Position numbers and translations under genes: made by a program. From the sequence record NC_048047.1: DNA of 64,000 nucleotides. One strand, written 5' to 3'. The notes beneath the pieces were generated by a model. That model was not told the DNA's origin. It did not search any database and saw nothing but the letters and a program-made list of their open reading frames with translations. Shown here piece after piece: positions 1 through 64,000 of the stretch. Numbering within the stretch: position 1 is the first letter of the stretch; every line of letters starts with the position of its first letter.

Positions 1-4
1 GAGC

Positions 5-247
5 ATGGCCCGCATGCCCGAGTATCAGAATCCGCGCAATCCCAACCGCCTTCCCGAAAAGTCGATGTCGTCGACCAAGGTCTTCCCGCCTCGCTACTGG
101 CAGGCGGCCGAACGCCTGATTAAGGAAGGCGCCGTGGTCGCCACTTGCGGCAGCCCTGACATCCGCGACGACTTCAGCAATCCTTTGTTCATGATCGCCG
201 GGCCAAACTACGACAAGGCCATACGCACCTATCTGGGAGACGTCTGA
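5..247 (+). CDS. hypothetical protein (true start may lie upstream of window)
   Basis: ORF with stop overlapping next ATG (TGATG at 245-249). Confidence 0.6.
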   Translation: MARMPEYQNPRNPNRLPEKSMSSTKVFPPRYWQAAERLIKEGAVVATCGSPDIRDDFSNPLFMIAGPNYDKAIRTYLGDV

Positions 248-408
248 TGCTCTACGAAGCTTGCGCCTTCGGTTACGGTGTCGTGACCTTGCGCCCGGCC
301 CCGCTCATTGAACTCCTGGCGTTCGTCGTCGCCCTGGCCGCCGGCGTCGAGTGCTGGCGCGCATGGGCCATGCGCGAGGTCAAGAAGGCCATGCAAGAAA
401 ACGGTTGA
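247..408 (+). CDS. small membrane protein (53 aa, not in ORF track)
   Basis: MLYEACAFGYGVVTLRPAPLIELLAFVVALAAGVECWRAW...; coupled to upstream stop; one hydrophobic segment. Confidence 0.55.
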   Translation: MLYEACAFGYGVVTLRPAPLIELLAFVVALAAGVECWRAWAMREVKKAMQENG

Positions 409-433
409 CTCAATCCTCGAACCCACCTAGAAA
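393..433 (+). promoter_or_regulatory. sigma70-type promoter with TGCAAGAAA upstream element
   Basis: TGCAAGAAAACGG-TTGACT(405-410)-17 nt-TAGAAA(428-433), upstream of acyltransferase. Confidence 0.7.
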
Positions 434-460
434 TCAGGCTCCGCAATCGAGGAGGACCCG

Positions 461-1507
461 ATGAAGAAGGAACGGTTCGAGGTGCTGGACGCCCTGCGCG
501 GCGTCGCTGCCGTGCTGGTGATGCTTTATCACGTTGGCAACACCTTCTCGGCCGAGGCCGGCATTGGTCATCTGGCGATCTTCGCCCAGCACGGCTGGGT
601 GGCGGTCGACTTCTTCTTCATGCTGAGCGGCTTCATCATCGCCCACGCCTATGACGCCAAGCTGGCGACTGGGCTGGGCGCGATGCCGTTCATGAAGGCG
701 CGCATCAAGCGGCTCTATCCCTTGTACTTGGTCGGTGCGGTCCTGGGCGCGTTCGCGACCGTCTGCCTGACCCTGACCAAAGACGTGCCCGTCGGACCCG
801 CCGAGGTGATCGTTGTCCTGACCACGACACTGCTGTTCTGCCCCATCCTGGGTGCGGCTCCCGCCTTCGTTTTCAACGTGCCGGCGTGGTCTCTGTTCTT
901 CGAGATCGTGGCCAATCTCGCCTACGCCGCCGGCTTCAAGTGGACTTCCAAGCGCGTACTGCTGGGCGCCTCGCTGGTGGGTCTCGCGGGGCTGGGCGCC
1001 TGCCATGCTGCTTACGGCACGCTCGACGTGGGCTGGTCCGGCGGCAACTTCCTGGGTGGGCTGGCCCGCATCGCCTTTGCCTTCCCCTTGGGCGCGCTGA
1101 TCTATCGCCTCCACGTCGAAGGCCGTTTCTCCTGGGTCCCCCGCGTCAGCCCGGTCATGCTGATCGCCTTGCTGGTGGCTCTCACCTGCCTGCCGGCGCC
1201 GCGCAACACCATGATCGATCTGCCGATCATCGCCACGATCTTCCCTCTTTACCTGATCCTGGCAGCCCAGTCGCGCTTCGCTAAACCGGCCAAGCTGCTT
1301 CGCCAAGGCGGCGATCTCTCCTACGCGCTCTATGCGACCCACTCGCCGGTCTTGGTCCTGGTCTCGGCGATCCAGGTCGCCGCACATGCCTCGCCCGTCC
1401 TGCTACTGACCTCGGCGCCCTTGGCTATCCTCGTGGCAATGGGCGCGCAGCACCTGACGACGAAATCCTGCAAGAAAGCGGTTGACACCCGTCTGGCGGT
1501 CGCCTAA
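461..1507 (+). CDS. acyltransferase family 3 (OafA/YrhL-like integral membrane O-acyltransferase)
   Basis: LDALRGVAAVLVMLYH, AVDFFFMLSGFII, RIKRLYP, WSLFFE and GDLSYALY motifs; multiple TM helices; SD GGAGG. Confidence 0.92.
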   Translation: MKKERFEVLDALRGVAAVLVMLYHVGNTFSAEAGIGHLAIFAQHGWVAVDFFFMLSGFIIAHAYDAKLATGLGAMPFMKARIKRLYPLYLVGAVLGAFATVCLTLTKDVPVGPAEVIVVLTTTLLFCPILGAAPAFVFNVPAWSLFFEIVANLAYAAGFKWTSKRVLLGASLVGLAGLGACHAAYGTLDVGWSGGNFLGGLARIAFAFPLGALIYRLHVEGRFSWVPRVSPVMLIALLVALTCLPAPRNTMIDLPIIATIFPLYLILAAQSRFAKPAKLLRQGGDLSYALYATHSPVLVLVSAIQVAAHASPVLLLTSAPLAILVAMGAQHLTTKSCKKAVDTRLAVA

Positions 1508-1511
1508 GACT
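1469..1511 (+). promoter_or_regulatory. sigma70-type promoter with TGCAAGAAA upstream element
   Basis: TGCAAGAAAGCGG-TTGACA(1482-1487)-17 nt-TAAGAC. Confidence 0.7.
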
Positions 1512-1542
1512 AGGACATCAACCGCGAAGGGAGCCCCAGCGC

Positions 1543-2058
1543 ATGCCGAAGAAAATCCACACCGTGACTTTCGCCGATGGCACGACCGCCACCCGCGAGT
1601 CCGAGAACCGGACCTACAGCCACGTCGTGGTCGGCAAGCACGACAAGCGGGTCGACATCGACTACGCGCGCAAGCGTTCGCGCAGCGATCGCAGCAACTA
1701 CGACTACTACACGAACATGGCCAACGCCACGCCGGGCGTCCCGGCGACCTACACCTCGCACTCGGACGACCGCCCCTTCACCTTCACCTATACCGCCGCC
1801 GAGATCGCCAACGGCCAGGAAGAAATCGCCGGCCGCGACGCGGACACCTACTGCAAGGACAAGCTGGCCGAACGTCTCGACGAGATCGAGAAGAAAGCCG
1901 CTGAAGGGTACTACGATCGCTGGAACGCCCTGACCTGGGCCTCCCGCGCCGATCTGGCCGCCAAGCAGGTGAACAACTGGGCCAAGACCTTCACCGAGGT
2001 CACCATCCTGCCGGCCGAGTACCGCGAGGTCACCCCGCGCAAGAAGAAGGAGGCCTGA
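1543..2058 (+). CDS. hypothetical phage protein
   Basis: 171 aa ORF, SD AAGGGAG, typical codon bias. Confidence 0.8.
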   Translation: MPKKIHTVTFADGTTATRESENRTYSHVVVGKHDKRVDIDYARKRSRSDRSNYDYYTNMANATPGVPATYTSHSDDRPFTFTYTAAEIANGQEEIAGRDADTYCKDKLAERLDEIEKKAAEGYYDRWNALTWASRADLAAKQVNNWAKTFTEVTILPAEYREVTPRKKKEA

Positions 2059-2062
2059 CGCC

Positions 2063-3992
2063 ATGGGCGAGCCCTACAGGCCCCCTCTCAGCGACGCCAA
2101 CCTCGCCCTGATCGTCAAGGCCCTGGAGCGCTACACGATGGACGAGCGCGCCGTGGCCTTCAACGACCGGATGTCGATGGACATTCGCGCCGCCGCCAAG
2201 ACCAAGGCCGATGAGGCCAGTAAGCTGCGCCTCGACCTGCTGAACAGGACGATAAGCTGATGGCCTGGACCTGGGAGGCCCGCAACTCCAAGACCAAGGA
2301 GTCCCTGGCGGGCACGGCCGCCACGCAAGGCGAAGCTCGCCAGATGGCGGAGCAGGGCAAGGATCGCCTGGGCTTCAAGAACACCGGGGCCTATGTCACC
2401 TCGCCCAAGGGCGTGGTCTGGCACTACGGCCTGCGCAACGACAACCGCTCCGGCTCCGTCTGGCGCCGTCTGGAAAAGGACTGACCCATGACCACCGAAC
2501 TGATCTTCCGGGCCATCGCCGTGACGCTCGCCTTCCAGCAGGTCGTCTCGGGCTTCGGCGCCACGGTCGACCGCACCGAGACCGGCTACGTGGTCGGAGC
2601 CACCTACAACTGGGCCAACCTCTTCTTCGCCGGCGCCTTGATCGCCTTCGCCGTCTACGGCTTCAGCCTCTTCCGCTAGGAGAACACCATGGCTCGACGA
2701 GCCCCTTTCGATTTCGTTCAGCGCACGGCCCTGGCCCGGACCTATCTCGACGATGGCGCCCCGTTCTCGGCCGCGCGCATCCTCGAAGAACTGGCCAAGG
2801 ACATCCGCGAAGCCGGCGAGGCGCGCAACCGTACCATTGAAGCGGAATTGGAGGGCAAGGAGTGAGCCGCCTGCGTCAAGCCGGCGAGATCACCGCCGTC
2901 GTCGTGTTCGGCATCCCGTTTCTGCTGGCCTACCTGCTCACGGGCCTGATCGCCCGGAGCCTCCCCATGGGCGGCGAGGTCCACAACTGGGTCTGGAACA
3001 TCAAGGGTGGCAAGCGCCAGCCCTGGCGCCAGTTCTGGGCTGACACCAAGCAGGCCTATATCGAGCGACGCACCTGGACCAAGGTGCGCAAAAGCTCCGA
3101 TCGGCTGTTCCGTCAAATGCGTAAAGGACTGTAGCCGCTATGAACCATCCTCCAGGCATGATCCAGGCCCTGCGCGGTCTGAAGGGCACCTTTCTGGGTG
3201 AAGGCGGCGGCCGGTTGGCGACCCCGGATGATACCGCCTCGGCCGTCGACACCGTGTGCCGCTACATCGAGGCGACGCTGCCGATGGGCCTCACCGACGC
3301 GATCGGCTACCAGATCGTCCAGGGTGGCAAGAACATCGAGGTCAACGACGCCACGTGGGAGCAACTGGCCCAGGCCGTTGTTGAACTGCTCGACTTCCTG
3401 GAGCACGCCGACAATCTCACCGAGCACATGAGCAGGGCCGTCAGCGCCGCCCGTGACGGCAAGAAGTTGCCGATGCTGTTCGAGGCCGGCTGATGGCTCT
3501 GCGACTGCGCAAGACCAATCCAACGCGCTGGAACGGCAACGGCTTTGGCAGAGACGCCGCCGAGTGGGAGTTGGTCGACTATCCTGGCTGGGCGCTCTAC
3601 AGGTCCGGCGGCTGGTGGTACGCCAAGAATGGTGATCAGGTGGTCCACGCCGACTACCGCGATCAACTCCTGAAAAAGCTCGAACCGATCGTCACGGCGT
3701 CCGCATGAACTACGTCCAGCATCCCGTCCGCTTCATGGGCCAGCCGATTGGCAGGACCGCCACCTCCAAGCTTCAGGCCGCCCTAACGGTCCTGACGTGG
3801 CTCAAGCCTGGGCAGGTCCCGGCCGAATACTGCCCGGTCGAGCGCAAGGTCCGATCCACGGGCCTGAACGCTGGCAAGGTCAGCAACATCCACCTCTACC
3901 CGACTACGGGCCGGCTGGTGAAGAACACCACGTTCGACGGTCAGGGATTCAATGTGGGCATCGGGCTGCCGGATCGGCGCCTGCGTCGCTAA
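2063..3992 (+). CDS. run of small coupled hypothetical genes (2063-2260, 2260-2484, 2488-2679, 2689-2865, 2862-3134, 3140-3493, 3493-3708, 3705-3992)
   Basis: overlapping or adjacent stop and start codons, consistent codon bias; 2689-2865 (MARRAPFDFVQRTALARTYLDDGA...) is not in the ORF track. Confidence 0.75.
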
Positions 3993-4074
3993 TCTTGGCA
4001 TGTGACGTCAAAAACGTCATGCAGCCGTCCTAAAAGTGTGCCATAGAGTTTTCACCATCACTCGGGGAGTACCA

Positions 4075-4644
4075 ATGAGACGTAACATTCTCTTCGCGGG
4101 CGCCGGCCTTGCCCTGGCTGCGCTCACCCTGGCGGCGTGTGATACGCCCCAGCAGCAGGCCATCAATCAGGCAGCCTACAACGCCTCCCAGCGCGCGGCC
4201 TACGTGGCCAAGAACGCCCTGGACTTCGACAACTACAACAAGCGCCAACGGCTGAGCGACAACCCGTCGACCATCATCTGGTGTACGGCCGTCTTCCCGC
4301 AGGCGGGTATGCCGCCGATCACCGTGCCGATCGTCGGCAAGCTGACCTCGGGCGGCAAGCGTCCGTTCGACACCGCCATGGGGCCGGACGGCATGTACGG
4401 CTCATCGGGCGAGTACCGCTACGGCTTCACGCCGGGCGGCAACATGGTCGAATTCGACGGCATCCCGACCTTCTGCTCCAATGAGCCGACGGTCTGGCAG
4501 CGCGAGAAGACCACCATCGTCGTCGAGACCGCCGCCGATCTGTCGGCCGCGACCAAGACCGCCCAGACCCACGTGGCTGGCGGCCAGGGCGCCCGCGCCG
4601 ACGCCATCCTGTCGGCCGCCGTGAAGGGGACCCCCAACCAATGA
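4075..4644 (+). CDS. putative lipoprotein
   Basis: MRRNILFAGAGLALAALTLAA-C lipobox; SD GGGGAG. Confidence 0.8.
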   Translation: MRRNILFAGAGLALAALTLAACDTPQQQAINQAAYNASQRAAYVAKNALDFDNYNKRQRLSDNPSTIIWCTAVFPQAGMPPITVPIVGKLTSGGKRPFDTAMGPDGMYGSSGEYRYGFTPGGNMVEFDGIPTFCSNEPTVWQREKTTIVVETAADLSAATKTAQTHVAGGQGARADAILSAAVKGTPNQ

Positions 4645-5036
4645 AGGTCGTCTCCTCCATCTTCCTCGGCATCCTAACTCTCGTGATCATCCTGCTGGCC
4701 GCCAACGGCCTGGGCTGGCTCGGCGCCGGCTCCAACGTCGTCTCGGCGGGCAACGTCAAGGCCCAATGGGCCGAGGCCTACAAGACCCACGAGTCCCTGG
4801 GCTCGGCCGCCTTCTCGGTGTGCTCGGCGGACAAGGCCCTGGCCAACGCCATCACCGACGGCGAACGCATCCAGCGTCAGACCCAGCTTTCGGCCTATGA
4901 GCAGAACTACGCCCGCATCGCCGGCGAGTACAACGCCCAGATGGCCGACGGCTTCCGGGCCAAGTACGTCAAACCGGGCGACCTGCCCGATCGGGCGGAG
5001 ACGCTGAGCGAAGCCAAGGCGACCTGCGCCGGCTAG
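4641..5036 (+). CDS. membrane-anchored helical protein
   Basis: N-terminal TM helix then helical domain; ATGA overlap with lipoprotein gene. Confidence 0.75.
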   Translation: MKVVSSIFLGILTLVIILLAANGLGWLGAGSNVVSAGNVKAQWAEAYKTHESLGSAAFSVCSADKALANAITDGERIQRQTQLSAYEQNYARIAGEYNAQMADGFRAKYVKPGDLPDRAETLSEAKATCAG

Positions 5037-5058
5037 GCGCAAGACCCTGGACATGACG

Positions 5059-5086
5059 AAGGCCCGGAGGCGCCTCCGGGCCTTTT
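5059..5086. terminator. likely bidirectional rho-independent terminator
   Basis: AAGGCCCGGAGG-CG-CCTCCGGGCCTT-TT perfect inverted repeat between convergent CDS and tRNAs. Confidence 0.85.
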
Positions 5087-5141
5087 GCATGCCATATCAC
5101 TCATAATCGGCATTTTCGCATGATATGTCATGTCAAGGGGA

Positions 5142-5219
5142 TGGCGGCCCCGGCGGGAATCGAACCCGCGACCTCTGCTTTCGGAAAACAGCGCTCTTGT
5201 TCCGCTGAGCTACGGGGCC
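5142..5219 (-). tRNA. tRNA-Arg(CCG)
   Basis: reverse complement GGCCCCGTAGCTCAGCGGAACAAGAGCG CTGTT TTCCGAA AGCAG AGGTCGCGGGTTCGATTCCCGCCGGGGCCGCCA; cloverleaf, anticodon CCG, encoded CCA. Confidence 0.9.
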
Positions 5220-5220
5220 A

Positions 5221-5295
5221 TGGCGTGCCCGGCCGGAATCAAACCGGCATCCGGCGCTTAGAAGGCGCTTGCTCTCTTCGTTGAGCTACGGGCAC
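5221..5295 (-). tRNA. tRNA-Arg(TCT)
   Basis: reverse complement GTGCCCGTAGCTCAACGAAGAGAGCA AGCGC CTTCTAA GCGCC GGATGCCGGTTTGATTCCGGCCGGGCACGCCA; anticodon TCT, encoded CCA, T-loop variant TTTGATT. Confidence 0.85.
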
Positions 5296-5460
5296 GAGGG
5301 GTCAAGGGTCGGCTTAGCGCCGCCGCCTGGAGACCGTTCTGATCGTGGCCGTAAAAGTCATATTCGATCTCTAGCCCATATTTCCTGGGCTGTAAAGAAA
5401 CGTGATTCGTGACACGATGACATCTTGCGCGTCACAGGGAACCCAGGGTATCAAAGACCC

Positions 5461-5845
5461 ATGTCCGATGAGGCCTTCATCAACACGCTGCTGAGCGACC
5501 CGCGCAATGCGGGCCTCACGCGCGGCTGGCTGGAATACGCCCTTGGACTTCTGGGCCGTCACGCGCTGAGCGAAATCCTCTCGCCGGGGAAGCTGACCGC
5601 CGAGGAACTTCGCGCCGTGTCGGCACGCCCCCGCGAGGCCGCCTGAGATGCCCCAGAAGATGCTGAGCGTCTGCACCTGCCGCCAATGCAAGCGCGCCCG
5701 CCGGCGCGGTCGCATCCTGGGCGCGCGCCTGCTCAAACACCTGGGCAGCCGGGCGCATTTCCAATCGGGCGTAGTGCCGTTCGCGCGCTACGCCAAGGGC
5801 AAGCGCATCCGCCGCCCGCAGAACCAGAAGGACCTCGACGAGTGA
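5461..5845 (+). CDS. two small hypothetical proteins (5461-5646; 5648-5845 with CxCxxC motif)
   Basis: adjacent ORFs; second is basic and has CTCRQC. Confidence 0.6.
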
Positions 5846-6198
5846 ACCGCGTCCTCCCGCTCCTTGCGCTCTGCGCCCTAGGCCTATCCGGCTGTCTGGA
5901 CCCCAAGACCAAGGCCGCTATCAAGGCAAACCAGGAGGCCCAGGCGCGCGAATACGACGCCCGGCAGGCCCGCTACCAGCGCGACGTCGATTACCTCTAT
6001 CGCACCAAGGTCGTGCGCGTCTGCACGGCCAAGTCCACCTACATCGTCCAGGGCGTCGATGGTCGCCGTTGGGTCTCCAACGGACCAAACCCCGGCCAAA
6101 ACTGGATGGCCATCCGCGAGACCGCCGGTCACAGCAACCCCTGGGTCACCGTCGATCCGGTCTCCTCCGACATCCCTCTCACGGACATTTGCCAGTGA
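5842..6198 (+). CDS. putative lipoprotein
   Basis: GTG start overlapping upstream stop; MNRVLPLLALCALGLSG-C lipobox. Confidence 0.75.
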   Translation: MNRVLPLLALCALGLSGCLDPKTKAAIKANQEAQAREYDARQARYQRDVDYLYRTKVVRVCTAKSTYIVQGVDGRRWVSNGPNPGQNWMAIRETAGHSNPWVTVDPVSSDIPLTDICQ

Positions 6199-8269
6199 CC
6201 TTCGATCGCGAGCGCCCGCTTTATCGCTATTTCGCGCTGCCCGAGGACGGAGGTCCTGGCTGGTACGAGGTCGGCGCCGACAACCGCCCACTGCCGAAGA
6301 AGGTTCCCGACCTGACCGATTTCGCCTTGCGCCGGTTCTTGTCGGCCGCCGACTGGGGCGACGCCTTCCTGACCGCCTTGGGCGCGTACAAGAAGGCGAC
6401 CATCTACTATGGTCCCGATAGCGTCGAATTGGCTCGGGACGTCAGTGCCGCCCACAAGCTGAACTTCCGCCGAGGCGATTTCGGCCGCTTCATGCCCTAC
6501 TTCTACTACAACGATGGCTCGCGTCAGGCCGGGACCGGCGCGCCTAAGCGTTCCGCCGCCGAGGAGGCCGCGTTCGGCTACGAGATCGTCGGCGCCGACG
6601 GTACGCATAAGCATGTTCTGGACGCCAACCGCGACGAACTGCTCCTGGCGATCGTCAACCTGACCGACTGCATGGAAGCCGTGCGTAGCGACGTGCTTTC
6701 GCGCCTCAATCAGATCGATCGCAGCTACAACACCGGTGATCACATCGCCGATTGCCTGGAGGCCGGCCAGTGACCGAGAACATAGAGCAAGCGATCGTAC
6801 CCAGCCCGCCCAAGGATCGTGATCTCGCCGGCCTGATCAAGGTCCTGGCCGGAGCCCTCTACTACGAGGCCGACGACCCCGCGCCCAGCGGCGACTACTT
6901 CAACTACCATGGTGGTCACGTCAGTTCGGCTGAACGCAAGGACTACAGGGTCAGCGTGGAGGGCAACGTCCTGTCGGTGGGCGCCAACCTGGGCGATGAT
7001 TTCTACAACGTCAACTTCCTGGCGCCGAAACTCTATGACCGCCTGGAAGCGTTCTTCGCCCAGGAGCACGGTCGGCGCATCCATGCTCTGCTCGAACAGG
7101 TGACCGATCACGAGCGCCGCTACGTCGAGCACCTCTTCGGACCGGACGCTGCCAAGTGATCGACATCAAGACCGCAGAGACTGAAGACCTGCTCAAAGTC
7201 GTCGACGTGGCGACCGAGTTCGAGCACGCCCGTCAGCAGGCCTATAGCAAGGCCAAGGTCGACAGCGAATTCCAGCCCTGGTTCGAGCGCGCTGAAGCCC
7301 TCTACCAGGACTTCTGCGCCGCCTATGGCCTCAAGCCTAAACCGGTCTTCGACAGCGAGCAGCACATCCGCCTGCGGATCGCGCAAGGCCACCCCGACTT
7401 CCTCCACTACCATGACCGGCCCGAGTTCGCCGACGTCGTGCCCTACTCCCTGCCGCGTGAAGGCTGGTGATGACCAAGAAGCTGACGCCCTACGAGCGGA
7501 TCGTCGAGGCCGGCCGCAAGGGCGTGGGCGTGCGGCTGTCCGTGGAGGAGTGTCAGGCCCTGATGCTCGACGACGCCATCGCCCAGGCCGCCTACATGGC
7601 CCAGATGCAGCGCTCCGGTAAATACGACTGGGACGATGATGGCCACAACTGGACTCCCCTATGACCGCCAAGCCGCCTAAGCCCCTCAAGACCCTGGCCC
7701 AGAAGGACTCCAAGTTCTGGGACCACACCCTGGCGTTCCTGACGACGTTCAACGAGCGTTTCGATCACCTGCCGGCCGAGGCCTTCGCCGCGCCGCGCTG
7801 GATGGGCCGCTGCCGCCATGACGCCGAGCCGTGGCAGAAGACGGCGCACGAAATCTACATCCAGGCCTATCGGATGTGGCGCAGTTCGCTGGGACCGCGC
7901 ACCGACCCGCTGTTCCCAGGGACGATGAAGTCCTACATCCAGGAACCGCCGTCGGTAGGGTCCGTCGTGTTCGTCGGGAGCATCCGACCGAGCATGAACC
8001 TGTGGAAGGCCGTGGGCATGATCACCCTGATCGAGCCTTGTCACGAGGGACTGAGCGGCGCGCCACGTCTCTACGATAAGGACGGAGGGCCGTTTGGCTA
8101 TTCGCCCATGTGGACCATCAAGCTGTTCGACGGCACGACCATGCGCTGGCACAACTGCGATCCCCACAGGCTTCTCACGCCACGCATGACCAATGCCGTC
8201 CCTGGCTGGAACGAGCCCATGACCCAAGAAGAGGCCAAGCGCCTCGCGCCTGGAGTGCCCAACTGGTGA
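6195..8269 (+). CDS. coupled hypothetical genes (6195-6773, 6770-7159, 7156-7470, 7467-7664, 7661-8269)
   Basis: GTGA/ATGA stop-start overlaps throughout. Confidence 0.75.
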
Positions 8270-9009
8270 GCTACGGTACCGAAATCGCCCTCAACTACGA
8301 GGCCCTGCGCGCCAGTGGCGCGGTGCCTCAGAACTTCGGCTTGGGCTTCATCCAGTTGAAGATCACCGAACATAGCCGTATCCACTTTTGGACCGGCGAG
8401 CCCAACGTCCCCGAGGACGAAATCCACGATCATCGCTACGACTTCACGTCCGAGGTGATCAAGGGCTTCATCGAGCACGAGACGTTTGACTTTAGACCCC
8501 TCCTTTACAGTCTGCTCGATCTGAAGCTGGGCGAACATCTCGATTCCTGGACGATCGAGAACGTCTCCTGCGATCCGAACAATCCCGCGCCCATCGGCGA
8601 GCCGCGCTACGGCCGGGTCGAGCGCACCGGAGCCTATACCCTCCAGCCCAACTCCACCTACTGGTTCCCCAAGGGCGCCTTCCATCGTTCGCGCGGCAGC
8701 CGTGGCGCGATCACCTTCCTGGTCCGCCACTTCACCGAGCCGGCGCCGGACGTGCCCAAGGAAGTTGACTGCTCCGAGTGCGGCGGGACCGGTCTGGCGG
8801 AAATGTACGGCGAATGGCCCGTGCAGTTCGAAACTTGCGAGGTCTGCGGCGGGAACAAGAAGGTCCCCAACCCCGACTACCACTCGCCGCTCTCGGGCCT
8901 CCACGCTCGCGTCATCCGCCGGGCCGGCGCGCCCAAAGTCTGCCCGTTCGCCGACCCTCGGCCGGCTGAAGACCTGTGGGCCATAATCAAGGAATTCATC
9001 GAGCGATGA
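8266..9009 (+). CDS. cupin-like (HxH) protein with inserted DnaJ-type zinc finger
   Basis: RIHFW...EIHDHRYDFTSEVIKG...AFHRS; CSECGGTG...CEVCGGNK insertion. Confidence 0.55.
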   Translation: MSYGTEIALNYEALRASGAVPQNFGLGFIQLKITEHSRIHFWTGEPNVPEDEIHDHRYDFTSEVIKGFIEHETFDFRPLLYSLLDLKLGEHLDSWTIENVSCDPNNPAPIGEPRYGRVERTGAYTLQPNSTYWFPKGAFHRSRGSRGAITFLVRHFTEPAPDVPKEVDCSECGGTGLAEMYGEWPVQFETCEVCGGNKKVPNPDYHSPLSGLHARVIRRAGAPKVCPFADPRPAEDLWAIIKEFIER

Positions 9010-10209
9010 GCAGCCAGATCGAAGCGATGTTCCAGCTTCTGGACGGTCCAAAGATGCTGGACGCCAATCCTCCCAGCGGTCAGCCCAGCGGCCTCTCCGA
9101 TGAGAACTGGTCGGTCCTGAAGGATGCCTTGCGCTGGCCCGCGATCATGACCGTCGACGAAGGCCTGCACCTGACCTCGTGGGACAAGCTCGACGGGATC
9201 ATCAATCTCTGCGTCACCTATCGCGGCGCCAATGCGGACGCGGCGACGGCGCTGATCAAGCAGATCGCCTTCAGCGTCCCGCCCAAGTCGCCCGTGGACG
9301 CGGCTGACGAATATCACCGGGTGCGCCGGCTGTGCCGCGAGTTCGTCGAGATGCAGGCCAAGCGATGATCTACGTCCTGATCGCCGATGACCGCTGGTAC
9401 TCTGACGGTGGCACAAACCCCATCCTGGCCTCGCCGGACAAGGCGCTACTCGACCAGTACGCCGAGCACCTCAATCGCTTCAAGGTCTTTCCCCCGCCGG
9501 CGCCCGGTGTCGCAGGAGAGTTTGTCCGCAAGCCCGCCCTGTCCCATAAAAGCATTGCCGAGCGTAAGCGCCTCCTCCAGGAGGAGGTCGCCAAGATCGC
9601 GCCCGACATGCCTTCCTGGGCGATCAGCGACTGGTCCAGCGTCAGCTTCGAGGTCGAAGAGGTCCCCCTGGCCAAGCCGGGGCTCCTCGACAATATCTAT
9701 GGCGATTTGCTGAAGATTAGTGGCGGCGATATGGATGTCGTCGAGCGCCGGCTGGCGGCGTTCCGCGACTACGTCGACGCCCTCGGAGGAAAGACCTCGT
9801 GACCAGTTACACCGACGCCCTTTCGGCCAGCGATCTCATCGCCTTCATCGCCAACGATCGTCTCGAACTGAGCTTCGACAAGGCCCAATACCAGTTCACC
9901 GCGACGAAGCGCATCTGCGCCGATTGGCTCGCCGCGCGCTACCAGCAAGGCCAGCAAAGCGATCTCATCGGCCGCCGGGCGCGTGATCTCCTGGCCCAGC
10001 ACGATACCGAGCCGGCCGTGTACCCGATCGGCGACGCCACAGACGACCCTGCCGGCGTCGCGGGTACGTCCAGGGACCGTCGCGTCGTGACGATGGCTGC
10101 CCGTATCGCCACACTGGAGGCGCGCCTGGGGCTGCTGGACGAAGAGGCTCGCCTGACCGATGACGAGCCGCAAGGACCTTCCTTTGTGGGGCTGCGAGAC
10201 GATTTCTGA
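9006..10209 (+). CDS. coupled hypothetical genes (9006-9368, 9365-9802, 9799-10209)
   Basis: stop-start overlaps. Confidence 0.7.
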
Positions 10210-10355
10210 TGGAAAAGCCCTACAACCTGGGCCGCTACGCCGCCCGCGATGATCGCCCCATCGACGACAACCCGTTCGATCTCTACAGTGAAGATTGGGC
10301 CGAGTGGCGCGACGGCTGGCGCGATGCAATCCGAGACAGGAAGCCGTACTCATGA
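10209..10355 (+). CDS. Rmf-like small protein (48 aa, not in ORF track)
   Basis: MEKPYNLGRYAARDDRPIDDNPFDLYSEDWAEWRDGW; G..A......NP.....W..GW pattern. Confidence 0.55.
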   Translation: MEKPYNLGRYAARDDRPIDDNPFDLYSEDWAEWRDGWRDAIRDRKPYS

Positions 10356-10675
10356 GCGACGAAGCCGAAACCAAGCGCTTTGCTGAGTACGGCTTCTATG
10401 ACGCTCTCCGCTACAAGGCGCCGTCCATGGACCATCCGGCTTACCGCGCCGAGTACGAGCGCATGGCCGAGCAAAAGATCGACAACCTCGATCCCTGCAA
10501 GTTTTGCGGCGCGAAGATGGCAATCCACGAGCCCAATGGCGCGACCTGGACAGGCATCATGTGCGAGAACCCGCGCTGCGATGGCGATGTGAAGATGGGG
10601 TTCACAGACCCCGACAAGCACAGGCGCTGGGTGATCCTAGCGGGCGCCTGGAACAATCGGGACATGATCGGATAG
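10352..10675 (+). CDS. Lar-like (restriction alleviation) zinc-binding protein
   Basis: LDPCKFCG...CENPRC...AGAWNNR pattern. Confidence 0.5.
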   Translation: MSDEAETKRFAEYGFYDALRYKAPSMDHPAYRAEYERMAEQKIDNLDPCKFCGAKMAIHEPNGATWTGIMCENPRCDGDVKMGFTDPDKHRRWVILAGAWNNRDMIG

Positions 10676-10868
10676 GGAGACACGTCGTGAGCACTGAAGA
10701 CCTGGGCCGGCCGCTCTATGAACGTGAGATGCGCAAGGCGGCCGGCGAGCGGAGCGAGAAGGACCGGCGCGGCGTTTCCCTGCCCGAAGCCTTGGTCTAT
10801 GCCCTGGCGGTCGCAGCCATGCTGATCCTGGCCTGGATCGCCTGGGGACCCCGCGCGTAAGAACCCGG

Positions 10869-10897
10869 TTGACAGGCCGCGTCACGAGGCCTATCAC
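10869..10897 (+). promoter_or_regulatory. sigma70-type promoter
   Basis: TTGACA(10869-10874)-17 nt-TATCAC(10892-10897). Confidence 0.7.
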
Positions 10898-10910
10898 GGT
10901 GTCAACTGCA

Positions 10911-11210
10911 ATGGCACGGAGACCTCTCGTGAAGATGGTCATCAAGAAAGAGACCGGCATCCACTTCCACTGGTTCGCCGTGTTGGTGATCGCCGCGCTT
11001 CTCTGCGGCGCCGGCTATGTCATCGGCGTGCAGGTCACGCCCCAGCAAGTCACTCGTCCCGTTCTTCCGCCGGCCCAGCCGCTGAAGATCACGGTGCTGA
11101 AGGACGGCACCCTGATCGAGGACCCTCGCACCGGTTGCGCCTGGATCGAACGCGGCTGGATGGGCACCTCCACCCTGCGCGGCGCTGACTGCGAAAAGGT
11201 GGTCCGTTGA
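10911..11210 (+). CDS. single-pass membrane protein with DPxxGCAW motif
   Basis: TM helix followed by LIEDPRTGCAWIE; exact start uncertain. Confidence 0.65.
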   Translation: MARRPLVKMVIKKETGIHFHWFAVLVIAALLCGAGYVIGVQVTPQQVTRPVLPPAQPLKITVLKDGTLIEDPRTGCAWIERGWMGTSTLRGADCEKVVR

Positions 11211-11301
11211 GCCCCCTCGATCTCCTCGTCCTGATCGTCTTTGGTATTTTTTGCGTCTGGATGGAAATCCCCGACGACGCTGAGACCGAGAAGGAAGTCC
11301 G

Positions 11302-11960
11302 TTGAACATCATCGGCTACATCGTCCTCGCCGTGGCTATCGCCAGCGTGATCATCTGGTGGGTGAAGACCACCAGCGACTACGAGGCCAAGTTCAAGATC
11401 GCCGTCGACGCCAAGGGCGTGCCGGAAGTCTACTCGCTGGCGTTCTTCATCAAGAACATGCGCCAGGAGTTCGTCACCGATCTGACGAATCCCGAGGAAA
11501 GCCGGATCAGCAACCCGACCGCCTATCAGGCGCGCCTGGGCCAAGCCGCCTCGGCCCTCACTCTGTCGGCCGGCGCCGTCGATCGCGCCATCCGCGCTGA
11601 CAACGGCGAGGTCCTGGCCGCTGCCCTGCTGCTGGCCGAAAGCCTCAAGGCCGTCGCCGAGGTCAAGAAGCACACCAATCCGTGACAAGCTGCGCCTGCT
11701 CCGAGAAGAAGCGACCGCTGCCGACGGCACTGCCGGAGGGCTCAAACGAGCGCCCCCGGCAATGGTTCGTCCTGCGGCGCAACGAGAGCGCCAGCGCCTT
11801 CAACGGCTACCGCCGGCAGTGGTCGGACAAGTCCTATGTGCAGTGTCGCGTCTGTGGCCGCGCCTGGGACACCAAGGCTGCCTACGTGGCCGACCTGCCC
11901 AACTGCGAATACTTCCCCGAGCGGGTCGCTCCCGCTGTCGAACCCTGGACCGACCAATGA
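11302..11960 (+). CDS. membrane-anchored protein (11302-11685) and zinc-finger protein (11682-11960)
   Basis: N-terminal TM; CRVCGRAW motif; overlapping stop and start. Confidence 0.65.
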
Positions 11961-12364
11961 TCACGCTGCCCGAGCCCCTCAAGCCCTGTCCGTTCTGCGG
12001 CGGTCCCTTCGCGATCAGCCAGGAACCTCACGACAATCATCCAATTGCGGGGATGTACTACATCTACCATACCGAGCGCACGACGCCGCAGCGGCAGCAC
12101 TGCCGGATCACCGTCGACAACCACTTCCACTCGGTCGAGGAGGCTGTGACGTTCTGGAACGGCCGCCACGTCTCGGCCGAGCAGATCATCCTGCCCAAGA
12201 TCAAGGTCGCCGAGCTTTGCTACAGCATGGGCTGGACCGCCGGCTATGGGCAGGCCCTGGTCGAGAAGGGCCTGTGCTTGTCCGACGCCTGGGACCTTGA
12301 CAAGCCCGAAGCCATCGCTCGCCTCCAGGCCGGAGGCGAAGACCCTGGAGAGGAGACGCCATGA
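11957..12364 (+). CDS. Lar-like (restriction alleviation) protein
   Basis: LKPCPFCGG...EEAVTFWNGR, characteristic Lar family pattern. Confidence 0.6.
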   Translation: MITLPEPLKPCPFCGGPFAISQEPHDNHPIAGMYYIYHTERTTPQRQHCRITVDNHFHSVEEAVTFWNGRHVSAEQIILPKIKVAELCYSMGWTAGYGQALVEKGLCLSDAWDLDKPEAIARLQAGGEDPGEETP

Positions 12365-13620
12365 CCGCTGCTGAACAGATCGCCGAAGCCGGCAAGCGCT
12401 ACCTCTACTTCAAGAACTGGCGCACCAAGGAAGTCGCGGACAATCCGATCGACGTCACCAACCGCTCCGATCGCGAGATCGAGAAGATCAAGGCCGGCAT
12501 GGCCATCAACATCGGCGGTGACTGGTATATCGGCGACACGCTGTATGACCGCGAGGACGTGGCGTGAAGAAGCCGACCAAGGCTCAACTACGTATCTTTT
12601 CGCGCGCCTATCAGCACCCGCTGAAGCTCGCTGAACCGCATTGGTCCTGGCAGGGCCTCAAGCGCGCCAACTGGCACGCCACCATGAGCCGACTGGTCGC
12701 CCAGGGCTGGTTCAGAACCTATCCTCACGGAGGCGGCTACGAACTCACCGAACTGGGCATTGAGGTGTCGGGCGTAGGCCAGCCGGCGTTCCTGATCGTC
12801 AAAGGCCAGGAGGCGGATATCGAGCATATGCACCGGTCGCTCCAGGAACACATGAAAGACACCTACATCATCCCGCGAGACGAGGAGGACACCGATGGAA
12901 CTGCATGAACTGCGCGAAGAGGTCGAGAGTGGCCGGCGCATGCTTTCGAGCGAAGCAGTCGACCACCTGCGTGAGATCGGCGAGCCCTATGTCAAGCTCC
13001 AGAAGGAACTGGCCCAGGTCGGCGGCCCCTATCTGTCGACCGGCTACGAGTTCCCCATGGACGTTCAAGGCTACGAAGAGTCGCACCACAAGGGTGAGGC
13101 GACGGTCTATGTCTGGGGGTCCTGGACGCGGCGCGGCTGCACCGACAAGGAGTCGTGCCATCTGCCCTCGGCCTACGTCTACGGCACGCTGTCGGAGCAA
13201 GCCAACATCCTGTCGGGCATCCGTCAGCAGATCGCCAACCTCCAGGGCGCCAAGGCCGCTGCCGCCGAGAAGGCCCAGCATGCCGAGTACCTGCGCCTGA
13301 AGCAAATCTACGAGCCCGGTAACGGTTGAGGCAGGAGCATGATTGAGACCAGACGCCAGAAGGCCATCGCCGAGCGCGAGGAGGCCGTCGCCCTCCTGAC
13401 GGTGCTGAAGGAGGCCTGCGAGGACTCCACCATCAGTCTCTCTTCGCTGCGCGCCGAGATCAGCGCCATCACCCATCGGGCGACCAAGGCCCTGATGGAG
13501 GCGCCGCTGCCGCCCTACGACATGTACGACATGGGCGACATCTGGCGGATCGTCAACAAGGTCGCCGACGAAGGCCCGCGCCTTGCGGCCTTCGAAATCG
13601 TCAAGCGGATGCGCCGCTGA
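12361..13620 (+). CDS. coupled hypothetical genes (12361-12567, 12564-12908, 12895-13329, 13339-13620)
   Basis: overlapping starts and stops, SD sequences. Confidence 0.7.
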
Positions 13621-13910
13621 TGAACATCTACAAGGAAAACCGCAGCATGGGCACGCTCGAACGGATCAGCCTCTACGTCGCCATGCCCTTGGCGATCTTC
13701 GCCCTGGTCATCAGCATCGTGGCCATCAACAGCAAGGCAGAGCCGGTCGATCGACCGTCGTTGACGCCCAAGCTGCGGGTCGAGCGCTTGGACGGTGACG
13801 GCCGTAAGCAACTGATCCAAGACCCGCAGTCGGGCTGCGCCTGGGTCTCGTCGGTCGAGAACGTCTACAAGCTGCGTGGCGGCCCGGAGTGCGAGGTCAA
13901 GCGCCTCTAG
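13620..13910 (+). CDS. single-pass membrane protein with DPxxGCAW motif
   Basis: TM helix followed by LIQDPQSGCAWVS; paralogue of 10911-11210. Confidence 0.65.
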   Translation: MNIYKENRSMGTLERISLYVAMPLAIFALVISIVAINSKAEPVDRPSLTPKLRVERLDGDGRKQLIQDPQSGCAWVSSVENVYKLRGGPECEVKRL

Positions 13911-13917
13911 CCACTCC

Positions 13918-13959
13918 ACAAGAAAGCGGTTGACAATCTGATCCAAGCCTCGCTAGATG
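13918..13959 (+). promoter_or_regulatory. sigma70-type promoter with AAGAAA upstream element
   Basis: ACAAGAAAGCGG-TTGACA(13930-13935)-18 nt-TAGATG; SD AAGGAGG downstream. Confidence 0.7.
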
Positions 13960-13984
13960 GGGCCTCGAACCAAGGAGGTCCCTG

Positions 13985-16159
13985 TTGTCCGACCAAAAAC
14001 TCCTGAGCCTGCTCAACGAGCTAGAGTGCCTGGAGACCCCGTCGACCGCGCTCGATCTGGAGCTTTGGGGCCTGCTGTGCGCCAAGCCTGAGTCGCCCGA
14101 TCCCCGTAAGGTTGGCGTCAAGCCGCCGGCCTTCACGGGCAAGTTCGAGGACGCCTGCTGGCTGGCCTGCTACCTGATCAAGCCCAAGGACGCCAGCCTC
14201 CGTGAGGCGGTGATCGAAGAGGCTGTCAGAAGCGCTACCCATCGGCTGGCCGAGGACGACTCAAAGTGTCAGGGCAAGTTCTTCCTGGAGCGTGCCGCCG
14301 TCCATGTCTGCGAGAACACCATCAAGGCGGTCCTCGACCCGGACGCCTTCCGCGCCTTCGCCTATCGCCGCAACCGCGATCGCGCACACGCTGAACTGAT
14401 GGTCGACTGATGAAGCGACCCACCACCTACACCAGCAGCGCCTCCACCAAGGAGGACCTGCGCCTGGAGAGCGTCGATCTCGTCGAGCAGGTCCTGAACA
14501 ACCTCCAGGAACACCGCGCCTCCGAGGTTCGCACCAAGAACCGCAAGGGCCGGCTGCGTGAGATCGATTACGCAACCACCATCATCGAAGGCCAAATCCT
14601 GAAGGTCTTCCAGAACCTTGGCTTCGAGGACAGCAAATGAGCGACTCCGCCATCGTCGAGATCGACGCGCTTCTCGACGCCCTCAATCATCCGATCCCCC
14701 TGGGCGACCGTCTGCTCTACAACGCCCGCATCGCCATAGCCATCGCACCGCACCGGCAGTGGACCTCGGGCGTCGTCGAGCAGAAGATCGCCAGGACCAA
14801 TCCACGCAAGATCGTCACGACCTATCGCCAGACCGACGGTTCGCTGAGCTACGGCACCGCCTGGGCGCCGGAATGGATCGAGGACGGCGACAAGGCCTTG
14901 GCCTTCATCCGCCAGTCGTTCCCGCATGCGCGCCTGACGATCCACACGCCCTGCGACCTGGACGAGCCGGTCGTCACCGCCGAGGCCGATATCGGCCACG
15001 CGCGCATGTCGACCTTCGGTCCCACCCTGGCCCAGGCCGTGACCGGCGCGGCGCTGATGCTCATCCGCAATCGCTTGACGGATCGCACATGACCCCAACA
15101 GAACAGGTGCTCAAGAACGCCCGCCACATCTTCCAGGCCGAGCGGCACGTCTATGCGGTCGGCGATGAGTGCTGGCGCGCGGATCACGACCGCATCGAGC
15201 GCGGTGAGGTCGTGCGCCTCCTGCCCTGCGACTACGACAGCCAGGGCAACATCATTCGCCGGGGCGTGGAAGGCGGCCCCTACACCCTGACGATCGCCAA
15301 GTTCCCTTCGGGGCATCAGGAGCAGACCTACGGGTGGAAGTTCTTTCCGACCAAGGAACTGGCGGTCTACGAACTCCAGCAGGTCATCGAGCGGCGGATC
15401 AACGACACTAAGCGCGATCTCCAGAAGCTGGAGGACCTGCGAGCCGCCGTCCTGGCCCACGACGTGAAGGTTCGCGAATGACGTGTGAGCATCATCAAGG
15501 CCCTTGGAAGTGCTTCCACTGCGGCTATGTCGCCGAAACCATCCGTGATGGCCTGGACCATTTCGGCTACGACGAGACCGAGGCGCCGGCGTGCCTCCAG
15601 GTCCTGACCGAGACCGAGAAGGCCATCGTCGAGGACCGGCGTTTCTGGCGCCACCGCGCGCTTACCGCCGAAGATCAACTGGAGCAGGCCGAGCATCAAT
15701 TGCACATGGCCCGCTACGACATCCACCACCACTTCCGGGTTCATACCCTGGCCGAGGCCGGCAGCGCCTTCGACAGCCTTCAGGGCGAGGTCCTGGCACT
15801 GAAAGAGCGCGTCAAGTGGGTGCCAGCCTGGATCAGGCGCATCTTCCTGCCCAAGGGGCATTACGATGTGTAGCCGGGGCTATGTGTTCCAGCCGGCGAT
15901 CTGGGAACGGGTGACCAACACCCGATGGGTGGGCCGCGCCGACGAGCATTACCGGCACATCCCGCTAGCCCGCTGCTTTGGCGGCTACATGCCGGGGCAT
16001 GTCGAAGCCAAGGACATGTCGACCTCGATCGGTAACCGCTACCGCATCATGGATCGGCGTACAGGGGAACTCAGTCCCAATCGCCTGCCGCTCCATCGCG
16101 TCTTTGGCGGCTATGCACCGGCCGTGGTTCGCAGCGGCCCCAAGCCCTGGGAAAAGTGA
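13985..16159 (+). CDS. coupled hypothetical genes (13985-14410, 14410-14640, 14637-15092, 15089-15481, 15478-15873, 15866-16159)
   Basis: stop-start overlaps; 15478 has WKCFHCG...HFG...PAC zinc motif. Confidence 0.7.
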
Positions 16160-16171
16160 TCCATGACGCGG

Positions 16172-16200
16172 TTGACGGCGCCGTGTCATCCTGAGATGAT
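16172..16200 (+). promoter_or_regulatory. sigma70-type promoter upstream of NadE-like gene
   Basis: TTGACG(16172-16177)-17 nt-GATGAT. Confidence 0.55.
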
Positions 16201-16219
16201 CCAAGCCTAGCCATAACGA

Positions 16220-16990
16220 GTGACCATGACCGACTTCGACGCCGCTGAGGCCAAGTTCAATAAGCTGATCAAGCGCCTCGCCATCAAGATCGGCCAGTCC
16301 CAGACGCCCGTGCCCGGCTTTGCCGTTGGGCTGTCGGGAACCGACTCGGCCCTGGCCTTCCTGGCGATCAACGCCGCCATCAAAATCGCCTGGGCCGACT
16401 ATGGCCTCAAGCCGCGTCTGATGGGCATCCACTACGTCACCCAGAACCGGCTCCGTCAGGGCACCTTCGAGAAGGTCGCCATCCCGTGGCTGCGTCGCGA
16501 GGTTCCTGAGGCGATCATCCAGGTGATCTCCCCTCCAGGCGGCAATCATGACCAATACCGCTGGGCGGACCTGCATGTGCGCGCCCTGAAGGCGATCGAC
16601 CCGGCGAGCGGCGACCTCACGGCGCTGCCCGTCGAGGAGAGCTTCTGGGTCGCCGGCACGATCAACGCCACAGAGCATGCCCTGGGCAAGTACAGCGTCT
16701 TCGCCAACGCCGTCTCGATCCAGCCGATCCGCTCGATGTGGAAGTCGGAGATCATGGCCCTGGCCAAGCAATGGATGCCCGAGGAGATCGTCGAAGCCGC
16801 GCGCATCCCTGACTGTCTCTGCGGGCGGGACGAGGCGGCGGCCGAGAACATCGAACTGCTCGATGCGGTCCTGCGCAACGACTATGATCCCTCGAAGGTC
16901 GACCGCAAGCTGCTCAAGACCATCATCGACTACATCCGCGTGACCAAGGCCGAGCACGGCTTTCGCGCGCGCATCCCCTACGTGGTCTGA
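16220..16990 (+). CDS. NH3-dependent NAD+ synthetase-like PP-loop ATP pyrophosphatase
   Basis: FAVGLSGTDSALA PP-loop; VAGTINATEHALGKY and IQPIRSMWKSEIMALAK...PEEIV match NadE segments. Confidence 0.7.
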   Translation: MTMTDFDAAEAKFNKLIKRLAIKIGQSQTPVPGFAVGLSGTDSALAFLAINAAIKIAWADYGLKPRLMGIHYVTQNRLRQGTFEKVAIPWLRREVPEAIIQVISPPGGNHDQYRWADLHVRALKAIDPASGDLTALPVEESFWVAGTINATEHALGKYSVFANAVSIQPIRSMWKSEIMALAKQWMPEEIVEAARIPDCLCGRDEAAAENIELLDAVLRNDYDPSKVDRKLLKTIIDYIRVTKAEHGFRARIPYVV

Positions 16991-16992
16991 CC

Positions 16993-17608
16993 ATGCAAGA
17001 CATCTTGGACATTGAGACCTCGGGCCTGGACTGGCCGATGACGCCGCGCAAGACGCTGACCATGAACGTGATCGGCGCCGACAAGACCATTCGCACCCTG
17101 CAACTGGCCGGCAAGCGGCTGGAAGGCCTCCAGTCCTTCGTGCGGTCGGTCAAGGCCGAGCAGGAGCGCTCGCGCAAGCAGTTCGCCGCCCGTCGGCGAC
17201 GCTACATCGAGACCGTCGGACACCGCGATCGCGGCGCGGGCGGACCGCTGCGCAAGGTCGCGCGCCTGACGCGGGAGGCCCACAAGCTGCGTCGCCAGTT
17301 CCGGGGCGCCCATGGCTGATCATCGCTTCAACGTCCTGACGCCCATCGTCCAGAAGGTTCGCGAGAAGACCGACCTCAAGCCGGTGCGCAAGGAGCCGTG
17401 GTTCAAGCACGTCGAGCGCCTGGAGGCGTGGACGCGAGAGGAGACGCCATATGGTCCAGCCAGCGATCCGATGAAACGCGGCTACTTCTCTGGCGACATT
17501 GATATCGCCGCCTATCTGGTTCGCCACTCGGATGTTGGTGGCAAACAACTTCGGGCTGACACATGGCGTCGGCTCCAATATCTGAGGAGCTATTTCCAGT
17601 GCAACTGA
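16993..17608 (+). CDS. two hypothetical proteins (16993-17319, 17312-17608)
   Basis: coupled ORFs. Confidence 0.65.
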
Positions 17609-18036
17609 CCGTCACCACCGTCGAAAGCGTCGAGGCCTGGGGCGACACGCTGTCCCTTGTCAAGGTCAAGGGCATCGACAAGACCGTCGTCGCCAACCGC
17701 AAGGAAGACGGCTCGTTCCGCTGGACCGTCGGTGAGCCCGTGGTCTACGTGCCCGAAAACGCCGTCCTGCCCGAAGACGTCCTCAAGGCCCGAGGCTACT
17801 GGGACGAGAGCAAGAACAAGGGCCTGCTGGGCGCCTCCAAGGGTAACCGGGTCAAGAACCGTGTCTTCGGCCGCACCGAGGACAACCCCGGCGTGGAGTC
17901 CAGCGGCCTGCTGTTCAAGATCGTCGTCGAGCAGGGCTATGAGTGGTTCGTGATCGGTGGCGCGCTGGGCAACAAGCGCGTCTTCGAGGGCGACGACGTC
18001 GCCGACTTCCTGGGCGTCACGGAGTATGTGGCATGA
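17599..18036 (+). CDS. stand-alone N-terminal domain of DRB0094-family RNA ligase
   Basis: GTG start with SD GAGGAG; VGEPVVYVPENAVLP, SSGLLF and GDDVADFLGVTEY patterns; no KxDG ligase motif. Confidence 0.55.
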   Translation: MQLTVTTVESVEAWGDTLSLVKVKGIDKTVVANRKEDGSFRWTVGEPVVYVPENAVLPEDVLKARGYWDESKNKGLLGASKGNRVKNRVFGRTEDNPGVESSGLLFKIVVEQGYEWFVIGGALGNKRVFEGDDVADFLGVTEYVA

Positions 18037-20435
18037 CCGAAGCTGCCGAACACGCCTTCCTTCACGCCAAGATCAAGCACGCCATCCTCGACATCGATAT
18101 CGTCGGCGGGCGTGTCGTGGGCCTAGACCCGATCGTCGACAACGTCATCAAGATCATGGAGGAAGAGGTCCTGATCAGCAACGACGCGCGACGCTACGAC
18201 CTGCCGCCGACGATCATCCGGGCGCTGTCCAAGTGCGGCTTCGTGATCCTGGGCGTCTGCAAGGGCGAGCACCCTTCCATTTACCGCATCGACTGCACGG
18301 GCCAGAAGACGGTGTCCCTGGTGTGGACCCGCTATCCGCAAGAGTCGTGGGCGGTTCTGGGCGCCAGCTTCCAGGTTGAGGAGGACGTGCTGTCCACCCT
18401 GGCCACCACGATCGCCAAGGACTGGGCCGACCACATGGCCCGCGTCAAGCTCGCCAACGACAAGGCCGCCGCATGAGCCTCCTCGATCTCATCAGCCACA
18501 AGGACATCGAAAACGCCATCGTGGCCGCCCAGGGTTCCAGACAGCCCGTCCAGGCCGGCGCCAGGGCGATCGCGGACCTGATCCTCAAGGCCGAGAGCCG
18601 GCTGGATTTGGCCGAGCAATACGACATCCCCGTGGCCGTCCTAGACGCCTTCGCCAAGGCCGATCTGCCGATCACCGAGATTGCGAGGGGCACGTCCTAT
18701 AGGTTCATCTGGGAGATCAACGTCCGCGTGGTCTTCGGCGATGACTTCCGCGAGAGCGAGCCCTTGGTCTATCTGGTCCAGGGCGCGCATGGCGGCTGGC
18801 TCCTGGCCAATGACCGGTATGACGTCCCCAACGACAAGCTTGAAGCGCTGTCCCAGGCGCTCGGAAAGATCAAGGACCATGGCTAAGAAGTTCGATCCGA
18901 CCCTAAAGGCCGTCCTGATCGGCGCGGCGATAGCCGTGGCGCCGTTCTTGGGGATGGCCTACTACGCCGGCGCGCAGGCTGCGGCCTTCACCCCCAGGAC
19001 CGAGCCGGGCGGCTTTCGCTGGCGCGGCCTGACCGGGGCGGTCAAGCTGACCAAGGTCGCCGAACTGCCCAACAACACCTGCACGATCTACCGGGTCGAC
19101 ACCGAAGGTCAACGCCTCTACGTCACCTCCAGCGGCGCCTATTCGTCGTGCTCGCTGACCAACGTGTCCTCGGACCAGGAGTAGCCATGCACGCCAAGAT
19201 CACCGCCTATAAGGGCCTGCTCGTCATCGAGATGACGACCCTGGAATCGATCCAAGGCGAGGTCACCTGCTCGCTGGACACGCCCGGCACCTTCGGCCAA
19301 GTCATCAACGACACCGCCAAGCACCTGGGCATCTCCGTAGAGGGCGTGGCCCTCATGAAGGCCTTCAAGACCAACGGCAGCAGCCTGGGCGACATCGACT
19401 GGTTCGCCACCGGCGAGGGCAAGCACGCCTTCGGCTGGATCGGCGGGCCGTTCGCCCTCAAGGACCCGGCGACCGACTCGGGCTCTCGCGACTATCGCGT
19501 GTTCGACGGCGCCTATGTCTCGATCCCCAACGATGTGCCCGAAGGCGCCCGCGAAGCCATCGACGCCCAGGCGGGTCAAGCCTGATGGATCGCAAAGACC
19601 TCGACGCCATCCTGCATCTGGCCGGCATCAAGCCGCTGGGTGTGTGGGAGACCGTCAACGGCTACTCCAAGACCCGCGAGGACCCTTGGTACCTCGTCCA
19701 CACTGACTTCGGCATGATCCACATCGGCTGGCGCAAGCGCGTGATCAGCATCGACTGGGAGCAGACCAAGGTCCGCACGATCGTCACCGAGGACGACGTG
19801 ACCAAGGACGAGACCCAGGTCCATGCCTACAGCATGGCGAACGCCGCCGTCTACCTGCGCACGTGGCGCATGTTTGCTGAACACACTACCGCCGTGGCGC
19901 GTCGCGATGCGATCGACGGCGCCGTGGATGCGGCTAACGAGCGCCTGGATAAGGCCGGCTTCCAGGCGGGCGGAGCCCCGGTGACCTCATGCTAGACCTC
20001 AACCTCTCCGTCAAAGACATCGTCGACATCCTCGATCGTGAACTGAGCGCGCACGACGACATCATTTATGGCGAGGACAGCGCCGCTGTACGCATCATGG
20101 ACTACGTCCAGGCCAAGGCCCTGATCGCGACGCAGCATGCCGCCTACGGCCTGCCGCTGTCGATCCTGGAGACCTTCCGCAAGCACAACCTGACCGCTGA
20201 GCATGTCAGCCGCAAGGATGAGATGCCGGACGCCATGGACGTCTATTTCGAGGGCGGCCGGGAAATCACGCTCTGTCGTATCGAGGTCCCGTTCGAGTCC
20301 TGGGTGATCGTCTCCTGGAACGGCAAGTTCAAGCGCCCCGACGTGGAGCTTCTCGCCACCGACATGGCCAAGGCCTGGGGCGCGGAACTGAAGGCCAAGG
20401 AAGCTGCCCAGCCCAAGGCCAAGAAGGTCCGCTAG
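18033..20435 (+). CDS. coupled hypothetical genes (18033-18476, 18473-18886, 18879-19184, 19187-19585, 19585-19995, 19989-20435)
   Basis: stop-start overlaps, consistent codon bias. Confidence 0.75.
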
Positions 20436-20441
20436 GCATCG

Positions 20442-20484
20442 TGCGAGAAAGTTGTTGACACAAGACTTCGGGCTGCCCTAGATG
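20442..20484 (+). promoter_or_regulatory. sigma70-type promoter with TGCGAGAAA upstream element
   Basis: TGCGAGAAAGTTG-TTGACA(20455-20460)-18 nt-TAGATG. Confidence 0.7.
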
Positions 20485-20509
20485 AGGCCATCGACAACCC
20501 GGAGGCCTG

Positions 20510-21060
20510 ATGCCCTCTCTCGCCGAAGCCACTGACCTGATGCTGCTCAAGCAGGGTCTCGCCTCCTTGGAGGTCCTGGAGCGCAGCCCGACGCTGCGTC
20601 CGTCGGCGTGCTATGTGCTTTTCATCGAGACCTTCAACCTCGGCTCCAACCATGACTGGTCCCTCCCCTTCCTGGAGAAGACCGCCTGGGGCCACCTGGA
20701 GGTCCAGACCTGCCACGCCTGCGGCGCCGTGCGTCGCCCGCGCTTTGGCCCCTACTATGGGGTGGCCTCCGCGCCGATGGCGCCTCTTCAGATCGAAGGA
20801 CGTGCTGCATGATCCCCGCCATTCGCCGGTTCTTCGGCCTCTGTGAGCACGTCTGGGAACGGATGCCCCAGACCGTTTCCAAGACTCTGGTCCCGGCCAA
20901 TCCGCGCGTCGATACCTGCCTTGGCTTCGACGTCGTGGTCGTCAAGACCTTCCACCAGCGCTGCTGCCTGCGGTGCGCCAAGGTCGAGGTCACCTGCATC
21001 GGCCATGAAACCTTCCCCCTCTCCACCTGGAAGGGCGACCGCTCGGAGCTTTCGATTTGA
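20510..21060 (+). CDS. two Cys-containing hypothetical proteins (20510-20812, 20809-21060)
   Basis: CHACG and CCLRC motifs; coupled. Confidence 0.6.
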
Positions 21061-21809
21061 ACGTCCACATCACCCACTGCTTCCAGGGCGAGTACGAGGG
21101 CTCGTGCAAGTACGGCGACGAGGACTGCCCCGCGCGGTTCGTCGCGCCGGCGCTCGCCCGCCGGATGCTGGAGGATTCGCGCTACTTCGGCGACGAAGAG
21201 GCCCCGTTCAACGGAAAGGCCTTTGATGGCGACAATCGCCTGCTGCTGATCGTCGGCGAGAACGCCTCGGGCAAGAGCCTGTTGTTCCGAATCCTGGCCG
21301 CCGTCGCGCGCCGCGATCATGGACTGACGGGCATCACCATCTCGATCCGCGAACGCACCGATTCCACCGTGCCGTTCCGCCGCATGTTCATGTTTGGCGA
21401 CGAAGCGGAGCAATCGACCGGCGCCACCTCGTTCGGCACCATCGAGATGGGCTTCAAGACGGCCAGCGGCGAGAGCCAGGGCAAGAACCTGCTGATGATC
21501 GACGAGCCCGAGATGGGCCTGTCGGACGGCTACGCCCGCGCCTTGGGCGAATACCTGGGTCAGAACGCCCGTGACCTTCCCGACGCCTGTCATGGCCTTG
21601 TTGTGGTGACCCACAACCGCCCGTTGGTGCAAGGCATCCTGATGGGCCTCAACGCCGCGCCGGCCTTTGCCCACCTGGGCGCATCGACGCCGCTATACGA
21701 CTGGCTGGAGCACCGCGAGACCCGCACGGTCAACGACCTGCGCGCCCTCAAGGAGACCGCCTCCGCACGTCGGAAGCAGACCCAGAAACTGATGGACCAA
21801 AAGGACTGA
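21057..21809 (+). CDS. stand-alone ABC-type ATPase with N-terminal His/Cys motif
   Basis: Walker A GENASGKS, Walker B LMIDEPE, D-loop GLSD, H-loop VVTHN; N-terminal HITHC...SCKYGDEDCP. Confidence 0.8.
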   Translation: MNVHITHCFQGEYEGSCKYGDEDCPARFVAPALARRMLEDSRYFGDEEAPFNGKAFDGDNRLLLIVGENASGKSLLFRILAAVARRDHGLTGITISIRERTDSTVPFRRMFMFGDEAEQSTGATSFGTIEMGFKTASGESQGKNLLMIDEPEMGLSDGYARALGEYLGQNARDLPDACHGLVVVTHNRPLVQGILMGLNAAPAFAHLGASTPLYDWLEHRETRTVNDLRALKETASARRKQTQKLMDQKD

Positions 21810-21810
21810 C

Positions 21811-23216
21811 ATGCCCAAGCCGACGAAAGCCGACGCCTACGAGAACATCCGCTTTGTGGTGTTCGACGCCCTGATCGCCAGGATGCCGCGCGGGTCGTAC
21901 GACTACCTGGAGGAGGCCGCCGTTGTCGCTGCCGAGGCCCTGAAGAACCCGGCCTTCGCCTGGGTGTTCGAAGTCCTGGCCGAGAAAGAGGACGCGCCGT
22001 CGTGAGCGAAGACCGCCTCGATCCGCCGGTCCTCCAGAAGCTGATCTACAAGCACTTCTACAACGGACCCGTCGGCGGCGCCGCGCTGCGTCTGGCCAAG
22101 ATCATCAATCGGCACGCCCAGGGTTTGCCGATCATGGCCTTCGAGGAGGTCCTGCAAGAGTTCTTGGTCCGGCGCCTGGGCCTCAACGAGACGACCGATC
22201 CCAAGCTGGCGGCCGAAAACAAGGAAGCCCTGGCGGCCGAGCGGGCGACCTTCTGGAAAGCCCTGAACGGCAAGGGCGGTGGCGGCATCGTCTTCGACCT
22301 GATCGCCTATGCGCGCGCCAAGGACCTCTACGAGTGCCTGACCGAGAAGGTCCAGCAGTTCGACCAGCCCGCCACCAACGCCCTGGGCATGACCGTCGAC
22401 GAGACGATCGCGCACCTGCAAGGCGTGATCGCCGACCGCACCGCCGATCTGGCTGTGGAGTCCGACCCCGACAGGCGCGCCAACCTGGAGGCGGTGATCG
22501 CCGACGTCCAGGCGGCCCTGGCCAAGCTGCAACAGGACGAAGGAACCCGCCCATGAGCCAGGACATCGCCACCTCGACCCTGCCCTTCTTCCTGGGCTCG
22601 CTGGTCAAGTACGCCAAGGACGGCCCCAGCGCGTGGCTGCTCTGCGAGCGCGCCGAGGATCAGCAATACCTGCCTGAGATGATCAAGGGCACCTGGAACA
22701 TCGAAGGCCATCCCAATTCCAGCCACTTCACGCCGGAATTCGTCTACGGCTTCTTCGCCACCAGGGAAGAGGCCGCGAGAGCCTGGGCTGTCGCCGGCGC
22801 CTCGTGGCAGACCAACGCGCTGCTGCTGGCTAAGCTGCGGAGGCAACTGGCGCAAGGCGAGGTCGAACAACGCCAAGCGGCCATCGCCATTGCCCAGGAA
22901 TTGGCCACCCTCATCGAAACCGTTCGCGGCGAGGACATCGACGCGACCATCAAACTCGTGGACGTCTGACATGGGCCGCAAGCTGATCCTCACCCGCCTC
23001 AATCCCGAGCGTGAACTGTCCCGCGCCGACCAGCGCACCTTCGAGGACATCCAGGACCTGCTGGGCAAGGCCGGGCAACTGGCCGATCGCCTCGGCCCGG
23101 ACGTCTCGGTGGTCATGGAACTCTGGGACGCCGAGGAGACCGGCAACACCGTGCGCGGCCGTCTCCAGTACGGTTGCTCGGGCGCCTCGATCTGCTCCTC
23201 GCGCGTCGCCTCTTGA
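21811..23216 (+). CDS. coupled hypothetical genes (21811-22005, 22002-22556, 22553-22969, 22971-23216)
   Basis: stop-start overlaps. Confidence 0.7.
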
Positions 23217-23242
23217 CGCCATTCATGACGCCGTGCTACGAC
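23213..23242 (+). promoter_or_regulatory. sigma70-type promoter, probably giving a leaderless mRNA
   Basis: TTGACG(23213-23218)-18 nt-TACGAC(23237-23242); ATG 7 nt later at 23250 with no SD. Confidence 0.55.
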
Positions 23243-23249
23243 CGGCGTC

Positions 23250-24348
23250 ATGAAAGAGCTTCACCACCAGGACCTGCACGCGGTAACCTCCGCCACCGGC
23301 AAGAGCCGTCTCGTGTTCGGCTCGCCAGCCGACGCCAAGGCGCGCGCCGAGCAGCTATCGCGCCTGGAAGACGGCTCCTTGGTCCAGACGTGGCAGGTCA
23401 GCGACGTCTATCACATCCTGCACGACCTCGATCCAGGCCCCGCTGAGCGCCGGCGCGCGATCAACACCGTCACCATCCTGGGGCAGGTGGCCAAGGCCTC
23501 TCCGCTCACCGTCTATAGGGCTCCTGGCGATGCGCGTCCGGTTGAGTCAGACGCCTCGCGCGACGTCGCCGAGGCGGGCCTGCGCATCGACGCTGGCATG
23601 ATCATCCATAAGCTCAAGAACGGCCTCTCGCCCGCGACCCTGTCCCAGCGGCAGATCAACACCCTTGTCGACGCCTGGGCTCTGATGATCCGCGACATGG
23701 GCCGCCTGCACGACCTGGAACTGATGCAGGACGCCTAAGGCGCCGCGTCGCTCCGCCCCGGCATTAACCTTAACGAGAGACGCCCCGTGACCAACAGCTT
23801 CTACACCGAAGACGGCGACTACGATGACGAGCGTGAGGCCCACCGCGAGGGCATGCTGGGCTTCTTCCGCGAGGCCGAACAGGAGATCGCCAAGCTGGCC
23901 CCGCCGATCGGCCGCGCGCTGAACGAGGCCAGCTACACCATGGGCGAGATCAATCTGTGGATTGATCAGGAAGGCGGCATCTCCACCCCCGCCATCATCC
24001 AGGCCTGGGCTTTGGTGGAGACCCTGCGCCGCAACGGTGGCCAGTTCCCCGCCAAGCTGCGGATGTAGTCCCATGAGCAACGCCCGCACCAGCGGCTACG
24101 TCCAGGAGATCGAGGACGCCCGCGCCACGCTGTTGATCGCCGAACGTGACGCCTTCAACACCGACCTCTTCGAAGACGCCTTGGCCGACGACAACCTCAA
24201 GCGCGAGGTCGCCAAGGGCATCGACGCGATGGTCCAGTCTGGCATCTGGTTCAGCGACGCGGGGCTTCACGACGCCATCCAGGCGTGGTCCCTGGTCGAG
24301 GCCATCCGACGCAACGGCGGCGTCTATCCGCCGGAGCTTGAGGCATGA
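23250..24348 (+). CDS. hypothetical proteins (23250-23738, 23787-24068, 24073-24348); last two are tandem paralogues
   Basis: IIQAWALVETLRRNGGQFP versus AIQAWSLVEAIRRNGGVYP. Confidence 0.75.
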
Positions 24349-25928
24349 TGTCCTGGCCCGAGACCTACAGCCTCACCCGTGAGGAGATGTTGGCCTTCGT
24401 CAAGCAGCATGACGCCTATTCGGAGGCCTTCCGCTCGGCCTTTCTGGGCATCCTGGCCGCCAGCGCCAGTGATCTGCGCGTGAATATCTTGGGCCTGTCA
24501 CGCACCGGGCGCCGCGCCGACGGCCTCTGCTATCTGGGCCACATCACCGGCGCCGACGAGCGCCTACTGATCCGCTGCTTCCATGGCGTGCGCTTTGGCG
24601 ATACCCCGCCGGTGCTGACCGAAGAGGGCAGCAACGTGCTGCACTTCATCGCCCAGTTCTATCCCGACGAGATCAACGACCACATCGGTCCCTTCAGCAA
24701 GGTCTATGCGCACCTACGCGCGCCGCCCAAGCCCAAGGCCGAGAAGAAGCCCAAGAAGGATAAGACCGATGTCGTGGTTTGACGACTTCAAGGCGTGGCT
24801 GAGCTACACCCGTCAGCACAACAACCCCAGCCAGGGCGAATTTCGCATCCACCAGTTCGCTCCCGATCGCTTCGTGGTCCAGCTTCACAATGGTGAAGCC
24901 TGGAAGGGGCTGACCGAGGAAGGCAAAATCTCCGGCTACCGTTTCATCAAGCACTACGAGACCCTGGCCCAGGCTGTCGAGGCCCTGGCTTTGCAGCGCG
25001 CCCGCTGGTCGTCCCTGTTCGAGGGTGAGATCGAACGTCTGCTGGGCAGCGAGGTCTCCTACTATCCCGAGGGCCTGCATCCCGTGCGCAAGCACCGGGG
25101 GCGCTCCTGGAAGGTCGAAAAGCGCGCTTTGGAAGTGGCCCTCAAGGGCTTCGAGTAAGTTCCCGCGTTGACGCCCATCGTGGCGCCATGATAGCCAAGA
25201 CGTCATAGAAAAGGAATCGTCATGCCCTGGTGGTGGCCCTTCAAAAGCCGGTTGGAAGTGCAGGAGTTTGTCCACGTCCGCACGCCCCAATCCTACGATG
25301 TCCGGGTCGTTCAGGTCGACGACGAGACCTTCTACGTCGAGGCCTATGTCAACGGCGTCTGGCGGCGTCTGCTCTCCATGCGCCACACCGACTGGCGTCT
25401 GACCCTGGCCAGCGGCAAGGCCTGGAAAACCTTCGAGGAGGCCAAGGCCGCCGCCGAGGCCTTTACGGCCTATCGTGTCGCTTGGATCGCCAAGGAAACC
25501 TCCAGGCTGCGCGAGCACTGCAACACCTTCTATCCGACCGAATACGTGCGCGAGCCTGATTACGCGCATGTCAACCATGAGGCCCAGGCGGTCGACAACT
25601 TCCGTCTGAGCTACGGATGAGGAACCGCGCTCACCAAGTCCTGGCCCTGCTCGCCGACGCCTCCGATGAAGGTTTCGACGACATCCTGTGCGACGGCGCC
25701 TGCTATGTCGGACACGTGCGCATCAGCCGAGGCACGGTGACAGAGCTTCTGATCCACATGGCCATCTCGCGCTCCGATGAGGAGACCGAGCGCTACACGA
25801 TCAACAGCACGGGCCTTGCCATTCACCGTCGGCCGGCCCTGGCGCCAGACATCCTCAAGGCGATCGGCCAGGGCATCGCGTTCACGATCGACGCCGAGGA
25901 CCAGATCAAGGTCCTGGACTATCCTTAA
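24345..25928 (+). CDS. hypothetical genes (24345-24782, 24769-25158, 25222-25620, 25617-25928)
   Basis: coupled ORFs; promoter TTGACG at 25168 upstream of 25222. Confidence 0.7.
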
Positions 25929-25946
25929 ACCCTGCAAGGAGCACGC

Positions 25947-26684
25947 ATGCCCCAGACCATGAACGACCTGCTTGAAGCCGTCCCTGCCGGATCGCTGGAA
26001 CGCCATCTGCTCAACCAGATGCAGGACAAATCGATGCTGCTGCGCGAGGCGACCTATCTGAAGCTGGCGGGTGATCAGTACACCTACATTCAGGAAGGCT
26101 GGCTGCCCGGCGTGGCGTTCATGGGCGCCTCGGAGACGCCCTCGTCCGGCGATGGCGTACTGAACCCCCGCTCCGAGACCCTGATCCCCTACGTTCAACG
26201 CGACGAACATCTGCCCCGCCTGATCGAACGCGATGTGATCATCGGCGGTAACGGCGATGGTTTCGGCCTCTATGACCGCCTGCTTCCGCTCCAGATCATC
26301 AAGGCCCCCGACAACGTCTTCACGCCGGCCGACCTCCAGGCGACGATCGACGCGGTCGACGGCCCCACTCACGTCTACATGACGCAAGGCAAGTTCGACG
26401 CCCTGGTCGCCGCCGAGGTGATCGTCGATGGACGATTGGTCGACAACGAAGACCTGGGCATCCTGATCGCGTCCGATGGCCTTGGCCTCAACTATGCCGA
26501 GATCGACCACGCGATCGTGGTGCTCAACATGGGCGAAGCCGGCGTCGTCATCCTCTACAACGATCCGCCGTACGTCGAAGACCAGTTCGCCGCCTGGGAC
26601 GTGTCGCTGGCCGTGATGAGCGGGCGGGCGGTGGCGCGCTACGAGGACGTCAAGATCATCGAGCCGGCGGTCGCGCTGGTCTGA
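25947..26684 (+). CDS. shortened major-capsid-protein-like paralogue (HK97 fold)
   Basis: ordered motifs GDQYTYIQEGWLPGVAF, GVLNPRSETL, IDAVDGPTHVYM, IVVLNMGEAGV, WDVSLAVMSGRAVARYEDVK resemble a phage MCP family (recalled, not searched); SD AAGGAG. Confidence 0.6.
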   Translation: MPQTMNDLLEAVPAGSLERHLLNQMQDKSMLLREATYLKLAGDQYTYIQEGWLPGVAFMGASETPSSGDGVLNPRSETLIPYVQRDEHLPRLIERDVIIGGNGDGFGLYDRLLPLQIIKAPDNVFTPADLQATIDAVDGPTHVYMTQGKFDALVAAEVIVDGRLVDNEDLGILIASDGLGLNYAEIDHAIVVLNMGEAGVVILYNDPPYVEDQFAAWDVSLAVMSGRAVARYEDVKIIEPAVALV

Positions 26685-26686
26685 TC

Positions 26687-28751
26687 ATGACCAAGATGCT
26701 GGTGCTCGAACAGGCGATCGAACGCTTCCCCGTCCTGCTCCTCCTGGCGCAGGGCGTGGGACGCTGGACGCGTCTGCGCGACACTAGCATTGACGAGCCC
26801 ACCCTGTCGGCGCTGGTGACCGAGGGCGTCGTCGAGGTTGGGCGCTACAAGCCTGACCAGCGGGTGCGTGGCCGCACGCGGACCTTCCGGGCGCTGGCCC
26901 TCACCGCCAAGGGCGAACTGCTGTCGGCCATGCTGCGCGACGCCTTCCGCGAGCACAATCTGGCCTGGAGCTATGGTCCTGACGACGGCGTGGGGCGTGT
27001 GGCCATGCGCGCCGACTGGGGCCAGCCCAAGATCGAGTACGTCGCTGACGGATACCTGGGTCACCGGCGCAAGGTGATCACCGCCCGGCCCGACAATCAC
27101 AAGACCAAGATGAAGAAAGCCGCCCAACAGGCCCTGGCCAAGTGGCGTCTATGGCAGAGAGCACCGACATGAGCGATTACGAGCGTCAATTCGAGGAACA
27201 GTTCGACGACCTGGAGGTCGACCGTCGCCGTGCGCGCAGCCTGATCGACGACTTCGCCACGCACGCCGTGCCCGAGGACAAGAAGGATGCGGTCGACAAG
27301 CTGATCGGGCTGGCCAACTACTTCGATCACCTGGAGATCAAGCTGGACCTGGAGACGGCGATCGCCGCCTGGGCGCTCGTTGAGGAGGCGCTGCTGTGCG
27401 GCCCCGAGGAGATCGACGACCTCATCCAAGACATCGCGGCGGGCTAAGATGCAGACCGGTATCGTCGATCGCACCTATGAGACCCGCAAGGAATACTGGG
27501 TCGTGCGAGGCTTCTCCAAGAGGTCCAACTGCTACGTCTACCCCAATCATGGCTGGTCCTATACCTCCTGGACCCGCACCGTCGGCGACACCTATGACAC
27601 CCTGGAACAGGCCCGCAGGGGCATCCAGGGCGGCTATATCGAGGACATGATCGAGACCCAGCAGGTCGTCGACATCGAGTTCCTGCACTACAAGCGCGTC
27701 CGCCAGATCGCCGAGCACGTCGAGGTCTTCGCCTTCCGCGCCGATGGCGAGCCATCGACCCTGGCCACGCCAACCGTGGTCGTCGAGAACTGGACGCTAC
27801 GGCCGGACGACTACATCGGCATCGGAAGCGAAGACAACAGCGACGTCGCCATCTATGGTCGCGTCACCGCCTTGCGCGACGGCAAGGCCTATATCGACGT
27901 CATCAACGGCGGTTGGATCATGGTTGTGCGCATGGACGGCGACCAGACCGTCATCGACGCCGAATCCGGCTGCTGCCAGGGCGCCGATGAAGGCGAAGAC
28001 ACCAGGGTCGGCAGACCCGTGCGCGTCCTATTCCAGGGCGTGCCCGACCCGCATCAAGACCCCGAGTGCTACACCACTCAGATGGACGCGTGGCGTGACC
28101 AGCAGGAGGCGAAGGGCGCATGATCGAGATCGCTCACTATCGGCATCCCGCGCAAAGCACCCGCTGGGAAACGGATTTCTATGTCTTCGCCAGGGTCGAG
28201 TTCCCTTCGAGCCAGGGCAAGCCGATCTTCGAGGAAGTCGTCTGGGGCGCCGACTTCGCCAGGACCGGATGGCGCAAGGTCAATGCTGAAGGCGTCAGTC
28301 CGGTCGGGTTCCAGCGCCGTGAAGATGCCGACAAGGACGTGATGTCCGATCGCGCGCGCTGGTTCAACGGCCAGGAACTCACCGCCGTCCATGATCTGCG
28401 CTTCCTCAAGCGCACCGTCGTCACCGCCACCTATTATGAGGACGTGCAATGATCGACGAGATCGAGGTGATCCTGCGCACCTACCACAAGTCCGGCCGCG
28501 ATGGCGATCGGGCCACACGCGACAAGCCCTATCGCGACTACGAGATCGTGCTGCGGCGCCCCGTCGCCGAACTCGAAGTCCCCGTCCGCCTCTTCGATGG
28601 ATATGACAGTTTCAACGTTTCGATCCGCTCTGATCAGTACCGCCTCGCCGAGGCCCTGGCAAACCAGTTGGCCGACCTCTTCCAGTCAGCCGTCATCCGC
28701 GAAGACTATGAGCCTCAGGTCACGACAACCTGGGTCAAACGAGAACAATAA
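26687..28751 (+). CDS. hypothetical genes (26687-27172, 27169-27447, 27449-28123, 28120-28452, 28449-28751)
   Basis: coupled ORFs. Confidence 0.7.
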
Positions 28752-28761
28752 GGGAAACCCC

Positions 28762-29367
28762 ATGGACCGTCGTTCATTCCTCGCCGCCGGCTTTGCCGCC
28801 GCCCTGGCGCCGGCGATCGCCCAGGCCTATCCGCTCACCGATCCAACCAAGCTGATCGACAGCTTCCTGATCGACCGCGTCACCAGCGGTGATCTGGCCT
28901 TCAAGCCCACGACGCCGGCCATGCTCTCGCTGGCCCGCAACATGACCAGCCGTCTGTTCATGCAGCCGGTCGACACCACCTCCTACCGCCTCTCGGACTG
29001 GGGTGTGCGGCGCGGCCATTTCTTGCTGGTGGATCGTTTGTTCGACCCCTCCAAGGGTGGCGCCAAGAAGCTGATCCGCGACGTCTACGAGCTTAGCGAG
29101 GAACACCACCGTGATCCCACCGGGCGACGGTTCATGTCCGTCGCCGTGGGCAAGGATCGCGATGTGATCGCCCGTATGCAGTCGCGTGATCGCGCGCCGG
29201 GCGGCATCGTCACCACCACCCTGACCCGCACCCAGGCCAAGCAGAACGACTGGCGCATGGCCTATCTGCGCGCTGGCCGCCTGCGCCCGTCGGGCTACCT
29301 GCACACCAGCGACATCCTGCTGCTGGAGCCGACGGCGGCCTTCCCAAAGCTGACGCGTGTGGCATGA
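28762..29367 (+). CDS. Tat-signal protein, paralogue family member 1
   Basis: MDRRSFLAAGFAAALAPAIAQA; C-terminal TLTRTQAKQNDWRMAYLRAGRLRP. Confidence 0.7.
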   Translation: MDRRSFLAAGFAAALAPAIAQAYPLTDPTKLIDSFLIDRVTSGDLAFKPTTPAMLSLARNMTSRLFMQPVDTTSYRLSDWGVRRGHFLLVDRLFDPSKGGAKKLIRDVYELSEEHHRDPTGRRFMSVAVGKDRDVIARMQSRDRAPGGIVTTTLTRTQAKQNDWRMAYLRAGRLRPSGYLHTSDILLLEPTAAFPKLTRVA

Positions 29368-29920
29368 TCCCGCTCCCGATCGTCCAGGATACGCATGAGA
29401 CCAAGACCTACTTCGTCGTCCACGCCCAGGCCCGGTCGACCAAGAGCGGCGCTGTCTGGCCGATCTATCTGGCCGGCGACCGCGCGTTGCGCGGCTGGGC
29501 GCAGTATCCCTACCACATGACCGGAGACCAACCGTTTCGGTTTAAGGCTGTGGAGGAGGCCTGGGCCGCCGCCGCCAAGGACACCGTCGGCTACAAGGTC
29601 GAGGGCGTCGTGGTCACCGAGCACATCGTGGAAACCCGCACCACCCACAAAACGATCGATCACCGATGCACCTAGATGTAAAACCCGAACTCTGCCTCAT
29701 GGGCGAGGATGTGGAACGCGACCTCGACGTCCACGGCGGCTTCGACTGGATGGTGCTGTCCTATGCCCAGACCATCTTCTCCCATCCCGTCTTCGTCGAG
29801 CGTTTCGACACCGAGGAGATGGCGATCTTCGCTGGCCGTCAGCGGCTCGAAGAGGGCTATCGCCATGTCGACGTCGTCAAGCAAGTCGCCTATTCCTGCA
29901 TGCCCTGGATCGAGGACTGA
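29364..29920 (+). CDS. two hypothetical proteins (29364-29675, 29666-29920)
   Basis: coupled ORFs. Confidence 0.65.
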
Positions 29921-29923
29921 CCC

Positions 29924-30676
29924 ATGAACCTCACTCGTCGCGCCATTCTCGCCTCCGCTGGCATCGCCGGCGCCTTCTTTGTCATGCCGGCCATCGCCAA
30001 GGCGCCGATCAGCGAGCGCGTTGAAAAGTGGCTGGCCCAGATGGTCTATGGCGGCAACTTCTCGGTGCATGTCCAGGCGGTCGATCCCGAAGTGCTGGAA
30101 GCCTTGCGCGCTGGCGCGCTCGCCGAGCAGCATGACGCCTGGGTCCCGGACAGCCCCTCCAACGTCGTCACCATCTCCCGCCGCGACATGGTCCGCCTGA
30201 CGCCGCGCGGCGTCGAGATGGGGCAGGTGTTCCTGGCCGCCCGCCTGGGCCGGCATGCACGCTTCCTGATGGCCCAGGCGATCGACTCCAAGCCCGCCAA
30301 ACAAGGCTACGCCTACAAGGTCCTGCGCGGCAGCGAGGCTGAGAACGCCAACTTCAAGCGCGTGTTCGGCAAGCCATATTCCAACGGCGCCCTGCCGCGC
30401 ACGGTGTTGACGCAAGAGCAGGCGGCCAGGGGCGACTGGCGCATGGTCCTGCTGCGCGAGGCCTATCTGCGGCCCGCCGCCGCCGGTTCGACCCTCATCG
30501 CCCTGGAGCGCACGCCGGCAGGCGAGGACTGGTATCAGGCTTGCCTGATCGACCAGCAATACGATCGAGTCGAGGCGCGCCTGAAGAAGATGGGCATCAA
30601 ACCCGTCTTCGACATGAACAGGGCCGAGGCCTTCGCGGTCAACTTTGGTCGCGGCAAGATCGTGGCCGCCGGATGA
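29924..30676 (+). CDS. Tat-signal protein, paralogue family member 2
   Basis: MNLTRRAILASAGIAGAFFVMPAIAKA; VLTQEQAARGDWRMVLLREAYLRP. Confidence 0.7.
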   Translation: MNLTRRAILASAGIAGAFFVMPAIAKAPISERVEKWLAQMVYGGNFSVHVQAVDPEVLEALRAGALAEQHDAWVPDSPSNVVTISRRDMVRLTPRGVEMGQVFLAARLGRHARFLMAQAIDSKPAKQGYAYKVLRGSEAENANFKRVFGKPYSNGALPRTVLTQEQAARGDWRMVLLREAYLRPAAAGSTLIALERTPAGEDWYQACLIDQQYDRVEARLKKMGIKPVFDMNRAEAFAVNFGRGKIVAAG

Positions 30677-30996
30677 TCGATCGTCGCACCCTCCTGGCAG
30701 GCCTCTTCACCGCGCCCGTCGCCCTGCCGGCCATCGCCCAGGCCCTACCTGTCGATCCTAATCCTGGTCCGGGCAAGATGCTCCTGGGCATCGATCCGGG
30801 CGCCCCTGGCGGCGGCACGGCGGTGTGGATGATGCGTGACCCGCGCGGATATCTGGTCACCTGCTACAAGTCCCAAGGCGGGACCTGGGACGACGCCGTC
30901 TATCTGTCGACCGACGGTCTCAATCAAGCCAAGTTGCTGCCCGGCGAGAGCCTGATCCTGCGTGGCGATGGCGTCATGGAGCATCTGCGTCGATGA
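30673..30996 (+). CDS. short Tat-signal protein
   Basis: MIDRRTLLAGLFTAPVALPAIAQA. Confidence 0.65.
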   Translation: MIDRRTLLAGLFTAPVALPAIAQALPVDPNPGPGKMLLGIDPGAPGGGTAVWMMRDPRGYLVTCYKSQGGTWDDAVYLSTDGLNQAKLLPGESLILRGDGVMEHLRR

Positions 30997-32321
30997 CCGA
31001 TCAGTTCACCGTCGAGGAGATCGACCGCTTCCGCCAGTGGTACAACCACATGGAGGACAGCAACCTGGAATTCGTCGAGCCCGAGGACGCCAAGTTGGCG
31101 ATCAAGGTCCATGACCTTGTCGGCCGCCGGGTCAGCAGCCGCACGCGTGATATCGCCACGCCGCAAAAGCACTTCCTGCTCTCCTTCGACGAGGAGGACA
31201 TGAGCGCCCAGGACTCGGTGTCGTCGACCCTGACGCTCGTCAACGTCCTGATGCGGCGCGGCGTGGCCTTCGACATCACCTCCGAAACCACCATCATGCT
31301 GGTCTGCGCCCCCGAGGTTCTGGAGAAGGTCATGCCCGACCTGCCCGGCTGGCGTCATGCGCCACTCTACGAGACGGAAGAGAGTCCTCGCCCGTGAATG
31401 TCACCATCTACCAAGCCAATCCCGCCACCGCACAGGCGTCGCTTTTGGTGATCTGCCTGACGCCGGCCAACAAGGACTTTCCGTTCGTCTATGAGACGCG
31501 CCCCACCTTGAAGGAGGCCGAAGAGTTCGCCTATGCCAGCCTGAGCCGAGGCTACCGCCGCGCCGACGTCTTCGAGCAGGTCCCCATCGTTTCCTATAGG
31601 ATCGACGAATGAGCGCGCCTCAGCCGCCCGGCGATCTCGTAGGCGCCGGCGACGCCGTCTGGGATTGGGCCGATCGCCTCTCCACCTACACCCAGGACCT
31701 ACACCGCAGTCGTGAGCTTTGGCAGCAGATCGTCCGGGGCGACATGTTCTGTGGCTCTTGCCGGCTGTGGATGACCAAGTCCTGTCCCCGCGAACACAAT
31801 GACGGCCTCTCGGGCTACAGCCGAGGCCCTTCCAGCGAAGCCTTGAAATGCAGCCAGTACCAGATCACCCATTCGTCGGCGAAACTCTTGGAGGACCGCA
31901 AGACGGAGTACCAGCAAGTGGCTGGGCGCCTTCGCAGCGCTGGGTAGACTGGTCGTTCGAGGACGGCCTTCGCCAGCAGGAGGCTCGCCGCGAGAAGTGG
32001 TTCCAAAAGCTCCTGATCAATGCCTCCTGGGAGGCCTTGGCCAAGATCGCCTGTCCCGATGAGGGGCTGCGCGGCATCGTCTATGAAGGCCAACTCTTGT
32101 GGTGGAGCCCGTGGTTGGCCACCCACGGCGACGCCATGCACTGGCTGAACAAGCGTGGCTTCGAAGGCCGTGACGCCTGCATCGAGATGCACTTCGACGA
32201 GGCTGGCAAGCTCTACCTGACGGCCTGGGACCAGTCATCCTATGACGAGGCCCTGGCCCATCCGTCCCTGAACGGTAAAGACTGCAAGCCCTTCAGGCTG
32301 CGACGAGGCCTGCCGCACTGA
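30993..32321 (+). CDS. hypothetical genes (30993-31397, 31394-31612, 31609-31947, ~31848-32321 with uncertain start)
   Basis: coupled ORFs. Confidence 0.6.
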
Positions 32322-32366
32322 GGCCGGCTTGACGCACCCTAAGCACCGTGCGAGAAAGCCGTTGCC

Positions 32367-33446
32367 ATGACCCGACCTGTCGACACCAACGCCAAGCTCC
32401 TCACCCGCGACCAGTTCCGCGAGGGCGTCTTCGCCCGCGATGGGCATGCCTGCGTCTTTTGCCAGCGCAAGGCCGAGGAGACGAACGAAGGCAAGCTCGA
32501 CGCCCACCACATCTTGGAGCGCCGACTGTTCCAGGCGCCGCACGAGAAGGGCGGCTATTTCCTGGGCAACGGCGCCACGGTCTGCGAGCACCATCACCGC
32601 CTATGCGAGTCGACCCAAATCTCCACCGACGAGGTCTATGCCGCCTGCGGGCTGACCAAGCGTGTCCTGCCCGACCACCTCTACAGCGACTTCGACTACG
32701 ACAAGTGGGGCAACATCGTCCTGCCCACCGGCGAGCGCCTGAAGGGCGAACTGTTCGGTGATGAGTCGGTTCAGAAGATCATGGCCGAGGCCTCGCCGCT
32801 GCCGGTCTTCAAGCACTACGTCAAGTACCCTCGCACCAACCACCTGCCTTGGTCGCCCGGCCTCAACGATGACGACCGGGTGCTCAAGGACATGCTGTCG
32901 TTCGTCGGCGAGCGCGTGATCGTAACCACCAAGATGGACGGCGAGCAGACCAACATGTACCGGGATCACTTCCACGCCCGATCGGTCGAGAGCGCCCACC
33001 ACGAGAGCCAGGGCTGGGCCAAGAACTTCTGGTCGCAGATTTGCGGCGACATTCCCGAGGAATGGCGCGTCTGCGGCGAGAACCTCTACGCCAAGCACTC
33101 GATCGCCTATGACAACCTGCCCACCTACTTCATGGGCTTTGGCATCTGGACCGACCTCAATGTCTGCCTGTCGTGGGACGACACCCTGGAATGGTTCGAG
33201 CTTCTGGGCGTCACGCCCGTGCCGGTGATCTACGACGGCGTCTATGACGAAAAGCTGATCCGGGAACTCTACGACGAGAAGACCTGGGACACCTGTGAGG
33301 GCTATGTCATGCGCGTGGCGCGGTCGTTCTCCTATGGCGAGTTCCGCTCCTGCGTGGGCAAGTTCGTCCGCGCCGGCCACGTCCAGACCACCAAGCACTG
33401 GAAGCACGGCCAGCGGGTCGAGAAGAACGGTCTCGTGCCCGCATGA
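32367..33446 (+). CDS. HNH endonuclease - RNA ligase fusion
   Basis: N-terminal RDGHACVFC...LDAHHILER...GNGATVCEHHH (HNH); C-terminal KYPRTNHLPWSPG, TKMDGEQT (motif I), CGENLYAKHSI, EGYVMR. Confidence 0.85.
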   Translation: MTRPVDTNAKLLTRDQFREGVFARDGHACVFCQRKAEETNEGKLDAHHILERRLFQAPHEKGGYFLGNGATVCEHHHRLCESTQISTDEVYAACGLTKRVLPDHLYSDFDYDKWGNIVLPTGERLKGELFGDESVQKIMAEASPLPVFKHYVKYPRTNHLPWSPGLNDDDRVLKDMLSFVGERVIVTTKMDGEQTNMYRDHFHARSVESAHHESQGWAKNFWSQICGDIPEEWRVCGENLYAKHSIAYDNLPTYFMGFGIWTDLNVCLSWDDTLEWFELLGVTPVPVIYDGVYDEKLIRELYDEKTWDTCEGYVMRVARSFSYGEFRSCVGKFVRAGHVQTTKHWKHGQRVEKNGLVPA

Positions 33447-33628
33447 CCGCCAACGGCAAGTTCATCGTCGTACCCACTGCCTCCGGCTATGCAGTGCGGC
33501 ACCTTTCGCATCTGGGCGAGTCTAATACGATCGCCTTTTACGGCTATGGTGATTACCCCACCAACGAGGCGGCCAGAAACCTCATAGCCGAACTCAACGC
33601 GGCGCTGGAGCGCCGGCTTCTCGCGTGA
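33443..33628 (+). CDS. hypothetical protein
   Basis: ATGA overlap with ligase stop. Confidence 0.6.
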   Translation: MTANGKFIVVPTASGYAVRHLSHLGESNTIAFYGYGDYPTNEAARNLIAELNAALERRLLA

Positions 33629-33906
33629 AGCCGCCAAAGCCGCAGGACTTTGAGTCGCGCCACGCCCGCAAGGCCGCCGCCATCCAGGCCCGCAAGGATC
33701 GGCAGGCGGCCTTCAAGGCCAAGCGCGACGCCGACGGTTTCAAGCGATATGATATCGCCAAGGCTCGCGCCCTCTATCTGGAGGGCCTGTCTCAATCCGA
33801 GGTCGCCCGCCGCGTCGGCGTCCACTTCATGACCATCCACCACATGGTCCATCGCGACTTTCCCGAGATCGTCGCCGAACGCGCCCGCCTGCGAAAGAAG
33901 GCTTGA
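33625..33906 (+). CDS. helix-turn-helix DNA-binding protein
   Basis: ARALYLEGLSQSEVARRVGVHFMTIHHMV. Confidence 0.75.
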   Translation: MKPPKPQDFESRHARKAAAIQARKDRQAAFKAKRDADGFKRYDIAKARALYLEGLSQSEVARRVGVHFMTIHHMVHRDFPEIVAERARLRKKA

Positions 33907-33971
33907 CCTTGCTCCGACATCGTGCGAGAACCCTGTTGACACGCCGACAGGCGCCAACGGAGGGCAAGACC

Positions 33972-34145
33972 ATGAAGACCGCAGACCTGGGCCAAGGCTG
34001 GTACGCCAACGCCAATGACGACGGCAGCTTCACGATCCGCAACCCCGACAAGGGCCAGCGCATCAACCTGACGGGCGAGGAAGCCGAGCGCTTCGTGGCC
34101 CTCTACCGCGCCGCCGAGGCCGAGGTCGCCGTCAAGGCGGGCTGA
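33972..34145 (+). CDS. small hypothetical protein
   Basis: SD GGAGGG; downstream of stacked TTGAC/TGCGAGAA promoter at 33903-33941. Confidence 0.65.
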   Translation: MKTADLGQGWYANANDDGSFTIRNPDKGQRINLTGEEAERFVALYRAAEAEVAVKAG

Positions 34146-34149
34146 TCCC

Positions 34150-34590
34150 ATGAAGCTCGGCCCCAACGACATGTTCGTCATCCGCGATATCATGGGCGGC
34201 GTCGCCGTGGCCTTCCGCACGGAAAGCGTCAGCGGCAACCAAAGCTGTAGCCTGGACATCGCCCGCTTCGCCTTCGCCACCTACCCGACGATCGGCGCGG
34301 CCCAAGACGCCGCCCAGGCCCTGCGCAACAAGCTCAACGAGGCCCTGGTCAGCGAACGGCTGGCCAGTCTCGTCCTGACGACGCCCAAGTGGGACCCCGA
34401 CCTCGTCTACATCACGGGCGATCAGGTCGCCTATAAGGGCGAAGTCTTCGAATACTGCTCGGCCGAGCCCACCCGACCGGGGAGCGCGCGCCCGGACTGG
34501 TCCTCCCGCTGGGAGAACGTCAAGCACATCGGCCGGCTCAACCATCGCCGCGCTGAACTGGTGCGCCAAGCCGCCCAGGCGAAGGCCTGA
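34150..34590 (+). CDS. hypothetical protein with C-terminal CBM5/12-like module
   Basis: PKWDPDLVYITGDQVAYKGEVFE...PDWSSRWE. Confidence 0.55.
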   Translation: MKLGPNDMFVIRDIMGGVAVAFRTESVSGNQSCSLDIARFAFATYPTIGAAQDAAQALRNKLNEALVSERLASLVLTTPKWDPDLVYITGDQVAYKGEVFEYCSAEPTRPGSARPDWSSRWENVKHIGRLNHRRAELVRQAAQAKA

Positions 34591-34667
34591 GATCGGTGTG
34601 CTAGAAAACAGTTGACAACGTCGTCTGCGCGCGGTCTATAGGCGCAAGACCTGAAGAGGAGTCCCGC

Positions 34668-35861
34668 TTGCGCTGGTTGAAAGAACTGTTCGTCCCGTCC
34701 TGCAAATGCGAGCGCCTCGGGCATCGCTGCCGCACCGAGTGGCGCGCAGGCTATGTCGAGCGGATCGAAGGCAATATCTGGAACAACTCCTACGTCGCCT
34801 TCTTCGTCCGTCAGGAACGCGTGGTCTGCACGCGCTGCAAGTTCGAAGTCAAGCCCTGGACGGTCGTCAAGCACGAGGGCCTTAGCGGGTTTGGTACCTC
34901 CCGCGAAAACTGGGAGCAAACCCAGAATGGTGGCTATTGGACCGAGTGGGGTCACAAGCCTTTTTTGAAGGAATCTGCGTCGTGAACCACAACGAAATGG
35001 CCGTCCTCTATGTCAGCGACCGCTGCGATGACGATGGCGACACCTACATCTTCCTGACCTTCGACAACGAAGACGAGGCCAACGCCCTGGAGCGCCGGCT
35101 GTCGTCGGCCATCGCGCGCACCCAGCGTGACGATGGCCTGTCGTACGAGGCCTATCGTCGCCGGCGCCTCGCCGCGCTCGTCGAGGTCGAACCGACCCTG
35201 GACAGCTTCTCGCCCTTCCACGAGATGAACCACCAGCGCATGTCGTTCCACGTCGATGTGGTCCCGCTGCGACGGGCGCCACGCGAGCGCATGCAGGTCA
35301 GCGACCACCAGCCCTCGGCCATCGCCCAGGATACCGGCCGCGACGAGATCAAGTCGATGCAGCGCGCCGGCATGGACGTCAAGCGCGGGCTGCTGGAACA
35401 CGCCTACTTCCTCCTGCTGGCGGACATGCCCCGGCACGAGATCAACGACAGCGCCACCATGGCCGCCATCCGCGCGGTCATTGTCGACAAGGCCGCTTGA
35501 CACGGACTTGAAAGCATCAACTTAAGGTTTCACAATGATCTTCTTCGATTCTGATCCGATCGCCAACCTGTCCTTGAACGTGCTGATGTGGTGGGCCGGC
35601 GTGGGCCTCTCCTACATGGTCCTGATGTGGATCGCCGTCATGCTCGACAACGCCATCTGCGCGACCTTCGGCTGGCGCCCTCATGTCGAGCGGCTGCTGT
35701 TCAAGAGCTTTGATCGCTTCGACCTGCCGCCTATGTGCGTGGTCGGCTTCTGGTTCATCGCCATCCCGTTCCAGGTGTTGTGGGCGGTCATCGGCTTGGT
35801 GCAGATGGCGCACAAGCCCAGGTCCGTCAAAAACGAGCGCCCCTATCAAGGCTGCGTCTGA
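34668..35861 (+). CDS. hypothetical genes (34668-34985, 34982-35500, 35535-35861 membrane protein)
   Basis: promoter TTGACA at 34612; coupled ORFs; two TM segments in the last. Confidence 0.65.
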
Positions 35862-35864
35862 TCC

Positions 35865-36044
35865 ATGATCACCGCGCAGGAAGAACGAGACGCCCGCGAG
35901 GAGGGCTGGCAGGCGGCCAAGGCTGGCAAGCGCAAGTCCTCCAATCCCCACTTTGGCAAGCGCGGGCGCGCCTGGGACCAAGGCTGGATCGCCGGCAAGG
36001 ATGATAGCGAGACGCCGCAGCGGCCTGACCTCGACGAGGCGTGA
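35865..36044 (+). CDS. Rmf-like small protein (59 aa, not in ORF track)
   Basis: MITAQEERDAREEGWQAAKAGKRKSSNPHFGKRGRAWDQGWIAG. Confidence 0.6.
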   Translation: MITAQEERDAREEGWQAAKAGKRKSSNPHFGKRGRAWDQGWIAGKDDSETPQRPDLDEA

Positions 36045-36142
36045 CGATGTGAGATCGCGATGGTCTGAGGCCGTGACGAAGTGAGAGTTTGAAGTCGCGA
36101 GCGGGTCGCCGAAGGCGGCGCGTGATGCGTATAAGGAAGACC

Positions 36143-36424
36143 ATGGCCAAGCCTCCCTACCGGATCGCGATGATCTACGACATCAACGGCGTGCTCTGGC
36201 ACCGCTGTGAGAAGTTCGTCAAGATCGCCGGCGTGTCTGACTACTTCCCGCTGGAGATCGGCTGGAGTGGCGTGGGTGTGCGCCAGGATGCCGTGTTCTC
36301 CGAATACGAAGATGCCTTCCGCTACCTGAAGCGCTACATCGCCGCCAGCAATGGAAGCTACCAGCCCAAGGTCGTCGTCTACTTCGACGACAACGGCAAT
36401 CCTATCCCTGAAGAGGACCTATGA
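36143..36424 (+). CDS. hypothetical protein
   Basis: SD AAGGAAG; ATG at 36143. Confidence 0.65.
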   Translation: MAKPPYRIAMIYDINGVLWHRCEKFVKIAGVSDYFPLEIGWSGVGVRQDAVFSEYEDAFRYLKRYIAASNGSYQPKVVVYFDDNGNPIPEEDL

Positions 36425-37158
36425 CCCAGCCGCCCATCACGCCGCTCGACCGCGACATCGTCGATCTCTTCCAGGAAGAAGGCGCCGAAACGATCCTGGA
36501 GATCGTGCCGCTTCTCTTCGACATGGTCCTGTCGATCGCCCGCGCGCAAAAGCTCTCCTCCAAGGTCCAGCGCTTCGGCAACGTCAAGAACCCGTTCGCC
36601 GGCGAGGGCGTCAAGCCTAACTTTGAACTGCTGGAGGACGAGCTTGGCGACCTGCTGGCCATCGCCGGCATCCTGGGTTCGCGCGGCATCCTCAACAAGG
36701 AGCGCGTCGACGCCCGCGTCGCCTGGAAGACCGGGATGCTCACGACCCACGGCTCGATCGACTGGACCAAGCTCGATCTGCCCGAGAACCAGCCGCGCAC
36801 CTTGAAGGACGCCACCGACGAGGACTTGGCCGGCCCGAACTTCGGCGGCTACGTCAACAAGGCGCCATACCAGGAAATGCGCCTGCGCCAAGCCATGACT
36901 GGCTCCAACGCGCCGACCGAGAAGGACTGGGTCGAGGCGCTGAAGGTTCTGAACGCCTTCCTGCGCCTGACGCCCGAGGAACTGGGCCACCGCCAGGAAA
37001 TGGCTATGGTCCGTAAGGTTGGTGGTTCGGTGGCCCTGGACTTTGGCGACTACCGCCCGGAGTATCAGGGGACTCTGAAGCACCGAGGCGCGGCGATCCT
37101 GGACATGCTGTTCGACCGCAACGTCGCCGATGCGCTGGGCCTGTCCGCCGACGCATGA
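36421..37158 (+). CDS. MazG-like nucleotide pyrophosphohydrolase with C-terminal extension
   Basis: FQEEGAE...SKVQRFG...LLEDELGDLLAIA acidic motifs. Confidence 0.7.
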   Translation: MTQPPITPLDRDIVDLFQEEGAETILEIVPLLFDMVLSIARAQKLSSKVQRFGNVKNPFAGEGVKPNFELLEDELGDLLAIAGILGSRGILNKERVDARVAWKTGMLTTHGSIDWTKLDLPENQPRTLKDATDEDLAGPNFGGYVNKAPYQEMRLRQAMTGSNAPTEKDWVEALKVLNAFLRLTPEELGHRQEMAMVRKVGGSVALDFGDYRPEYQGTLKHRGAAILDMLFDRNVADALGLSADA

Positions 37159-37904
37159 AGTCGCCCAAGGCCGTCGAGGTGATCCTGGCCAAGCACGGCG
37201 CCAGGATCGCCGAGGTCGTCACCAAGTACATCACCGGCTTTGAGGGTGAGTCCGATCCGGCCGCCCTGGCGCGCCGCGTGCTCGACGCCCTGATCGCGGC
37301 CGACCCCTCGCCCAACTCGATCTATGTCGACCGCATGATCCTGTGGATGCAGCGCGGCGCCTGGGTCTATGCCGACGATCTGGAGCATGCCCTATGCGTG
37401 CTCGAAATCTACACCCGCCTCAAGCCTAGCCTGCCGCAGGCGCAGCGTGATGTCGGCCGCTTCGACTACTGGTGGCAGTTCGAGGATTTTGTCGGCAGTC
37501 TGCCGGGCGTCGACATCATGGCCTATATCCGGTCCAAGGACATCGCCGCCTACGAGCAGTCCCTGTTCGACGCCGGCGAGGCCTCGCTGTTCCTCGACAC
37601 TGACGCGATGCGGATCGTCATCCCCCATACCCTGGCGACCAGCATCTATTTTGGCAAGGGCGCCAAGTGGTGTACGGCCATGGAAGGAAGCCGCCATTTC
37701 GAGGTCTATAACCGATCGGGCTACCTCTACATCGTCACCTTCAAGGACACCGGCGCGCGCTGGCAGCTTCACCTGGAGACGAACTCATACTGCGATGAGC
37801 GCGACAGGCCTGTCTTCAACTACCATGAGGTCCTGGCGTTGATCGAGGCGCGGCGACAGACCTGGGTCAGGCTTGCGAGAAAACAGTTGACATCCTCCTA
37901 TTAG
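37155..37904 (+). CDS. phage protein with KWCT motif, function unknown
   Basis: FGKGAKWCTAM...YLYIV...WQLHLETNSYCDERDRP. Confidence 0.65.
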   Translation: MKSPKAVEVILAKHGARIAEVVTKYITGFEGESDPAALARRVLDALIAADPSPNSIYVDRMILWMQRGAWVYADDLEHALCVLEIYTRLKPSLPQAQRDVGRFDYWWQFEDFVGSLPGVDIMAYIRSKDIAAYEQSLFDAGEASLFLDTDAMRIVIPHTLATSIYFGKGAKWCTAMEGSRHFEVYNRSGYLYIVTFKDTGARWQLHLETNSYCDERDRPVFNYHEVLALIEARRQTWVRLARKQLTSSY

Positions 37905-37946
37905 CGCGGGACAACGGCGCATCGCTGAAGAACCAAGGAGACGCCC

Positions 37947-40137
37947 GTGCTGCAAATGGTGAAACTGGACCCGCGCATCGGCGTGCTTCAGACCGAACGC
38001 GGCATGGCGTTCTACGCCTATCCGAACGGCTATGACGCGCCGGCCGTGCGCGGCAGCCGCGAGAAGGTCGAGTACGCCCTGGGCGTGCGCCGGCGCTTCA
38101 ACGCCCTGGGTGATGTCCCCTTCGGCCCCTACCTGACCGTCTATGACGTCGAGGTCACGGTGCGCTCCTGGTCGCATGGCTATCTGCGTTTCACCCGCGA
38201 GCCCATCCGGTTCGAAGGCATCCGGGCGCCGTCCAAGTCGGCCGCCAACCAGGAGGCCCGTCGCCTGCTCAAGCACGGTCGCGGCGGCCTGCCGTCGTGC
38301 AAGGCCACCTTGCGAGAAAACGGTTGACAGCCTGCTAGGCCTATGCGAGAACACCTCGAAGACGGCGCCTGCGCCGCCCGCAAGGACCCCTAAGATGACC
38401 TTCGACCGCACCATCACCGCCGAGTTGGGCCAGTATGCCGAGGGCGAGTTCGAGCGCTACGGCACGCGCCACTACAACCTGCGCGCCGACGACTATGGCT
38501 ATGCCCTCGGCTATCTCAAGCACGAAGCCGACGGGACCTGGATCGTCTACAACTTCCACCGCGATGCGATCGGCATGCCGTCGTGCCCGATCACGCCCTT
38601 CCCGACGCAGGAAGCCGCGCTGGCGTGGTGCAACGAACGCTACCTTGCCGCCCACGCGCGCGCCGAGGCCATGGTCGCCCAGGCCATGGAAATCATTCGC
38701 GCCGATCTGTCGCCGGTTGAACGCTACGAGAAGGACTGGGGCAACTCCGCCTTGACCATCGTGGTGTCGCTGATCTTCCCCTGCGAGCCGGGTGAAGGCG
38801 TCTCGCTGGCCCACGTCGTCCATGCCCGCATGACCATCGTCGAGGCGCTGACCGCGCTCGACATCCTGGCCGAGAGCAAAATCTACCCGTCGATCGTCGG
38901 CCGCGTCATGGACTTTGACCCGGTGGGCAAGCACCTGGGCGGCGCCTTCTGGCGACGTGACGCCTTCGGCAGCCATCCGGGCGACTACCACCTGCTGGGC
39001 TGGCGCTCGATGCGCAACTGGAACGCCTACCTGCAAAAGAAGAAGGAGAAGGCCGCGTGAAAAAGACCCACAAGCTCACCAAGGAAGAAGCCGACCTGAT
39101 CCGGCGCGTGGCCTGCAACAATGTCGGCCGAGGCCGCGTCAAGCTCGAAGTCAACCTGCGCGAGGACAATCACGGCAACGCCGGCTACAACATCCTGTCC
39201 ATGGTCGGCGATCACGACATGACCGACACCGCGCCCTGGGGCCGGTTCCGCAGCCGTGTCTTCCCGCTGGTCGACGGCGCCGCTATGCTCGACGTAGCGA
39301 TCCAGTCCTCGCACGAAGATGGCGACGGTCCCGAACTCCTCTCCCATGTCAAGCCGGTCTGGGAGGCCGGCGTGCTGGTGCGGATCGAAGGCTATGATCG
39401 GGTCCTATGGCAGCGCGCCGCGTGACCGAACCCGTCATCCCGACCCTGACGCTCCTGGCCATGCTGCGCGACGCCCAGACGAGCGTGATCCTGTCGTCGG
39501 GCCGCGAACTCAGCTACATCGACGCCGACGTGCTGATCAAGGGCGTGGCCGAGTACGTCAGCGACTACACCGTCCTCTGGCTGGAAAAGCTGCTGCTCGG
39601 CGTCCACATCACCGAGGCCGAGCACATCCTGTCGGCCGCGCAGAACGACCCGGAATTTCCGAACTATGTCGCCCTGCGCGTCTGGGCGCATCGGGTCAAC
39701 GGCAAGTGGAACCGCGACTTCATCAAGATGCTGCGCGCCCGCGCCACCACCCAGCCGCCCGGCGTCACCGACATGCTGGCCCAGGCCGATCCCGATGACT
39801 GGGCGGTCAAGCGCTACCTGGGCAACGGCGACGTCATCGTGCGCCTCACCACCAGCGGCGTGATCGCCGACGTCGAAGCCGTCAAGCTGGTCTGACCATG
39901 GCTCGCAAGCCCAGGCTCGTCAGCGTGCGCGGCAAGGCCGAACTGGTCGAGGGAACCAAGGTGCGCTTCATCTGCCCGCTGGGCCACACCCAGGTCGAGG
40001 ACCTGGGCCGAAAATCCCTGCCGCTACCCAGGCGCTACTCGGCCGAGGCGGTCAAGCGGCTGGCCCACTGGTGGCGCCAGGGCGTGACCTTCGACTGCAA
40101 GCGCTGCACCAAGGATCAGGCCGCTTCGAGACAGTAG
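37947..40137 (+). CDS. hypothetical genes (37947-38327, 38395-39060, 39057-39425, 39422-39895, 39898-40137)
   Basis: promoters TTGACA at 37887 and 38324; coupled ORFs. Confidence 0.7.
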
Positions 40138-40349
40138 CGCTTGCGCAGCACGTCCTTGTAAAAGGTCATCGCCTCGGCTTCGGTGGGATAGCGCTTGAGG
40201 CTGGTCCCGTCCTCGAACTGGTAACGGGCGCGGACCTCCCAGCCCTGGCCATCATGCGAGGCCGAGCAGAAGAAGTTGTTGCCCTCGTCCTGCCACTTGC
40301 GGCTGGCCGCGTTCCAGAAGATCACGTCGTCGACGGTGCTGCGGTTCAT
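40116..40349 (-). CDS. hypothetical protein (minus strand)
   Basis: good codon bias on minus strand; follows 40353-40550. Confidence 0.7.
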   Translation of the reverse strand: MNRSTVDDVIFWNAASRKWQDEGNNFFCSASHDGQGWEVRARYQFEDGTSLKRYPTEAEAMTFYKDVLRKRYCLEAA

Positions 40350-40352
40350 GTC

Positions 40353-40550
40353 CTAGAAACTCCAGAGATGCTGGGCGCCGTGCTCGGTCGCCAGCCATTC
40401 GCGCAGGCTCTCGTCGTCCTCGATCTCATCGGGGAGTTCCAGGCCCACGAGCATGAGCGCTTTGTCGCAGTCCTCCTTGACGTCGCCCAGGTTGTCAGCC
40501 AGCAGGATGCTGTGGACGAGGCTTATCAAGACGTGCTTGGGATCAGGCAT
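40353..40550 (-). CDS. acidic hypothetical protein (minus strand, probably leaderless)
   Basis: ATG lies 6 nt after a TAATCT -10 element. Confidence 0.7.
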   Translation of the reverse strand: MPDPKHVLISLVHSILLADNLGDVKEDCDKALMLVGLELPDEIEDDESLREWLATEHGAQHLWSF

Positions 40551-40556
40551 GCCGTG

Positions 40557-40585
40557 AGATTAGGACCGCAGGCACCGTTGGTCAA
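40557..40585 (-). promoter_or_regulatory. leftward sigma70-type promoter
   Basis: minus strand TTGACC-17 nt-TAATCT. Confidence 0.75.
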
Positions 40586-40688
40586 GCTAATTGGCGCGCC
40601 TGTAAAAGATCGCGTCACGGTGACATTCCCACTTGCATGTCCATTAACCACCCCATAAAGTGAGCCCACGTCATCACGAGGGTTTCCC

Positions 40689-41477
40689 ATGACCACGCGC
40701 CGCGATCTCTTCGTCTCCGGTTTGGCCCTGGCCGCCGCCTCCGCCTCGGCCATACCGGGTATGGCTGCCGCCAAGGCCCTGAAAAACAAGGACGATTTCG
40801 ACAAACGCGTCCTCGACGTCCTGGCGCAGGGCGCCGCGACCGGCGGCGGATTCCAGCAAGGCCTGGACCAAGACGTCGCCGACTATCTGGTCAAGCACAA
40901 GCTGGCTTTCGGCATCACCCTCAAGAGCTTTGGCGACATCCACGTCTCCAACCCGGCCAAGCCCGCGACCGTCGACACCTACGGCCCCACCAAGGAAGGC
41001 CTCCAGGCGGGCAACATCGTCCTGGCCGATCGCCTCTCGCCTGACGCCGGCGCCATGCTACGCAAGGCCTTCGCCACCCGCGCGCCCGCCAGTGAAACCC
41101 GCAGGGGTTCGCGCGCCGAGGTCGAGCGTCGCCTGTACGCCCACCTGACCGGCCGCGCCTTCAAGGATCGCCTGCCGGTCGCGCCGCTGGTCCTGAACGA
41201 GACCTCCCACCGCCAGGACTTCATCCTCGCCGGCCTGGAACAAGGCTCCCTGCGGCCGGCCTCGTGGTCGGGGAATTCCTATACCGAAGGCGGCGTCCTC
41301 TGGGTCGAGCGCACCCCCACCTTCCTGATCGGCCTGGACTTCTCCTACGGCATGACCTGGGAGATCGACAAGGTGGCGATGAACAACGACATCGTCCAGT
41401 TCCAATCCCTGCCATCCCACGAGCGCGACGTCTTCACGCGCCTCGTCTCCAGTCACCTCACCGACGTCTTCGGCTAG
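40689..41477 (+). CDS. Tat-signal protein, paralogue family member 3
   Basis: MTTRRDLFVSGLALAAASASAIPGMAAA; VLNETSHRQDFILAGLEQGSLRP. Confidence 0.7.
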   Translation: MTTRRDLFVSGLALAAASASAIPGMAAAKALKNKDDFDKRVLDVLAQGAATGGGFQQGLDQDVADYLVKHKLAFGITLKSFGDIHVSNPAKPATVDTYGPTKEGLQAGNIVLADRLSPDAGAMLRKAFATRAPASETRRGSRAEVERRLYAHLTGRAFKDRLPVAPLVLNETSHRQDFILAGLEQGSLRPASWSGNSYTEGGVLWVERTPTFLIGLDFSYGMTWEIDKVAMNNDIVQFQSLPSHERDVFTRLVSSHLTDVFG

Positions 41478-41673
41478 CAGCGCAGCCCGCGACGCGGTTC
41501 GCTCCCCCTAGGGTCGAAGTGTGCCGCGCGAAGCGCTCGCGTTATGGTATTTCAAAGTTGCCTGACGGTTGCCGTATCAACAGGTTTTCTCAATTTCTGA
41601 GAGTCATCGCCTAGGCTGCGTTTCGGCACGCCCCCGCGAGGCGATCTCTCATGCCCAGCCACCCAGGAGCCCC

Positions 41674-41934
41674 ATGCCCATCGGCAGTCACCATCGCTAT
41701 GTGATCGGCCAGCGCTGGTACACCTCCAGCGAGGTCCAGAGCCTGATCGTCCAGACCCTGCCCCGCCTGCCGGCCGGCAAGACCGCCGTGCGCCTGGACC
41801 TGGAGTTCGGCAGCGCCGATCTCTCCCAGAAGCGCATCAGCGCCATGCTCCAGGCGCTCGCCAAACAAGGCCGCGTGCGCAAGGTGCGCCATGGCCACTT
41901 CGAAGCCGTCCCCAGGAAACCCATCCATGACTGA
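41674..41934 (+). CDS. small winged-helix-like protein
   Basis: SD AGGAG; RISAMLQALAKQGRVRKVRHGHFEA wing motif. Confidence 0.6.
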   Translation: MPIGSHHRYVIGQRWYTSSEVQSLIVQTLPRLPAGKTAVRLDLEFGSADLSQKRISAMLQALAKQGRVRKVRHGHFEAVPRKPIHD

Positions 41935-43075
41935 ACCCAAGCGCAAGGGCCGCCCGCCCGGTGAGAGCAACCTGAAGCGCCGCGTCGCCGGCAAGCTCTA
42001 CGGCACGCGCGAGTTCAAGAACCTGATGATGGAGACCATCGCCAAAATCCCCAAGGGCGAGCCGACCGTCGCGGGCATCATCAAGCTGTGGGGCGACCCG
42101 GACTGGGACACCCCGCCGGCCAAGCTCGACCTGCGCTCCTGCATCGACCGCTATACCCGCCAGGGCACGCTGGTGCCCATGGAGCGAGGCGTCTACGAGG
42201 TCAGCGAAATCCCACGCCTGACGCCCTCGCATGATTTCCAGCTTCTGGCCGAGCGCGCCATCCGCGCCAACGGCGGCTTCATGAAGGCCAAGGACCTGCG
42301 CCGCGCCCTGGGCTATAGCTCCGAGGACGCCCGCAACACCACCCTGTGGAAGTCCCTGCGCATGGAGGGCTCGAAGGTCCGGCGCGACTGCTTCAAGCTC
42401 TACCTCTACAACCTGCCCGAAGACGATCTGCGCAACCTCGTGCTCCAGGGACGCTGGGCCTTGCCCTACTTCCGGGGCGTCTATCTGGGCATGGCCCCCA
42501 TGCCGGCCGATCCCAGCGCCCGGCCCTGGCGCGCCCTGCTCGATCAGCATCTCTACAGCGTCGGCGCCGCCCTGGCCCAGGCGCGCGAAGCCAATGGCGT
42601 CGACATCGAAGAGGTCCTGTCCTTCCCCGAGATCGTCGCCGCGCTCGATGTCGCCCGCCTGCGCAATCCCGCCCGCCTGTCCAATCGCGATCTGGCCCGG
42701 CAGGTCGAGGAGATGCCCGACAACGTCATCATCGTGGGCCAGCGCGAGACCCGCACCGGCCGGCTCGTCGACATCAAGGTCACCACGCCGCGCGACGAGT
42801 CCGATCCCAAGCACCTCCTGATCCGCGACGTGCGCCTGGATCAACTGGTCCGCCTGGAGAACCCGCCGGCCGATCCGCTGAGCGAGTTCCTCGACTATCA
42901 CGACTATGCCAGCCTCGGCGCGGACTTCTTCGAGGCCTGGGCCAAGGCCTTCAATGTCGATCCGATCGCCCTGTCGTGGGGGCGCCTTGGTCTGCGTCCC
43001 GACAGCGGCTGGCATGTGGGCGCCGGCGATGGGGATGAAAGCGGCTGGGCCGATGACGCCCAGGATGAGGACTAA
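41927..43075 (+). CDS. multi-HTH DNA-binding protein (candidate replication initiator or regulator)
   Basis: RYTRQGTLVPMERGVYEV wing; GGFMKAKDLRRALGYS HTH; VGAALAQAREANGVDIEEV XRE-like helix. Confidence 0.55.
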   Translation: MTEPKRKGRPPGESNLKRRVAGKLYGTREFKNLMMETIAKIPKGEPTVAGIIKLWGDPDWDTPPAKLDLRSCIDRYTRQGTLVPMERGVYEVSEIPRLTPSHDFQLLAERAIRANGGFMKAKDLRRALGYSSEDARNTTLWKSLRMEGSKVRRDCFKLYLYNLPEDDLRNLVLQGRWALPYFRGVYLGMAPMPADPSARPWRALLDQHLYSVGAALAQAREANGVDIEEVLSFPEIVAALDVARLRNPARLSNRDLARQVEEMPDNVIIVGQRETRTGRLVDIKVTTPRDESDPKHLLIRDVRLDQLVRLENPPADPLSEFLDYHDYASLGADFFEAWAKAFNVDPIALSWGRLGLRPDSGWHVGAGDGDESGWADDAQDED

Positions 43076-43204
43076 GGCGCGCCTCACCATCAAAAATCAC
43101 CAAGCCAATTGGTAGGGTGATTTAATGGTATAGATAAAGAACAGGCCTGGAACCCTTGCGCTGCTTGGGTTCTGGGCCTGAGTGCTGCCTGGGCCGCCGC
43201 CCGA

Positions 43205-43427
43205 GGGCACAGGCTTGCCTACTACAGCTAACGCATAATAAGGCTGCTTTAATAGGGTGCATAAAGAATAGCTCCCATGAGGATGCAGGACCTCCCCTGG
43301 AAAAGCTACCGCATAATAAGGCTGCTTATATGCACATCATAAAGAACACCCACAGACAGGGCACATAGGGCTTGCCCATAAAAGCTACTGCATAATAAGG
43401 TAGCTTATATGCATACCATAAAGAACA
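43205..43427. repeat. three degenerate ~45-bp direct repeats, 78-79 bp period, in an AT-rich island
   Basis: AGCTAxxGCATAATAAGG...CATAAAGAA with cores at 43233, 43311 and 43390. Confidence 0.85.
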
Positions 43428-44005
43428 CATGGCTTGCCATGCACATAACCATTCTCCCTCACTATTCTCACCACTAACACTTTTATTATCTATATAAATA
43501 ACCTTATTTTCCATCTATTGGGGTAGTAAAGAAGGAATCTAGTAGATAAGAGAGTAGAAAGGGTTGTGCAGCGTCTGGTTGTATGGTTGCCAGATCGAAT
43601 GGGCGACAGGGAGACACAGATGAGGCCCGCTCCGCGTAGGACGACACTGAAGGGTCGGTTTGAACCTCCATCCGAATGATCACTCTGAGTGCTCTGGACG
43701 GTTCGAGGATAAACCCCGCGACCGGCGAATGGACGACCCCGGAGAAACAATCGCGACTGACGAAGGAGGGCGCAGCCCGAGTGAGGCAGGACGCGTAGCA
43801 AACCTATGGACCTTGAGCTTCCAACCTACGGACCTCCTGGCGTAGCGCCGCTCGAAAATGAGAGGCCCGACCGGCGATCGAGGCGCAGCCGAGGAGACGG
43901 GATGGGAAAGGATTCATGACCCGATGTCGCGTTTCTTGACGTGTGTCACGTGACGTGTCATGAAGGTCCTCGAAGATGGTTAATGCGCCATCCAGGACCC
44001 ACCCG

Positions 44006-44731
44006 ATGTTCACCTCCATCCGCGCCGCTGATCCGCAAGACCCCCGTCCTCAACTGACGGACGATGCGACGCTGTGCGCCTCGGTCGCCACGACCCTGCC
44101 GCTCTATGCGGCCCTGGCCAAGAAGCGCGGCTCCGACCTCACCGACGACCAGATCGGCTTCGCCCTCGAAGTGGCCCTCAAGAAGGCCCGTTACTCGGAG
44201 GGCGACTGGGCCTGGAACGCCGCGCGTCTGATGGAGGACGCCTTCGGTCTGCCGGGCGATGGCAAGCTCCTGGCCCTGGTCGAGACGACCATCGCCCGGC
44301 TGAAGATCGAATGGGAGAGCCTGACCCGCGCCTGGGTCATGCGCACCGGCTATCGCATCCCCGCCGCGCTCGACGAAAAGGTCGAGGCCGTGGTCAATGG
44401 GGCGCCGACGGTGGGCAAGATCGTCGGCGTCTCCCGCGCGCTCGGCGTGGCCTACATGGACAACGAGGCCCACACCGAGACCTACCGCATCGACGGCGAG
44501 GACATCATCGCCAACTACACCCAAGGCCGGTTCGCGCCCGAGACCCCGATCCTGGGCTCGCGCTATGAGAACGCGCCGGCGCTGGCCGCCGCCGCGCAAG
44601 GCACGATGGGCAAGGCCCGCAAGCTGCCGGCCGCCGCGTCTGACGACGCCGCCTCGCGCCAGCAACGCATCGCCGACGCCTACAAGACCGGCAGCTTCGG
44701 CGCTGATCTCGACGGGCCGGGAGCGGCCTGA
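44006..44731 (+). CDS. hypothetical protein
   Basis: strong codon bias; TTGACG at 43936 upstream. Confidence 0.75.
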   Translation: MFTSIRAADPQDPRPQLTDDATLCASVATTLPLYAALAKKRGSDLTDDQIGFALEVALKKARYSEGDWAWNAARLMEDAFGLPGDGKLLALVETTIARLKIEWESLTRAWVMRTGYRIPAALDEKVEAVVNGAPTVGKIVGVSRALGVAYMDNEAHTETYRIDGEDIIANYTQGRFAPETPILGSRYENAPALAAAAQGTMGKARKLPAAASDDAASRQQRIADAYKTGSFGADLDGPGAA

Positions 44732-46919
44732 TGCTCGGGACCGTGCTGATGGTCGTCTACTGCGTCGCGATCGTCGCCCTCTTCGGCGTCCTCCTGGCGC
44801 TGGCCTTCACCCCGTACCCGGCCCACCGTGATTGGTTCCTGGACTGATGATCGACACCGACACCTTCCTGCTGAGCATGGGCTTGATGGCCATCGTCGTC
44901 ATCGGCCTGACCCTACTGATCCGCGCCGCCGACGCCCGCTACGACTATGAGCGAGGTGTCAAGTGATCGGCCTGGGGTTCCTAGCCGCCCTGGCGTTCGG
45001 CGCCTTTTTCATGTGGCTGCTCGGCTTTGATTTCGAGTTCACCGGACCGGACTGCGCCTGATGCTGACCGGCTTCCTCATCACCCTGGGCGTCTTCGCCC
45101 TGATCTGCGTCGGAGCCGTTGCCGCCTTCTGGGTGGGCGTCATGTTCGTCATCTCCACGGCGATGTCGATCCTCACCTCGGGCCGCGCCGGCTACACCGA
45201 CGCCAGCGCCTATACACCCAAGCCCTGGCCCGCCCGGCTGCATCTGGAAACCCTCTGATGGACACCCTTGGCCTCATCCTGCTGCTGATCGTCGGGGTGC
45301 TGATCCTGACCATCGCGCTCGGCTTCTGGGCCACCATCGCCATGGTCAACATCCTGGCCAAGGAGGTGCGCGTCGTCGTCGCCGACCAGCGCCATCTGCC
45401 CAAGGAGGCCTCGTGATCAACGCCCTGCTGATCCTGGCCATCCTCTGCCTGGGGCCGTTCGCCCTGCTGGCGGCGATCCTGCTGTTCTCGGCGCTGTTTT
45501 CCTGGGCCGCCTTCCGCCACGCCGACGTGCAGAAGACCCTGACCGTCAAGGTGGGGCCTTAAGGTGGAAATCCTGGTGCTGATGGGCGCGATCTTCGGCG
45601 TGGCCTTCGTCCTTTTGTTGGGCGCGGCGGCGATCTATCTGGCCCTGCTGCTGGGCGCGCTGATCCTGGGCTTTCTCGCCCTCCTCCTTTCGGGGTTCGC
45701 CATGATGCTCGACGCCATCGTCGACATGGTGCGCGACACCCTCCGCCGGTGAGCATCGTCACGGCCCTGATGGCCGCGTCCCTGATCGCCATCCTCTACC
45801 ACCTCAAGCCGGGGTCTCACCGATGAGCACCTTCCTGCAAGTTACCCTGGTGCTGATCGGCGTCCTCCTGGTCATCGGCCTGTCCTGGGCCATGGGCCAT
45901 TTCGAGGAGTTCATGCGCGGCCAACTGGGCGCGTCGGAGCTTCCGGCCCACGACCTGCCCGACGAGAAAAACGAGAGCGGCGAGCCCGAGTTCGGATCGG
46001 AGCGCCCGTGACCGAGATCATCTTCCCCGCCTGTGTGGCGCTGGGTCTGGTCATCGCGATCTTCCGCCTGATCGACCACTACGACGGGACCTGAAGGTCA
46101 TGAGCCTGCTTCTCGTCGCCGCCTTCATCGTCTGGCTGGCCTATGCCAGCGCCCGCAACCTCAGGGTCTGATCCCATGACTTTCATCGCTCTCGTCCTGG
46201 CCGCCTCGCTGGTCAACACCGGCGCCCAGATCACCAAGGCCCTCGGCGACTACGAAGAAGGCGCCGTGGCCTGGGGCGTGCTGCTGGCGATCCTCCAGGC
46301 GATCGCACTGGTGGTGCTGTTCAACCTCAAGACCGGAGCCGCCTGATGCTCGCCGCCGCCCTGACCATCACCTTGGACCTCGTCGTCCTGACCATCCTCA
46401 CCGCCTACGCGGTGAAGATTTCCCGCAGCGAGCAAAAGCCCGGCTCGATCACCACCGGCACGCTCTACGTGTCGATCCTGGCCTGGGCCGCCTTCTTCTT
46501 CGTCGACTTCCTGGCCATCTACAAGGCGCCCGCATGACCGGCTTCGTCGTCACCCTGCTGATCGCCGCCATCGTCTACCACGTCCTGATCGTGCGCGACG
46601 CCTGCTGCGAGTTCGAAGGCGAAGAGGGCAAGCAGGTCTTCCACGGCGTGACGGCCGGCATCCTGGTCATGCTGGAGATCATGGCCGTGGGCGCGCTGTG
46701 GAGCGGCAAGCTGTGATCGCCTCGATCCTGATCGACCTCCTGGCCATCGCCGCCGGCGTCTATGGCGCGACCACCGGCGCCGTGCAAGCCATGGAATCCT
46801 CGCTCGATCGCGAGCCCGACCTGCTCGTCGCGCTGTGGGTTTTCATCAGCCTGGGCTCGGCCGCCATCGCCAGTCTCGGCGCGATCGACCTGTTCATGAG
46901 GCTGTTGCCCGCGTCATGA
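44731..46919 (+). CDS. array of 15 tiny hydrophobic membrane-protein genes
   Basis: 44731-44847, 44847-44966, 44963-45061, 45061-45258, 45258-45416, 45413-45562, 45564-45752, 45749-45826, 45823-46011, 46008-46094, 46100-46171, 46176-46346, 46346-46537, 46534-46716, 46713-46919; each has 1-2 TM helices; most overlap the previous stop. Confidence 0.75.
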
Positions 46920-47434
46920 CCCGTATCCTGGGCGTGGACCCTGGCGTCAAGGGCGCCCTGGCCCTGCTCGACACCAACAACTGGACCATCGCCATCCGCG
47001 ACATGCCCCTGGAGATAGGCACCAAGGGCAAGGAGAAGGTCTCCGCGCGCGGCCTGCTCGATGCGATCGCCGCCGCCAAGCCCGACGCGTCCTTCCTCGA
47101 AGAGGTCTTCGCCTCGCCGCAGATGGGCGTGACCTCGGCCTTCTCGTTCGGGGACGGCTTTGGCTGCACCCGCACCGCGATCCTGGCCTATGGCTGCGTT
47201 CTGTGGCCGATCCGCCCCCAGGTGTGGAAGGCGGCCATGAAGGTCCCCAAGGACAAGAAGCAGGCCACCACCCGCGCCAGCCAGCTAATCCCCGCCGCCC
47301 ACAGCCTGTTCTTTGGCCCGCGCGGCGGCGCCTTCGATGGCCGGGCCGAGGCGGCCTTGCTCGCCCTCTACGGCTGCTTCCACCTCAAATCCACGCCACC
47401 CAGACCCCTCAAGGTCGTCGAGTTCCCTGAGTAG
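46916..47434 (+). CDS. ruvC: RuvC-like Holliday junction resolvase
   Basis: ILGVDPGVKGALA, FLEEV, SAFSFGDGFG, PQVWK, DGRAEAALLA. Confidence 0.85.
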   Translation: MTRILGVDPGVKGALALLDTNNWTIAIRDMPLEIGTKGKEKVSARGLLDAIAAAKPDASFLEEVFASPQMGVTSAFSFGDGFGCTRTAILAYGCVLWPIRPQVWKAAMKVPKDKKQATTRASQLIPAAHSLFFGPRGGAFDGRAEAALLALYGCFHLKSTPPRPLKVVEFPE

Positions 47435-47442
47435 CACCCAGT

Positions 47443-48499
47443 ATGACCTTTTTCACCGTCCAGCCCTACCGGGTCCGTCAGCGCAAGACGCGGCTGAAGA
47501 TCACCAGCGCGCTCGACCGCGTCGACCTGATGCCGCGCCCGACCGCCACCGTCCACCCGTTCGCGCCCAAGAAAAAGCGCGCCCGCCTGACGGGGCCATA
47601 CCAGCCGGTGGCTGGCCATACTCAGCCATACCGCGTCATCGGCGGGGTCCACCCGGTCTATGACGAGTGCTTCGCCACCGCCGACCACGTCTACGAGGAG
47701 CCGCGTGGTCCGCAGATCGTCCCGACCGGCATCCTCGACGAACGCGGCGTCATGCTCTGCCGCGTCACCATGCCGATCAAGCAGCAATTGGGCATCAACA
47801 CCGGCGGCAACGCCTGGACGGGTGAGTTCGAGGACGAGGTCGAGGCCCTGATGCCGGCCGACATGCTGCGCATCTCCACCGGCGGTGGCGGGGTCAGCGA
47901 GATCGACGCCTCGGAATTCGACGAAGACTTCGAAGACGAGGACGAGGACTGATGGCCTATTTCAACGACCGCGACTGGCAGATGGCTGGCCTGATGCTGG
48001 CCCTGGGCATGGTCACCCTGTTCGCCATCATCGGCGCGCTAATCGCCGCCGGCCTCGCCCTGCCGTTCATGCTCTGGTGGCACGACTTCTCGGTGCTGCC
48101 GACCTTCCTGGCCGTGGGCGCGGGGGCCGGCGTGGTCTTCACCGGCGTGGCCCTGCGCCCCTGGGATATGCTGGCATGACCCGCGCCACCGACGAGATGC
48201 TGAAGCTGGCGGCCGAGATCGAGGAGGCCGAGGCGCGCCTGTCGGCCGCCACCGATTACTGGGCCGATCGCCAGAAGGACTATCTCAACGCCACCGAGGA
48301 GACCGACGACGCCAAGGTCCTGGCCGACATCCAGTTGAAGGCCCTGGTCGCCTATGAGCAGGTCGTCGACGCCATCGCCTTCAGGGGCGTCATGACCGTC
48401 CAGCTTCGCCGGCTCCAGAAGGCGCGCAGCGACCAGATCACCCGCCGAGGCCAAGCCCGCAAGCGCATGGGCGGCGCCGACGATCGCGAGGCCGCATAA
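47443..48499 (+). CDS. hypothetical (47443-47952, acidic tail), membrane protein (47952-48179), coiled-coil protein (48176-48499)
   Basis: coupled ORFs. Confidence 0.7.
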
Positions 48500-49222
48500 A
48501 TGCCGGTGCTCGCCAACGCCAAGCAGGAGCTTTACTGCAAGCACCGCGCCAACGGCTTTGTCCCCAAGAAGGCCGCCCAGGCCGCAGGCTACGCCACCGG
48601 CAGCGCCGTCTACCAGGGCCTGGAGGAAGACGCCGACGTCGTCGCCCGCATCCATGAACTGATCGACGAGCGCAATGAGGCCAAGGCCGCGCGCATGGCC
48701 GCCGCCCAGGCCAAGGCCCTGGCCGAAGGACACACCGTCGGCACCATGACCGGCGTCTCCCACGCCTGGGTCATCGAGCAGTTGAAGATGAACGCCGAGG
48801 ACGCGCGCGAGAGCGGCGACTTCAAGGAAAGCAACGCCTCCCTGAAGCTGATCGGCGAAGCCCTAGGCATGTGGGGCGGCGGGCTCGCCGGCAAGGACGG
48901 CGCAGGACCGGGCCTGCTCAACGGTTCGGGCGATGGCCCGATGCTGATCGACCTGGACTCGATCGACAAGCTGATCGGCGTCACCGACCAGTTTCACCAG
49001 ATCGCCCTGGCTCCGCCCGGCGAACTGTCCGTCGAGGACCGCGACATCGCCATGAACCTGATCGCCGGCCAAGGCTCCAAGAATCTGGCGGGCGATCGCC
49101 AGCTTTCCACCGGCAGTGAGACCGACGTGGCTCTGCAACTGCTCGACGCCCTCGACGATGGCGAGAGCGAAATCCCGGCGCGCGAGATCATCCCGCCGCC
49201 GCCTTACCAAGACGAGGACTAA
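48500..49222 (+). CDS. terS: terminase small subunit
   Basis: N-terminal KQELYCKHRANG...KAAQAAGYA HTH typical of TerS; upstream of TerL. Confidence 0.7.
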   Translation: MPVLANAKQELYCKHRANGFVPKKAAQAAGYATGSAVYQGLEEDADVVARIHELIDERNEAKAARMAAAQAKALAEGHTVGTMTGVSHAWVIEQLKMNAEDARESGDFKESNASLKLIGEALGMWGGGLAGKDGAGPGLLNGSGDGPMLIDLDSIDKLIGVTDQFHQIALAPPGELSVEDRDIAMNLIAGQGSKNLAGDRQLSTGSETDVALQLLDALDDGESEIPAREIIPPPPYQDED

Positions 49223-49615
49223 GACCCATGGGCCAGCCCAACTTCGCTCCCAACTCGCCGCTGGTCGGCTTCAAGAAGTTCCTGCTCGGCGGCACCGCCG
49301 TCTACCGCGTCGCCATGCAGGAGACCACCGTCAAGTCGGCCTATGGTCCGATCCAGGCCTGGGGCGTGCTGGGCTGATGCGCGCGCGCCTCGCCCTGCTG
49401 CTGGCCGGCGTCACCGGCGCCCTGGTCCTGTCGCTCACCCGTCCGGTCAGCGCCAGGACCAAGCTGATCTCCCTGGCGGCGCGTCCGCCGTGGGTGGGCA
49501 GAAAGCTCTCCGTTCCCGTCTAAGCCGACCCCTCAAGGCCCGCCCGATCAACGAGGCGGGCCAATCCCATTTTCGATGACGAGTAGCCCTTTTCCAACCT
49601 GGACTGCTCAATCCT

Positions 49616-52432
49616 GTGACCCTCGCTTCCCATAAGACCGCCCTCTCGCCCTATCCCCATGAGGAGCGCGCCAAGCGCCGCGCCGGTGTGCGCCGTATGC
49701 GCAAGCTCGCCGAGGACATCCGGGCCGATCACGTCCGGGACCGCGAGCAGGACCCCCAGCGCGCGGCTGCCGCCACCGCCATCACCGGCGTGACCGAGCC
49801 CCATCACCAAGTCGCCCTGCTGGAGCAGATCGCCGACAAAATCCAGACCGAGCACCTGGACAAGCTTTATCCGCTGGCCCGTGACGACTTCTCCGCCTTC
49901 TGCGAGGTCATCAGCCCCGAGGAGCCGCCCGAGAGCCCCTGGCACATCTGGCTGACCAACTTCCTGCAAGAGGTCGAGCTTTCGCCCGATCTCAACAAGG
50001 TGGTGCTCAACGTGCCGCCCGGCCACGCCAAGCCCCTGCACGAGGACACCCTGGTGCTGATGGGCGATGGCGCCTATCGGCCGCTCAAGGACATCCAGGT
50101 CGGCGACCGCGTCTGGACCCACGCCGGCCGCGCCCGTCCCGTCACCGCCGTCCACGAGCAGGGCAAGCTCTCCACCGTCGAGATCGTCACCGAGGCGGGC
50201 CGCATTGTGCGCGCCGCCCCCGACCACCCGTTCCTGGTCAAGCTGGGGACCAAGGACGACGGGACCCCGATCGCCGAATGGATCAACGCCGGCGACCTGC
50301 GGCCGGGCATGCCCGTGGTGATATCGGCCCACAAGCCGCCGAGCGTCGAGCACCGTCACTATGACGGCGACCACACCACGGCCGAGACCTACAACAAGCC
50401 CCTGCGCCGGGCCGAGGCCCTGGGCTACATGGCGCTGGGCGGGGCGCTGCACTGGCAGAAGTCCAAGACCCAGGTCACCCCCTCGCCCGACTTCCGTCTG
50501 TCGACCCACAAGCGCGCGCTGATGAAGCACATCGTCAAGCTGGTCAAGACCGGCCTTGGCCACCACATCAGCGTCTGCAAGGTCGCCTCCCAGAACACCT
50601 TCGTCGCCCGCCTGGGCGTCAAGGGTTTCCGTGATCTCAACGCCGGCGACTGGTTCACCTACGAGCCGGAGAAGCGCCGCGTCCCGCCGTGCATCTTCAC
50701 CGCCAGCAAGGACGAGATCGCCGCCTTCCTGGGCGCGGCCTTCTCCCTGCGCGGCGAGGTCATCCGCCGGCTGCGGGGCAAGAACCTGCGCCTCTACCAT
50801 CGCTCTATGGACCTGCTTCTGGACGTGCAGAAGTTGTGCGCCACGCTAGGGGCCGCAGGAAGCCTCGACAGGGGCGATCCTGACTTCGGGGGCCGACCCT
50901 GCTTGAACCTCGACTTCGCCGCTGTGGCAGCCCTCCAGGCGGCCGGAGTGAGCTTCGATGGCGAGACCGACACCGACCTCGTCAATCAGCCGCCCTTCAC
51001 CATGCTGATCCCGCGTCCGAGCGACACCGACGCGGTCGTCTCGGTGCTGCCGGCCAAGAAGGCCCGCTGCCTGTGCCTGACCGTCGAGGAGGACCACAGC
51101 TTCACCGCCGAGACCCTGGTGGTCAAGAACTCCACCTATGCCTCGCGCCTGTTCGTGGCGTGGCGCCTGGGGCGTGACCCCAACCAGCGCATCATCGGCG
51201 GCGGCCACAGTCAGAACTTCGTCGAGAACGAGTTCTCCTCGAAAATCCGCAACATCGTCACCTCGCCGGAATTCCAGCGCGTCTTCCCTGGCATCACCGT
51301 CGACCACCAGACCAACGCCAAGCAGCAGTGGGCGATCGCCGGCTACAAGGGCCAGTACGTGGCGCGCGGCGTGGGCCAGGGCATCCACGGTTTCCGCGCC
51401 ACCTTCATCTGCGTCGATGACCCCTACTCCAAGATCGAGGACGCCAACAGCCCGGTTCACCGGCGCAAGGTCGAGCAGTGGTTCGACGCCGACATTGGTT
51501 CGCGCGCCCTGCCCAACTGCAAGACCTTCCTGATCATGACCCGCTTCCATGGTGAGGATTTGACTAATCACCTGGAGGAGATGAACAAGGTCCTCCCCGA
51601 CAATGCAAAGTGGAAGATCGTTACTGTTCCGGCCATCTGCTTTGATGAAGAAACAGACCTTCTAGGCCGCAAAATCGGTGAGTTTTTGTGGGATTACTAT
51701 CCGTTGTCCTACTTCGTTGACAAGAAGATTCAGTTTGGATTTCTGGGTTTCGCCCTCACCTACCAACAGGTGTCGTCTGCCGCAAATCCCGACAACATCG
51801 CCAGCAAGTTCAACTTCTACGATTCCCTGCCCCACGAGTCGCCTGAAGTTAAGGCCCGCGCCCCTCGCGACCAGTTCGGCAGGCCGCAGATTAACGAGGG
51901 TGATTTTTACCGGCGCACCATCGTCTCGGTCGATACCGCCTCCAAGACCACCGAACGCGCCGACTACACGGTCGTGCAGGTCTGGCGCGAGGATTTCCGG
52001 GGCAAGCACTACCTCGTCCACCAGGACCGCCGGAAGGTCGAGTTCAACGACCTGATCTCGATGATCGAGGCGCCGGCCATCAAGTACCGGGCCGACCAAA
52101 TCCTCGTCGAGGACAAGGGCTCGGGCACCCAGTACCTGCAAAACCGGGGCTCGACCGACAATCAGAAGCGTCAGGCGCCCTGTCCGCTGGTGGCGGTCAA
52201 TCCTGGCGTGGCCGGCAAGAGCTTCCGTTTTGACGGTGTCACGCCCATGATCGAGGGCGGCGATGTCTGGCTGCCCAAGGATGCGCCCTGGATCGAGCAG
52301 CTTCTGGTCGAGATCGGCCAGTTCCCCGACAGCGCTCACGATGACCAAGTCGACGCCATGAGCCAGTACCTCAACCACGCCAAGAAGAACCGCACCCGCT
52401 ACGGCAGTCGCAAGATCACCAAGCACACGTAA
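49616..52432 (+). CDS. terL: terminase large subunit containing an intein
   Basis: Walker A PPGHAK/ST split by the intein; GVGQGIHGFRA, ICVDDP Walker B, LIMTRFH, nuclease SVDTA, LVEDKGSG, HDDQVDAMSQ. Confidence 0.95.
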   Translation: MTLASHKTALSPYPHEERAKRRAGVRRMRKLAEDIRADHVRDREQDPQRAAAATAITGVTEPHHQVALLEQIADKIQTEHLDKLYPLARDDFSAFCEVISPEEPPESPWHIWLTNFLQEVELSPDLNKVVLNVPPGHAKPLHEDTLVLMGDGAYRPLKDIQVGDRVWTHAGRARPVTAVHEQGKLSTVEIVTEAGRIVRAAPDHPFLVKLGTKDDGTPIAEWINAGDLRPGMPVVISAHKPPSVEHRHYDGDHTTAETYNKPLRRAEALGYMALGGALHWQKSKTQVTPSPDFRLSTHKRALMKHIVKLVKTGLGHHISVCKVASQNTFVARLGVKGFRDLNAGDWFTYEPEKRRVPPCIFTASKDEIAAFLGAAFSLRGEVIRRLRGKNLRLYHRSMDLLLDVQKLCATLGAAGSLDRGDPDFGGRPCLNLDFAAVAALQAAGVSFDGETDTDLVNQPPFTMLIPRPSDTDAVVSVLPAKKARCLCLTVEEDHSFTAETLVVKNSTYASRLFVAWRLGRDPNQRIIGGGHSQNFVENEFSSKIRNIVTSPEFQRVFPGITVDHQTNAKQQWAIAGYKGQYVARGVGQGIHGFRATFICVDDPYSKIEDANSPVHRRKVEQWFDADIGSRALPNCKTFLIMTRFHGEDLTNHLEEMNKVLPDNAKWKIVTVPAICFDEETDLLGRKIGEFLWDYYPLSYFVDKKIQFGFLGFALTYQQVSSAANPDNIASKFNFYDSLPHESPEVKARAPRDQFGRPQINEGDFYRRTIVSVDTASKTTERADYTVVQVWREDFRGKHYLVHQDRRKVEFNDLISMIEAPAIKYRADQILVEDKGSGTQYLQNRGSTDNQKRQAPCPLVAVNPGVAGKSFRFDGVTPMIEGGDVWLPKDAPWIEQLLVEIGQFPDSAHDDQVDAMSQYLNHAKKNRTRYGSRKITKHT
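50033..51130 (+). mobile_element. 366-aa intein (Pro1 start, block-F Cys, class-3-like) with degenerate LAGLIDADG region
   Basis: PLHEDTLVLMGDG...IQVGDRV (block A), APDHPF (block B), CLCLTVEEDHSF (block F), VVKN/S end. Confidence 0.9.
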
Positions 52433-52607
52433 CCGCCCCAAGTCGACGATAGCCGACATCTCCAGGTGTCGCCGATCGACGACTTTGACGCCTGCGGGGC
52501 GCGTTAACCATGTTTGTTTACCCTCTTTGGCCCGTTAACCTTAATAAAATCCCAGGTAGTACCAGGTATGGCCGGTACTACCAGCGGTAATACCGGAGAA
52601 AAGCCCT

Positions 52608-53177
52608 GTGTTTCGCTATCTGACCGCCCTTTTCGACCACATCGTCCACTACAAGCTCGCCCCGGCCCATCGCCGCATCGCCCCCGAGGGGCAGGCGGCC
52701 CTCGACCGCCTCAAGGCGGTTGATCGCCAGATCGAGGCCGGCGTCTACCAAGGCAGCGACGTGCGCGGCACCCGCGCCTACGCCTTCCACCACATCCCGC
52801 CGCGCGAGCGCCTGATCGCCGCCAACAAGGGCCGCGACGTCACCGGCCTTACCCCGCGTCGCGAGCGGCGCCTGTCGGTGGCGGGCAAGAAGCCCTGGCA
52901 GCCGCTGCTGGTCACCGAGCCGCCGCGTGATCCCGAGGAACTGGCCCGTGAGCGTGAGGATGAGGCCAGCACGTTGCGCGCCAGCGCCGAGCATCTGGCC
53001 AAGCGCGCGGCCTCGCGCCTGATGCGCCAGCGGCTGGGCGAGCGCTATGCGCCTTACCGTAGCCTGGGCCAGGAGGTGCTGAGCAATGTCGGCCTGGACG
53101 CCACCTGGGTGAGGGCCGGCTATCAGCAGGCCATCGACGATGCTCACCCGATCGCCGCCACGCCGGACGAGGTCTAG
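52608..53177 (+). CDS. hypothetical basic protein
   Basis: 189 aa ORF with typical codon bias after TerL. Confidence 0.65.
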   Translation: MFRYLTALFDHIVHYKLAPAHRRIAPEGQAALDRLKAVDRQIEAGVYQGSDVRGTRAYAFHHIPPRERLIAANKGRDVTGLTPRRERRLSVAGKKPWQPLLVTEPPRDPEELAREREDEASTLRASAEHLAKRAASRLMRQRLGERYAPYRSLGQEVLSNVGLDATWVRAGYQQAIDDAHPIAATPDEV

Positions 53178-53286
53178 GGACCCTGCGTCCAAGCCCTTGG
53201 GGACCCTGGCTGAAAAACCGCCAGGGACCCTGGACAAAACAGGTCAGGGACCCTGCGCCAAAACGGTCGGGGACCCTGGCCAAAAT
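53177..53286. repeat. five GGGACCCTG repeats, 23-24 bp period
   Basis: copies at 53177, 53200, 53224, 53247, 53270; last four followed by an A4-5 tract. Confidence 0.9.
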
Positions 53287-53664
53287 CGCTTCCAGCCCAG
53301 CCGGAAATTCACATCCCCATGCTCCTTTCCCTCACCAGCCTGATCGGCGCCCTGCTGATCGCCGCCGTCGCGGTCTTCGCCCTGTGCGGCGAGATCGACT
53401 GGTGCATTGACGGCCAGTGCGGCTCCTGGCGCGGCCCCTTTGCCCCGCCCGGTCCTAGTTCATCGCTTTCGTGACAGGTCTTGATTTCCTTGGGCTTTTT
53501 GGCCTGCTGTCACGATTCAAAAGGTTTCACGCGTGCCCCGAGCCCTGAAAATCCACCCAAAATGGGCGATTTTGATCGATCTCTGGCTCTGGGCGGCGGT
53601 CCGCGTCTACGCATGGGTCCACAATGCGAGGCCGGAGGCCGGTGCGCCACCCACCAAGTCGTGA

Positions 53665-53694
53665 GACATGTCAAGCCCCCTCGCTTGACATGTC
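53665..53694. repeat. perfect 11-bp inverted repeat
   Basis: GACATGTCAAG-8 nt-CTTGACATGTC. Confidence 0.8.
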
Positions 53695-54103
53695 ATAGTT
53701 TGTCCGAAAGGTGACAGCGTCGGCGCAAAAGAAATCGCGTTGACTCCGCAAACCCAGGCCAGCCTTGACGTTGCGCCATTCTCCGCAGGTTTTGCGGTGA
53801 TTGCCCCGGCTATTCGCCGCACGTGTCAGCAAAACCGCCTATGTGACGTCCTGCTTGACATGGCTCAAGTTCCGTGGCACGGGAAAGGCTCGGGCGTGTG
53901 CTCGGATGGAAAGCTCCGCTGTCGGCTTCAAGCCAAGGCCTGGGTGGAACACCAGCGCTAGACCTGCCCGCCGACGCCCTCGACCCCATGCGATCGCCGG
54001 CGGGGGACCACCGCCTTCGCCTGCCACACCCGGCGAGGATCGAAGGCGAGAAACGCCCACCAGAGCCCGCCGCCCTGGTGGGCGTTTTGGTGTCCGGCCT
54101 TGA

Positions 54104-54298
54104 ACTTGACGTCGGGCCATTTCGCCGCCGACTTGACGTCGGATCATTTGCCCGGCCGACTTGATGATCGCCCATTTCGCCTGGACTTGACGCCGGCGCA
54201 TTTCAAATTTGACGCGAGCGCATTTCCTTCCCAAATTTGACGAAAGGCCATTTCAAACTTGACTTGACGTCATTTCATTTCTTGACCTGACGCCATTC
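54104..54298. repeat. array of TTGACG-N6-CATTT units
   Basis: units at 54106, 54133, 54161, 54187, 54209, 54237, 54259, 54264, 54282, plus an outlier at 53765. Confidence 0.9.
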
Positions 54299-54314
54299 CA
54301 TCCCGCTGGCCGGG

Positions 54315-54530
54315 TAAGGTTAACGGCCGATTAACCATGTGGCGAGTAAGGTTAATTTTCAAGGTTAACGCGCATGGTGAACGAACAGGGTTAACGCGCC
54401 TTAAGGTTACCCGTTAAGGTTAACAGGCGTTAAGGTTAACGGTTAGGGTTGAAAATTAAGGTTAACCCGGCTCAAGGCCCTACCGGCGGCCGTTAAGGTT
54501 AACGCCAGGGGCAAAATCGTTAAGGTTAAC
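54315..54530. repeat. cluster of TTAAGGTTAAC-like repeats including a TTAA-N7-TTAA box
   Basis: full copies at 54414, 54430, 54456, 54493, 54520 plus partial copies; TTAA-N7-TTAA at 54320-54334. Confidence 0.85.
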
Positions 54531-54533
54531 GCC

Positions 54534-54620
54534 CAAAACAGCGAAAATCAGCAAAAATCGTCCAAAAATAGCGAAAATCAGCGCAAAATAGCGCTTTTTA
54601 GGCCGAAAATCACCGAAAAT
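54534..54620. other. phased A-tract region (predicted bent DNA)
   Basis: repeated A4-5 tracts about every 10-11 bp (CAAAACAGCGAAAATCAGCAAAAATCGTCCAAAAATAGCGAAAATCAGCGCAAAATAG...). Confidence 0.75.
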
Positions 54621-54929
54621 CCGGTTTTCTGACCCATTTTAGGGTTAATGTCGCGCCCTAACCCGATTTTGGGCGACACCCAGGCGAACGGGCGCCGGCC
54701 GGGTCGTGATCCCCGGCCGGTGGGTCAGTGGAGCAGCCAGAGCAGAAACGCCAGCGCCGCCAGTGACCAGCCGTTCAGCAATTTCAGGGTGGGCGCCTCT
54801 CTCGTCTGCCGTGGCCGCTCGCCACCCCTCATTCATCGCATACAAGAAAACTGTTGCCAAGCCCCAAAGATCGCTTGACAGCATAAAAGCCCAATGCGAC
54901 AAGAGGCCATCCAAACGGGAGACACCCCA

Positions 54930-55502
54930 ATGACCGAGCAAACCCTAGACCTTCTCTATCCGGCCCTGATGCTGGAGCAGAAGATTCCCCACCGCGAAGG
55001 CATGTTGCGGCTGGCCATCGTCCTGCGCGACTTTGGCCCCAAGGCGCCCCATCGCTACGTCACCCACCTGCGGATCGAAAACCCCGTACCGGGCTCGGAA
55101 CACGCCTTCACCTACAGCTATGACCACGGCACCTATTCGGCCGACCTGCGCCGCGCCACCACGGTCTATTTCGAGCGCGTCGCCGAGCGGGTCATGACCG
55201 CCATGGTCGCCCTTCACGACCTGCCCGAAGTCGCCCCGCCCCCGCCGACCGTCACCATGCCGCTCGAACTGGCCCAGACCGCCTATGGCCTGATCGATGA
55301 CAACGAACTGGACCTGTCCAAGGCCTGCGGCAACGTCACCTTGGTCGAGGCCGCCATTACCGGGCTGGCGGGCGTCCTGGGCTCGCTCAAATACTTCCGC
55401 GACGTCGAGGAAGGCAACGCCAAGCTTCTGGAGGCCTATGAAGCCGCCCAGGCCGCCCGTGACGCCGCCCTGGAGGCCGAATCCGAGGCCGAAGAGGCCT
55501 AA
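54930..55502 (+). CDS. early-type hypothetical protein, cassette 1
   Basis: promoter TTGACA at 54875, RBS GGGAGACACCCC. Confidence 0.8.
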   Translation: MTEQTLDLLYPALMLEQKIPHREGMLRLAIVLRDFGPKAPHRYVTHLRIENPVPGSEHAFTYSYDHGTYSADLRRATTVYFERVAERVMTAMVALHDLPEVAPPPPTVTMPLELAQTAYGLIDDNELDLSKACGNVTLVEAAITGLAGVLGSLKYFRDVEEGNAKLLEAYEAAQAARDAALEAESEAEEA

Positions 55503-55509
55503 AAGGACG

Positions 55510-55536
55510 CGCCCAGGCCTCCCCGGCCTGGGCGTT
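55510..55536 (+). terminator. hairpin terminator
   Basis: CGCCCAGGCC-TCCCC-GGCCTGGGCG-TT. Confidence 0.65.
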
Positions 55537-55573
55537 GCCCATTCACCAGGCGTTAAGGTTAACCGCGAAATTA

Positions 55574-55617
55574 GTGCGAGAAATCTGTTGACACGCATTG
55601 AGGCCCTATGCGAGAAC
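55574..55617 (+). promoter_or_regulatory. cassette promoter
   Basis: GTGCGAGAAATCTG-TTGACA(55588)-CGCATTGAGGCCCTATGCGAGAAC. Confidence 0.85.
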
Positions 55618-55646
55618 AAAGCTCCACTTCATGAGGAGCGCCAAGC

Positions 55647-56303
55647 ATGGCCCTGCCCGATCGCCTCTTTGTTTCCACCGACGGCGCGCTTTACGACACG
55701 GCCGCAGAGGACTGGAGCCGCCGCGCGCCCGTGCGCCGCCGCTACAATATCCTGACCAGCGAGGTCACCGATATGCAGGACGTCAAGGCCGCCCTGCGCC
55801 ATGGCCCCTACGCCTTCCCCGGCGGCTATCCGCACTATTTCGTCACCCGCGACGGCGTGGCCCTGTCCTTCGACAGCGTGCGCAAGATGCTCTATCAGGT
55901 CGCGGACGATTTTCAGCATGACGCCTCGACCGGCTGGCGCATCGCCGCCATCGTCCCCAATTTCGAAGACGACGATCTCGTCTGCGACCACAGCGGCGAG
56001 AAAATCCCCTCGGCCTATGGCGCGGGCGATGAGTCGCAAGACGATGACGCCCCCATGGCCTGGGCGGTCGGCGCCAACGTCTCGGGCTTCATGCCCGACA
56101 GCGAGCCGGTGCATTATGCCGATTGGACCGACGCGCGGCGCGGCCTGATCGACCTAATCGGACAAGCCCGCGAGGCCTACGAGGAAGACTCCGCCGAGGA
56201 CGCAGCTTTCCAGACCATGCTGGACGCCTTGCGCGCCGTGCCCGATGAGGCTGAGTTCAATTGGGGCGCGGTCGGCTATCGCTGGTGGCTTGAGCGCCTG
56301 TAA
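55647..56303 (+). CDS. early-type hypothetical protein (PGGYP motif)
   Basis: SD GAGGAG; FPGGYPHYFVTRDG...NFEDDDLVCDHSG. Confidence 0.8.
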   Translation: MALPDRLFVSTDGALYDTAAEDWSRRAPVRRRYNILTSEVTDMQDVKAALRHGPYAFPGGYPHYFVTRDGVALSFDSVRKMLYQVADDFQHDASTGWRIAAIVPNFEDDDLVCDHSGEKIPSAYGAGDESQDDDAPMAWAVGANVSGFMPDSEPVHYADWTDARRGLIDLIGQAREAYEEDSAEDAAFQTMLDALRAVPDEAEFNWGAVGYRWWLERL

Positions 56304-56308
56304 CCGCG

Positions 56309-56334
56309 AGCCCAGGCCTTCGCGCCTGGGCTTT
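56309..56334 (+). terminator. hairpin terminator
   Basis: AGCCCAGGC-CTTCGC-GCCTGGGCT-TT. Confidence 0.7.
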
Positions 56335-56485
56335 GCCCCGCCCCCTGGGCGTTAAGGTTACCCGCGAAAATAGTGCAAGAAACCTGTTGACTCGCTTTGC
56401 CGCCCATGCGAGAACAGGGCTCAGACGAAACGACGAGACCACAAAGGAGGCCGCCATGAAGTAGCGACAATCTGGAGCACATCTC

Positions 56486-56959
56486 ATGGAAATCTACGTT
56501 GGCCTGCGTGACGATCTGGTTCAGGTCGGGACTCATTGGGAGGACGGGGAACCGGAGTTTGCCCGTGTCATCACGGTCTATCTCCAGGCGCCTGACGGCT
56601 CCCGGATCATCCACGATTACCGGTTCACCACGCGCGGCCCCCAAACCCAGGATGGGGATGGGATGCCATGTTGGCCACAACTCGATATCGAGGCTGTCGT
56701 CACCGAGGCGCAAGCCTTCCGCGACAAGGTGGAAGCCCATCTCAAGGCTGGTGGCCGCATCAAGCGCGAGCATTGGCGCGAGATCGATCCGGCCTACGGG
56801 TCCAGGGCCTATGCCGATCTCGACCAGTTCGGCTATTGGCGCGCCATCGAACGTCAAGGCTGGCGCGACCATGGCGAGAACGTTCCGCCCGATCAGTGGG
56901 ACGCCATCGCCGGTTTTGCCGAACCCAACGGCTGGCCCTTGCCAGACCTCTTTGCCTGA
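56486..56959 (+). CDS. early-type hypothetical protein
   Basis: promoter TTGACT at 56387; SD GGAG. Confidence 0.75.
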   Translation: MEIYVGLRDDLVQVGTHWEDGEPEFARVITVYLQAPDGSRIIHDYRFTTRGPQTQDGDGMPCWPQLDIEAVVTEAQAFRDKVEAHLKAGGRIKREHWREIDPAYGSRAYADLDQFGYWRAIERQGWRDHGENVPPDQWDAIAGFAEPNGWPLPDLFA

Positions 56960-56963
56960 TCCC

Positions 56964-56993
56964 AAGGCCCGCCTCCCCGGCGGGCCTTTTCTT
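56964..56993 (+). terminator. rho-independent terminator
   Basis: AAGGCCCGCC-loop-GGCGGGCCTT-TTCTT. Confidence 0.85.
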
Positions 56994-57006
56994 GACCACC
57001 GCCTGG

Positions 57007-57037
57007 GGTTAACCTTAACGTCGCCTTAAGGTTAACC
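57007..57037. promoter_or_regulatory. palindromic operator containing CtrA-type TTAA-N7-TTAA
   Basis: GGTTAACCTTAA-CGTCGCC-TTAAGGTTAACC. Confidence 0.85.
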
Positions 57038-57145
57038 CGCCCAGGCCGGCGCCCAGGCGAAAAAGATTGCGAGAAACCTGTTGACACGCATGGAAGCCCT
57101 ATGCGAGAACAGGGCACCAATTCAACGCCAGCCGGGAGACACCCC

Positions 57146-58148
57146 ATGGCCCTTGTCACCGAGTCCTTTGTCGTCGATATCGACTGCACCCGCGCCCTGA
57201 CTGCCGCCGAGCGGCGAGGACTGGCCGGCGCCATCGCCCAGGTCCTGGGCGTCAATATTGATCGTGTCGAGCCCGAACCGGGCGGTTTCCTGACCGCCAA
57301 TATCGGCCGCGTGCGCCCGGCCGGCATGGTCGGCGCCTCAGGTCAAGAGGCTCGGATCAAGACCGAGGCCCTGACCAGCCGCGACCATGACGCGCCCGTC
57401 GCCCTGACCCTGGAGGCTGGCGAGCGCGTCGATGTCATCGCCCGCTTCTACTGCATGGCCGATGCTGAGACCTATCTGAACGAAAACCCCGACATCGACC
57501 CGGTGTCGCTGAACCTGGGCTGCTATGGCATTGACGCGCCGTTTGGCGTGGCCAGCGACGCGGACGGCGACAAGCTCCTCTATGAGCTGGGCTATCGCCT
57601 GCACGCCACGGGCGGCGGGTCGTGGTCCTTCACCGATCCGAAGGGCTATCTCTGGGACGGCGGCGGCAAGCGTGAGGCCGTGGTCATGATCGCCCTGAAA
57701 CAAGCCGCCGACGCCGAGGAGGCCTAAGACCATGACCGGTTACACGATCAAGCTCGAAGTTCAGGTCAACCCGGCTGACAGCCTGGAGCAGGCGCGCAAG
57801 GACGTCGAGACCGCCATTATCAAGGCCGATCTTCCGGCCTGGATGGAATGGATGATCATCGACGCCGCGCCCCTGGCGCCGGTGATCGCGCCGGCCACGC
57901 GCTGGGCGACCTTCGTCGGTCAGGCCTGGATCAACGGCCACACGATGGAAGTGGACGACAGCCGCGTGAGCTACGGTGTCACTGACGAGGAGTTTGACGA
58001 AAACGGCGGGGACGAGCCGGCCGACTTCGACGCCCTGGCCCAGGCCGCCCGCGCTCCCGACTGGGTGCGCAACTGGTCAGGCCCCTTCGACATCTACATC
58101 TCGGACATTCCAGACGGGCAGGACCCGGATATTCCGGTTTTCGGCTAA
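57146..58148 (+). CDS. two early-type hypothetical proteins (57146-57727, 57732-58148)
   Basis: promoter TTGACA at 57081, RBS GGGAGACACCCC. Confidence 0.8.
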
Positions 58149-58217
58149 GGGTGCAAGAAAGCTGTTGACAGCATAACAGCCCTATGCGAGAAAGGGTCAT
58201 AGCAAGGAGACACCGCT

Positions 58218-58448
58218 ATGACCCCCAACCCGACCGAAGAGGGCAAGGCCGCCGCCCGCCAATGGCTGGCCAACTCGACCAGCGAATGGGCGCCCGAGCC
58301 CAAGAACCCCTATCGCACCCTGGCCCGGTCGATGACCGCCCGCACCGACGAGGAACGCCGCTGGGACGCGGGCTATCAGCACATCCTCGACCTGGAATTC
58401 CCCGACGACGGCGCCGAGCAGCGCGCCGAACGCGCCTTTGGCTGCTAG
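58218..58448 (+). CDS. small early-type protein, Rmf-like pattern
   Basis: own promoter at 58165; EEGKAAA...KNPY...RRWDAGY. Confidence 0.75.
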   Translation: MTPNPTEEGKAAARQWLANSTSEWAPEPKNPYRTLARSMTARTDEERRWDAGYQHILDLEFPDDGAEQRAERAFGC

Positions 58449-58494
58449 AGAGGTCCGCCGGCTCACCCCGGCGGACTTTCCACCACCGCCCGGC

Positions 58495-58522
58495 GTTAAC
58501 CTTAACGCCGCCTTAAGGTTAC
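58495..58522. promoter_or_regulatory. CtrA-type operator after hairpin at 58451-58480
   Basis: GTTAACCTTAA-CGCCGCC-TTAAGGTTAC. Confidence 0.8.
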
Positions 58523-58601
58523 CCGCGAAAATAGTGCAAGAAAGCTGTTGACAGCATAGAGGCCCTATGCGAGAAAGGCTCATCGAAACGGGAGACACCC
58601 C

Positions 58602-59111
58602 ATGGACGACACCTATCCGCCCCTGACCCCCGGCCAGCAGGACGCCCTGGTCGCCTTCGCTGACCAGCATGGCGGCCTGGGCGAGGCCTGGAAGGAAGCC
58701 CTCGGCGACGCCTGGAGGACGTGCAGCGAGCCCGAGGCGCTCAAGGCCGACCTGCGGACCATCCGCAACACCTATGGCCCCTCCTGGCTCTATGATGAAT
58801 ACGCCTGGGGCTGGCGCCCGACCCTGCCGGCCTGGGAGCGCGCCGGGCGCTGGACCGACACCCCGCCCGAGCCGACGCCGGGCAAGGCCCGCTGGAGCGC
58901 CGCCTTCGACCCGCCGGCCATCGGCGAGCGCGTCCGGGTGACCACCAACGGCCTGGGCTGGGCCAAGGTCACCGGCTACTTCGTCGAAGGCGACTGGCTG
59001 GGCGTGATCGTCAAGCTGGAGGCCCCGGCCGACTGGTATGTCAAACAGAACGGCGGCAACGTCCCCGGCCACAGCTTCGGGACCGAGATCGCCCTGACCG
59101 ACCCCGCGTGA
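58602..59111 (+). CDS. early-type hypothetical protein
   Basis: promoter TTGACA at 58548, RBS GGGAGACACCCC. Confidence 0.8.
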   Translation: MDDTYPPLTPGQQDALVAFADQHGGLGEAWKEALGDAWRTCSEPEALKADLRTIRNTYGPSWLYDEYAWGWRPTLPAWERAGRWTDTPPEPTPGKARWSAAFDPPAIGERVRVTTNGLGWAKVTGYFVEGDWLGVIVKLEAPADWYVKQNGGNVPGHSFGTEIALTDPA

Positions 59112-59162
59112 CCTGGGCGGCCCTGGCTGGGAGACCAGCCGGGGCGACGCCTTGGCCGGCGC

Positions 59163-59193
59163 GGTTAACCTTAAGGCCGCGTTAAGGTTAACC
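59163..59193. promoter_or_regulatory. palindromic CtrA-type operator
   Basis: GGTTAACCTTAA-GGCCGCG-TTAAGGTTAACC. Confidence 0.85.
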
Positions 59194-59292
59194 GCCCGCG
59201 CCCTCCGCCCGGCGAAAGAAAATGCAAGAAAGCTGTTGACACGCATCCGAGACCTATGCGAGAAAGGCGCATCGAACAACGGAGGCCCTTCC

Positions 59293-60371
59293 ATGGCCAA
59301 GCTTTTCAGCGATCTCCAAGACCTTGCCACCTCGACCTATGTCGTGCGCATCGTCGACAATGGCGGCGAGAGCGCCGACCGTTACACGATCGTCACCGCC
59401 GATGGCGACTATTACGCCTACAGCGCCAATCCCTCCCATCCCCAAGGCGTGGGCCTGAGCGGCGAGGGCATCGACCCGCAAGTTCTGGCCGACTGGGTAG
59501 AGCGCGGGCAGGCCATCGACCTGACCATCGGCGAACTACCCGAGGGCGCCGCCCGCTGCCTGCTGGCGTCGATCAACGCCAGCGTCGAGGACTTCCTGGC
59601 CGCTGTCCTGGACCCGACGTCCAACGCCGTGGCCCCGACCCGCGAAAAGGCGGAGATCAACGAGGGCGTCATGGATTGCTTCGGCAAGGGCATCTATCGT
59701 GTCGGCGAGGGTTTCGCCGTGCGTATGGATGGCATGGACGCGGGCGATGATCGCGGACCGTTCATGACCGCTGTCGATGCGGTCAAGGCCACCCTCCCCG
59801 ATGAATACGCCTGGGCGGGCGAGGAATACCTGTCGCCGCGCGACATGACCAAGGTCACGCCCGAAGCCAAGCCGCTCGTCTTGGTTCACGCCCTGGAGGC
59901 CATTCGCGACTATGAATATCAGCGCGACACACCCGGCGCGTTTTTCGACGGCCTGCACAAGGACGACACTGACGCGGGCCTGGGCATCGTGCGCCGCACG
60001 CGCTACCTGTCCAAGGTCACCGGTGATGCGACCATCGTCGGGCTGATCGGCGAGGCGCCGGCTTTCGCCCTGGCCCATGCGTGCCTCGACCAACTGTGGA
60101 CCCTGGCGCAAGAGCGTTGGGAGGCGGGCCAGTGAGCGCCCGCGAACGCCGCGCCCTCGCCGAACTGCTGGCCCTCTTCCATGCCGTCAATAGCGGCCAT
60201 GTCAAGGGCCGCAACCCCTACGCCTTCCCGGCCGTCAAGCTCGCCAACGCGGCGTTGACGGGCGATCCGCTGGACGGGGGATTCCACGTCGCCGAAGCGC
60301 TGGACACCCTGCGCACGTCCGATGGCAAGGCGCTGCTATTCGACACCGAATTTCCCGAAGAAAGCGGTTGA
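59293..60371 (+). CDS. early-type hypothetical proteins (59293-60135 with DNGG..DRYT motif; 60132-60371)
   Basis: promoter TTGACA at 59236; SD GGAGG. Confidence 0.75.
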
Positions 60372-60422
60372 CAGCATAAGGGGCCTATGCGAGAAAGGGT
60401 CATCAACGGAGACACCCCGCCC

Positions 60423-60766
60423 ATGTGGACCGACAAGACGTTCAAGACCCGGACCGCCAAGGAGGCCTGGATCGCCCGCAACGAAGACCGCTATCAGATC
60501 GTCGAGATCGTGGTCTGCAACGCTTACGGCGTGTCCTACAAGCCCCTGCGACGCGTCTACTAGGAGACCCGCCCATGATCCCCGACTCGGTCCGCAACCC
60601 CAAGGACCACTGGACCCCCATCGCCACCCGCGCCGAGGCGGACGCCCTGGCCTTCCGCTACAACCAAGACGACGACGGCCCCGGCCTCTACGAGGTCCAC
60701 GAAAAGGGCGCGACCTTCGCCATCGCCTACTATGACGAAGACGGCGTGTTCTGCGCCTACGTCTAG
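60423..60766 (+). CDS. two small early-type proteins (60423-60563, 46 aa, not in ORF track; 60575-60766)
   Basis: promoter TTGACA at 60368; RBS GGAGACACCCC and AGGAGACCC. Confidence 0.7.
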
Positions 60767-60785
60767 CCGTCACCTCGTCACCTTG

Positions 60786-60823
60786 AAGGCCGGCGCCGCT
60801 CTCCTGGCGCCGGCCTTTTCTTT
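60786..60823 (+). terminator. rho-independent terminator
   Basis: AAGGCCGGCGCC-loop-GGCGCCGGCCTT-TTCTTT. Confidence 0.85.
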
Positions 60824-60837
60824 GCGCCCGGCCGCCC

Positions 60838-60868
60838 GGTTAATCTTAAGGCGGCGTTAAGGTTAACC
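60838..60868. promoter_or_regulatory. palindromic CtrA-type operator
   Basis: GGTTAATCTTAA-GGCGGCG-TTAAGGTTAACC. Confidence 0.85.
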
Positions 60869-60955
60869 CGCCGCATCCCGCCCTGATGCAAAAAACCTGT
60901 TGACACGCATGGAAGCCCTATGCGAGAAAGACGACGAACACGGGAGACACCCCTT

Positions 60956-62402
60956 ATGACCACCGCCACCATCGCCGGCGCCGAACACACGATGATCGGA
61001 CAAGCCGCCTACCGCTCCACCCAGCGCCCGCATCAAGTGCAGGACATGGCCTATGGCGCGTTCCCGGCCGCCACGTCGGACTCGCCCTTCGCCGTCAAGC
61101 CTGCCTGCGGCAAGACCCCGAGCGCGCGCGTGCTGGAGGACTTCGACCCCGCCGACGTCTTCACCATCAAGCCGCGTGATCGCGGCGACGGCTTCCTTGC
61201 GGTCGCCAACTTCGGCGGCTCTGAGGTGTCGTGGATCAGCGTCGCCGGCTATGGCGACACCGAAGACGCCGCGCGCGCCAACCTCATGGCCAAGTTCATC
61301 GACGATCGCGACGGCAAGAGCAAGTTTGGCCCCCATGAGCCGCTCAAGGGCTATGACTGGTCCTATAAGCTGGCGCCCTATTGGGACATGCTGGAGCGCG
61401 AGGCCGCCATTCGCCAGCCCTTCAAGCGCACGCTCTACCTGGGCAAGCTGAAGTCGGGCCGCCCCAATCCCAAGGGCTTTGACGTGTTCGTCGATGTCGA
61501 ATGGACCGGCGAGCGCCTGAGTCTGTCGGGCGTCATCGGCCCCAAGGCCAATGGCAACGCCTGGGGCGGCTGTGGTCAGATCGTCGGCAGTCTTGCGCGC
61601 AAGGACTTTCTGGAGTTCGCCCCGTCCTGGCATTATGGCTCGGCCCTTGACGGTCTGGTCAAGGCCTGGACCCGCTGGCACCTGAACGACATGCGCGCCG
61701 GCACGCCTCGCCAGCAAGAACACCTGCGAGGCTATCAGGCCAAGCGCAACATTGAGCAGGCCAAGGCCGCCGGCGCCCACCATCTCGACGCCACCCGCGC
61801 CGAACTGGCGCGCGTCCATCTGGAGCCCGACACCTGGGAGCGCCGCAACGGCCGGCCCTATAGCTACGGCTCCGCATGGTTGCGCGAGGAGGTCCCCACC
61901 TTCGTTCTCGACTTCCTGCGCAATCTCCCCGCCCCCGTCAAAACCAGCCCCTGGAGGTAACCCGCCCATGGCCATCAACACCGCCGGCCTCGTCGGCAAG
62001 CTCAAGGAAGCCCTGGCCAGCGCGCCGAACCTGACCCTTTGGGCCAAGGAACGCGGCCTCTTCCACCAGAACGTTTCGGCCGCCGCGCGCGGCGACACCG
62101 TGCCGCAAGACAGCATCGCCAAGGCCCTGGGCTATCGGCGCGTCCACGTCCAAGCCTATCTGGCGCCCGGCGAGGCCCTGCCGCTTCTGCCGCCCGGCTG
62201 GGAGGAAGTGGTTCCGGGCTCGGCGACCCCGGTCGACTGGAAGCCGCGCGACAAGACCGCCGAGCCGGCTCATCGCCGCGTTGGCTCGCCTGAGCAAATG
62301 GCGCGCGCCCGCTCGCTTCGCCGGCAGGAAGACCCCGAGGCCGTGGCGGCGGTGCAGGAAGCCCTTGCCGACGCCAAGGCCAAGCTGCGAAAAACCGGTT
62401 GA
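60956..62402 (+). CDS. early-type proteins (60956-61960; 61968-62402 with HTH-like segment)
   Basis: promoter TTGACA at 60900, RBS GGGAGACACCCC; LTLWAKERGLFHQNVSAAARG. Confidence 0.75.
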
Positions 62403-62453
62403 CAGCATAAGGCGGCTATGCGAGAAAGGCTCATCACTTTCTGGAGCAAGCCC

Positions 62454-62891
62454 ATGGCCGCCTTCCTGATCAACACCGATCTCAACGCCCTGGTCGAGGA
62501 CATCGCCTATGACGTCGAGATGGAAGACCGCGCCGCCGAGGAACTCGATGGCATGGACTTTGGCGACCGCTGCTATTACGGCGACCGCGCCTATCATGGC
62601 CAGCTTGAGCTTGCCCGGATCATCGAAGCGGCCACCGCCGCCCATCCCATCCTGTACGCCTAGCAGAGGAGGCGCCGCTTGACCCGTTACCGCACCGACT
62701 ACAGCCAAGACGACGGCAAGACCGTCATTATCGAGGAAGGCCTGACCCGGACCGAGGCCATGCAAAAGGCCGCGATCCTGTCGCGCAAGCACGGGACCGC
62801 CTACGCCGTCGCCTCCGACGACAAGGGCCGCGACACTGGCCAAAGGGTCTATGCTGACGGCCGGTTCAGCTACCAAGACGACAAGTTCTAA
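62454..62891 (+). CDS. two small early-type proteins (62454-62663, 62679-62891)
   Basis: promoter TTGACA at 62399; SD GGAG and GAGGAGG. Confidence 0.7.
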
Positions 62892-62893
62892 GG

Positions 62894-62923
62894 CAAGAGG
62901 CCCGGAGCGATCCGGGCCTCTTG
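62894..62923 (+). terminator. hairpin terminator
   Basis: CAAGAGGCCCGGA-GCGA-TCCGGGCCTCTTG perfect stem. Confidence 0.8.
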
Positions 62924-63050
62924 TCTGTCCCGAGCCGCCCGTTAACCTTAACCCCCTGGGACGGGGCGTTAACCGAACAATCTGCAAGAAACCTGTTGAC
63001 ACGCATCTGAGGCCTATGCGAGAAAGGCTCATCGAACAACGGAGGACGTC

Positions 63051-63758
63051 ATGTCCAAAACGTCTATTGATCCTGTGATCGCCCAAGCCCTCGCCGAACT
63101 GCGCCAAGGCCCGGTCATGGTCGATCATGGCCCCCAAGACCGCACCCAAGTCGTGAGCTTCGGCGCGACCCAAGCCCGGATGGCCAATGTCGCCCTCACG
63201 ATCGAACAAGCCCTGTCGCAAAGCCCCGCGCCCTACGCCCTGGGCTGGTTGCTGGTCACTGAATATGACCGCCTGGGCGACAATTGGGGTGGCTTTCTGG
63301 GCGGCCCTCTCGATGAGGGGCAAACCCTCAAGGACGCTGACGAGGTGCTGGCGTGGTTCCGCGCCACCTTCCCCGAGGACCCGGAAGGCTTTGCCGGGCA
63401 GATGGCCGGCGCCCTGCCCAATGACGAGACCCGCGCCAAGATCGAAGCCGGCTACGCCGAGGCCCTGGCCATCAAGGACACGGTCGCGCCCCTGGCCAAT
63501 ATCGGTTCGGCCGAGGCGGTCGCCGACATGATGTCCACCATGTTCGGCTCTGCTGTCAACGCTGCTCAGGCCCTGGGCTATCTCGTCACCACCCTGGGCG
63601 CGGGCCGCTTCGGCGTCACCCATGACGACGGCGCCACCCTGGCCACGCGCCTGGAAATCGACCACCCGACCCAAGAGGCCGCCGCCCGCGCCGCCCTGGT
63701 CTACCATGTCCAGCACCTGCAAGCCGACACCCTGGCGCTGGCCAATCTGAAGGACTGA
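63051..63758 (+). CDS. early-type hypothetical protein
   Basis: promoter TTGACA at 62996; SD GGAGG. Confidence 0.8.
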   Translation: MSKTSIDPVIAQALAELRQGPVMVDHGPQDRTQVVSFGATQARMANVALTIEQALSQSPAPYALGWLLVTEYDRLGDNWGGFLGGPLDEGQTLKDADEVLAWFRATFPEDPEGFAGQMAGALPNDETRAKIEAGYAEALAIKDTVAPLANIGSAEAVADMMSTMFGSAVNAAQALGYLVTTLGAGRFGVTHDDGATLATRLEIDHPTQEAAARAALVYHVQHLQADTLALANLKD

Positions 63759-63760
63759 CC

Positions 63761-64000
63761 ATGACCGCCGCCGCCTCTCTCTTCGAACAAGCCCAGATCG
63801 AAGCCGCGCAAGCCGCGATCGATCTCAACACCGCCAAGGTCGGGCTGGAAACCGAGGACTCCAGCCCTGGAACCGACCTCTTCCACCTGCTGGGCTCGCT
63901 GCTGACCTGGGCGGACGCCTGGGGCGTGGACTTCGACGACATCCTGTCTCAGGTCCGCGAGCCGGTGAACGTCACCACGACCCTGACCCGCAATGATCCG
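63761..64000 (+). CDS. hypothetical protein, truncated by window end
   Basis: MTAAASLFEQAQIEAAQAAID... open to the end of the window. Confidence 0.7.
   Translation, partial: MTAAASLFEQAQIEAAQAAIDLNTAKVGLETEDSSPGTDLFHLLGSLLTWADAWGVDFDDILSQVREPVNVTTTLTRNDP

Follow-up and report, generated by a model that had tools for sequence, protein, structure and literature searches.

Gene gp264 of Caulobacter phage CcrBL9 encodes a divergent relative of NAD synthetase (NadE), in which the predicted fold and the ATP- and Mg-binding positions of the family are kept, whereas the PP-loop is shortened and the loop facing the substrate is rebuilt around a pair of invariant cysteines. The reading that we tentatively prefer, drawn from alignments and a predicted structure, is that gp264 would act as an ATP-dependent adenylating amidase of NaMN or NaAD with an altered second-step chemistry. 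An enzyme of the same scaffold repurposed for another reaction is nearly as likely.

The window, that is the whole stretch of 64,000 nt that was analysed (NC_048047.1), corresponds to bases 248001-312000 of CcrBL9, a jumbo phage with a genome of 322 kb that belongs to the genus Bertelyvirus. Within it, gp264 lies among many consecutive small genes that share its orientation and lack annotation, and ten CcrBL9 neighbours searched against Pfam gave no match. The gene product (YP_009810091) is labelled 'NAD synthetase' in RefSeq and 'hypothetical protein' in the GenBank record; moreover, it matches phrog_11189 (PHROG 11189), also named 'NAD synthetase', with an E-value of 1e-41. The gene, which the earlier note, made on this DNA from its letters, had presented as a candidate new phage route to NAD+ repair, is thus not unannotated, RefSeq and PHROGs already calling it NAD synthetase. 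The stretch given in the note starts at 16172, a position that belongs to the -35 box of a promoter-like site and is not the gene start: the open reading frame begins at 16220 (GTG) or at 16226 (ATG), so that the protein measures 254-256 aa depending on the start. The features discussed below are collected in Table 1.

Table 1. Position of gp264 and of its features, counted from the first base of the window.
Feature	Position	Strand	Description
Upstream block	16165..16225	+	promoter-like site plus weak ribosome-binding region; conserved with the gene
Promoter-like site	16172..16200	+	sigma-70-type TTGACG-17-GATGAT, TG before the -10; consensus match only
CDS gp264	16226 (ATG, RefSeq start)..16990	+	divergent NadE-fold N-type ATP pyrophosphatase; 254 aa
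PP-loop GLSGTDS (S39, G40, T41, D42, S43)	16328..16348	+	one residue shorter than SGGxDS
GTINATE motif (T147, N149, T151, E152)	16655..16675	+	equals NadE GT.N..E
K175 in L.K.ev..la motif	16742..16744	+	invariant; NadE phosphate-binding Lys position
P2 loop PDCLCGRDE	16808..16834	+	shortened; invariant D198, C199, C201, G202
FRARIPY C-terminal motif	16961..16981	+	R249 basic, R251 and P253 invariant; like NadE HKR..P

In sequence comparisons gp264 falls short of the curated NadE models. The Pfam model NAD_synthase (PF02540) recognises it with an E-value of 1e-3 and 18.7 bits, below the gathering cut-off of 21 bits that many of its homologues narrowly exceed, while the NCBIfam models TIGR00552 and NF010587 return scores of 20 and 27.2 against cut-offs of 63.65 and 255, respectively. 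Identity to NadE proteins is 13-23%. When gp264 is searched against PDB sequences only NadE chains are matched (E 0.004-0.04), and only NadE chains are significant when a profile of the gp264 family is used, with 3fiu from Francisella ranking first (E 3e-9), ahead of 3p52 (1.7e-8), 2e18 and 1xng.

The predicted structure points in the same direction. An AF2 model built from 80 sequences reaches a pLDDT of 96 and a pTM of 0.92 and displays the NadE fold, including its C-terminal helical part. In Foldseek searches against the PDB the top 31 matches are all NadE (TM 0.65-0.69), NcsA and TilS coming next, and against Swiss-Prot every match is NadE. VIA-align superposes the model on 16 NadE entries with Z 18-19 and an rmsd of 2.7-3.0 Å over 206-216 residues spanning positions 2-254; the next families are NcsA (Z 12.4), TilS (11.7) and TrmU (9.5). 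Because the fold match spans residues 2-254, gp264 is, as modelled, a NadE derivative along its whole length and without an added domain. In other words, with respect to the NadE family (PF02540, TIGR00552; PDB 1nsy, 1wxi, 3p52, 6c8q), it shares the fold over the entire chain with Z 19 and is a single-domain protein lacking the glutaminase. The NadE-like segments that the earlier note had recognised are indeed found in the correct order, as indicated by Pfam, phrog_11189, the PDB matches and the predicted fold, and NadE is the best-matching family in each of the HMM and structure searches that it had proposed, that is by profile, by Foldseek and by VIA.

Likeness to NadE extends to the ATP site. 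Conservation was scored in 28 homologues, with identities of 37-92%. The residues S39, D42, S43, R114, E152, K175 and D198, all invariant, together with the near-invariant T147, fall within the ATP/Mg motifs of NadE, and specifically the Asp of the PP-loop (D42), the Glu of GT.N..E (E152) and the Lys of the L.K motif (K175) are aligned with their NadE counterparts. Within GTINATE, which aligns with GTDHAAE of E. coli NadE and with 3p52, 1xng and 3fiu, N149, T151 and E152 are invariant and T147 is present in at least 90% of sequences. In addition, R114 is followed by an equally invariant W115, Y158 places an aromatic residue at the G-F-F position of NadE, and the basic C-terminal FRARIPY aligns with the C terminus of 3p52 and 2e18. 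The kept positions correspond to those that in B. subtilis and E. coli NadE bind pyrophosphate, two Mg, ribose and the nucleotide phosphate. In particular, GT.N..E of NadE binds the ATP ribose and Mg, the G-F-F aromatic stacks on the nicotinic ring, and HKR..P at the C terminus is a nucleotide-binding motif.

The differences are concentrated in three places. First, the PP-loop aligns with that of NadE with a gap of one residue, and the SGGxDS(T) fingerprint is replaced by SGTDS, whose T41 is present in at least 90% of sequences. Second, PDCxCGRDE takes the place of the canonical P2 loop P[ST]A.L...Q.DE, with which it aligns in a register that differs by up to about two residues among three automatic alignments; the loop of gp264 is 4-8 residues shorter. 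This mobile loop lies in the same place as in NadE, and it is the sole stretch of the model with a lowered pLDDT (75-90), as is expected of a mobile loop in a structure prediction. Third, the Asp of the NadE (K)YGD motif, located near the acyl-adenylate, is not kept: it aligns with A162/N163 of gp264, and the residue found there varies across the family (N, T, G, E, A, D, K or S). The GLSGTDS PP-loop and the substitution of PSAxL...Q.DE by PDCLCGRDE with its CxC, both pointed out in the earlier note, are thus present at the positions of Table 1. Because S39, G40, D42, S43, D198, C199, C201 and G202 are invariant in all 28 homologues, both motifs are signatures of a family and not a product of chance. 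The sub-cut-off scores, the low identity to NadE, the short PP-loop and the lost YGD Asp all count against the preferred reading of gp264 as an amidase of NaMN or NaAD.

The two cysteines of the P2 loop are the only conserved ones in the gp264 family. In the simplest register, that is with proline placed on proline, C199 and C201 would take the places of the alanine and the leucine in PSAxL, residues that in human NadE, where the motif reads PSAEL, contact the nicotinic ring and the AMP alpha-phosphate (PMC6946656).

For the family to which these signatures belong, searches recovered 82 close homologues and 114 cluster representatives (clustering at 50%), from jumbo phages and Proteobacteria. 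Many members lie on contigs of 100-600 kb, several of which are complete viral genomes according to IMG/VR, and in a wider set 75 of 98 sequences have both the short PP-loop and DCxCG. In a maximum-likelihood tree a long branch parts the family from E. coli NadE and from a canonical NadE of the viral genome G011. By its motifs, the gp264 family is a separate and well-conserved one.

Bacterial members show a peculiar gene organisation. Some of them carry a C-terminal extension of about 350 aa, which gives fusion proteins of 500-690 aa, and in others this extension is a separate protein of 350-400 aa encoded by the next gene, with overlapping stop and start codons. This partner protein has no match in Pfam (searched member by member), NCBIfam, PADLOC, a PDB sequence profile or Atlas features, and the PADLOC search for membership in a defence system was likewise negative. 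Its model is well predicted (pLDDT 90.8) and finds no significant structural match: the best Foldseek hits have E 1.1 in the PDB and E 0.05 at TM 0.25 among AFDB clusters, and the best hit of a wide VIA search, TipC2 (Z 6.2), is below noise level. The partner has no conserved Cys, and a search of CcrBL9 detected no copy of it. In the tree, whose root is not resolved, the phage members group together in a single clade (support 99/91), and the sequence that branches at the base of this clade is a fusion protein, which suggests that phages took the catalytic half of a bacterial two-part system. One of the bacterial loci of the family lies in an ordinary stretch of chromosome, together with COQ7, DsbB, a secretin and CtpA.

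Members of the family can share a genome with canonical NadE. Among five bacterial genomes (MAGs) in which the family occurs, at least three possess a canonical long NadE as well, and the idea that the family replaces NadE in some genome was accordingly discarded. The same coexistence is observed in a phage: the 350-kb viral genome G011 has an intact family member, with SGTDS and PDCLCGRDE, and a canonical NadE that matches the Pfam model in full length with 85.8 bits, that keeps SGGIDS, PSGDL and the Asp, and that directly adjoins NadM, NadV and a 2OG-Fe(II) oxygenase. Since canonical NadE coexists with the family in G011 and in bacterial genomes, the family would not be simply redundant with a NaAD-to-NAD synthetase.

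CcrBL9 is itself rich in NAD genes. A Nampt/NadV gene (gp467) adjoins a NadM-Nudix adenylyltransferase (gp466), an arrangement of NARP2 or KVP40 type, and PnuC (gp358), NadR (gp357) and a nucleoside deoxyribosyltransferase (gp356) form a set of NARP3 type. The scan for NAD partner genes that the earlier note had advised is thus answered in part: NadV and NadM-Nudix are present, plus PnuC and NadR, but neither PncA nor pncB, that is a second gene of the NAPRTase family, was found when sought in CcrBL9. Moreover, gp264 is unlinked to either set, lying 95 kb from the NARP2-type pair and 38 kb from the NARP3-type pair. As for the host, the control genome of Caulobacter vibrioides has NadE and lacks the NAPRTase family, and therefore relies on the de novo route, which proceeds through NaMN and NaAD.

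A link with NadV recurs in other phages. All 17 phage records with a gene of the gp264 family also have NadV; among metagenomic viral genomes at least 58% complete NadV is present in six out of six, with a NadM-like gene beside it in five, and a NadM-like gene occurs in nine of ten near-complete phage genomes carrying the family. However, NadV is found in 1397 phage records, against the 17 with a gp264 family gene. Among these records are all the phiCbK-like and Brevundimonas phages devoid of gp264, and in the Caulobacter phages without the gene NadV is ancestral. Because NadV is far commoner and ancestral, and because the link is one-way, their co-occurrence is weak evidence. NARP2 has been found in about 1.1% of phages (bioRxiv 10.1101/2024.02.11.579819). 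At the level of gene neighbourhood, an all-against-all BLAST of the open reading frames within 7 kb of 19 loci detected no neighbour common across lineages except the gene itself.

The preferred reading, adenylation followed by amidation, is suggested because the fold, the ATP/Mg machinery and the C terminus are kept and because the genomes concerned are exclusively NadV-positive. According to this model, gp264 would be a stand-alone enzyme derived from NH3-dependent NadE. As a first step, for which both sequence and predicted fold argue, Mg-ATP would be bound in the PP-loop site, where the NadE ligand positions are kept. Subsequently, the carboxylate of NaMN, as in the Francisella NMN synthetase, or that of NaAD might be adenylated. 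In the third and least certain step, a nitrogen would displace AMP to yield NMN or NAD, with the Asp-Cys-x-Cys P2 loop standing in for both the PSAxL loop and the YGD Asp, possibly via a transient thioester. In the infected cell, the phage could in this way draw the host deamido pool into NAD independently of host NadE, adding a route to the one from nicotinamide (NadV plus NadM-Nudix) and to the one from nicotinamide riboside (PnuC plus NadR).

The closest precedent for such a use of NaMN is the NMN synthetase of Francisella tularensis (3fiu). This NadE homologue works as an NMN synthetase beside NadM (PMC3376133). Besides being the best PDB match of the family profile, it belongs to a genome with a NadM-type adenylyltransferase, as does gp264 in CcrBL9; the margin of that match over other short NadEs, such as 3p52, is small, and the Francisella enzyme keeps a two-glycine PP-loop and lacks the two cysteines where its P2 loop aligns with that of the family. 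If gp264 possessed NaMN-to-NMN activity, it would not be redundant with canonical NadE.

Much of the conflict between phages and bacterial immunity is fought over NAD+, and this gives the preferred reading its significance. Three phage pathways that rebuild NAD have been published since 2024: NARP1 consists of Adps and Namat and NARP2 of Nampt and Nmnat (bioRxiv 10.1101/2024.02.11.579819), while NARP3 consists of PnuC and NadR (PMC13464706). As the earlier note had stated for NARP1 and NARP2, these pathways do without NadE, and the same applies to NARP3: none of the three has an amidation step or a NadE homologue, and gp264 is none of their defining enzymes. They share with gp264 the theme of NAD, and CcrBL9 carries two of them, as gene pairs of NARP2 and NARP3 type, plus gp264. 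If gp264 made NMN or NAD from host deamido intermediates, it would represent a further route, fed by de novo synthesis and not by salvage. Phage-encoded genes of the NadE family have been described in gut jumbo phages, where Preiss-Handler clusters pncB-nadD-nadE were called by KEGG/BLAST annotation (PMC11662467); in contrast with these, gp264 is solitary, resides in a phage without pncB or PncA, and belongs to the divergent Cys-pair family.

A specific role in the repair of NAD+ against NADase defences, as put forward in the earlier note, does not find support. These defences release nicotinamide and ADP-ribose, neither of which needs amidation to be returned to NAD. As to the choice that the note had left between an amidating step and a repurposed PP-loop enzyme using the Cys pair, a PP-loop enzyme of NadE fold is what the analysis recovers, and the two readings are not separated.

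The second of these readings, a somewhat less probable one, is that gp264 is a NadE-fold enzyme that adenylates a small-molecule carboxylate, perhaps that of a pyridine nucleotide, and whose Cys pair carries out a different second step, so that the product would be neither NAD nor NMN. That step might proceed through a covalent thioester, from which the acyl group would pass to another amine or to a partner; alternatively, sulfur might be transferred, as in LarE or MnmA. Several of the observations above argue for it: neither C199 nor C201 varies among phage and bacterial members; when motif is laid on motif they replace the alanine and leucine of PSAxL, positions that touch the nicotinic ring and the AMP alpha-phosphate in human NadE (PMC6946656); the PP-loop is short and the YGD Asp missing; phage G011 and bacterial genomes hold a canonical NadE in addition to a member of the family; and the bacterial members are fused or translationally coupled to a conserved protein of 350-400 aa with no known relative. 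On the other hand, the phage clade manages without this partner, none having been found in CcrBL9, and the exchanges of Ala to Cys and of Leu to Cys are sterically mild and could suit an ordinary amidation. The sulfur-transfer variant faces further difficulties, as the third Cys that an Fe-S cluster would need is missing and the partner has no conserved Cys to carry sulfur. LarE is a PP-loop sacrificial sulfur transferase that acts on a nicotinate-derived mononucleotide; the two proteins would be alike in that both are PP-loop enzymes which adenylate the carboxylate of a pyridine and have a cysteine where the reaction takes place, but LarE is not among the top 50 structural matches to gp264.

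A non-catalytic or regulatory role is improbable. According to it, gp264 would be a NadE-like sensor or sponge binding ATP, NaAD or NAD, which would accord with the scores below the curated NadE models and with the change of some catalytic hallmarks; the Mg/ATP ligand positions and the PP-loop serines, however, stay invariant even at 25-40% identity, a pattern typical of active enzymes.

The least probable reading, a tRNA- or nucleic-acid-modifying PP-loop enzyme of TilS, NcsA or MnmA type serving the large tRNA sets of these jumbo phages, has in its favour that NcsA, TilS and TrmU are the next-best folds, that in XacN1 and Xoo-sp13 a YqeY/GatB-like gene comes 1-4 genes after the family gene, with a PTH2-like gene a few genes beyond, and that PTH2 is the immediate next gene in one metagenomic lineage, but it is made unlikely by the alignment of all 254 aa to NadE with no RNA-binding domain, zinc ribbon or other RNA-binding or Fe-S/zinc module of the kind of TilS, NcsA/TtuA and MnmA, by the fall of Z from 19 to 12 for families of the NcsA/TilS/TrmU type, by the distance of 15-230 kb that separates PTH2 and YqeY from the gene in CcrBL9 and in the large viral genomes carrying them, and by the lack of a conserved neighbour in the 19 clustered loci. 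The earlier note had counted tRNA modification among the possible uses of the Cys pair. The adjacency to YqeY or PTH2 was set aside as a tRNA link, being restricted to the XacN1 type and to one metagenomic lineage.

With respect to novelty, the 'NAD synthetase' label of gp264 and the occurrence of phage nadE in Preiss-Handler clusters (PMC11662467) are already known. As far as could be found, earlier work describes neither the SGTDS/DCxCG family, nor the fact that it coexists with canonical NadE, nor the bacterial partner, whose fold could not be assigned. A bolder possibility, which we regard as rather doubtful, is that the SGTDS/DCxCG family represents a distinct class of NadE-derived enzymes, in which the Cys pair and, in bacteria, the partner, apparently of a new fold, would perform an undescribed transformation of pyridine nucleotides. 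As part of the same doubtful proposal, the transformation might follow a thioester route from NaMN or NaAD, and jumbo phages, having captured the catalytic half, would have gained a fourth manipulation of the NAD pool beside NARP1-3. In any case, if gp264 does something other than make NMN or NAD, a family with more than 100 members at 50% clustering is mis-annotated as NAD synthetase, and the family and its partner would constitute an uncharacterised two-component system on a well-known scaffold.

Finally, the region upstream of gp264 shows a conservation of its own. Over the roughly 65 nt that precede the start codon, CcrBL9 and CcrSC hardly differ, whereas farther upstream the two sequences are unrelated and the upstream gene differs. 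The promoter-like site matches the consensus at 9 of 12 positions and is the sole sigma-70-like match in the 2 kb from 15400 to 17400, with 0.3 expected from shuffles; the 91 nt upstream, taken as leader RNA, fold no better than shuffled sequences (z 0.45). Because the upstream block is conserved in CcrSC despite a different upstream gene, it is plausible that gp264 has its own promoter. The promoter claimed in the earlier note is thus a candidate, backed by one consensus match and by the conservation in CcrSC. Elsewhere in the window TTGACG recurs as a repeated -35-like box. As a separate observation, a sequencing-run search found small parts of the window only in metagenome runs.

In the CcrBL9 genome, genes for a PnuC-like transporter, a NadR-like adenylyltransferase and a nucleoside 2-deoxyribosyltransferase stand in a row outside the window (see the table). 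Therefore, gene sets of both the NARP2 type (NadV and NadM) and the NARP3 type (PnuC and NadR) are present in CcrBL9. In addition, the viral genome G011 carries a compact cluster encoding a NadM-like protein, NadV, a 198-aa protein of unknown function, a canonical NadE and a 2OG-Fe(II) oxygenase, and the divergent NadE-like gene is also found in this genome, far from the cluster with the canonical NadE.

In bacteria, the NadE-like gene is accompanied by a conserved partner family of 350-400 aa, always either fused to it or translationally coupled with it. The motifs of this family include FSFPxWRF and IRNxSxFFGRDRL, with SGxxGDxP at the C-terminus. No match to the partner protein was obtained in Pfam, NCBIfam or PADLOC; its AF2 model is confident (pLDDT 91), and no significant structural match to this model was retrieved from the PDB or the AFDB clusters. 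Near the operon of one bacterial contig, type IV secretion genes, DotM-like and TraG-like, were observed (L038:10355-14736), and Sel1 repeats occur on a second contig (L037). Two further loci derive from MAGs labelled Alphaproteobacteria and Rickettsiales. Bacteria that carry the NadE-like gene may thus belong to intracellular lineages.

In phages of the XacN1 type, YqeY/GatB-like and PTH2-like genes are located just downstream of the NadE-like gene, and in an alphaproteobacterial-phage-like contig it is immediately followed by a PTH2 gene. Of the large phages that were checked, the majority carry genes of both families at some genomic position.

The maximum-likelihood tree contains, nested within the divergent family, a 19-row clade of proteins of about 220 aa (P0143-P0174), the majority of which have a canonical SGGxDS PP-loop or are devoid of the Cys pair. 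Either these features arose by reversal, or they indicate that the tree is rooted within this clade.

Finally, TTGACG boxes are repeated in intergenic gaps of the window and may constitute a single class of phage promoter. Similar ATGAT-CCAAG stretches follow the boxes at 16172 and 25168, with different spacing.

Coordinates of the features described
Feature	Source	Position
PnuC/NadR/deoxyribosyltransferase row	CcrBL9 record, 21 kb ahead of the window	224793-226854 (= L039:6794-8855)
NAD cluster	G011 (IMG/VR 350-kb viral genome), locus L057	283638-287387
Divergent NadE-like gene	G011, locus L049	6702-7403
Separate partner protein	Bacterial metagenome contig	L037:7001-8113
Separate partner protein	Bacterial metagenome contig	L038:7001-8056
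Fused partner form	P0097	residues 290-637
YqeY/GatB-like and PTH2-like genes	XacN1 (L009)	242125-242568, 243756-244595
YqeY/GatB-like and/or PTH2-like genes	Further loci L010, L020, L006	L006:8772-9164
TTGACG boxes	Window	16172, 23213, 25168, 32329, 43936
TTGACG array	Window	53765-54264

What the first reader, a model, noticed from the sequence alone, without database searches (positions are those of the whole stretch)
25947..26684. Shortened major-capsid-like paralogue stranded in the accessory region
Seen: a 245-aa ORF with a strong SD and no portal, protease or tail genes anywhere in the window. Its motifs occur in the order I recall for an HK97-fold capsid family: GxxYxYxxExxLPGVAF, GVxNPxxExL, IDAVDxPTHxxM, IxxxxxGExGV, WxVxLAxxxGRAxARxxxxK. 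The region expected to hold the long spine helix appears largely deleted. Inference: a non-assembling capsid mimic. It could be a decoy for capsid-sensing defences (CapRel-type systems are known to sense MCP), a dominant-negative weapon against co-infecting phages, or a modulator of head length.
Basis: partly seen in the sequence, partly recalled or inferred. Interest (0 to 1): 0.8.

Follow-up and report, generated by a model that had tools for sequence, protein, structure and literature searches.

The report
Trimmed capsid-protein paralogue in accessory arm
A Caulobacter jumbo phage carries, far from its head genes, a second, trimmed copy of its capsid shell protein; selection has kept it in a few related phages but most lack it, so it is probably an optional accessory protein and not a building block, and its job is unknown.

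Summary
The window is Caulobacter phage CcrBL9 (record ~248001-312000). The ORF at 25947-26684 is gp461, 245 aa, deposited as 'hypothetical protein'. gp461 is homologous along its whole length to the phage's own major capsid protein (MCP) gp123, which is 311 aa and 217 kb away (30% identity; profile-profile E 3e-42). It is confidently predicted to have an HK97 fold.

It is about 70 residues shorter through at least eight in-frame deletions. The spine helix is shortened (24 to 14 residues), not deleted. The strand and short helix before it and the tip of the C-terminal hairpin are gone, and with them two near-invariant family motifs. gp461 keeps 26 of 58 family-conserved positions and misses both curated MCP models.

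It is not an orphan. Two metagenomic relatives (228 and 289 aa) share its deletions and its gene neighbourhood. Synonymous sites are saturated while protein similarity persists, which indicates purifying selection. Eight of nine Bertelyvirus genomes lack it cleanly.

Best reading: a dispensable, fast-evolving, selectively maintained MCP-derived accessory protein that no longer builds shells. Decoy, competitor-poison and head-length roles remain untested. Separately, related phages encode full-length MCP paralogues with twin-arginine export signals.

The parts
25929..26686 (+). One-gene segment present in CcrBL9 but absent from CcrSC and BL47, where the gp460 and gp462 homologues abut
   Evidence: Annotation and alignment of the CcrSC locus. 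BL47 locus. Local tblastn finds no MCP-like remnant in either locus.
25936..25941 (+). Shine-Dalgarno sequence AAGGAG, five bases upstream of the start codon
   Evidence: Direct reading of the sequence.
25947..26684 (+). gp461 (AXQ69485.1 / YP_009810115.1; UniProt A0A385EEN3): 245-aa trimmed HK97-fold paralogue of the major capsid protein
25947..26048 (+). Residues 1-34: three N-arm helices, retained
   Evidence: Secondary structure of the AF2 models of gp461 and of reference MCP P0025. 30 of 36 reference positions are occupied.
26049..26183 (+). Residues 35-79: E-loop region carrying the YxYxxEGxLPGVAF and NPxxE motifs. Fully retained and the best-conserved segment
   Evidence: 45 of 45 reference positions occupied, 42% identity to full-length MCPs. 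The PHROG 212 'major head protein' hit covers residues 1-79.
26184..26243 (+). Residues 80-99: shortened P-domain strand (5 residues against 10) and shortened spine helix (14 against 24). The short helix and the acidic motif between them are deleted
26244..26561 (+). Residues 100-205: A-domain. Both helices and the IDxVDGPTH motif are kept; one hairpin and several loops are deleted
   Evidence: Deletions at reference positions 127-134, 150-153, 203-213, 224-229 and 237-242. Secondary structure.
26562..26681 (+). Residues 206-245: C-terminal P-domain hairpin with its tip removed, and the final strand with the W...SGRAxAR motif
   Evidence: Deletion at reference positions 271-281; the overlapping deletion 275-284 is present in both relatives. 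Secondary structure.
25617..25928 (+). gp460, upstream neighbour of unknown function. Homologues lie near the MCP-like gene in L005 and abut the gp462 homologue in CcrSC and BL47
26687..27172 (+). gp462, downstream neighbour starting two bases after the gp461 stop. Unknown function; found only in Bertelyvirus genomes

Best explanation
gp461 belongs to an old, fast-evolving and dispensable paralogue lineage of the epsilon15-gp7-type (Pfam PF20911) HK97-fold major capsid protein (MCP). The lineage lives in the accessory gene arm of phiCbK-like jumbo phages. Selection has kept it as a compact, foldable, trimmed HK97 domain. The parts removed are those that in capsids sit at the far end of the P-domain and in A-domain loops. 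The N-arm, E-loop region and A-domain helices are kept. Shown: homology, fold, the deletion map, clade membership, shared neighbourhood, the purifying-selection signature and patchy distribution. Inferred: it no longer builds the shell, and it acts as a soluble MCP mimic that occupies some factor which normally binds MCP through the retained N-arm/E-loop face. That factor could be a host MCP sensor or a phage assembly factor.
For: 1. Homology runs along the full length to MCPs. 2. The HK97-fold model is confident and Foldseek agrees. 3. The P-domain elements are shortened together relative to the reference model: strand 10 to 5 residues, short helix lost, spine helix 24 to 14, and the C-terminal hairpin tip removed. 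This looks like trimming that preserves packing, not random decay. 4. At least eight deletions are all in frame. 5. Two relatives, P0003 (228 aa) and P0002 (289 aa), share the hairpin-tip and pre-spine deletions. They cluster with gp461 in 88 of 100 bootstraps and lie among homologues of the same neighbouring genes. 6. Between gp461 and P0003, third codon positions are at baseline (0.42 against 0.40) while positions 1 and 2 are well above it (0.49 and 0.57 against 0.30 and 0.27). 7. GC3 is 84.6%, like its neighbours and like gp123. 8. It has a strong SD and tight operon packing in all three genomes. 9. Shell-specific constraint is lost: 26 of 58 conserved positions are kept, and there is no Pfam or NCBIfam MCP hit. 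10. The same gene array holds a gene annotated as a Lar-like restriction alleviation protein.
Against: There are no expression, proteomic or interaction data. Only three sequences are known, even after exhaustive searches. The AF2 model was built on an alignment dominated by real MCPs, which may inflate its confidence. The tree grouping could be long-branch attraction. An intact ORF is weak evidence in a 64% GC genome: an antisense ORF of 299 aa overlaps the gene. Absence from 8 of 9 Bertelyvirus genomes shows the gene is dispensable. All neighbours are of unknown function, so the proposed partner is pure inference. The selection signature applies to the lineage as a whole, not necessarily to gp461 today.
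Confidence: 0.45

Rival explanations
1. It is a decaying relic of an old MCP duplication with no present function, still open by chance and because stop codons are rare at high GC.
For: gp461 has lost more than half of the family-conserved positions and gets no curated MCP model hit. It is cleanly absent from CcrSC, BL47 and the other Bertelyvirus genomes. Long spurious ORFs are common in this window. The remaining spine helix is only 13% identical to MCPs.
Against: All of the eight or more deletions are in frame. Three diverged lineages keep an end-to-end alignable ORF. Synonymous sites are saturated while positions 1 and 2 are conserved. The compact model is confident. The gene has a strong SD and tight packing. 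Phage genomes usually purge dead DNA, as the clean losses in relatives illustrate.
Confidence: 0.2
2. It is a minor virion component that co-assembles with gp123 at special positions, such as the caps or a vertex of the prolate head, in the way T4 gp24 relates to gp23.
For: It keeps an HK97 fold with the N-arm and E-loop, the elements that contact neighbouring subunits. MCP-derived vertex proteins are established in T4-like phages (my own knowledge).
Against: It is absent from 8 of 9 genomes of the same genus, whose MCPs are 99% identical. It lies 217 kb from the head module. It has lost the near-invariant strand-end and hairpin-tip motifs.
Confidence: 0.1
3. It is a dominant-negative subunit that poisons capsid assembly of co-infecting related phages, or that tunes the phage's own head length.
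For: The retained E-loop and N-arm could dock onto foreign capsomers, while the lost contacts would block lattice growth. This is inference.
Against: MCPs across this phage subfamily are 75-99% identical, so such a poison would hit the phage's own gp123 as well. Genus relatives lack the gene, so it cannot be required for head-length determination. There is no supporting context.
Confidence: 0.08
4. It forms its own small encapsulin-like shell or capsomer-like ring that serves as a compartment or platform.
For: The best solved structural matches are family-2 encapsulins of 244-302 aa, and its size is typical of minimal HK97-fold shells.
Against: The canonical MCP model matches the same encapsulins even better, so the likeness is a family trait. 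The contacts expected for shell closure are the parts that were lost. No recognisable cargo gene lies nearby.
Confidence: 0.05

Closest known systems
CcrBL9 gp123 and other epsilon15-gp7-type major capsid proteins (Pfam PF20911, NCBIfam NF045672, PHROG 212)
   Same: Homologous end to end, with the same HK97 fold and shared N-terminal, central and C-terminal motifs.
   Different: About 70 residues shorter. Keeps 26 of 58 conserved positions. Falls below all curated thresholds. Not in the head module and not a core gene.
P0003 (228 aa) and P0002 (289 aa) from uncultured phiCbK-like phage contigs L005 and L006
   Same: Nearest relatives, sharing the deletions, the accessory neighbourhood and tight operon packing.
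   Different: Only 31-35% identical by BLASTP. The slot among the neighbouring genes differs. P0002 is much less reduced and is still 38% identical to true MCPs.
Signal-peptide-bearing MCP paralogues such as CcrColossus gp036 (P0005) and P0004
   Same: Extra MCP-family genes of phiCbK-like phages located outside the head module. With gp461 as query they outrank canonical MCPs in HMMER.
   Different: They are full length, keep 42-49 of 58 conserved positions, pass the NCBIfam cutoff and carry twin-arginine-type N-termini. gp461 has no signal peptide.
T4 gp24, the vertex paralogue of MCP gp23 (my own knowledge; not retrieved as a hit)
   Same: An MCP duplicate retained within one phage genome.
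   Different: gp24 is a conserved structural gene in the head module. gp461 is patchy, remote from the head module and eroded at assembly contacts.
Family-2 encapsulin shell proteins (for example 6x8m, 9bje, 9bix)
   Same: Best solved structural matches, of similar size.
   Different: The resemblance is shared by the canonical MCP. There is no cargo context, and sequence identity is 16-18%.
Phage MCPs as triggers of CapRel, Avs7 and Dsr1 defences (bioRxiv 10.64898/2026.01.04.697583, read)
   Same: These systems show that MCP surfaces are sensed by host immunity, which makes an MCP mimic conceivable as a countermeasure.
   Different: That paper describes no MCP-like decoy; its uses of the word 'decoy' refer to mass-spectrometry databases. 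Nothing here links gp461 to any sensor.

Membership tests
Epsilon15-gp7-type HK97 major capsid protein (PF20911 / NF045672 / PHROG 212) | Significant sequence homology along the whole protein | tested here: met
   hhalign probability 100%, E 3.2e-42, 235 columns. BLASTP E 2e-19 against gp123.
Epsilon15-gp7-type HK97 major capsid protein (PF20911 / NF045672 / PHROG 212) | Reaches the curated family thresholds | tested here: not met
   No Pfam hit even at E 10. No NCBIfam hit at E 0.01, whereas gp123 scores 214.6 bits against a 75-bit cutoff. The PHROG 212 hit covers residues 1-79 only, E 4.7e-6.
Epsilon15-gp7-type HK97 major capsid protein (PF20911 / NF045672 / PHROG 212) | HK97 fold | tested here: met
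   AF2 pLDDT 89.4, pTM 0.88. Foldseek probability 1.00 to HK97, P4/P2 and encapsulin shells.
Epsilon15-gp7-type HK97 major capsid protein (PF20911 / NF045672 / PHROG 212) | Keeps the near-invariant family positions | tested here: not met
   26 kept, 21 substituted and 11 deleted out of 58 columns that are at least 90% conserved in 65 full-length MCPs.
Epsilon15-gp7-type HK97 major capsid protein (PF20911 / NF045672 / PHROG 212) | Encoded in the head-morphogenesis module beside the scaffold gene | tested here: not met
   gp123 sits beside scaffold gp122 at record 56-58 kb. gp461 is at 274 kb among genes of unknown function.
Epsilon15-gp7-type HK97 major capsid protein (PF20911 / NF045672 / PHROG 212) | Core gene present in all close relatives | tested here: not met
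   Present in 1 of 9 distinct Bertelyvirus genomes.
Epsilon15-gp7-type HK97 major capsid protein (PF20911 / NF045672 / PHROG 212) | Forms the virion shell | not testable with these tools
   Requires virion proteomics or a capsid map.
Short MCP-like accessory clade (gp461, P0003, P0002; proposed here) | Shared deletions at the pre-spine segment and the C-terminal hairpin tip | tested here: met
   In reference numbering, deletions overlap at about 94-98 and 275-281 in all three proteins.
Short MCP-like accessory clade (gp461, P0003, P0002; proposed here) | Monophyly and a shared gene neighbourhood | tested here: met
   Neighbour-joining bootstrap 88 of 100. Homologues of gp454-gp464 flank the gene in L005 and L006. 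The exact slot differs between genomes.
Encapsulin shell protein | Specific structural likeness beyond that of ordinary MCPs | tested here: not met
   The canonical MCP model hits the same encapsulins at lower E-values (1e-12 against 3e-8).
Encapsulin shell protein | Adjacent cargo gene | tested here: inconclusive
   The neighbours have no recognisable domains.
Anti-defence decoy or trigger mimic | Binds a host MCP sensor without activating it | not testable with these tools
   Only non-specific hallmarks are met: accessory location, patchy distribution and fast evolution.
T4 gp24-like vertex paralogue | Conserved together with the MCP inside the head module | tested here: not met

The most novel reading that the evidence does not exclude
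phiCbK-like jumbo phages have repeatedly turned their capsid protein into non-structural tools. One lineage is the trimmed cytoplasmic form (gp461, P0003, P0002). It would work as an MCP mimic that soaks up host sensors of capsid protein, or otherwise interferes with MCP-binding factors. A second lineage is exported to the periplasm through twin-arginine signals. If true, this would be the first phage-encoded capsid-fold decoy.
Probability: 0.15. Interest if true: 0.8.

Novelty: new variant of a known kind. Interest (0 to 1): 0.5.

Why it matters
HK97-fold proteins are almost always read as shell builders. Here a capsid-fold gene has left the head module, lost its lattice-contact motifs, stayed foldable and remained under selection. 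That would be a clear case of a capsid protein being reused for another purpose within a phage. If the role is immune evasion or interference, it adds a new class of counter-defence. If not, it still shows which parts of the fold can be trimmed while the predicted fold stays compact. GenBank and RefSeq call gp461 'hypothetical' and UniProt calls it 'Major capsid protein'; neither label describes it well.

Tried and rejected
1. Direct Pfam, PDB-sequence and NCBIfam searches with gp461 gave nothing useful. Only PHROGs gave a partial hit.
2. Searches for more clade members failed. This covers the word-indexed searches, IMG/VR and JGI metagenomes. The one metagenome hit was an ordinary MCP.
3. A special link to encapsulins was rejected after the canonical MCP control.
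4. Recent duplication of gp123 was rejected. gp461 is about equally distant (27-30%) from all MCPs of the group, and its closest relatives are other short forms.
5. Recent foreign acquisition was rejected on GC and GC3.
6. Neighbour-gene context gave no function. The promoter and terminator scan was uninformative.
7. Other 'second MCP-like places' occur in CcrPW, CcrRogue, BL64, BL57, Kabachok and Papperlapapp. I did not locate them; CcrPW 12-30 kb has none.
8. Literature searches found no report on gp461, on MCP decoys or on exported MCP paralogues.
That the deleted tips lie at one end of the P-domain is therefore inferred from topology, not measured.

Full report
IDENTITY OF THE WINDOW AND THE ORF

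Megablast places the window in Caulobacter phage CcrBL9 (MH588546.1 / NC_048047.1; 322,272 bp; Dolichocephalovirinae, Bertelyvirus), at about record positions 248001-312000. The ORF at 25947-26684 is annotated gp461 (AXQ69485.1), 'hypothetical protein', 245 aa. An AAGGAG sequence lies five bases before its ATG. The stop of gp460 is 18 bases upstream, and gp462 starts two bases after the gp461 stop.

The deposited annotation of the whole window lists no portal, protease or tail gene. It does list the small and large terminase genes (48500-49222 and 49616-52432) and the start of the terminal repeat.

HOMOLOGY TO THE CAPSID PROTEIN

The phage's real major capsid protein (MCP) is gp123, 311 aa, at record 56970-57905. 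It sits next to a scaffold protein (PHROG 206) and matches Pfam PF20911, NCBIfam NF045672 (214.6 bits) and PHROG 212.

- gp461 aligns to gp123 at 30% identity with 75 gap positions, E 2e-19.
- By tblastn it hits the annotated MCPs of about 88 phage records at 27-30% identity.
- A profile of gp461 and its two closest relatives aligns to a profile of 50 full-length MCPs with probability 100%, E 3.2e-42, across positions 8-242 against 6-304.
- gp461 itself gets no Pfam or NCBIfam hit and only a partial PHROG 212 hit over residues 1-79.
- A family profile reaches solved HK97-fold capsids 8cjz, 3j40 (epsilon15 gp7) and 3j4u.

FOLD AND DELETION MAP

AlphaFold2 with a 70-sequence family alignment gives a confident model of gp461 (pLDDT 89.4, pTM 0.88). 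Foldseek matches HK97-fold shells at probability 1.00, with family-2 encapsulins first, then P4/P2 and HK97. In BFVD the self-entry shows that UniProt already names the protein 'Major capsid protein'.

As a control, I modelled a full-length MCP, P0025, which is 75% identical to gp123 (pLDDT 91.0). It matches the same encapsulins with even lower E-values. The encapsulin likeness is therefore a trait of the family and is not specific to gp461.

The table compares the secondary-structure elements of the two models.

| Element | P0025 (reference MCP) | gp461 |
|---|---|---|
| Strand after the E-loop | 82-91 | 80-84 |
| Short helix | 92-98 | absent |
| Spine helix | 101-124 (24 residues) | 86-99 (14 residues) |
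| C-terminal hairpin | 267-274 / 279-292 | 209-211 / 214-223 |

The alignment places the gp461 deletions at reference positions 12-16, 83-102, 127-134, 150-153, 203-213, 224-229, 237-242 and 271-281, which is 71 residues in total.

By segment:
- The E-loop region (45 of 45 positions, 42% identity) and the A-domain helices (31 of 31 positions) are fully kept.
- The strand plus short helix is almost entirely gone (1 of 19 positions).
- The residual spine helix is the most divergent part (13% identity).

The big gap lies just before the helix, and the helix is shortened and eroded.

The three elements that make up the P-domain in HK97-fold proteins are all shortened at turn regions. I read this as coordinated trimming of one end of the P-domain.

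Of 58 columns that are at least 90% conserved among 65 full-length MCPs, gp461 keeps 26, substitutes 21 and lacks 11. The losses include an acidic motif at the strand end and a basic motif at the hairpin tip.

NOT AN ORPHAN: A SMALL CLADE

An exhaustive HMMER scan of 1.84 billion representatives found only 19 hits at E 1e-3 or better. The two best are P0002 (289 aa) and P0003 (228 aa, aligned end to end), both at E ~3e-17. Both come from metagenomic contigs made of long one-strand arrays of small unannotated genes.

- Locus L005 is syntenic with window 14-33 kb. Its neighbours are 22-90% identical, including the RNA ligase at 90%. L006 shares homologues of gp454, gp455 and gp463.
- The MCP-like gene sits in the same neighbourhood in each genome but not in the same slot.
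- In reference numbering, deletions overlap at about 94-98 and 275-281 in all three proteins. gp461 and P0003 share further deletions.
- The three cluster in 88 of 100 neighbour-joining bootstraps, with a long-branch caveat.
- P0002 is intermediate. It is about 38% identical to true MCPs and scores 50 bits against NF045672, below the cutoff.
- No further members turned up in IMG/VR, JGI metagenomes or a profile search.

SELECTION OR DECAY

An open 245-codon frame proves little at 64% GC; a 299-aa antisense ORF overlaps the gene. Stronger evidence comes from the following.

- All inferred deletions are in frame.
- The gene's GC1/GC2/GC3 values (69.5/36.6/84.6) match its neighbours and gp123.
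- In codon alignments of gp461 against P0003, third positions are at the composition baseline (0.42 against 0.40). First and second positions are far above baseline (0.49 and 0.57 against 0.30 and 0.27). The other pairs behave similarly. A neutrally drifting copy would have lost detectable similarity over that divergence.
- The lineage evolves faster than most neighbours: 34% amino-acid identity against 40-90%.

DISPENSABILITY

In CcrSC the gp460 and gp462 homologues overlap by one base, with nothing between them. BL47 has the same arrangement. Neither locus holds a remnant. With gp461 as query at E 10, every other Bertelyvirus record shows only its true MCP, although their MCPs are 99% identical to gp123. 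Homologues of gp462 exist only in this genus.

INTERPRETATION

- Shown: gp461 is a trimmed HK97-fold MCP paralogue of an old, selectively maintained but frequently lost accessory lineage.
- Inferred: it no longer builds shells, because it has lost conserved contact motifs and is neither core nor part of the head module. It probably acts through the retained N-arm/E-loop face as a soluble MCP mimic.
- The accessory location, patchy distribution and fast evolution fit a host-interaction or counter-defence gene. A gene annotated as a Lar-like restriction alleviation protein lies in the same array. MCP-sensing defences are documented.
- None of this is specific, and no MCP decoy has been reported in the papers searched.
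- A head-length role is unlikely, because genus relatives lack the gene.
- A dominant-negative role would also threaten the phage's own, highly conserved MCP.
- A pure relic is disfavoured by the selection signature but not excluded for gp461 itself.

SIDE OBSERVATION

Six full-length MCP homologues carry N-terminal extensions with twin-arginine-type signal features: CcrColossus gp036 (= P0005), P0004, P0007, P0008, P0012 and P0013. Of the two scored, P0004 and P0005 keep 42-49 of the 58 conserved positions and pass the NCBIfam cutoff. P0004 lies in an accessory array beside PolyA_pol, NAD synthase and 2OG-Fe(II) oxygenase genes. Colossus gp036 lies beside a transglutaminase-like peptidase that has a lipoprotein-type signal. 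With gp461 as query these proteins outrank canonical MCPs. MCP duplication outside the head module is therefore recurrent in this phage group.

LIMITS AND TRANSPARENCY

- The clade has only three members.
- There are no expression or virion data.
- The AF2 confidence leans on an MCP-rich alignment.
- The script printed a by-column table of conserved positions.

Noticed in passing
L004:7824-8789 (CcrColossus gp036 = P0005); also P0004 (L013:8001-9098), P0007, P0008, P0012, P0013: Full-length MCP homologues with N-terminal extensions of about 35-85 aa that look like twin-arginine export signals, encoded outside head modules. It is unexplained why a capsid-fold protein would be exported.
   Followed up: partly
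L004:7109-7750 (CcrColossus gp037): The transglutaminase-like cysteine peptidase next to gp036 starts with a lipoprotein-type signal (a hydrophobic stretch ending in a Cys lipobox). This suggests an exported two-gene module.
   Followed up: partly
window 28762-29367 (gp467) and 29924-30676 (gp470): Two paralogous genes of unknown function, both with twin-arginine-like N-termini. One L005 protein matches both of them.
   Followed up: no
window 24769-25158 and 25258-25620 (gp458, gp459); 23787-24068 and 24073-24348 (gp455, gp456): Tandem paralogue pairs just upstream of gp461. gp458 and gp459 both hit phrog_11634. gp455 and gp456 are both hit by single proteins of L005 and L006.
   Followed up: no
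window 11957-12364: RefSeq annotates a Lar-like restriction alleviation protein in the same one-strand gene array, 14 kb upstream of gp461.
   Followed up: no
CcrPW, CcrRogue, BL64, BL57, Brevundimonas phages Kabachok and Papperlapapp (records): Each record has a second place similar to the MCP besides the true MCP gene. These were not located; CcrPW 12-30 kb holds none. PHROG 31318 (147 aa, unknown function) matches the C-terminal half of gp123, so truncated MCP-like ORFs may be common.
   Followed up: partly
window 25947-26684: Database labels disagree. GenBank and RefSeq say 'hypothetical protein'; UniProt A0A385EEN3 says 'Major capsid protein'.
   Followed up: yes
window 5145-5295 (- strand): Two tRNA-Arg genes (annotated anticodons for TCT and CCG) on the opposite strand to the surrounding gene array.
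   Followed up: no
window 25611-26510 (- strand): A 299-aa antisense ORF overlaps gp461. It is typical of high-GC sequence and is a reminder that ORF length alone is no evidence of a gene here.
   Followed up: yes

Follow-up and report, generated by a model that had tools for sequence, protein, structure and literature searches.

Paralogous proteins of Caulobacter phage CcrBL9 with conserved twin-arginine signal-like N-termini and predicted tandem winged-helix domains

Four genes with twin-arginine signal-like N-termini

The analyzed window, a stretch of 64,000 nucleotides from sequence record NC_048047.1, corresponds to bases 248001-312000 of Caulobacter phage CcrBL9. Four genes on its plus strand, with starts at positions 28762, 29924, 30673, and 40689, agree exactly with CDS starts in RefSeq, where all four products are annotated as hypothetical. 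These are gp234 (28762..29367, 201 aa), gp231 (29924..30676, 250 aa), gp230 (30673..30996, 107 aa), and gp207 (40689..41477, 262 aa). Shine-Dalgarno-like GAGG or AGGG sequences were found 7-11 nt upstream of three of the genes; the exception is gp230, whose start overlaps the stop of gp231 as ATGA. All four are under purifying selection, with dN/dS values against phage CcrSC of 0.15, 0.15, 0.30, and 0.61, the last belonging to gp207, the fastest-evolving paralogue. The dN/dS values (0.15-0.61) and the putative ribosome-binding sites support the view, already taken in a preliminary description of this DNA, that these are real phage genes. Predicted promoters and terminators were no more numerous than those in shuffled sequence, and the only public sequencing runs that matched were metagenomes, which contained about 6% of the words.

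The N-termini read M-D-RR-SFL in gp234, MNLT-RR-AIL in gp231, MI-D-RR-TLL in gp230, and MT-T-RR-DLF in gp207. In each of them the twin arginine (RR) motif precedes a stretch of 18-22 residues without charge and then a Pro...A-x-A region (AIA, AQA, or AKA); the preliminary description had noted RRxFL-like motifs, a hydrophobic stretch, and an AxA site. The putative signals span approximately aa 1-22 in gp234 (MDRRSFL...AIAQA), aa 1-25 in gp231 (MNLTRRAIL...PAIA↓KA, the arrow marking the candidate cleavage site), and aa 1-30 in gp207 (MTTRRDLF...AAAKA); gp230 carries a signal of the same kind (MIDRRTLL...PAIAQA). The pattern extends to the relatives of gp234, gp231, and gp207 in other genomes. 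RR was kept in 14 of 14 complete N-termini from three orthologous groups, whose mature parts share only 23-36% identity, and the consensus (D/T/S/N)-RR-x-(L/F/I)-(L/I/F) held for all 14. The uncharged stretch of the h-region comprises 18-25 residues in most family members, and the c-region keeps its Pro and Ala almost without exception in the family alignment. The n-regions are very short and miss the Lys of the S/T-RR-x-F-L-K consensus.

When the whole 322-kb genome was scanned in six frames, RR-type signal-like N-termini turned up in coding-like frames of only six to seven genes. Since four of these lie within 12.7 kb, the cluster is more than would be expected by chance. The only family matched by several members was Pfam TAT_signal (5 of 13, best E = 2.2e-4). 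The match of gp234 to this model (PF10518) scored 10.8 bits, below the gathering cut-off of 22.7, in what is a weak test owing to the very short model. In NCBIfam, whose Tat-signal models are likewise very short, none was reported for gp234, gp231, gp230, or gp207. The first hydrophobic position of gp231 is an Ile, which the TatP pattern is not known to allow; the other three of the four window proteins fit that pattern. Taken together, the sequences support the assignment to all four N-termini of every hallmark of a cleavable twin-arginine signal.

Paralogy and predicted fold

The four proteins had initially been described as one family, a grouping that holds for three of them. BLASTP aligned gp234 with gp231 (E = 1e-7) and gp231 with gp207 (E = 7e-6), while gp234 and gp207 are linked only via gp231, the central member. 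By these alignments, gp234, gp231, and gp207 are true paralogues. The C-terminal motif L(T/N)...D(W/F) that had been proposed as common to the three does align and forms part of this homology. It is located at aa 154-176 of gp234 (29221..29289), aa 162-184 of gp231 (30407-30475), and aa 169-190 of gp207 (41193-41258), all on the plus strand; in gp207 the spacing of L(N)...D(F) is one residue shorter.

With gp230, the trio has the signal in common and nothing beyond. Only CcrBL9 and CcrSC were found to carry the gene; the C-terminal half of its product, which resembles motif VI of SF1 helicases, recurs in phage C1 in a signal-less version. Structure prediction for gp230 gave an all-beta model (pLDDT 54) of too poor quality for a fold search. 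In the explanation we favour, gp230 stands apart from the trio as a small protein specific to its lineage, on which a signal of this type was acquired.

A profile search for the family against 1.84 billion protein representatives returned 11 matches, and those whose origin was traced came exclusively from giant Caulobacter phages (Bertelyvirus, Colossusvirus) and similar uncultured contigs. The tree separates three orthologous groups, which indicates that the triplication is old. With three ancient copies per genome, the paralogous family stands, but its earlier characterization as expanded was an overstatement. A word-indexed homology search yielded CcrSC orthologues only, and the IMG/VR scan CcrSC only. 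Across the six-frame ORFs of the whole genome, neither phmmer nor the family profile revealed a further paralogue or a link to the capsid, and the capsid-fold family PF05065 had no match in the genome. None of the four proteins had a mature domain that could be assigned to a family in Pfam, PHROGs, or NCBIfam.

Structure prediction of the shared domain, which had been suggested in the preliminary description, was carried out on gp231. The AF2 model (pLDDT 76, pTM 0.71), built on a shallow alignment of 13 sequences, shows two predicted tandem winged-helix domains, a feature new here. DSSP assigned the order H1-S1-H2-H3-S2-wing-S3 twice, at about aa 29-92 and 138-196. The first predicted domain covers approximately aa 27-112 (30002..30259, plus strand) and the second approximately aa 138-197 (30335..30514, plus strand). 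In the model, the conserved C-terminal motif lies inside the second domain and corresponds to its helix-turn-helix and first wing strand, with which the gp234 motif aligns.

Fold comparisons leaned towards this assignment at modest scores. The best 50 VIA matches to the gp231 model were all wHTH proteins, with Z-scores of 6.4-7.8 (the caution line of the tool is 8) and a best rmsd of 2.1 A over 69 residues. In the AFDB, the best Foldseek match was a MarR-type protein (E = 5.9e-3); this match and those from VIA bear on the first domain. A PadR cluster of the ESM Atlas matched the second domain (aa 130-223) with a TM-score of 0.56. Foldseek against the PDB gave nothing at E <= 0.001 (best E = 0.084), the only significant matches in BFVD were the family's own paralogues, and a search of the ESM Atlas by sequence features gave no usable match. 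Comparison of the two winged-helix halves of gp231 with hhalign returned a 0.3% probability of relatedness, and no internal duplication was seen. A wHTH profile match was sought in Pfam, PHROG, and NCBIfam, and none was found. The mature proteins contain 0-3 Cys, and no set of catalytic residues is conserved across the family alignment. Eight of the 11 full-length members have a pI of 9.3-10.3; for the mature proteins of the window the values are 10.3 (gp234), 9.7 (gp231), and 6.7 (gp207).

Export and proposed function

We infer actual export, the use of Tat rather than Sec, cleavage, and function from these data with different degrees of confidence. The reading we lean towards is that gp234, gp231, and gp207 form an anciently diverged family of tandem winged-helix proteins that are exported folded via the host Tat system and act as non-enzymatic binders in the periplasm. 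Each copy would be made with a cleavable twin-arginine signal peptide and would adopt its fold of two tandem winged-helix domains while still in the cytoplasm. The RR motif would be recognised by the TatABC translocase of the host; the TatC family PF00902 is present in the host control genome, Caulobacter vibrioides, and absent from the phage. The protein would then cross the inner membrane in the folded state, and signal peptidase I would cut at the conserved Pro-x-x-A-x-A, releasing it into the periplasm. Because the RR export signal is strictly conserved, the predicted winged-helix proteins are probably periplasmic and sent there folded. Export of the family proteins is likely, and Tat as their route is somewhat favoured.

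Export through Sec, in which RR would be merely the positive n-region of an ordinary signal in an arginine-rich phage of 64% GC, is less probable but keeps a substantial minority share. At residues 2-8 of phage N-termini, Arg is twice as frequent as Lys (8.9% vs 4.2%). The Kyte-Doolittle hydrophobicity of the h-region does not differ between the RR signals (1.3-2.0) and the phage's non-RR signals (1.3-1.8); both it and the overall length (22-30 aa) lie within the Sec range and match those other signals. The sub-threshold TAT_signal scores point the same way, as does the finding that the mature proteins have no cofactor motif that would account for a need for Tat. The basic residues of Sec n-regions, however, normally differ in number, kind, and position, whereas here RR is invariant in all 14 N-termini at about 25% identity, always preceded by a polar residue and followed by x and two hydrophobic ones. 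From the K and R frequencies of the phage, the chance that about nine independent lineages would all keep RR, and not KR, RK, or KK, was estimated at about 1 in 1000. The non-RR signals begin with MIKFR and MKR; the phage does use Lys near N-termini, and the invariant RR is therefore not explained by base composition alone.

The same 18-22 uncharged residues behind a positive N-terminus would also suit an uncleaved N-in signal anchor tethering the winged-helix domains on the outer face of the inner membrane, and in gp231 a Pro immediately after AKA would block cleavage at that particular site. We consider such an anchor improbable: in all members the h-region ends in a conserved helix-breaking Pro with small-x-small sites behind it, gp231 offers the alternative AIA↓K site, and the hydrophobic stretch is short and Ala/Gly-rich for a stable transmembrane helix. 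Of slightly lower standing still is the reading of the proteins as cytoplasmic or virion-packaged winged-helix DNA binders, whose N-terminal peptide would be a targeting sequence or propeptide and not an export signal. It would fit the fold and the basic pI, both typical of cytoplasmic DNA binders, but the n, h, and c (A-x-A) regions of a classical signal peptide are all conserved, and none of the profile libraries gave a DNA-binding family match. To our knowledge, no capsid-targeting sequence of such appearance exists. The preliminary description had further proposed that the signals are decoys occupying or jamming the host Tat translocon. Only the encoding of several RR signals near one another speaks for this, and a plug would need neither conserved folded domains nor long-kept paralogues. 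Conservation and purifying selection are evident in the mature domains, whose modelled fold is confident, and three diverged paralogues have long been retained. The decoy proposal was rejected as unsupported and appears very improbable.

Returning to folded export via Tat, the mature product would most likely be a non-enzymatic binding protein in the periplasm. The preliminary description had suggested periplasmic effectors of exclusion or envelope remodelling. Our best guess for the function is a role at the envelope level, in which the protein would bind DNA entering the cell, ejected proteins, or an entry structure and in this way exclude or sense superinfecting phages. Mature domains that are mostly basic and a fold known from DNA binders would fit this guess, yet exclusion or DNA sensing is put forward only tentatively, as an unlikely candidate. 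More doubtful is the full version, in which the trio would be Tat-exported periplasmic nucleic-acid binders that serve exclusion or lysis timing by capturing or sensing DNA from superinfecting phages.

Winged-helix proteins are typically cytoplasmic, and a conserved Tat-type signal on a usually cytoplasmic DNA-binding fold raises the question of what a winged-helix domain might bind in the periplasm. Literature searches turned up no report of comparable Tat substrates encoded by phages. As three small soluble proteins, gp234, gp231, and gp207 could serve as probes of Tat use during infection of the model bacterium Caulobacter crescentus. If nucleic acid is indeed bound in the periplasm, the phage would encode a DNA-binding system for that compartment, and its proteins would form a new class of Tat cargo; if DNA capture brings about exclusion, phages would have their own counterpart to the "periplasmic gatekeeping" of DNA entry recently described in bacteria.

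Comparison with known systems

Bacterial Tat signals follow the consensus S/T-R-R-x-F-L-K, are modelled by Pfam PF10518 and TIGR01409, and are exemplified by E. coli SufI and CueO. The CcrBL9 N-termini resemble them in the polar residue, invariant RR, x, two hydrophobic residues, moderately hydrophobic h-region, A-x-A site, and length of 22-30 aa, and, as in CueO, RR is only a few residues from the start. Unlike the bacterial signals, they belong to a lytic giant phage, are without the consensus Lys, and fall below the Pfam cut-off; unlike bacterial Tat substrates, the cargo is without a cofactor motif.

The predicted domains share the H1-S1-H2-H3-wing topology, here present twice, with wHTH proteins of the MarR/PadR type and with viral F-93 of SSV1 and STIV (best Z-scores 7-7.8). 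They differ from these in having no sequence-profile match and in combining two mutually dissimilar tandem domains in one chain. MarR, PadR, and F-93 proteins are cytoplasmic DNA binders, whereas the CcrBL9 domains stand behind a putative export signal.

Envelope-acting phage proteins are known to control superinfection, lysis timing, and receptor availability, and the known examples, among them T4 Spackle, the T4 RI antiholin, and T5 Llp, use Sec or lipoprotein signals. Like these three, the CcrBL9 proteins are small phage proteins with an N-terminal envelope-directing signal, putative in their case, in a block of small genes; unlike them, their function is hypothetical, and they have no sequence or fold similarity to the three. 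Homology to exclusion proteins of the T4 Sp/Imm and T5 Llp type gave no match in PHROG or Pfam and no fold match in PDB or BFVD except the family's own paralogues. Periplasmic action on phage DNA has precedents. T4 RI is believed to sense phage DNA in the periplasm (PMC8385771), and a bacterial HXS effector is reported to arrest DNA entry from the periplasm (PMC13128918). [quoted passage not shown]

Setting and coding potential of the four genes

Bertelyvirus CcrBL9 (NC_048047; 322,272 bp) infects C. vibrioides CB15, and window positions 28000-42000 matched its genome at 100% identity in megablast. The whole window corresponds to genome positions 248001-312000. The four start codons that had been named from the sequence coincide exactly with the RefSeq starts of gp234 (window 28762-29367, +), gp231 (29924-30676, +), gp230 (30673-30996, +), and gp207 (40689-41477, +), all labeled 'hypothetical protein'. 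They belong to a long series of small genes, all on one strand, that surrounds an RNA ligase. An SD-like sequence precedes three of the four starts (gp234, gp231, and gp207), and the gp230 start overlaps the gp231 stop as ATGA. Comparison with the related giant Caulobacter phage CcrSC gave dN/dS values of 0.15 for gp234, 0.15 for gp231, 0.30 for gp230, and 0.61 for gp207.

Elsewhere in the window, adjacent tRNA-Arg genes with anticodons CCG and TCT were found at 5142-5295 (-). The genome carries a perfect direct terminal repeat of 22,260 bp (genome 1-22260 = 300013-322272, 0 mismatches), with its right copy starting at 52013 in the window (52013-64000).

Three paralogues and an outsider

The preliminary description proposed a single family of four, three of its members sharing the C-terminal motif L(T/N)xxxxxxxD(W/F)xxxxLxxxxLRP. 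This motif was recovered in gp234, gp231, and, shortened by one residue, gp207, and lies within true homology (gp234 vs gp231, E = 1e-7; gp231 vs gp207, E = 7e-6), the gp234-gp207 link running only via gp231. The family holds for these three; gp230 has the signal alone in common with them.

Searching 50,697 phage records by tblastn, we found the gp231 type only in giant phages of Caulobacter, i.e. CcrSC, the C1/RB23/BL47/J4 group, CcrPW, and CcrColossus; gp207 matched only in CcrSC. Across 1.84 billion representatives, an exhaustive HMMER profile search matched 11 proteins; the ones whose origin was traced belong to the phages just named or to long phage-like assemblies in which the neighborhood is the same. 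In a maximum-likelihood tree of 14 members, three groups were resolved: gp234-like (support 100/99), gp231-like (85/85), and gp207-like (83/90), the last containing long branches. Since each group spans different phage lineages, the triplication is old. For two CcrSC orthologues, gp229 (of gp234; L002:1357-1944) and gp205 (of gp207; L010:1534-2283), the RefSeq start is apparently too far downstream, cutting off the twin arginines (RR); when translation is taken from the in-frame ATG 18 or 33 nt upstream, the N-termini become MDRRSFL and MTTRRALL, respectively. Neither these proteins nor comparable Tat substrates from phages were found described in literature searches.

Small genes flank the family members, namely gp235 (window 28449-28751), gp232 (29666-29920), and gp228 (31394-31612), and their look-alikes adjoin family members in phage C1 (C1 gp450, gp452). 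By eye, gp232, gp228, and C1 gp452 have a C-terminal pattern ...EGY/RGY-(H/R)R-(V/A)(D/E)V... in common.

The signal-bearing form of gp230 was found in CcrBL9 and CcrSC only; in phage C1, a 64-aa protein lacking the signal is homologous to its C-terminal half. This half (YLVTCYKSQGGTWDDAV) resembles SF1-helicase motif VI (Pfam UvrD_C_2, E = 0.004) and, in a two-sequence search, the SF1 helicase that the phage itself encodes (genome 136870-138363; E = 1e-4). An LLGIDPG stretch in gp230 also resembles the start of the phage RuvC-like protein (genome 294652-295434). Both similarities are short, pointing to either mosaic origin or chance, and the structure model of gp230 was too poor for use. Apparently this small protein gained an export signal in one lineage.

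Predicted fold of the mature proteins

The AlphaFold2 model of gp231, built from a 13-member alignment (pLDDT 76, pTM 0.71), contains two H1-S1-H2-H3-S2-S3 units at approximately residues 29-92 and 138-196, with a long C-terminal helix after the second. The shared motif corresponds to S1-H2-H3 and the start of S2 in the second domain; no sequence similarity was detectable between the two domains. Foldseek against the PDB gave a best E of just 0.084, and the viral structure library yielded no significant match beyond the family's own paralogues. The best AFDB cluster was a MarR-type HTH protein (E = 5.9e-3), all of the best 50 VIA-align matches were winged-helix proteins (VanR, MepR, MarR, SSV1 F-93, PadR; residues ~27-112) with Z values of 6.4-7.8 that fall under the tool's caution line, and a PadR cluster in the ESM Atlas aligned with residues 130-223 (TM 0.56). 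A tandem winged-helix architecture, as predicted from this shallow alignment, is likely.

Conserved residues (Leu, Gly, Trp, an Arg-Pro, and Glu-x-Thr) look structural from the family alignment, in which no catalytic constellation was seen. Eight of the 11 full-length members have a mature pI of 9.3-10.3.

Putative signal peptides, probable export route and possible role

The signal-like starts described earlier were confirmed for gp234 (MDRRSFL...APAIAQA), gp231 (MNLTRRAIL...MPAIAKA), gp230 (MIDRRTLL...LPAIAQA), and gp207 (MTTRRDLF...IPGMAAAKA): each has a polar residue before RR-x and two hydrophobic positions, then an uncharged stretch of 18-22 residues, a proline, and small-x-small sites. 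A six-frame scan found RR-type signal-like N-termini in coding-like frames of just 6-7 genes genome-wide, including these four; signals without RR also exist (starting MIKFR..., MKR..., MIHSTLLR...). No capsid-fold copy with such a signal was confirmed in CcrBL9. RR and its flanks were kept in all 14 complete family N-termini, while mature parts are just 23-36% identical; the cleavage-region Pro and Ala are nearly invariant.

Another RR-signal candidate, unrelated to the family, is a small ORF about 12.7 kb upstream of the window start (genome 235304-235561, +; 85 aa, GC3 0.86) with a textbook ...PDRRSFLALLGLGVGG... N-terminus. Within the window, a predicted 189-aa lipoprotein (4075-4644, +) without a match in Pfam starts MRRNILF...LTLAAC, combining an RR n-region with a lipobox Cys. 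Overlapping its end is the next gene (4641-5036, +), whose 131-aa product has a transmembrane segment at the N-terminus; the two may have a role in the envelope or in lysis.

Export of the signal-bearing proteins is probable, and for the route we lean slightly towards Tat rather than Sec. Tat is favored by the invariant RR in a fixed context, in a phage whose other n-regions do include Lys, by Pfam TAT_signal being the sole family with hits in several proteins (5 of 13 members; best E = 2.2e-4), by a basic residue in the c-region of gp231 and gp207, by mature proteins that contain almost no Cys and have a good predicted fold, and by the presence of TatC in the host control genome. However, the Tat-signal profile scores fall under curated cut-offs, n-regions are short, hydrophobicity is no different from that of the phage's Sec-type signals, and no cofactor motif was found in the proteins. 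Under the Tat reading, the best supported one, the proteins would be synthesized with the RR signal, fold in the cytoplasm, be exported by host TatABC, and be cleaved by signal peptidase I, leaving soluble, basic, tandem winged-helix proteins that would act by binding, free in the periplasm.

The suggestion that they are decoys jamming the translocon fits poorly with conserved, folded, and selected cargo domains. Exclusion or sensing would be the leading guess for such periplasmic binders, albeit a rather doubtful one. Two precedents exist for what a binder of this kind could do: T4 RI is believed to sense the periplasmic DNA of a superinfecting phage (PMC8385771), and the HXS effector of bacteria acts from the periplasm to block the entry of DNA (PMC13128918).

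Follow-up and report, generated by a model that had tools for sequence, protein, structure and literature searches.

Genomic setting of the island

The locus lies in the genome of Caulobacter phage CcrBL9 (MH588546.1; 322,272 bp; genus Bertelyvirus) and was analysed within a window, that is, one stretch of 64,000 nucleotides whose position 1 corresponds to position 248,001 of the record. Unless stated otherwise, positions are those of the window. A gap of 930 bp without genes (43076-44005) is flanked by gp496 (41927..43075, + strand), which encodes a 382-aa protein regarded here as the candidate binder of the repeats, and by gp497 (44006..44731, + strand), which encodes a conserved protein of 241 aa belonging to phrog_11118. 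On the other side of gp496, gp495 (41674..41934, + strand) encodes a stand-alone winged helix of 86 aa. As described below, gp495 is part of a variable cassette, of which gp497 forms the constant right flank. Homologues of gp497 were found in 44 phage records, and its matches in the protein atlas are viral clusters without names. The gene is the first of a run leading to the resolvase and terminase genes, with the small and large terminase genes five to six kb downstream of the gap and terS at 5.4 kb from the repeats. The direct terminal repeat of the CcrBL9 record is 22,260 bp long, starts 8.5 kb from the island and has its left end within the large terminase gene; the genome end of phage phiCbK likewise lies inside terL (PMC3556154).

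Architecture of the repeat array

The gap contains an AT-rich island with three direct repeat units of 49 nt each (family D1), all on the + strand, at 43223..43271 (unit 1, 73% identical to the reference copy), 43301..43349 (unit 2, the reference copy) and 43380..43428 (unit 3, 90%). The units share 73-90% identity and follow each other at spacings of 78 and 79 bp, and unit 3 holds an internal dyad, AAGCTAC...GTAGCTT (pair I7). The initial annotation had placed three repeat cores at 43233, 43311 and 43390, and the core motif GCATAATAAGG is indeed found at these positions, against a chance expectation of 0.23 in the window. A further core motif, CATAAAGAA, likewise has three copies where 0.07 would be expected in the window, and across the whole 322-kb genome the core motifs are confined to this locus. 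A weaker half-unit, unit 0 (43114..43144, + strand), corresponds to the 3' half of the repeat, with GATAAAGAAC at its end; with it, the repeats form a family of four copies (D2) spaced by 127, 78 and 79 bp, and unit 0 has a counterpart in the related phages CcrSC and BL47. Tandem Repeats Finder gave zero reports on the array because the spacers between the units differ.

The three palindromes that had been noticed for their shared GGCTTGCC core are present as well, all on the + strand. Two of them are mini-palindromes, AGGCTTGCCT (43211..43220) and GGGCTTGCCC (43368..43377), standing 11 nt ahead of units 1 and 3, respectively, and the second is also found in CcrSC. The third, CATGGCTTGCCATG (43428..43441), abuts unit 3 on its 3' side. 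Counting both strands, GGCTTGCC occurs 20 times in the genome, and three of the 20 occurrences fall within 220 bp at the island, all in the same orientation. Directly 3' of the gp496 stop codon lies an inverted repeat of 15+15 nt (43094..43123; pair I5, 80% complementary), and a GC-rich hairpin, read from the sequence, is found at 43146..43180 (+ strand). The hairpin is terminator-like, without a T run, and its G-T pairs suit an RNA of the + strand; at the same position, clear intrinsic terminators are present in the relatives Colossus (from its annotation), BL47 and Bambus.

To the right of the direct units, a pyrimidine-rich tract (43442..43480, + strand, 31% purine) separates unit 3 from a degenerate unit core on the - strand (43487..43513), which is defined by pairs I2 (27 nt, 74%) and I3 (17 nt, 82%). 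With this inverted copy at 43487-43513, the array of CcrBL9 reads, at the sequence level, as ->->-><-. The inverted core is located inside a segment of 16% GC (43481-43518), at the genome's least stable stretch of 50 bp. The segment is followed by a purine-rich tract (43519..43562, + strand, 80% purine) that begins with GGGGTAG, carries a GANTC site at 43535 and constitutes the right edge of the variable cassette. The AT-rich stretch originally described as pyrimidine-rich and then purine-rich matches this succession of tract, core and tract. In all ten lineages read (10/10), a related G-run with a GAGAG box follows the inverted unit, and a CTAT(G/T)-type box with a G-run is also seen downstream of it (10/10).

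To examine the inverted unit, the tract of each genome was reverse-complemented and aligned to the units of every genome, with 500 shuffles and a forward-orientation control. High scores were obtained for CcrSC (38; reached by 0/500 shuffles), phiCbK (31; 0/500) and BL47 (27; 1/500), while the score of CcrBL9 itself was 22 and was equalled by 13/500 shuffles. The forward-orientation control was flat. In CcrSC, BL47 and phiCbK, the tract was matched better by the units of its own genome than by those of other genomes, making the inverted copies lineage-specific. No inverted copy was detected in C1 by the same alignment test. The purine-rich tract of Colossus repeats, in inverted orientation, the pyrimidine-rich sequence that flanks its units (pair I3), and by analogy such a mirror image may explain part of the pyrimidine-to-purine asymmetry of CcrBL9. 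A T4-late-type TATAAATA box in the core was also considered; it occurs only in CcrBL9 and CcrSC and is accounted for by the inverted unit.

Composition and duplex stability

The sharp drop in GC content reported for the island was borne out at the scale of the genome, as its lowest 300-bp window has 39% GC compared with a genome mean of 63.7% and is the genome minimum. Using nearest-neighbour stability, the least stable windows of 50, 100 and 200 bp in the whole genome were all located at the island, 6-7 SD from the mean. The island thus contains the least stable duplex of the genome, but the DNA-unwinding element proposed there is not a plain one, since most of it consists of the unit in inverted orientation. 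Genome-wide GC skew had been suggested as a check on an origin. Neither cumulative skew nor third-position skew per gene strand shows a step or turn at the island, but skew is uninformative on the origin in this genome because it tracks the gene or coding strand.

Conservation of the design in related phages

Conservation in relatives had likewise been named as a check, and the design recurs behind a gp496 homologue in most related lineages examined. It consists of two to five direct units and one inverted unit with a period of mostly 76-80 bp. The array keeps a constant position in the gap after the gp496 homologue and before the gp497 homologue, with one array per genome. The direct units have a period of 79/89 bp in CcrSC, 79/80 bp in BL47 and J4, 76 bp in phiCbK and 77/78 bp in Colossus and CcrPW. 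More distantly, Brevundimonas phage Bajun has a period of 76 bp and an inverted arm of 34 nt, Brevundimonas jumbo phage Bambus has five direct units (60/62/76/76 bp) and an inverted arm of 38 nt, and the metagenomic relative L016 has two units 78 bp apart and an inverted arm of 51 nt. Over all relatives the unit period ranges from 60 to 89 bp, and the ->-><- design is seen in CcrSC, BL47/J4, phiCbK, Colossus, Bajun, Bambus and L016. In C1, the direct units have a period of 70/71 bp and the full design was not resolved, and in CcrRogue the gap is AT-rich with no repeats resolved at the thresholds used. Most distant gp496 homologues had too little genomic sequence around them to be of use, with L016 as an informative exception; L013 possibly contains a similar array interrupted by the contig end.

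While architecture and period are conserved, the sequence of the units is lineage-specific. Unit identity is 0.75-0.86 within a genome and 0.59-0.66 between genomes, and the units of CcrBL9 and CcrSC diverge despite flanks that are ~82% identical. Recurrence of the design with different sequences was also a reason to reject two other candidates, namely a CRISPR-like mini-array, in which case the repeats are moreover non-identical, and an attP site, for which no integrase gene is adjacent.

The single-copy array of long modules with a large dyad, whose arms reach 51 nt in L016 and 34 nt in Bajun, could also suit some other architectural or DNA-maturation site bound by gp496, for example an anchoring or segregation-like site, an organiser of concatemers ahead of packaging or a cruciform-forming dyad as substrate of the nearby RuvC-like resolvase. 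In line with this, the module containing the island ends with the resolvase and terminase genes. Yet DNA folding of the AT core of CcrBL9 was no better than that of shuffles (z -0.83), the start of the terminal repeat is 8.5 kb away from the island, and the adjacent genes include no recognisable partition ATPase or other partner. Such a site is considered improbable.

Co-variation of the units with gp495 and gp496

The lineage-specific units change together with the two genes upstream of them. Between CcrBL9 and CcrSC, identity is 97% for the small terminase subunit TerS and 90% for gp497, compared with 74% for gp495 and 62% for gp496. The difference is larger between J4 and C1, where gp497 is 96% identical and gp495 and gp496 only 35% and 29%, respectively. 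A sliding profile of these two genomes displays one divergent block of ~2.4 kb, mostly at 12-64% identity per 100 bp, which spans gp495, gp496, the units and the AT core and has its right edge in the purine tract. The left flank of the block is 85-100% identical, and on the right ~390 bp at 73-84% are followed by sequence at 99-100%. Co-variation and the divergent block constitute the signature of a cognate protein/site cassette. On this comparative evidence, the island is well supported as the cis-acting half of a two-part protein/site specificity cassette, which, as the alignments read, is exchanged as a block between near-identical phages.

The same comparison bears on the possibility that the small terminase subunit binds the repeats and that the island is a terminase recognition (pac) site. 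The repeated sites lie 5.4 kb upstream of terS, and arrays of repeats are common at pac and cos sites, as in lambda cosB and SPP1 pac. However, the DNA-binding half of TerS shows full identity over the first 120 residues in CcrBL9 and CcrSC, whose unit cores differ; units that differ beside a TerS that is 97% identical count against pac recognition. As the genome end inside terL is also 8.5 kb away, a pac site is disfavoured and appears highly unlikely.

Tandem promoters, or a structured non-coding RNA encoded by the island, are also disfavoured and would seem quite unlikely. The layout does recall the primary origin of T7 and its A1-A3 promoters, with tandem units ~75-125 bp apart, and a hairpin and T-rich sites are present on the minus strand. 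Yet phages with the same host strain carry different units, which counts against host RNA polymerase or other host factors as the readers of the units, and hence against promoters for the host polymerase. The unit motifs are used nowhere else in the genome, and neither a sigma factor nor a phage RNA polymerase was detected (PF00940; the control was also silent, so that this absence is weak evidence). For the structured RNA, which had been offered as the alternative to an origin, searches of the repeats returned no relevant Rfam matches and fold energies equalled those of shuffles (z -0.46 and +0.15), and that part of the earlier proposal is not sustained.

The candidate binding proteins

The protein encoded by gp496 belongs to PHROG 10876 (phrog_10876), a family with no assigned function. 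A full HMMER scan identified 31 relatives among 1.8 billion representatives, and all of these homologues (31/31) match phrog_10876, while a word-based protein search returned the query alone. The N-terminus carries an AT-hook-like arm (KRKGRPPG), with a basic GRP-type arm in the five closest homologues, and the C-terminus is an acidic tail, as in many homologues. The AlphaFold model (pLDDT 82) displays a winged helix at residues ~15-97 (VIA-align Z 8.3), and gp496 probably contains a second one. Folded separately, the C-terminal half gave a pLDDT of 75.5 and resembled C.AhdI and other HTH proteins of the XRE/Cro/C-protein type (VIA-align Z 6.4, rmsd 1.9 over 66 residues) in a homogeneous hit list, which is a lead to a possible split XRE-type HTH. 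As modelled, gp496 would be a multi-domain DNA binder. An hhalign comparison of gp495 with the gp496 family (probability 90%, E 1.6e-6) shows it to be paralogous to the first winged helix of gp496.

Profile and fold searches of Pfam, NCBIfam, PHROG and the PDB gave no match of gp496 to known initiator families of the Rep, O or DnaA-like kind. The Pfam search yielded a weak match to AbiEi_4 only and NCBIfam no matches, and the PDB searches returned generic winged-helix and XRE matches only. In the protein atlas, the winged-helix leads were likewise generic, and no similarity was found between gp496 and neighbouring winged-helix/Tat proteins.

The downstream stretch and a possible local transcription switch

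Between the purine tract and gp497, a GC-rich non-coding stretch (43563..43975, + strand) is conserved, with ~45 invariant nt in alignments of genomes whose proteins are ~60% identical. A conserved ORF can be excluded because CcrBL9 and CcrSC differ here by indels of 5, 22 and 31 nt, and a small ORF at 43621-43680 with a phage-type ribosome site was rejected as it shows no conservation in CcrSC. A composite motif, consisting of CGACCGGCGA, a short spacer, a GGGC-GMA-GCCC hairpin and GAG, is found twice on the + strand (43752-43799 and 43866-43907), and a third copy of the CGACCGGCGA/hairpin motif is located at genome position 151670. Covariation in the GC-rich downstream part is weak and comes from two lineages. 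Immediately ahead of gp497, TTGACG is found at 43936 in the promoter region, within a long dyad (43915-43962).

Together with the possible XRE-type domain, these features bring in the main rival explanation, a local transcription switch in which gp496 and/or gp495 would bring about repression or activation at the array. An activator-dependent rightward promoter would then be overlapped in its upstream part by the inverted unit, and its transcript would start at the G-run, pass through the GC-rich leader and the nut-like hairpin motifs there, and continue into the genes from gp497 to the resolvase and terminase. The homogeneous XRE/Cro/C-protein list obtained for the C-terminal half of gp496 speaks for this, and the CTAT(G/T) box with its G-run is similar to the -10 box (CCTATGCG) that this phage has in its early promoters. 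The ~400 nt of conserved non-coding sequence downstream, with its repeated hairpin motifs, would fit such a leader. Repressor/operator cassettes also swap as units between phages, as known from the lambdoid immunity regions, where repressor and operator are exchanged in this manner. However, the island has no TTGAC-type -35, and sites found by a sigma-70 scan were not above shuffles. The unit motifs are absent from the rest of the genome, and a general middle or late regulator is therefore not indicated. In addition, gp497 has its own host-type promoter with a dyad 450 bp downstream, and neither the extreme AT richness nor the conserved 76-80-bp modules would be necessary for an operator. A switch of this kind is possible, though judged well below an even chance. 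It can, by analogy, be combined with an origin, since T4 and T7 possess transcription-activated origins.

Known repressor/operator or C-protein cassettes, such as lambdoid immunity regions and restriction-modification controllers, resemble the locus in the possible XRE-type HTH, the dyad sites and the mosaic exchange of protein and site. They differ in that no promoter is recognisable over the sites here, the genes are co-directional instead of divergent, and known operators are far shorter and less AT-rich than these modules.

A candidate replication origin

The best reading, held tentatively and judged to fall somewhat short of an even chance, is that the cognate cassette acts as a replication origin. 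It is favoured because the site is present in a single copy with a candidate specific binder encoded next to it, because the DNA that melts most easily in this genome of 64% GC is enclosed by direct and facing sites, and because the genome paper of this phage family with a T7-like polymerase names no origin (PMC3556154). That founding paper on the phiCbK family, the only one consulted on this point, describes neither a replication origin nor an initiator, and no description of the island or gp496 was found in a literature search. In CcrBL9, the T7-like DNA polymerase, a trait of the phage family (PMC3556154), is represented by a PF00476 match at 131.5-132.8 kb of the genome.

On the origin reading, gp496 would bind each unit and assemble an oligomeric nucleoprotein complex, which gp495, as the single-domain paralogue, might help or antagonise. 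The AT core is flanked by the last direct unit and the inverted unit in facing orientation, so that binding of gp496 could strain and open this core. The phage helicase and the T7-like DNA polymerase would then be loaded at the core, perhaps through the acidic tail of gp496. It could further be speculated that a purine-rich rightward transcript from the G-run behind the inverted unit primes or activates initiation, as at T4 and T7 origins. In this model, replication of CcrBL9, and of the Dolichocephalovirinae subfamily as a whole, would originate at the island, and gp496 (PHROG 10876) would be the initiator.

Several observations weigh against this reading. gp496 stands outside the known initiator families, and its C-terminal half is XRE-like (with a Z of only 6.4), such regulators being mostly transcription factors. 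The units, with 49 nt at a spacing of 78 bp, do not resemble classical iterons, and the polymerase gene is ~160 kb distant. Skew makes no turn at the island, though it is uninformative, C1 has no detectable inverted copy, and the CcrRogue repeats were not resolved. A second conserved repeat array (53765-54650), beside the terminase genes and within the terminal repeat, is a competing origin candidate. Of the origin proposed in the initial annotation, the repeats with the character of protein sites beside the most meltable DNA have stood up to analysis, whereas no DnaA, IHF or full CtrA sites were conserved across nine islands and no initiator family was recognised.

Comparison with known origins and significance

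The closest resemblance of the candidate origin is to iteron origins, including lambda ori with its O protein and lambdoid variants, pSC101 and P1 oriR. The pSC101 origin contains three direct iterons and inverted repeats. As in these systems, direct and inverted copies of a site lie beside the most meltable DNA, a DNA-binding gene is adjacent, and sites and protein change together and are exchanged as a cassette among relatives. Yet their iterons measure 17-22 nt and recur at 22-33 bp compared with ~49 nt at 76-80 bp here, the island is without DnaA or IHF sites, and gp496 falls outside the known Rep and O families. Furthermore, the array is located behind the gene instead of inside or upstream of it. 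The earlier designation of the repeats as iterons is thus apt for site-like repeats that co-vary with adjacent DNA-binding genes, but not for their dimensions, 49 nt at 78 bp rather than 17-22 bp.

A second comparison can be drawn with phage origins activated by transcription. The primary origin of T7 has two tandem promoters at a distance of ~75 bp with an AT-rich stretch behind them, and T4 oriF and oriG combine a promoter with a downstream unwinding element and are primed by an R-loop. The island is similar in having tandem units of ~76-80 bp, an AT-rich core and then a tract whose RNA would be purine-rich, and the phage family has a T7-like DNA polymerase (PMC3556154). It differs in that no phage RNA polymerase was found and the units do not serve as promoters at other places in the genome. 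In its layout, the array may also be likened to the dyad-symmetry origins HSV oriS and EBV oriP, the latter combining a family of repeats with a dyad; here, too, a family of direct repeats is joined to a dyad of facing sites around an AT-rich spacer. The proteins and hosts are unrelated, and the likeness is an analogy of layout only.

What sets the locus apart is the combination of long modules with an uncharacterised multi-domain binder, in a protein/site specificity cassette that is probably of the origin type. Going further, PHROG 10876, with its AT-hook-like arm, winged helices and XRE-type HTH, could represent a new initiator family and the ->-><- array a new origin type of all Dolichocephalovirinae, the pair being exchanged as an origin-specificity cassette; this proposal is put forward with reserve, at well below an even chance. 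The analysis delineates a conserved cis element present in a single copy, along with a candidate protein family cognate to it. If the origin reading is true, a testable origin and initiator candidate is available for phiCbK-like phages, and if the transcription reading is true, a new lineage-specific switch precedes the DNA-maturation and packaging genes; under either reading, PHROG 10876 gains its first functional handle. The phiCbK-like phages are standard tools of Caulobacter cell-cycle research. An RNA-seq series of phiCbK infection has been published (PMC10688885).

Conserved motifs in the gp496-gp497 gap

The GC-rich part of the gene-free gap between gp496, a putative DNA binder, and gp497, a conserved protein, carries two copies of a motif of ~45 nucleotides, at window positions 43752-43799 and 43866-43907, and a third copy is found at genome position ~151670 (151.67 kb). 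The motif consists of CGACCGGCGA, a short spacer, a GGGC-GMA-GCCC hairpin, and GAG..GGGA, a layout that appears similar to that of boxA/boxB nut sites. It is unchanged across Bertelyviruses with a protein identity of ~60%. Directly upstream of the third copy lies a third AT-rich spot (genome 150.95-151.25 kb), which includes a host-type promoter (TTGAAG ... GCTATAGTC) and a small gene of unusual AT richness.

The promoter region of gp497 (window 43915-43983) is likewise almost without change in all Bertelyviruses. Here, the TTGACG at window position 43936 sits within a long dyad (CATGAC...TGTCACGTGACGTGTCATG), which is followed by ATGGTTAA, a box resembling a CtrA half-site. In the counterparts of this region in phiCbK, Rogue, Bajun, and the metagenomic contig L016, GAATC is found beside TTGACA. 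The gap also contains an ORF of 19 codons (window 43621-43680), preceded by a ribosome site, GGGAGACAC, identical to that of the early genes of the phage. Comparison with CcrSC and BL47 showed that its start codon is missing in the former and that the peptide is not conserved in the latter.

Arrays and unusual regions elsewhere

In the metagenomic contig L013, which encodes a distant gp496 homologue, positions 7950-8300 comprise a terminator and two sets of boxes behind it: ACTCTCC occurs three times, after which GGAGAGT occurs five times at a spacing of 67-72 bp. The sequence becomes AT-rich where the contig ends. These boxes may represent the same kind of array as the AT-rich repeat island of the gp496-gp497 gap, cut off by the contig end.

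Outside the window, the region that ranks second in the genome for low duplex stability was observed at 22.7-23.2 kb, just past the point where the left terminal repeat ends. Boxes of the form GTCTGAAAAATTTT(T)ATAAAAAA recur in this region, which possibly marks the terminal repeat boundary. Inside the terminal repeat, an AT-poor island (window 54150-54700, genome 2100-2700) contains TTGACG-N6-CATTTC units and GAAAATC repeats, together with numerous copies of the GTTAAGGTTAAC box. This island is a candidate alternative origin or packaging site. Finally, the large terminase gene (window 49616-52432) encodes an intein, as indicated by Hint and intein-splicing matches; an intein in this protein has reportedly been published already for phiCbK-like phages.

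Follow-up and report, generated by a model that had tools for sequence, protein, structure and literature searches.

Fifteen consecutive genes for small predicted membrane proteins upstream of ruvC in the Caulobacter jumbo phage CcrBL9

Small membrane-protein genes in other phages and in CcrBL9

Arrays of small putative membrane-protein genes of unknown function have been noted as an odd feature of actinobacteriophages, for instance in Arthrobacter Clusters AM and AU (Circum, Gordon), Rhodococcus Cluster CC (Pepy6, Poco6), and Gordonia DJ (PMC5513430, PMC13313380). The locus examined here, in the 322 kb genome of Caulobacter phage CcrBL9 (NC_048047; a jumbo phage of the genus Bertelyvirus), is similar in that many adjacent small genes, 15 in a row, encode products with predicted membrane-spanning segments. 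Compared by description, however, the actinobacteriophage arrays follow the tail genes in mid-genome, are broken up by other genes (14 of about 37 genes in Circum), include proteins with up to five transmembrane (TM) segments, and occur in phages of Gram-positive hosts, whereas the CcrBL9 array runs from a gp204-like gene to ruvC, is unbroken (15 of 15), encodes products of only 23 to 68 aa, and belongs to a phage of a Gram-negative host. The actinobacteriophage genomes concerned are roughly 50–60 kb.

In the T4 superfamily, hyperplastic (plastic-periphery) slots between core genes carry ORFs that are small, evolve fast, and are specific to a lineage; membrane proteins are predicted for many of these. 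T4 Imm and Sp are small inner-membrane proteins, and the known examples act in superinfection exclusion. The CcrBL9 array similarly consists of lineage-specific small ORFs in a fixed slot between conserved genes, and to our knowledge its density of TM proteins is much above that of any T4-type hyperplastic region. No similarity to such exclusion proteins was seen by sequence or profile, and none of the 15 proteins (#1 to #15; Table 1) matches any family profile, with nothing at E ≤ 0.1 beyond weak noise in PHROGs, Pfam, and NCBIfam, and #7, #14, and #15 have no match among PDB sequences (E ≤ 10 for #14 and #15). Bacterial small membrane-protein regulators are single-helix proteins of 30–60 aa that bind larger membrane complexes. 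Array members resemble these regulators in size, in the single N-terminal helix, and in the short, charged, predicted cytoplasmic tail, and by analogy the single-helix members could plausibly work through such binding; however, the bacterial regulators are encoded singly, beside or away from their partners, rather than in arrays, and no homology links the two groups. Type I toxin-like hydrophobic peptides, whose genes are accompanied by a regulatory RNA that is antisense or overlapping, are similar in size; type I loci do not have the coupled operon layout predicted for the CcrBL9 genes.

Fifteen conserved protein-coding genes between gp204 and ruvC

The window analysed is a stretch of 64,000 nucleotides of NC_048047.1. 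The array consists of 15 consecutive plus-strand ORFs at window positions 44731–46919 (record positions 292731–294919), and the count, coordinates, and lengths given by the first-pass annotation were all correct on recomputation. The stop codon of gp204 overlaps the start of #1 by 1 nt, and that of #15 overlaps the start of ruvC by 4 nt. Every member of the Dolichocephalovirinae examined has a gp204 homologue at this place, and gp204 itself matches PHROG 11118 (unknown function; E = 6e-32). An AF2 model of gp204 (pLDDT 69.6) has a four-helix bundle and a small Tudor/SH3-like beta-barrel; neither structure comparison of the model with the PDB (E ≤ 0.001) nor a sequence search of the PDB gave a match, and the structure was uninformative as a clue to the role of the operon. 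The terminase genes lie downstream of the array, and the terminal repeat, which starts within terL at window position 52013 (RefSeq repeat_region feature), is about 5 kb away. The array had been placed directly upstream of ruvC-terS-terL; ruvC does immediately adjoin it, but three genes separate ruvC from terS and three more separate terS from terL.

Table 1. Array members and neighbouring genes in the window. Membrane features are predicted; SC marks dN/dS values obtained against CcrSC.
Feature	Position	Strand	aa	GC3	dN/dS	Product	Relatives
gp204 (HOU02_gp204)	44006..44731	+	241			Conserved soluble protein, 5' flank of slot; RefSeq	
#1 (gp203)	44731..44847	+	38	0.92		One N-terminal TM helix; RefSeq-annotated	BL9 only; whole gene missing in CcrSC and in the RB23/C2 clade
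#2	44847..44966	+	39	0.88	0.57 (SC)	One TM helix, basic/acidic C-tail; genus-wide core family	SC#1, RB23#1, C2#1 (z 10–29), juxtamembrane motif in common
#3	44963..45061	+	32	0.82	0.19 (SC)	One TM helix; absent from RefSeq	SC orthologue, frame intact; weakly similar to RB23#5/C2#5 (z 6–7)
#4	45061..45258	+	65	0.89		Long N-terminal hydrophobic stretch (1–2 helices), 26-aa C-tail; core family	C2#2 similar at syntenic position (z 9.2); lost from CcrSC by whole-gene deletion
#5	45258..45416	+	52	0.94		N-terminal TM, basic C-tail	BL9 and SC only; SC orthologue 90% identical
#6	45413..45562	+	49	0.94	dN = 0 (SC)	N-terminal TM	8 synonymous changes only vs SC; weak syntenic match to RB23#3/C2#3 (z 5.5–6.8)
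#7	45564..45752	+	62	0.90	0.61 (SC)	54-residue hydrophobic stretch (~2 helices)	In BL9 and SC
#8	45749..45826	+	25	0.88	0.11 (SC)	One TM helix; absent from RefSeq	SC orthologue, 1 residue different
#9	45823..46011	+	62			N-terminal TM, acidic 36-aa C-tail; core family	SC (z 46), RB23/C2 (z 16–17); 18-nt length difference from SC, in frame
#10	46008..46094	+	28		0.11–0.35	One TM helix; absent from RefSeq; best-conserved core family	68% identical to RB23#7/C2#7 (annotated there)
#11	46100..46171	+	23		0.13–0.23	One TM helix; absent from RefSeq; core family	83% identical to C2#9/J4#9 (annotated there); retained in RB23 too, following in-frame fusion
#12	46176..46346	+	56	0.88		Two-helix hairpin	In SC, orthologue fused in frame to the end of #13; C2#11 weakly similar at syntenic position (z 6.5)
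#13	46346..46537	+	63	0.94		Two-helix hairpin, basic loop	Intact in BL9 only; in SC just the C-terminal end, within the fusion gene
#14	46534..46716	+	60	0.95	0.41 (SC)	Two-helix hairpin, acidic loop, His/Glu in helices	In BL9 and SC; SC orthologue 68% identical
#15	46713..46919	+	68	0.88	0.61 (SC)	Two-helix hairpin, Asp in both helices	SC orthologue 64% identical
ruvC (gp192)	46916..47434	+			0.08 (SC)	RuvC-like Holliday junction resolvase (RefSeq product name; PHROG 1770, E = 2.6e-23), 3' flank of slot	
terS (gp188)	48500..49222	+				Terminase small subunit (RefSeq); downstream, same co-oriented gene string	
terL (gp184)	49616..52432	+				Terminase large subunit (RefSeq)	

The 15 ORFs are genuine protein-coding genes, conserved, orphan, and turning over. 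Their reality, previously argued from density and coupling, is borne out by the GC3 frame signal, by purifying selection, and by the frames kept in relatives. GC3 is 0.82–0.95 in all 15 ORFs, against a GC2 of 0.34–0.53, and equals the level of core genes. The highest third-position GC coincides with the called frame in 106 of 108 segments of 45 nt, and the frame of high GC3 changes precisely at each junction of the array. Where longer stop-to-stop ORFs exist, their N-terminal extensions are low in GC3 (for instance, 0.53 in the in-frame upstream extension of #5), and alternative-frame ORFs within the array are without GC3 signal. The stop/start overlaps reported at most junctions were likewise found: 11 of the 14 internal junctions, as well as both outer ones (gp204 to #1 and #15 to ruvC), overlap by 1 nt (TGATG) or 4 nt ((A/G)TGA). 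These 13 of 16 junctions compare with 41 of 105 elsewhere in the window (Fisher p = 0.002). Start-codon choice leaned towards starts near the preceding stop, which inflates the overlap counts in the array and in the comparison set alike. A strong Shine-Dalgarno sequence, AAGGAGG, lies inside #5 upstream of the start of #6.

The window has 121 called plus-strand genes, of which 31 are TM-positive. In 200,000 shuffles of the window genes, the longest TM run was 10 (analytic bound ~6e-9); since a run of 15 was never reached, chance is excluded, and the array is the only TM-gene cluster of such kind in the 222 kb of genome scanned. The proteins had been described as diverse TM peptides sharing no obvious sequence repeat, and the 15 are indeed mutually unrelated: no within-phage pair exceeded z = 6.2 relative to shuffles, and blastn of the array against 222 kb of the genome detected no DNA-level duplication. 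RefSeq NC_048047 annotates 11 of the ORFs and lacks four (#3, #8, #10, and #11), not six, the number that the first-pass annotation gave as absent from its ORF track. Constraint is strongest on these four (dN/dS 0.16).

Three Bertelyvirus clades were compared (BL9/SC, RB23/BL47, and C2/J4). Frame conservation in relatives had been named beforehand as a test of the ORFs, and the frames are kept, with 12 of the 15 intact in CcrSC. Pooled dN/dS is 0.39, with a pooled dS of 0.28 that is the same as in the flanking genes and a dN 2–5 times that of the flanks. The differences between BL9 and SC are distributed over the three codon positions as 72:44:110 (p = 5e-7), indicating purifying selection. 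Values of dN/dS are 0–0.2 for #3, #6, #8, #10, and #11, and 0.4–0.6 in several members, the latter being compatible with weak constraint.

The same comparison across related phages revealed whole-gene gain and loss between close relatives. The arrays comprise 15 genes in BL9, 13 in SC, 11 in RB23, and 12 in C2, and about seven families (#2, #4, #6, #9, #10, #11, and #12) occur in one order across the three clades. Identical gene boundaries are seen again in SC, RB23, and C2. Whole-gene insertions and deletions are bordered by the CTGATG junction, and deletions leave downstream frames intact as in-frame fusions. Membership differs between BL9 and SC at #1, #4, and #13, and C2#8 is lost in RB23. 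From these sequence comparisons, the array appears to evolve outside its core of about seven families by whole-gene gain, loss, or fusion at the junctions.

Outside the genus, 11 relatives (Colossus, CcrPW, Rogue, Bajun, Marchewka, Kikimora, and five metagenomic genomes) have a gp204–ruvC slot with just 0–4 soluble proteins. The exception is a 56-aa tail-anchored protein in the slot of two of the 11, upstream of ruvC, which is lost in BL9. The array members also appear restricted in their distribution. With #9 as query, a word-indexed search over 5.8 billion proteins found BL9 and CcrSC only; with #15, exhaustive HMMER searching of 1.84 billion representatives recovered its own cluster only; and an exact look-up of #6 gave only the two isolate genomes. 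The members searched for homologues (#9 and #15) thus had none outside Bertelyvirus.

Predicted topology and expression signals

The first-pass annotation had assigned one or two hydrophobic helices to each ORF, and in all 15 proteins the 17-residue Kyte-Doolittle maximum reaches 2.1 or more (for instance, 2.95 in #1 and 2.99 in #7). In every member a hydrophobic helix begins at residue 1–4, and N-terminal Lys/Arg residues are absent; in most single-helix members the positive charges are placed after the helix. Because of this combination, insertion into the host inner membrane is predicted to be N-out/C-in. Proteins #12 to #15 look like two-helix hairpins. A hairpin like that of F-type ATPase c-subunits was considered for #15, which has no Pfam match at E ≤ 0.1 and no PDB sequence match at E ≤ 10.

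An AT-rich gap lies upstream of gp204, at about 43.1–44.0 kb of the window. In Colossus, an annotated terminator follows the upstream gene, and the same long gap comes after it. A scan for sigma-70 promoters and terminators found nothing convincing inside the array, where there are two weak 5-pair terminator-like stems and no minus-strand promoter-like site. An Rfam search of positions 42500–47500 gave no credible RNA, with two sub-threshold matches. The 17-nt core of an upstream repeat was considered as a general promoter motif and rejected; it has one site in the window and none in the relatives compared.

Possible roles of the array

As there is no homology to characterised proteins, the function of the array has to be approached by analogy. 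The explanation favoured here, to which about an even chance is given, is that the array is a Bertelyvirus-specific accessory cassette of 15 inner-membrane microproteins acting mostly as separate small modulators of host membrane components. The cassette would fill the slot between the gp204-like gene and ruvC, heading the ruvC-terS-terL string, and its co-transcription would begin in the AT-rich gap preceding gp204. The genes would be translated in succession by termination-reinitiation at the overlapping stop/start junctions, and the peptides would insert in the host inner membrane, with single-helix members probably N-out/C-in. There they may modulate separate inner-membrane components during infection rather than form one fixed complex. 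Candidate roles, suggested by analogy, are exclusion of further phage and interference with envelope machines or membrane-bound defences. The first-pass annotation had proposed as possible targets the receptors on pilus or flagellum, membrane-bound defences, the PMF, and the timing of lysis. About seven core families would be kept in order, and the remainder gained, lost, or fused as whole genes.

A stoichiometric heteromeric assembly had been proposed earlier; its 15-subunit form is weakened because the gene number varies from 15 to 11 among close relatives, but the fixed-order core makes a smaller complex possible. In that form, the conserved core, maybe with the tail-anchored protein, would build one heteromeric all-microprotein inner-membrane assembly, with proportions set by coupled translation, which could be a platform tied to DNA resolution or packaging, or a novel pore. 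Such an assembly is considered unlikely. It would be consistent with the order shared by three clades, the conserved juxtamembrane C-terminal motifs, the polar or charged residues (Asp, Glu, His, Asn) within several helices, the many small-xxx-small motifs, and the tight coupling of the array to ruvC by overlap. On the other hand, membership varies at #1, #4, and #13 and for the tail-anchored protein and C2#8, and the core has diverged at very unequal rates (28–83% identity between clades). The bolder version, in which the core (#2, #4, #6, and #9 to #12) and the relatives' tail-anchored protein would form a phage-built machine entirely of microproteins (23–65 aa), in fixed proportions set by translation coupled to that of the resolvase and terminase (perhaps a platform at the membrane for late steps of DNA processing, a new pore, or an exclusion device), is distinctly improbable. 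An accessory lysis-timing set (holin, antiholin, or pinholin-like), especially #12 to #15, expressed with the late packaging genes, is likewise improbable. Among the holin classes, class II holins are small two-TM proteins (summarised in Gill et al. 2012). All 15 array proteins are small with at least one TM segment, #12 to #15 match class II holins and pinholins in size and two-helix layout, and the downstream ruvC, terS, and terL make a late operon context likely. Unlike holins of this class, however, the array is not clustered with an endolysin or spanin, neither of which is found near it, and no protein matches holin families of Pfam, PHROGs, or NCBIfam at E ≤ 0.1. The annotated endolysin (gp521) and neighbouring small genes are about 168 kb off (record positions 123730–125401), and their locus agrees with the description of the lysis cassette in phiCbK-like phages (Gill et al. 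2012); the array is not the lysis cassette.

The remaining explanations attribute little or nothing to the individual proteins. The genes may have little function of their own, being either young proto-genes in a hyperplastic slot or frames kept open to pass ribosomes to ruvC and the terminase genes. Their orphan status (for the members searched, #9 and #15), fast turnover, and elevated dN are compatible with this, as are the downstream frames kept after deletions, which polarity alone could select. However, the low dN/dS of the five most constrained genes, the specific residues conserved across clades, the GC3 equal to that of core genes, and a membrane architecture common to all 15, which a spacer would not need, make it improbable. 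Finally, the roughly 23 predicted helices in 722 aa of array product, encoded in alternating frames, could suggest pieces of one decayed multi-pass membrane-protein gene split by frameshifts, and long open frames also arise commonly by chance in GC-rich DNA. Both readings are scarcely credible and were rejected: a start codon lies at the stop in 13 of 16 junctions, the same boundaries recur in SC, RB23, and C2 with whole-gene indels, no piece matches a transporter or other family, no relative examined has an intact long gene in the slot, and the substitution pattern and dN/dS reflect selection on each frame, the alternative frames being without GC3 signal.

Gene callers often miss small membrane proteins, of which less is understood than of any other part of phage genomes; in CcrBL9, the reference annotation lacks four conserved genes of 23–32 aa. 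The CcrBL9 array is a compact case, with fifteen unrelated TM microproteins in one putative operon and a defined insertion slot, for which sister genomes already separate core from dispensable members. The host, Caulobacter, is tractable, and its envelope machines are well known. Should host membrane complexes prove to be the targets of the peptides, or should the peptides assemble together, the locus would be a ready panel of natural probes. Otherwise, it would be a record of how a plastic slot of a jumbo phage gains and sheds membrane-peptide genes as units at overlapping junctions.

Organization and coding potential of the array

By blastn, the region is 100% identical to Caulobacter phage CcrBL9 (MH588546 / NC_048047), a 322 kb Bertelyvirus of the Dolichocephalovirinae; record coordinates equal window coordinates plus 248000. 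The window is a long series of plus-strand genes with a GC content of ~65%, and in the record rightward transcription begins near 192 kb, where a divergent site lies, and reaches as far as the gene for the large terminase (297.6-300.4 kb). The array between gp204 and ruvC is tiled by 15 consecutive plus-strand ORFs (#1-#15), which are 38, 39, 32, 65, 52, 49, 62, 25, 62, 28, 23, 56, 63, 60, and 68 aa long, respectively, exactly the 23-68 aa range of the first-pass annotation. RefSeq includes 11 of these as hypothetical proteins gp203-gp193 and leaves out #3, #8, #10, and #11.

Features of the array region (window) and of the wider CcrBL9 record
Feature	Window	Record	Description
AT-rich gap	43077-43975		900 bp, between gp205 and gp204
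Gap repeat 1	43223-43271		49-nt direct repeat
Gap repeat 2	43301-43349		49-nt direct repeat
Gap repeat 3	43380-43428		49-nt direct repeat
gp204	44006-44731		5' flank of array
Array (#1-#15)	44731-46919		15 microprotein ORFs, plus strand
ruvC (gp192)	46916-47434		3' flank of array
gp190	47952-48179		75 aa, 2-3 helices
terS	48500-49222		
Small membrane protein	49377-49523		Same operon
terL	49616-52432		Large terminase
Start of terminal repeat	52013	300013	22-kb repeat, begins within terL
Small membrane protein	53319-53474		Same operon
Endolysin		123730	
TerD-like cluster		177130-180689	Minus-strand arm, outside the window

In this GC-rich genome, third-position GC (GC3) was taken as the best coding signal. 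Every one of the 15 ORFs has a GC3 of 0.82-0.95 and a second-position GC of 0.34-0.53, and of 108 sliding windows of 45 nt, 106 show their highest third-position GC in the called frame. Stop-to-stop extensions upstream of the called starts of #2, #5, #6, #12, and #15 reach a GC3 of only 0.40-0.60, and thus the frame truly switches at every junction. As previously noted for most of the ORFs, neighbors are joined by overlaps of 1 nt (TGATG) or 4 nt ((A/G)TGA), the arrangement at 13 of the 16 junctions between gp204 and ruvC; gaps of 1, 5, and 4 nt separate the genes at the remaining three. Such overlaps are common in this phage and are enriched in the array relative to the rest of the window (41/105; Fisher p=0.002). 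GGAG/GAGG-type Shine-Dalgarno sequences precede approximately half of the starts, and a full AAGGAGG is located ahead of #6.

All 15 products have a strongly hydrophobic segment; called in the same way, 31 of the 121 plus-strand genes in the window are positive for a membrane-spanning (TM) segment. A run of 15 TM genes was not obtained in 200,000 shuffles (longest, 10; analytic bound ~6e-9). When both strands of record positions 100001-322272, beyond the structural module (22-100 kb), were scanned, the array was the only cluster of at least three adjacent small TM ORFs, and 15 of the 27 plus-strand small TM ORFs fell within it. Further small TM proteins are found downstream. One of them, gp190, lies between ruvC and terS and is kept in the related phages CcrSC (z 45, where z is a protein similarity score calibrated on shuffled sequences) and RB23 (z 11); the proteins encoded at the equivalent position in other genera are unrelated to it and soluble. 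Between terS and terL lies a TM ORF of 48 aa. These small TM proteins, scattered through the same operon, are listed in the Table. On the minus-strand arm of CcrBL9, a membrane protein is part of an annotated cluster of TerD-like (tellurium-resistance) proteins.

The gap upstream of gp204 has a GC content of ~0.53 (versus 0.65), and relatives, including those of other genera, have a corresponding gap of 560-1000 bp, which in Colossus opens with an annotated rho-independent terminator. The three direct repeats in the CcrBL9 gap are spaced by 78-79 nt. Their 17-nt core is unique to this place within the window and was found in no relative fetched, and they have no Rfam match; they may represent a promoter, an iteron, or an element related to packaging. 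A promoter and terminator scan of the array gave nothing convincing. Together with the upstream gap, this suggests that gp204, the array, ruvC, and the terminase genes are transcribed as a single unit. The position of the terminal repeat start places the array ~5 kb from the repeat boundary; phiCbK is likewise reported to have its terminal repeat start inside the large terminase gene.

An AF2 model of gp204 (mean pLDDT 69.6; residues 10-170 mostly >75) has a four-helix bundle and, after it, a small barrel of five strands. Its best PDB matches, Tudor/PWWP-type barrels, are not significant (E ~0.02).

Conservation, constraint, and turnover

Small TM gene arrays occupy the slot between the gp204 homologue and ruvC in all five other Bertelyvirus phages compared: CcrSC (13 genes), C2 and J4 (12 each), and RB23 and BL47 (10 each by our own caller, which missed one further RB23 array gene, annotated gp483). 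The BL47 gp204 homologue differs by one single-base indel from the otherwise identical RB23 gene, a frameshift that may be real or a sequencing error; GenBank gives two CDS here, the second crossing, in a different frame, the first two genes of the microprotein array.

Twelve CcrBL9 array genes have clear CcrSC orthologues with intact frames. Differences at codon positions 1:2:3 are 72:44:110 (p=5e-7), and the pooled dN/dS is 0.39, with a dS of 0.284, equal to that of the genes on either side (0.25-0.31). The corresponding dN/dS values are 0.08 for ruvC, 0.09 for terS, and 0.23 for gp204. The four ORFs omitted by RefSeq are the most constrained (pooled dN/dS 0.16), and counterparts of #10 and #11 are annotated as genes in RB23, C2, and J4. 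The earlier argument from density and coupling that the ORFs are real is well supported by GC3, the frame switches, dN/dS, and the shuffles, and they are very likely genuine genes.

With hydrophobic composition corrected for by shuffled-sequence scoring, #2, #4, #9, #10, and #11 match syntenic genes in the RB23 and C2 clades (z 9-23), and #6 and #12 match more weakly (z 5.5-6.8). These seven families make up a core whose order is fixed. Within a phage, no protein pair exceeds z 6.2, and blastn found no DNA-level duplication, either within the array or across the scanned 222 kb. Therefore, the members represent unrelated families rather than a tandem expansion, consistent with the first impression that they share no obvious sequence repeat.

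In the CcrBL9-CcrSC alignment, the two phages differ by exact whole genes at #1 and #4, each of which is flanked by a repeated CTGATG stop/start junction. In CcrSC, one in-frame deletion has merged the first part of #12 with the last part of #13, and in RB23 relative to C2, one deletion drops a gene and retains the #11 orthologue as an in-frame fusion; each gave a hybrid ORF, not a broken frame. Turnover thus goes by whole-gene units, and surviving deletions leave downstream frames open. In CcrSC, a short remnant that duplicates the 5' end of ruvC also precedes an extra gene. This pre-ruvC gene (56-63 aa; Ala/Gly-rich N-terminal part and C-terminal helix, a tail-anchored layout) is present in Colossusvirus and, CcrBL9 excepted, in all Bertelyvirus phages examined, and its product in CcrSC, RB23, and C2 resembles that of the 56-aa gene directly before ruvC in Colossus and CcrPW (z 5-7).

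In relatives from outside the genus, the slot is filled by just 0-4 soluble proteins (Colossus, CcrPW, Rogue, Bajun, Marchewka, Kikimora, a 279-kb IMG/VR contig, and four further metagenomic contigs), with one additional tail-anchored protein in Colossus and CcrPW. The array is thus a Bertelyvirus innovation in a conserved slot. Searches with #9 matched only CcrBL9 and CcrSC among 5.8 billion proteins, a search of 1.84 billion representatives with #15 yielded nothing beyond its own cluster, and an exact look-up of #6 gave only the two isolate genomes. In literature other than the CcrBL9 genome paper, no description of this locus was found.

Predicted topology and possible roles

None of the 15 products has a Pfam, PHROGs, or NCBIfam match at E<=0.1, beyond noise far under the cut-offs, and no PDB relative was found for #7, #14, or #15. 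Pfam and PDB searches with #15 did not support an ATP synthase c subunit-like protein. In all 15, a hydrophobic helix starts at residue 1-4 with no Lys or Arg N-terminal to it, and in most single-helix members basic residues follow; by the positive-inside rule, this layout predicts N-out/C-in insertion. #12-#15 each combine a charged loop with two hydrophobic segments, and #4-#7 may likewise contain two helices within their long hydrophobic stretches. Asp, Glu, His, or Asn occurs inside several helices, and small-xxx-small motifs are frequent.

The possibility that the ORFs are pieces of a decayed multi-pass gene is ruled out: start codons are located at the stops, boundaries are the same in relatives, indels are of whole genes, no piece matches a transporter family, and none of the relatives carries a single continuous gene in that slot. 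The heteromeric membrane assembly proposed in the first-pass annotation is unlikely in a form that includes all 15 proteins, because close relatives differ in which members are present, although a smaller complex of the conserved core is possible. The two-helix members could have a role in lysis timing, but the gene neighborhood that would define such a role is lacking at the array. The lysis cassette of phiCbK-like phages comes after the structural module, and the CcrBL9 endolysin gene is ~168 kb from the array.

Arrays of small putative membrane-protein genes, with no function given, have been described in Arthrobacter Cluster AM/AU, Rhodococcus Cluster CC, and Gordonia DJ phages (PMC5513430, PMC13313380), and the CcrBL9 array is another instance of this little-understood kind of array. 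It differs in lineage and host envelope type, and it lies in the packaging operon, whereas those arrays follow the tail genes. It is also unbroken and almost fully overlapping, and its products are very small.

Most economically, the array is read as a genus-specific accessory cassette that encodes inner-membrane microproteins. The cassette would be co-expressed with the late DNA-processing genes and its ORFs translated by coupling, and each member would act on host membrane components largely on its own. The first-pass interpretation is supported in part. The plastic regions of large lytic phages show similar turnover, orphan status, and constraint that is relaxed but real.
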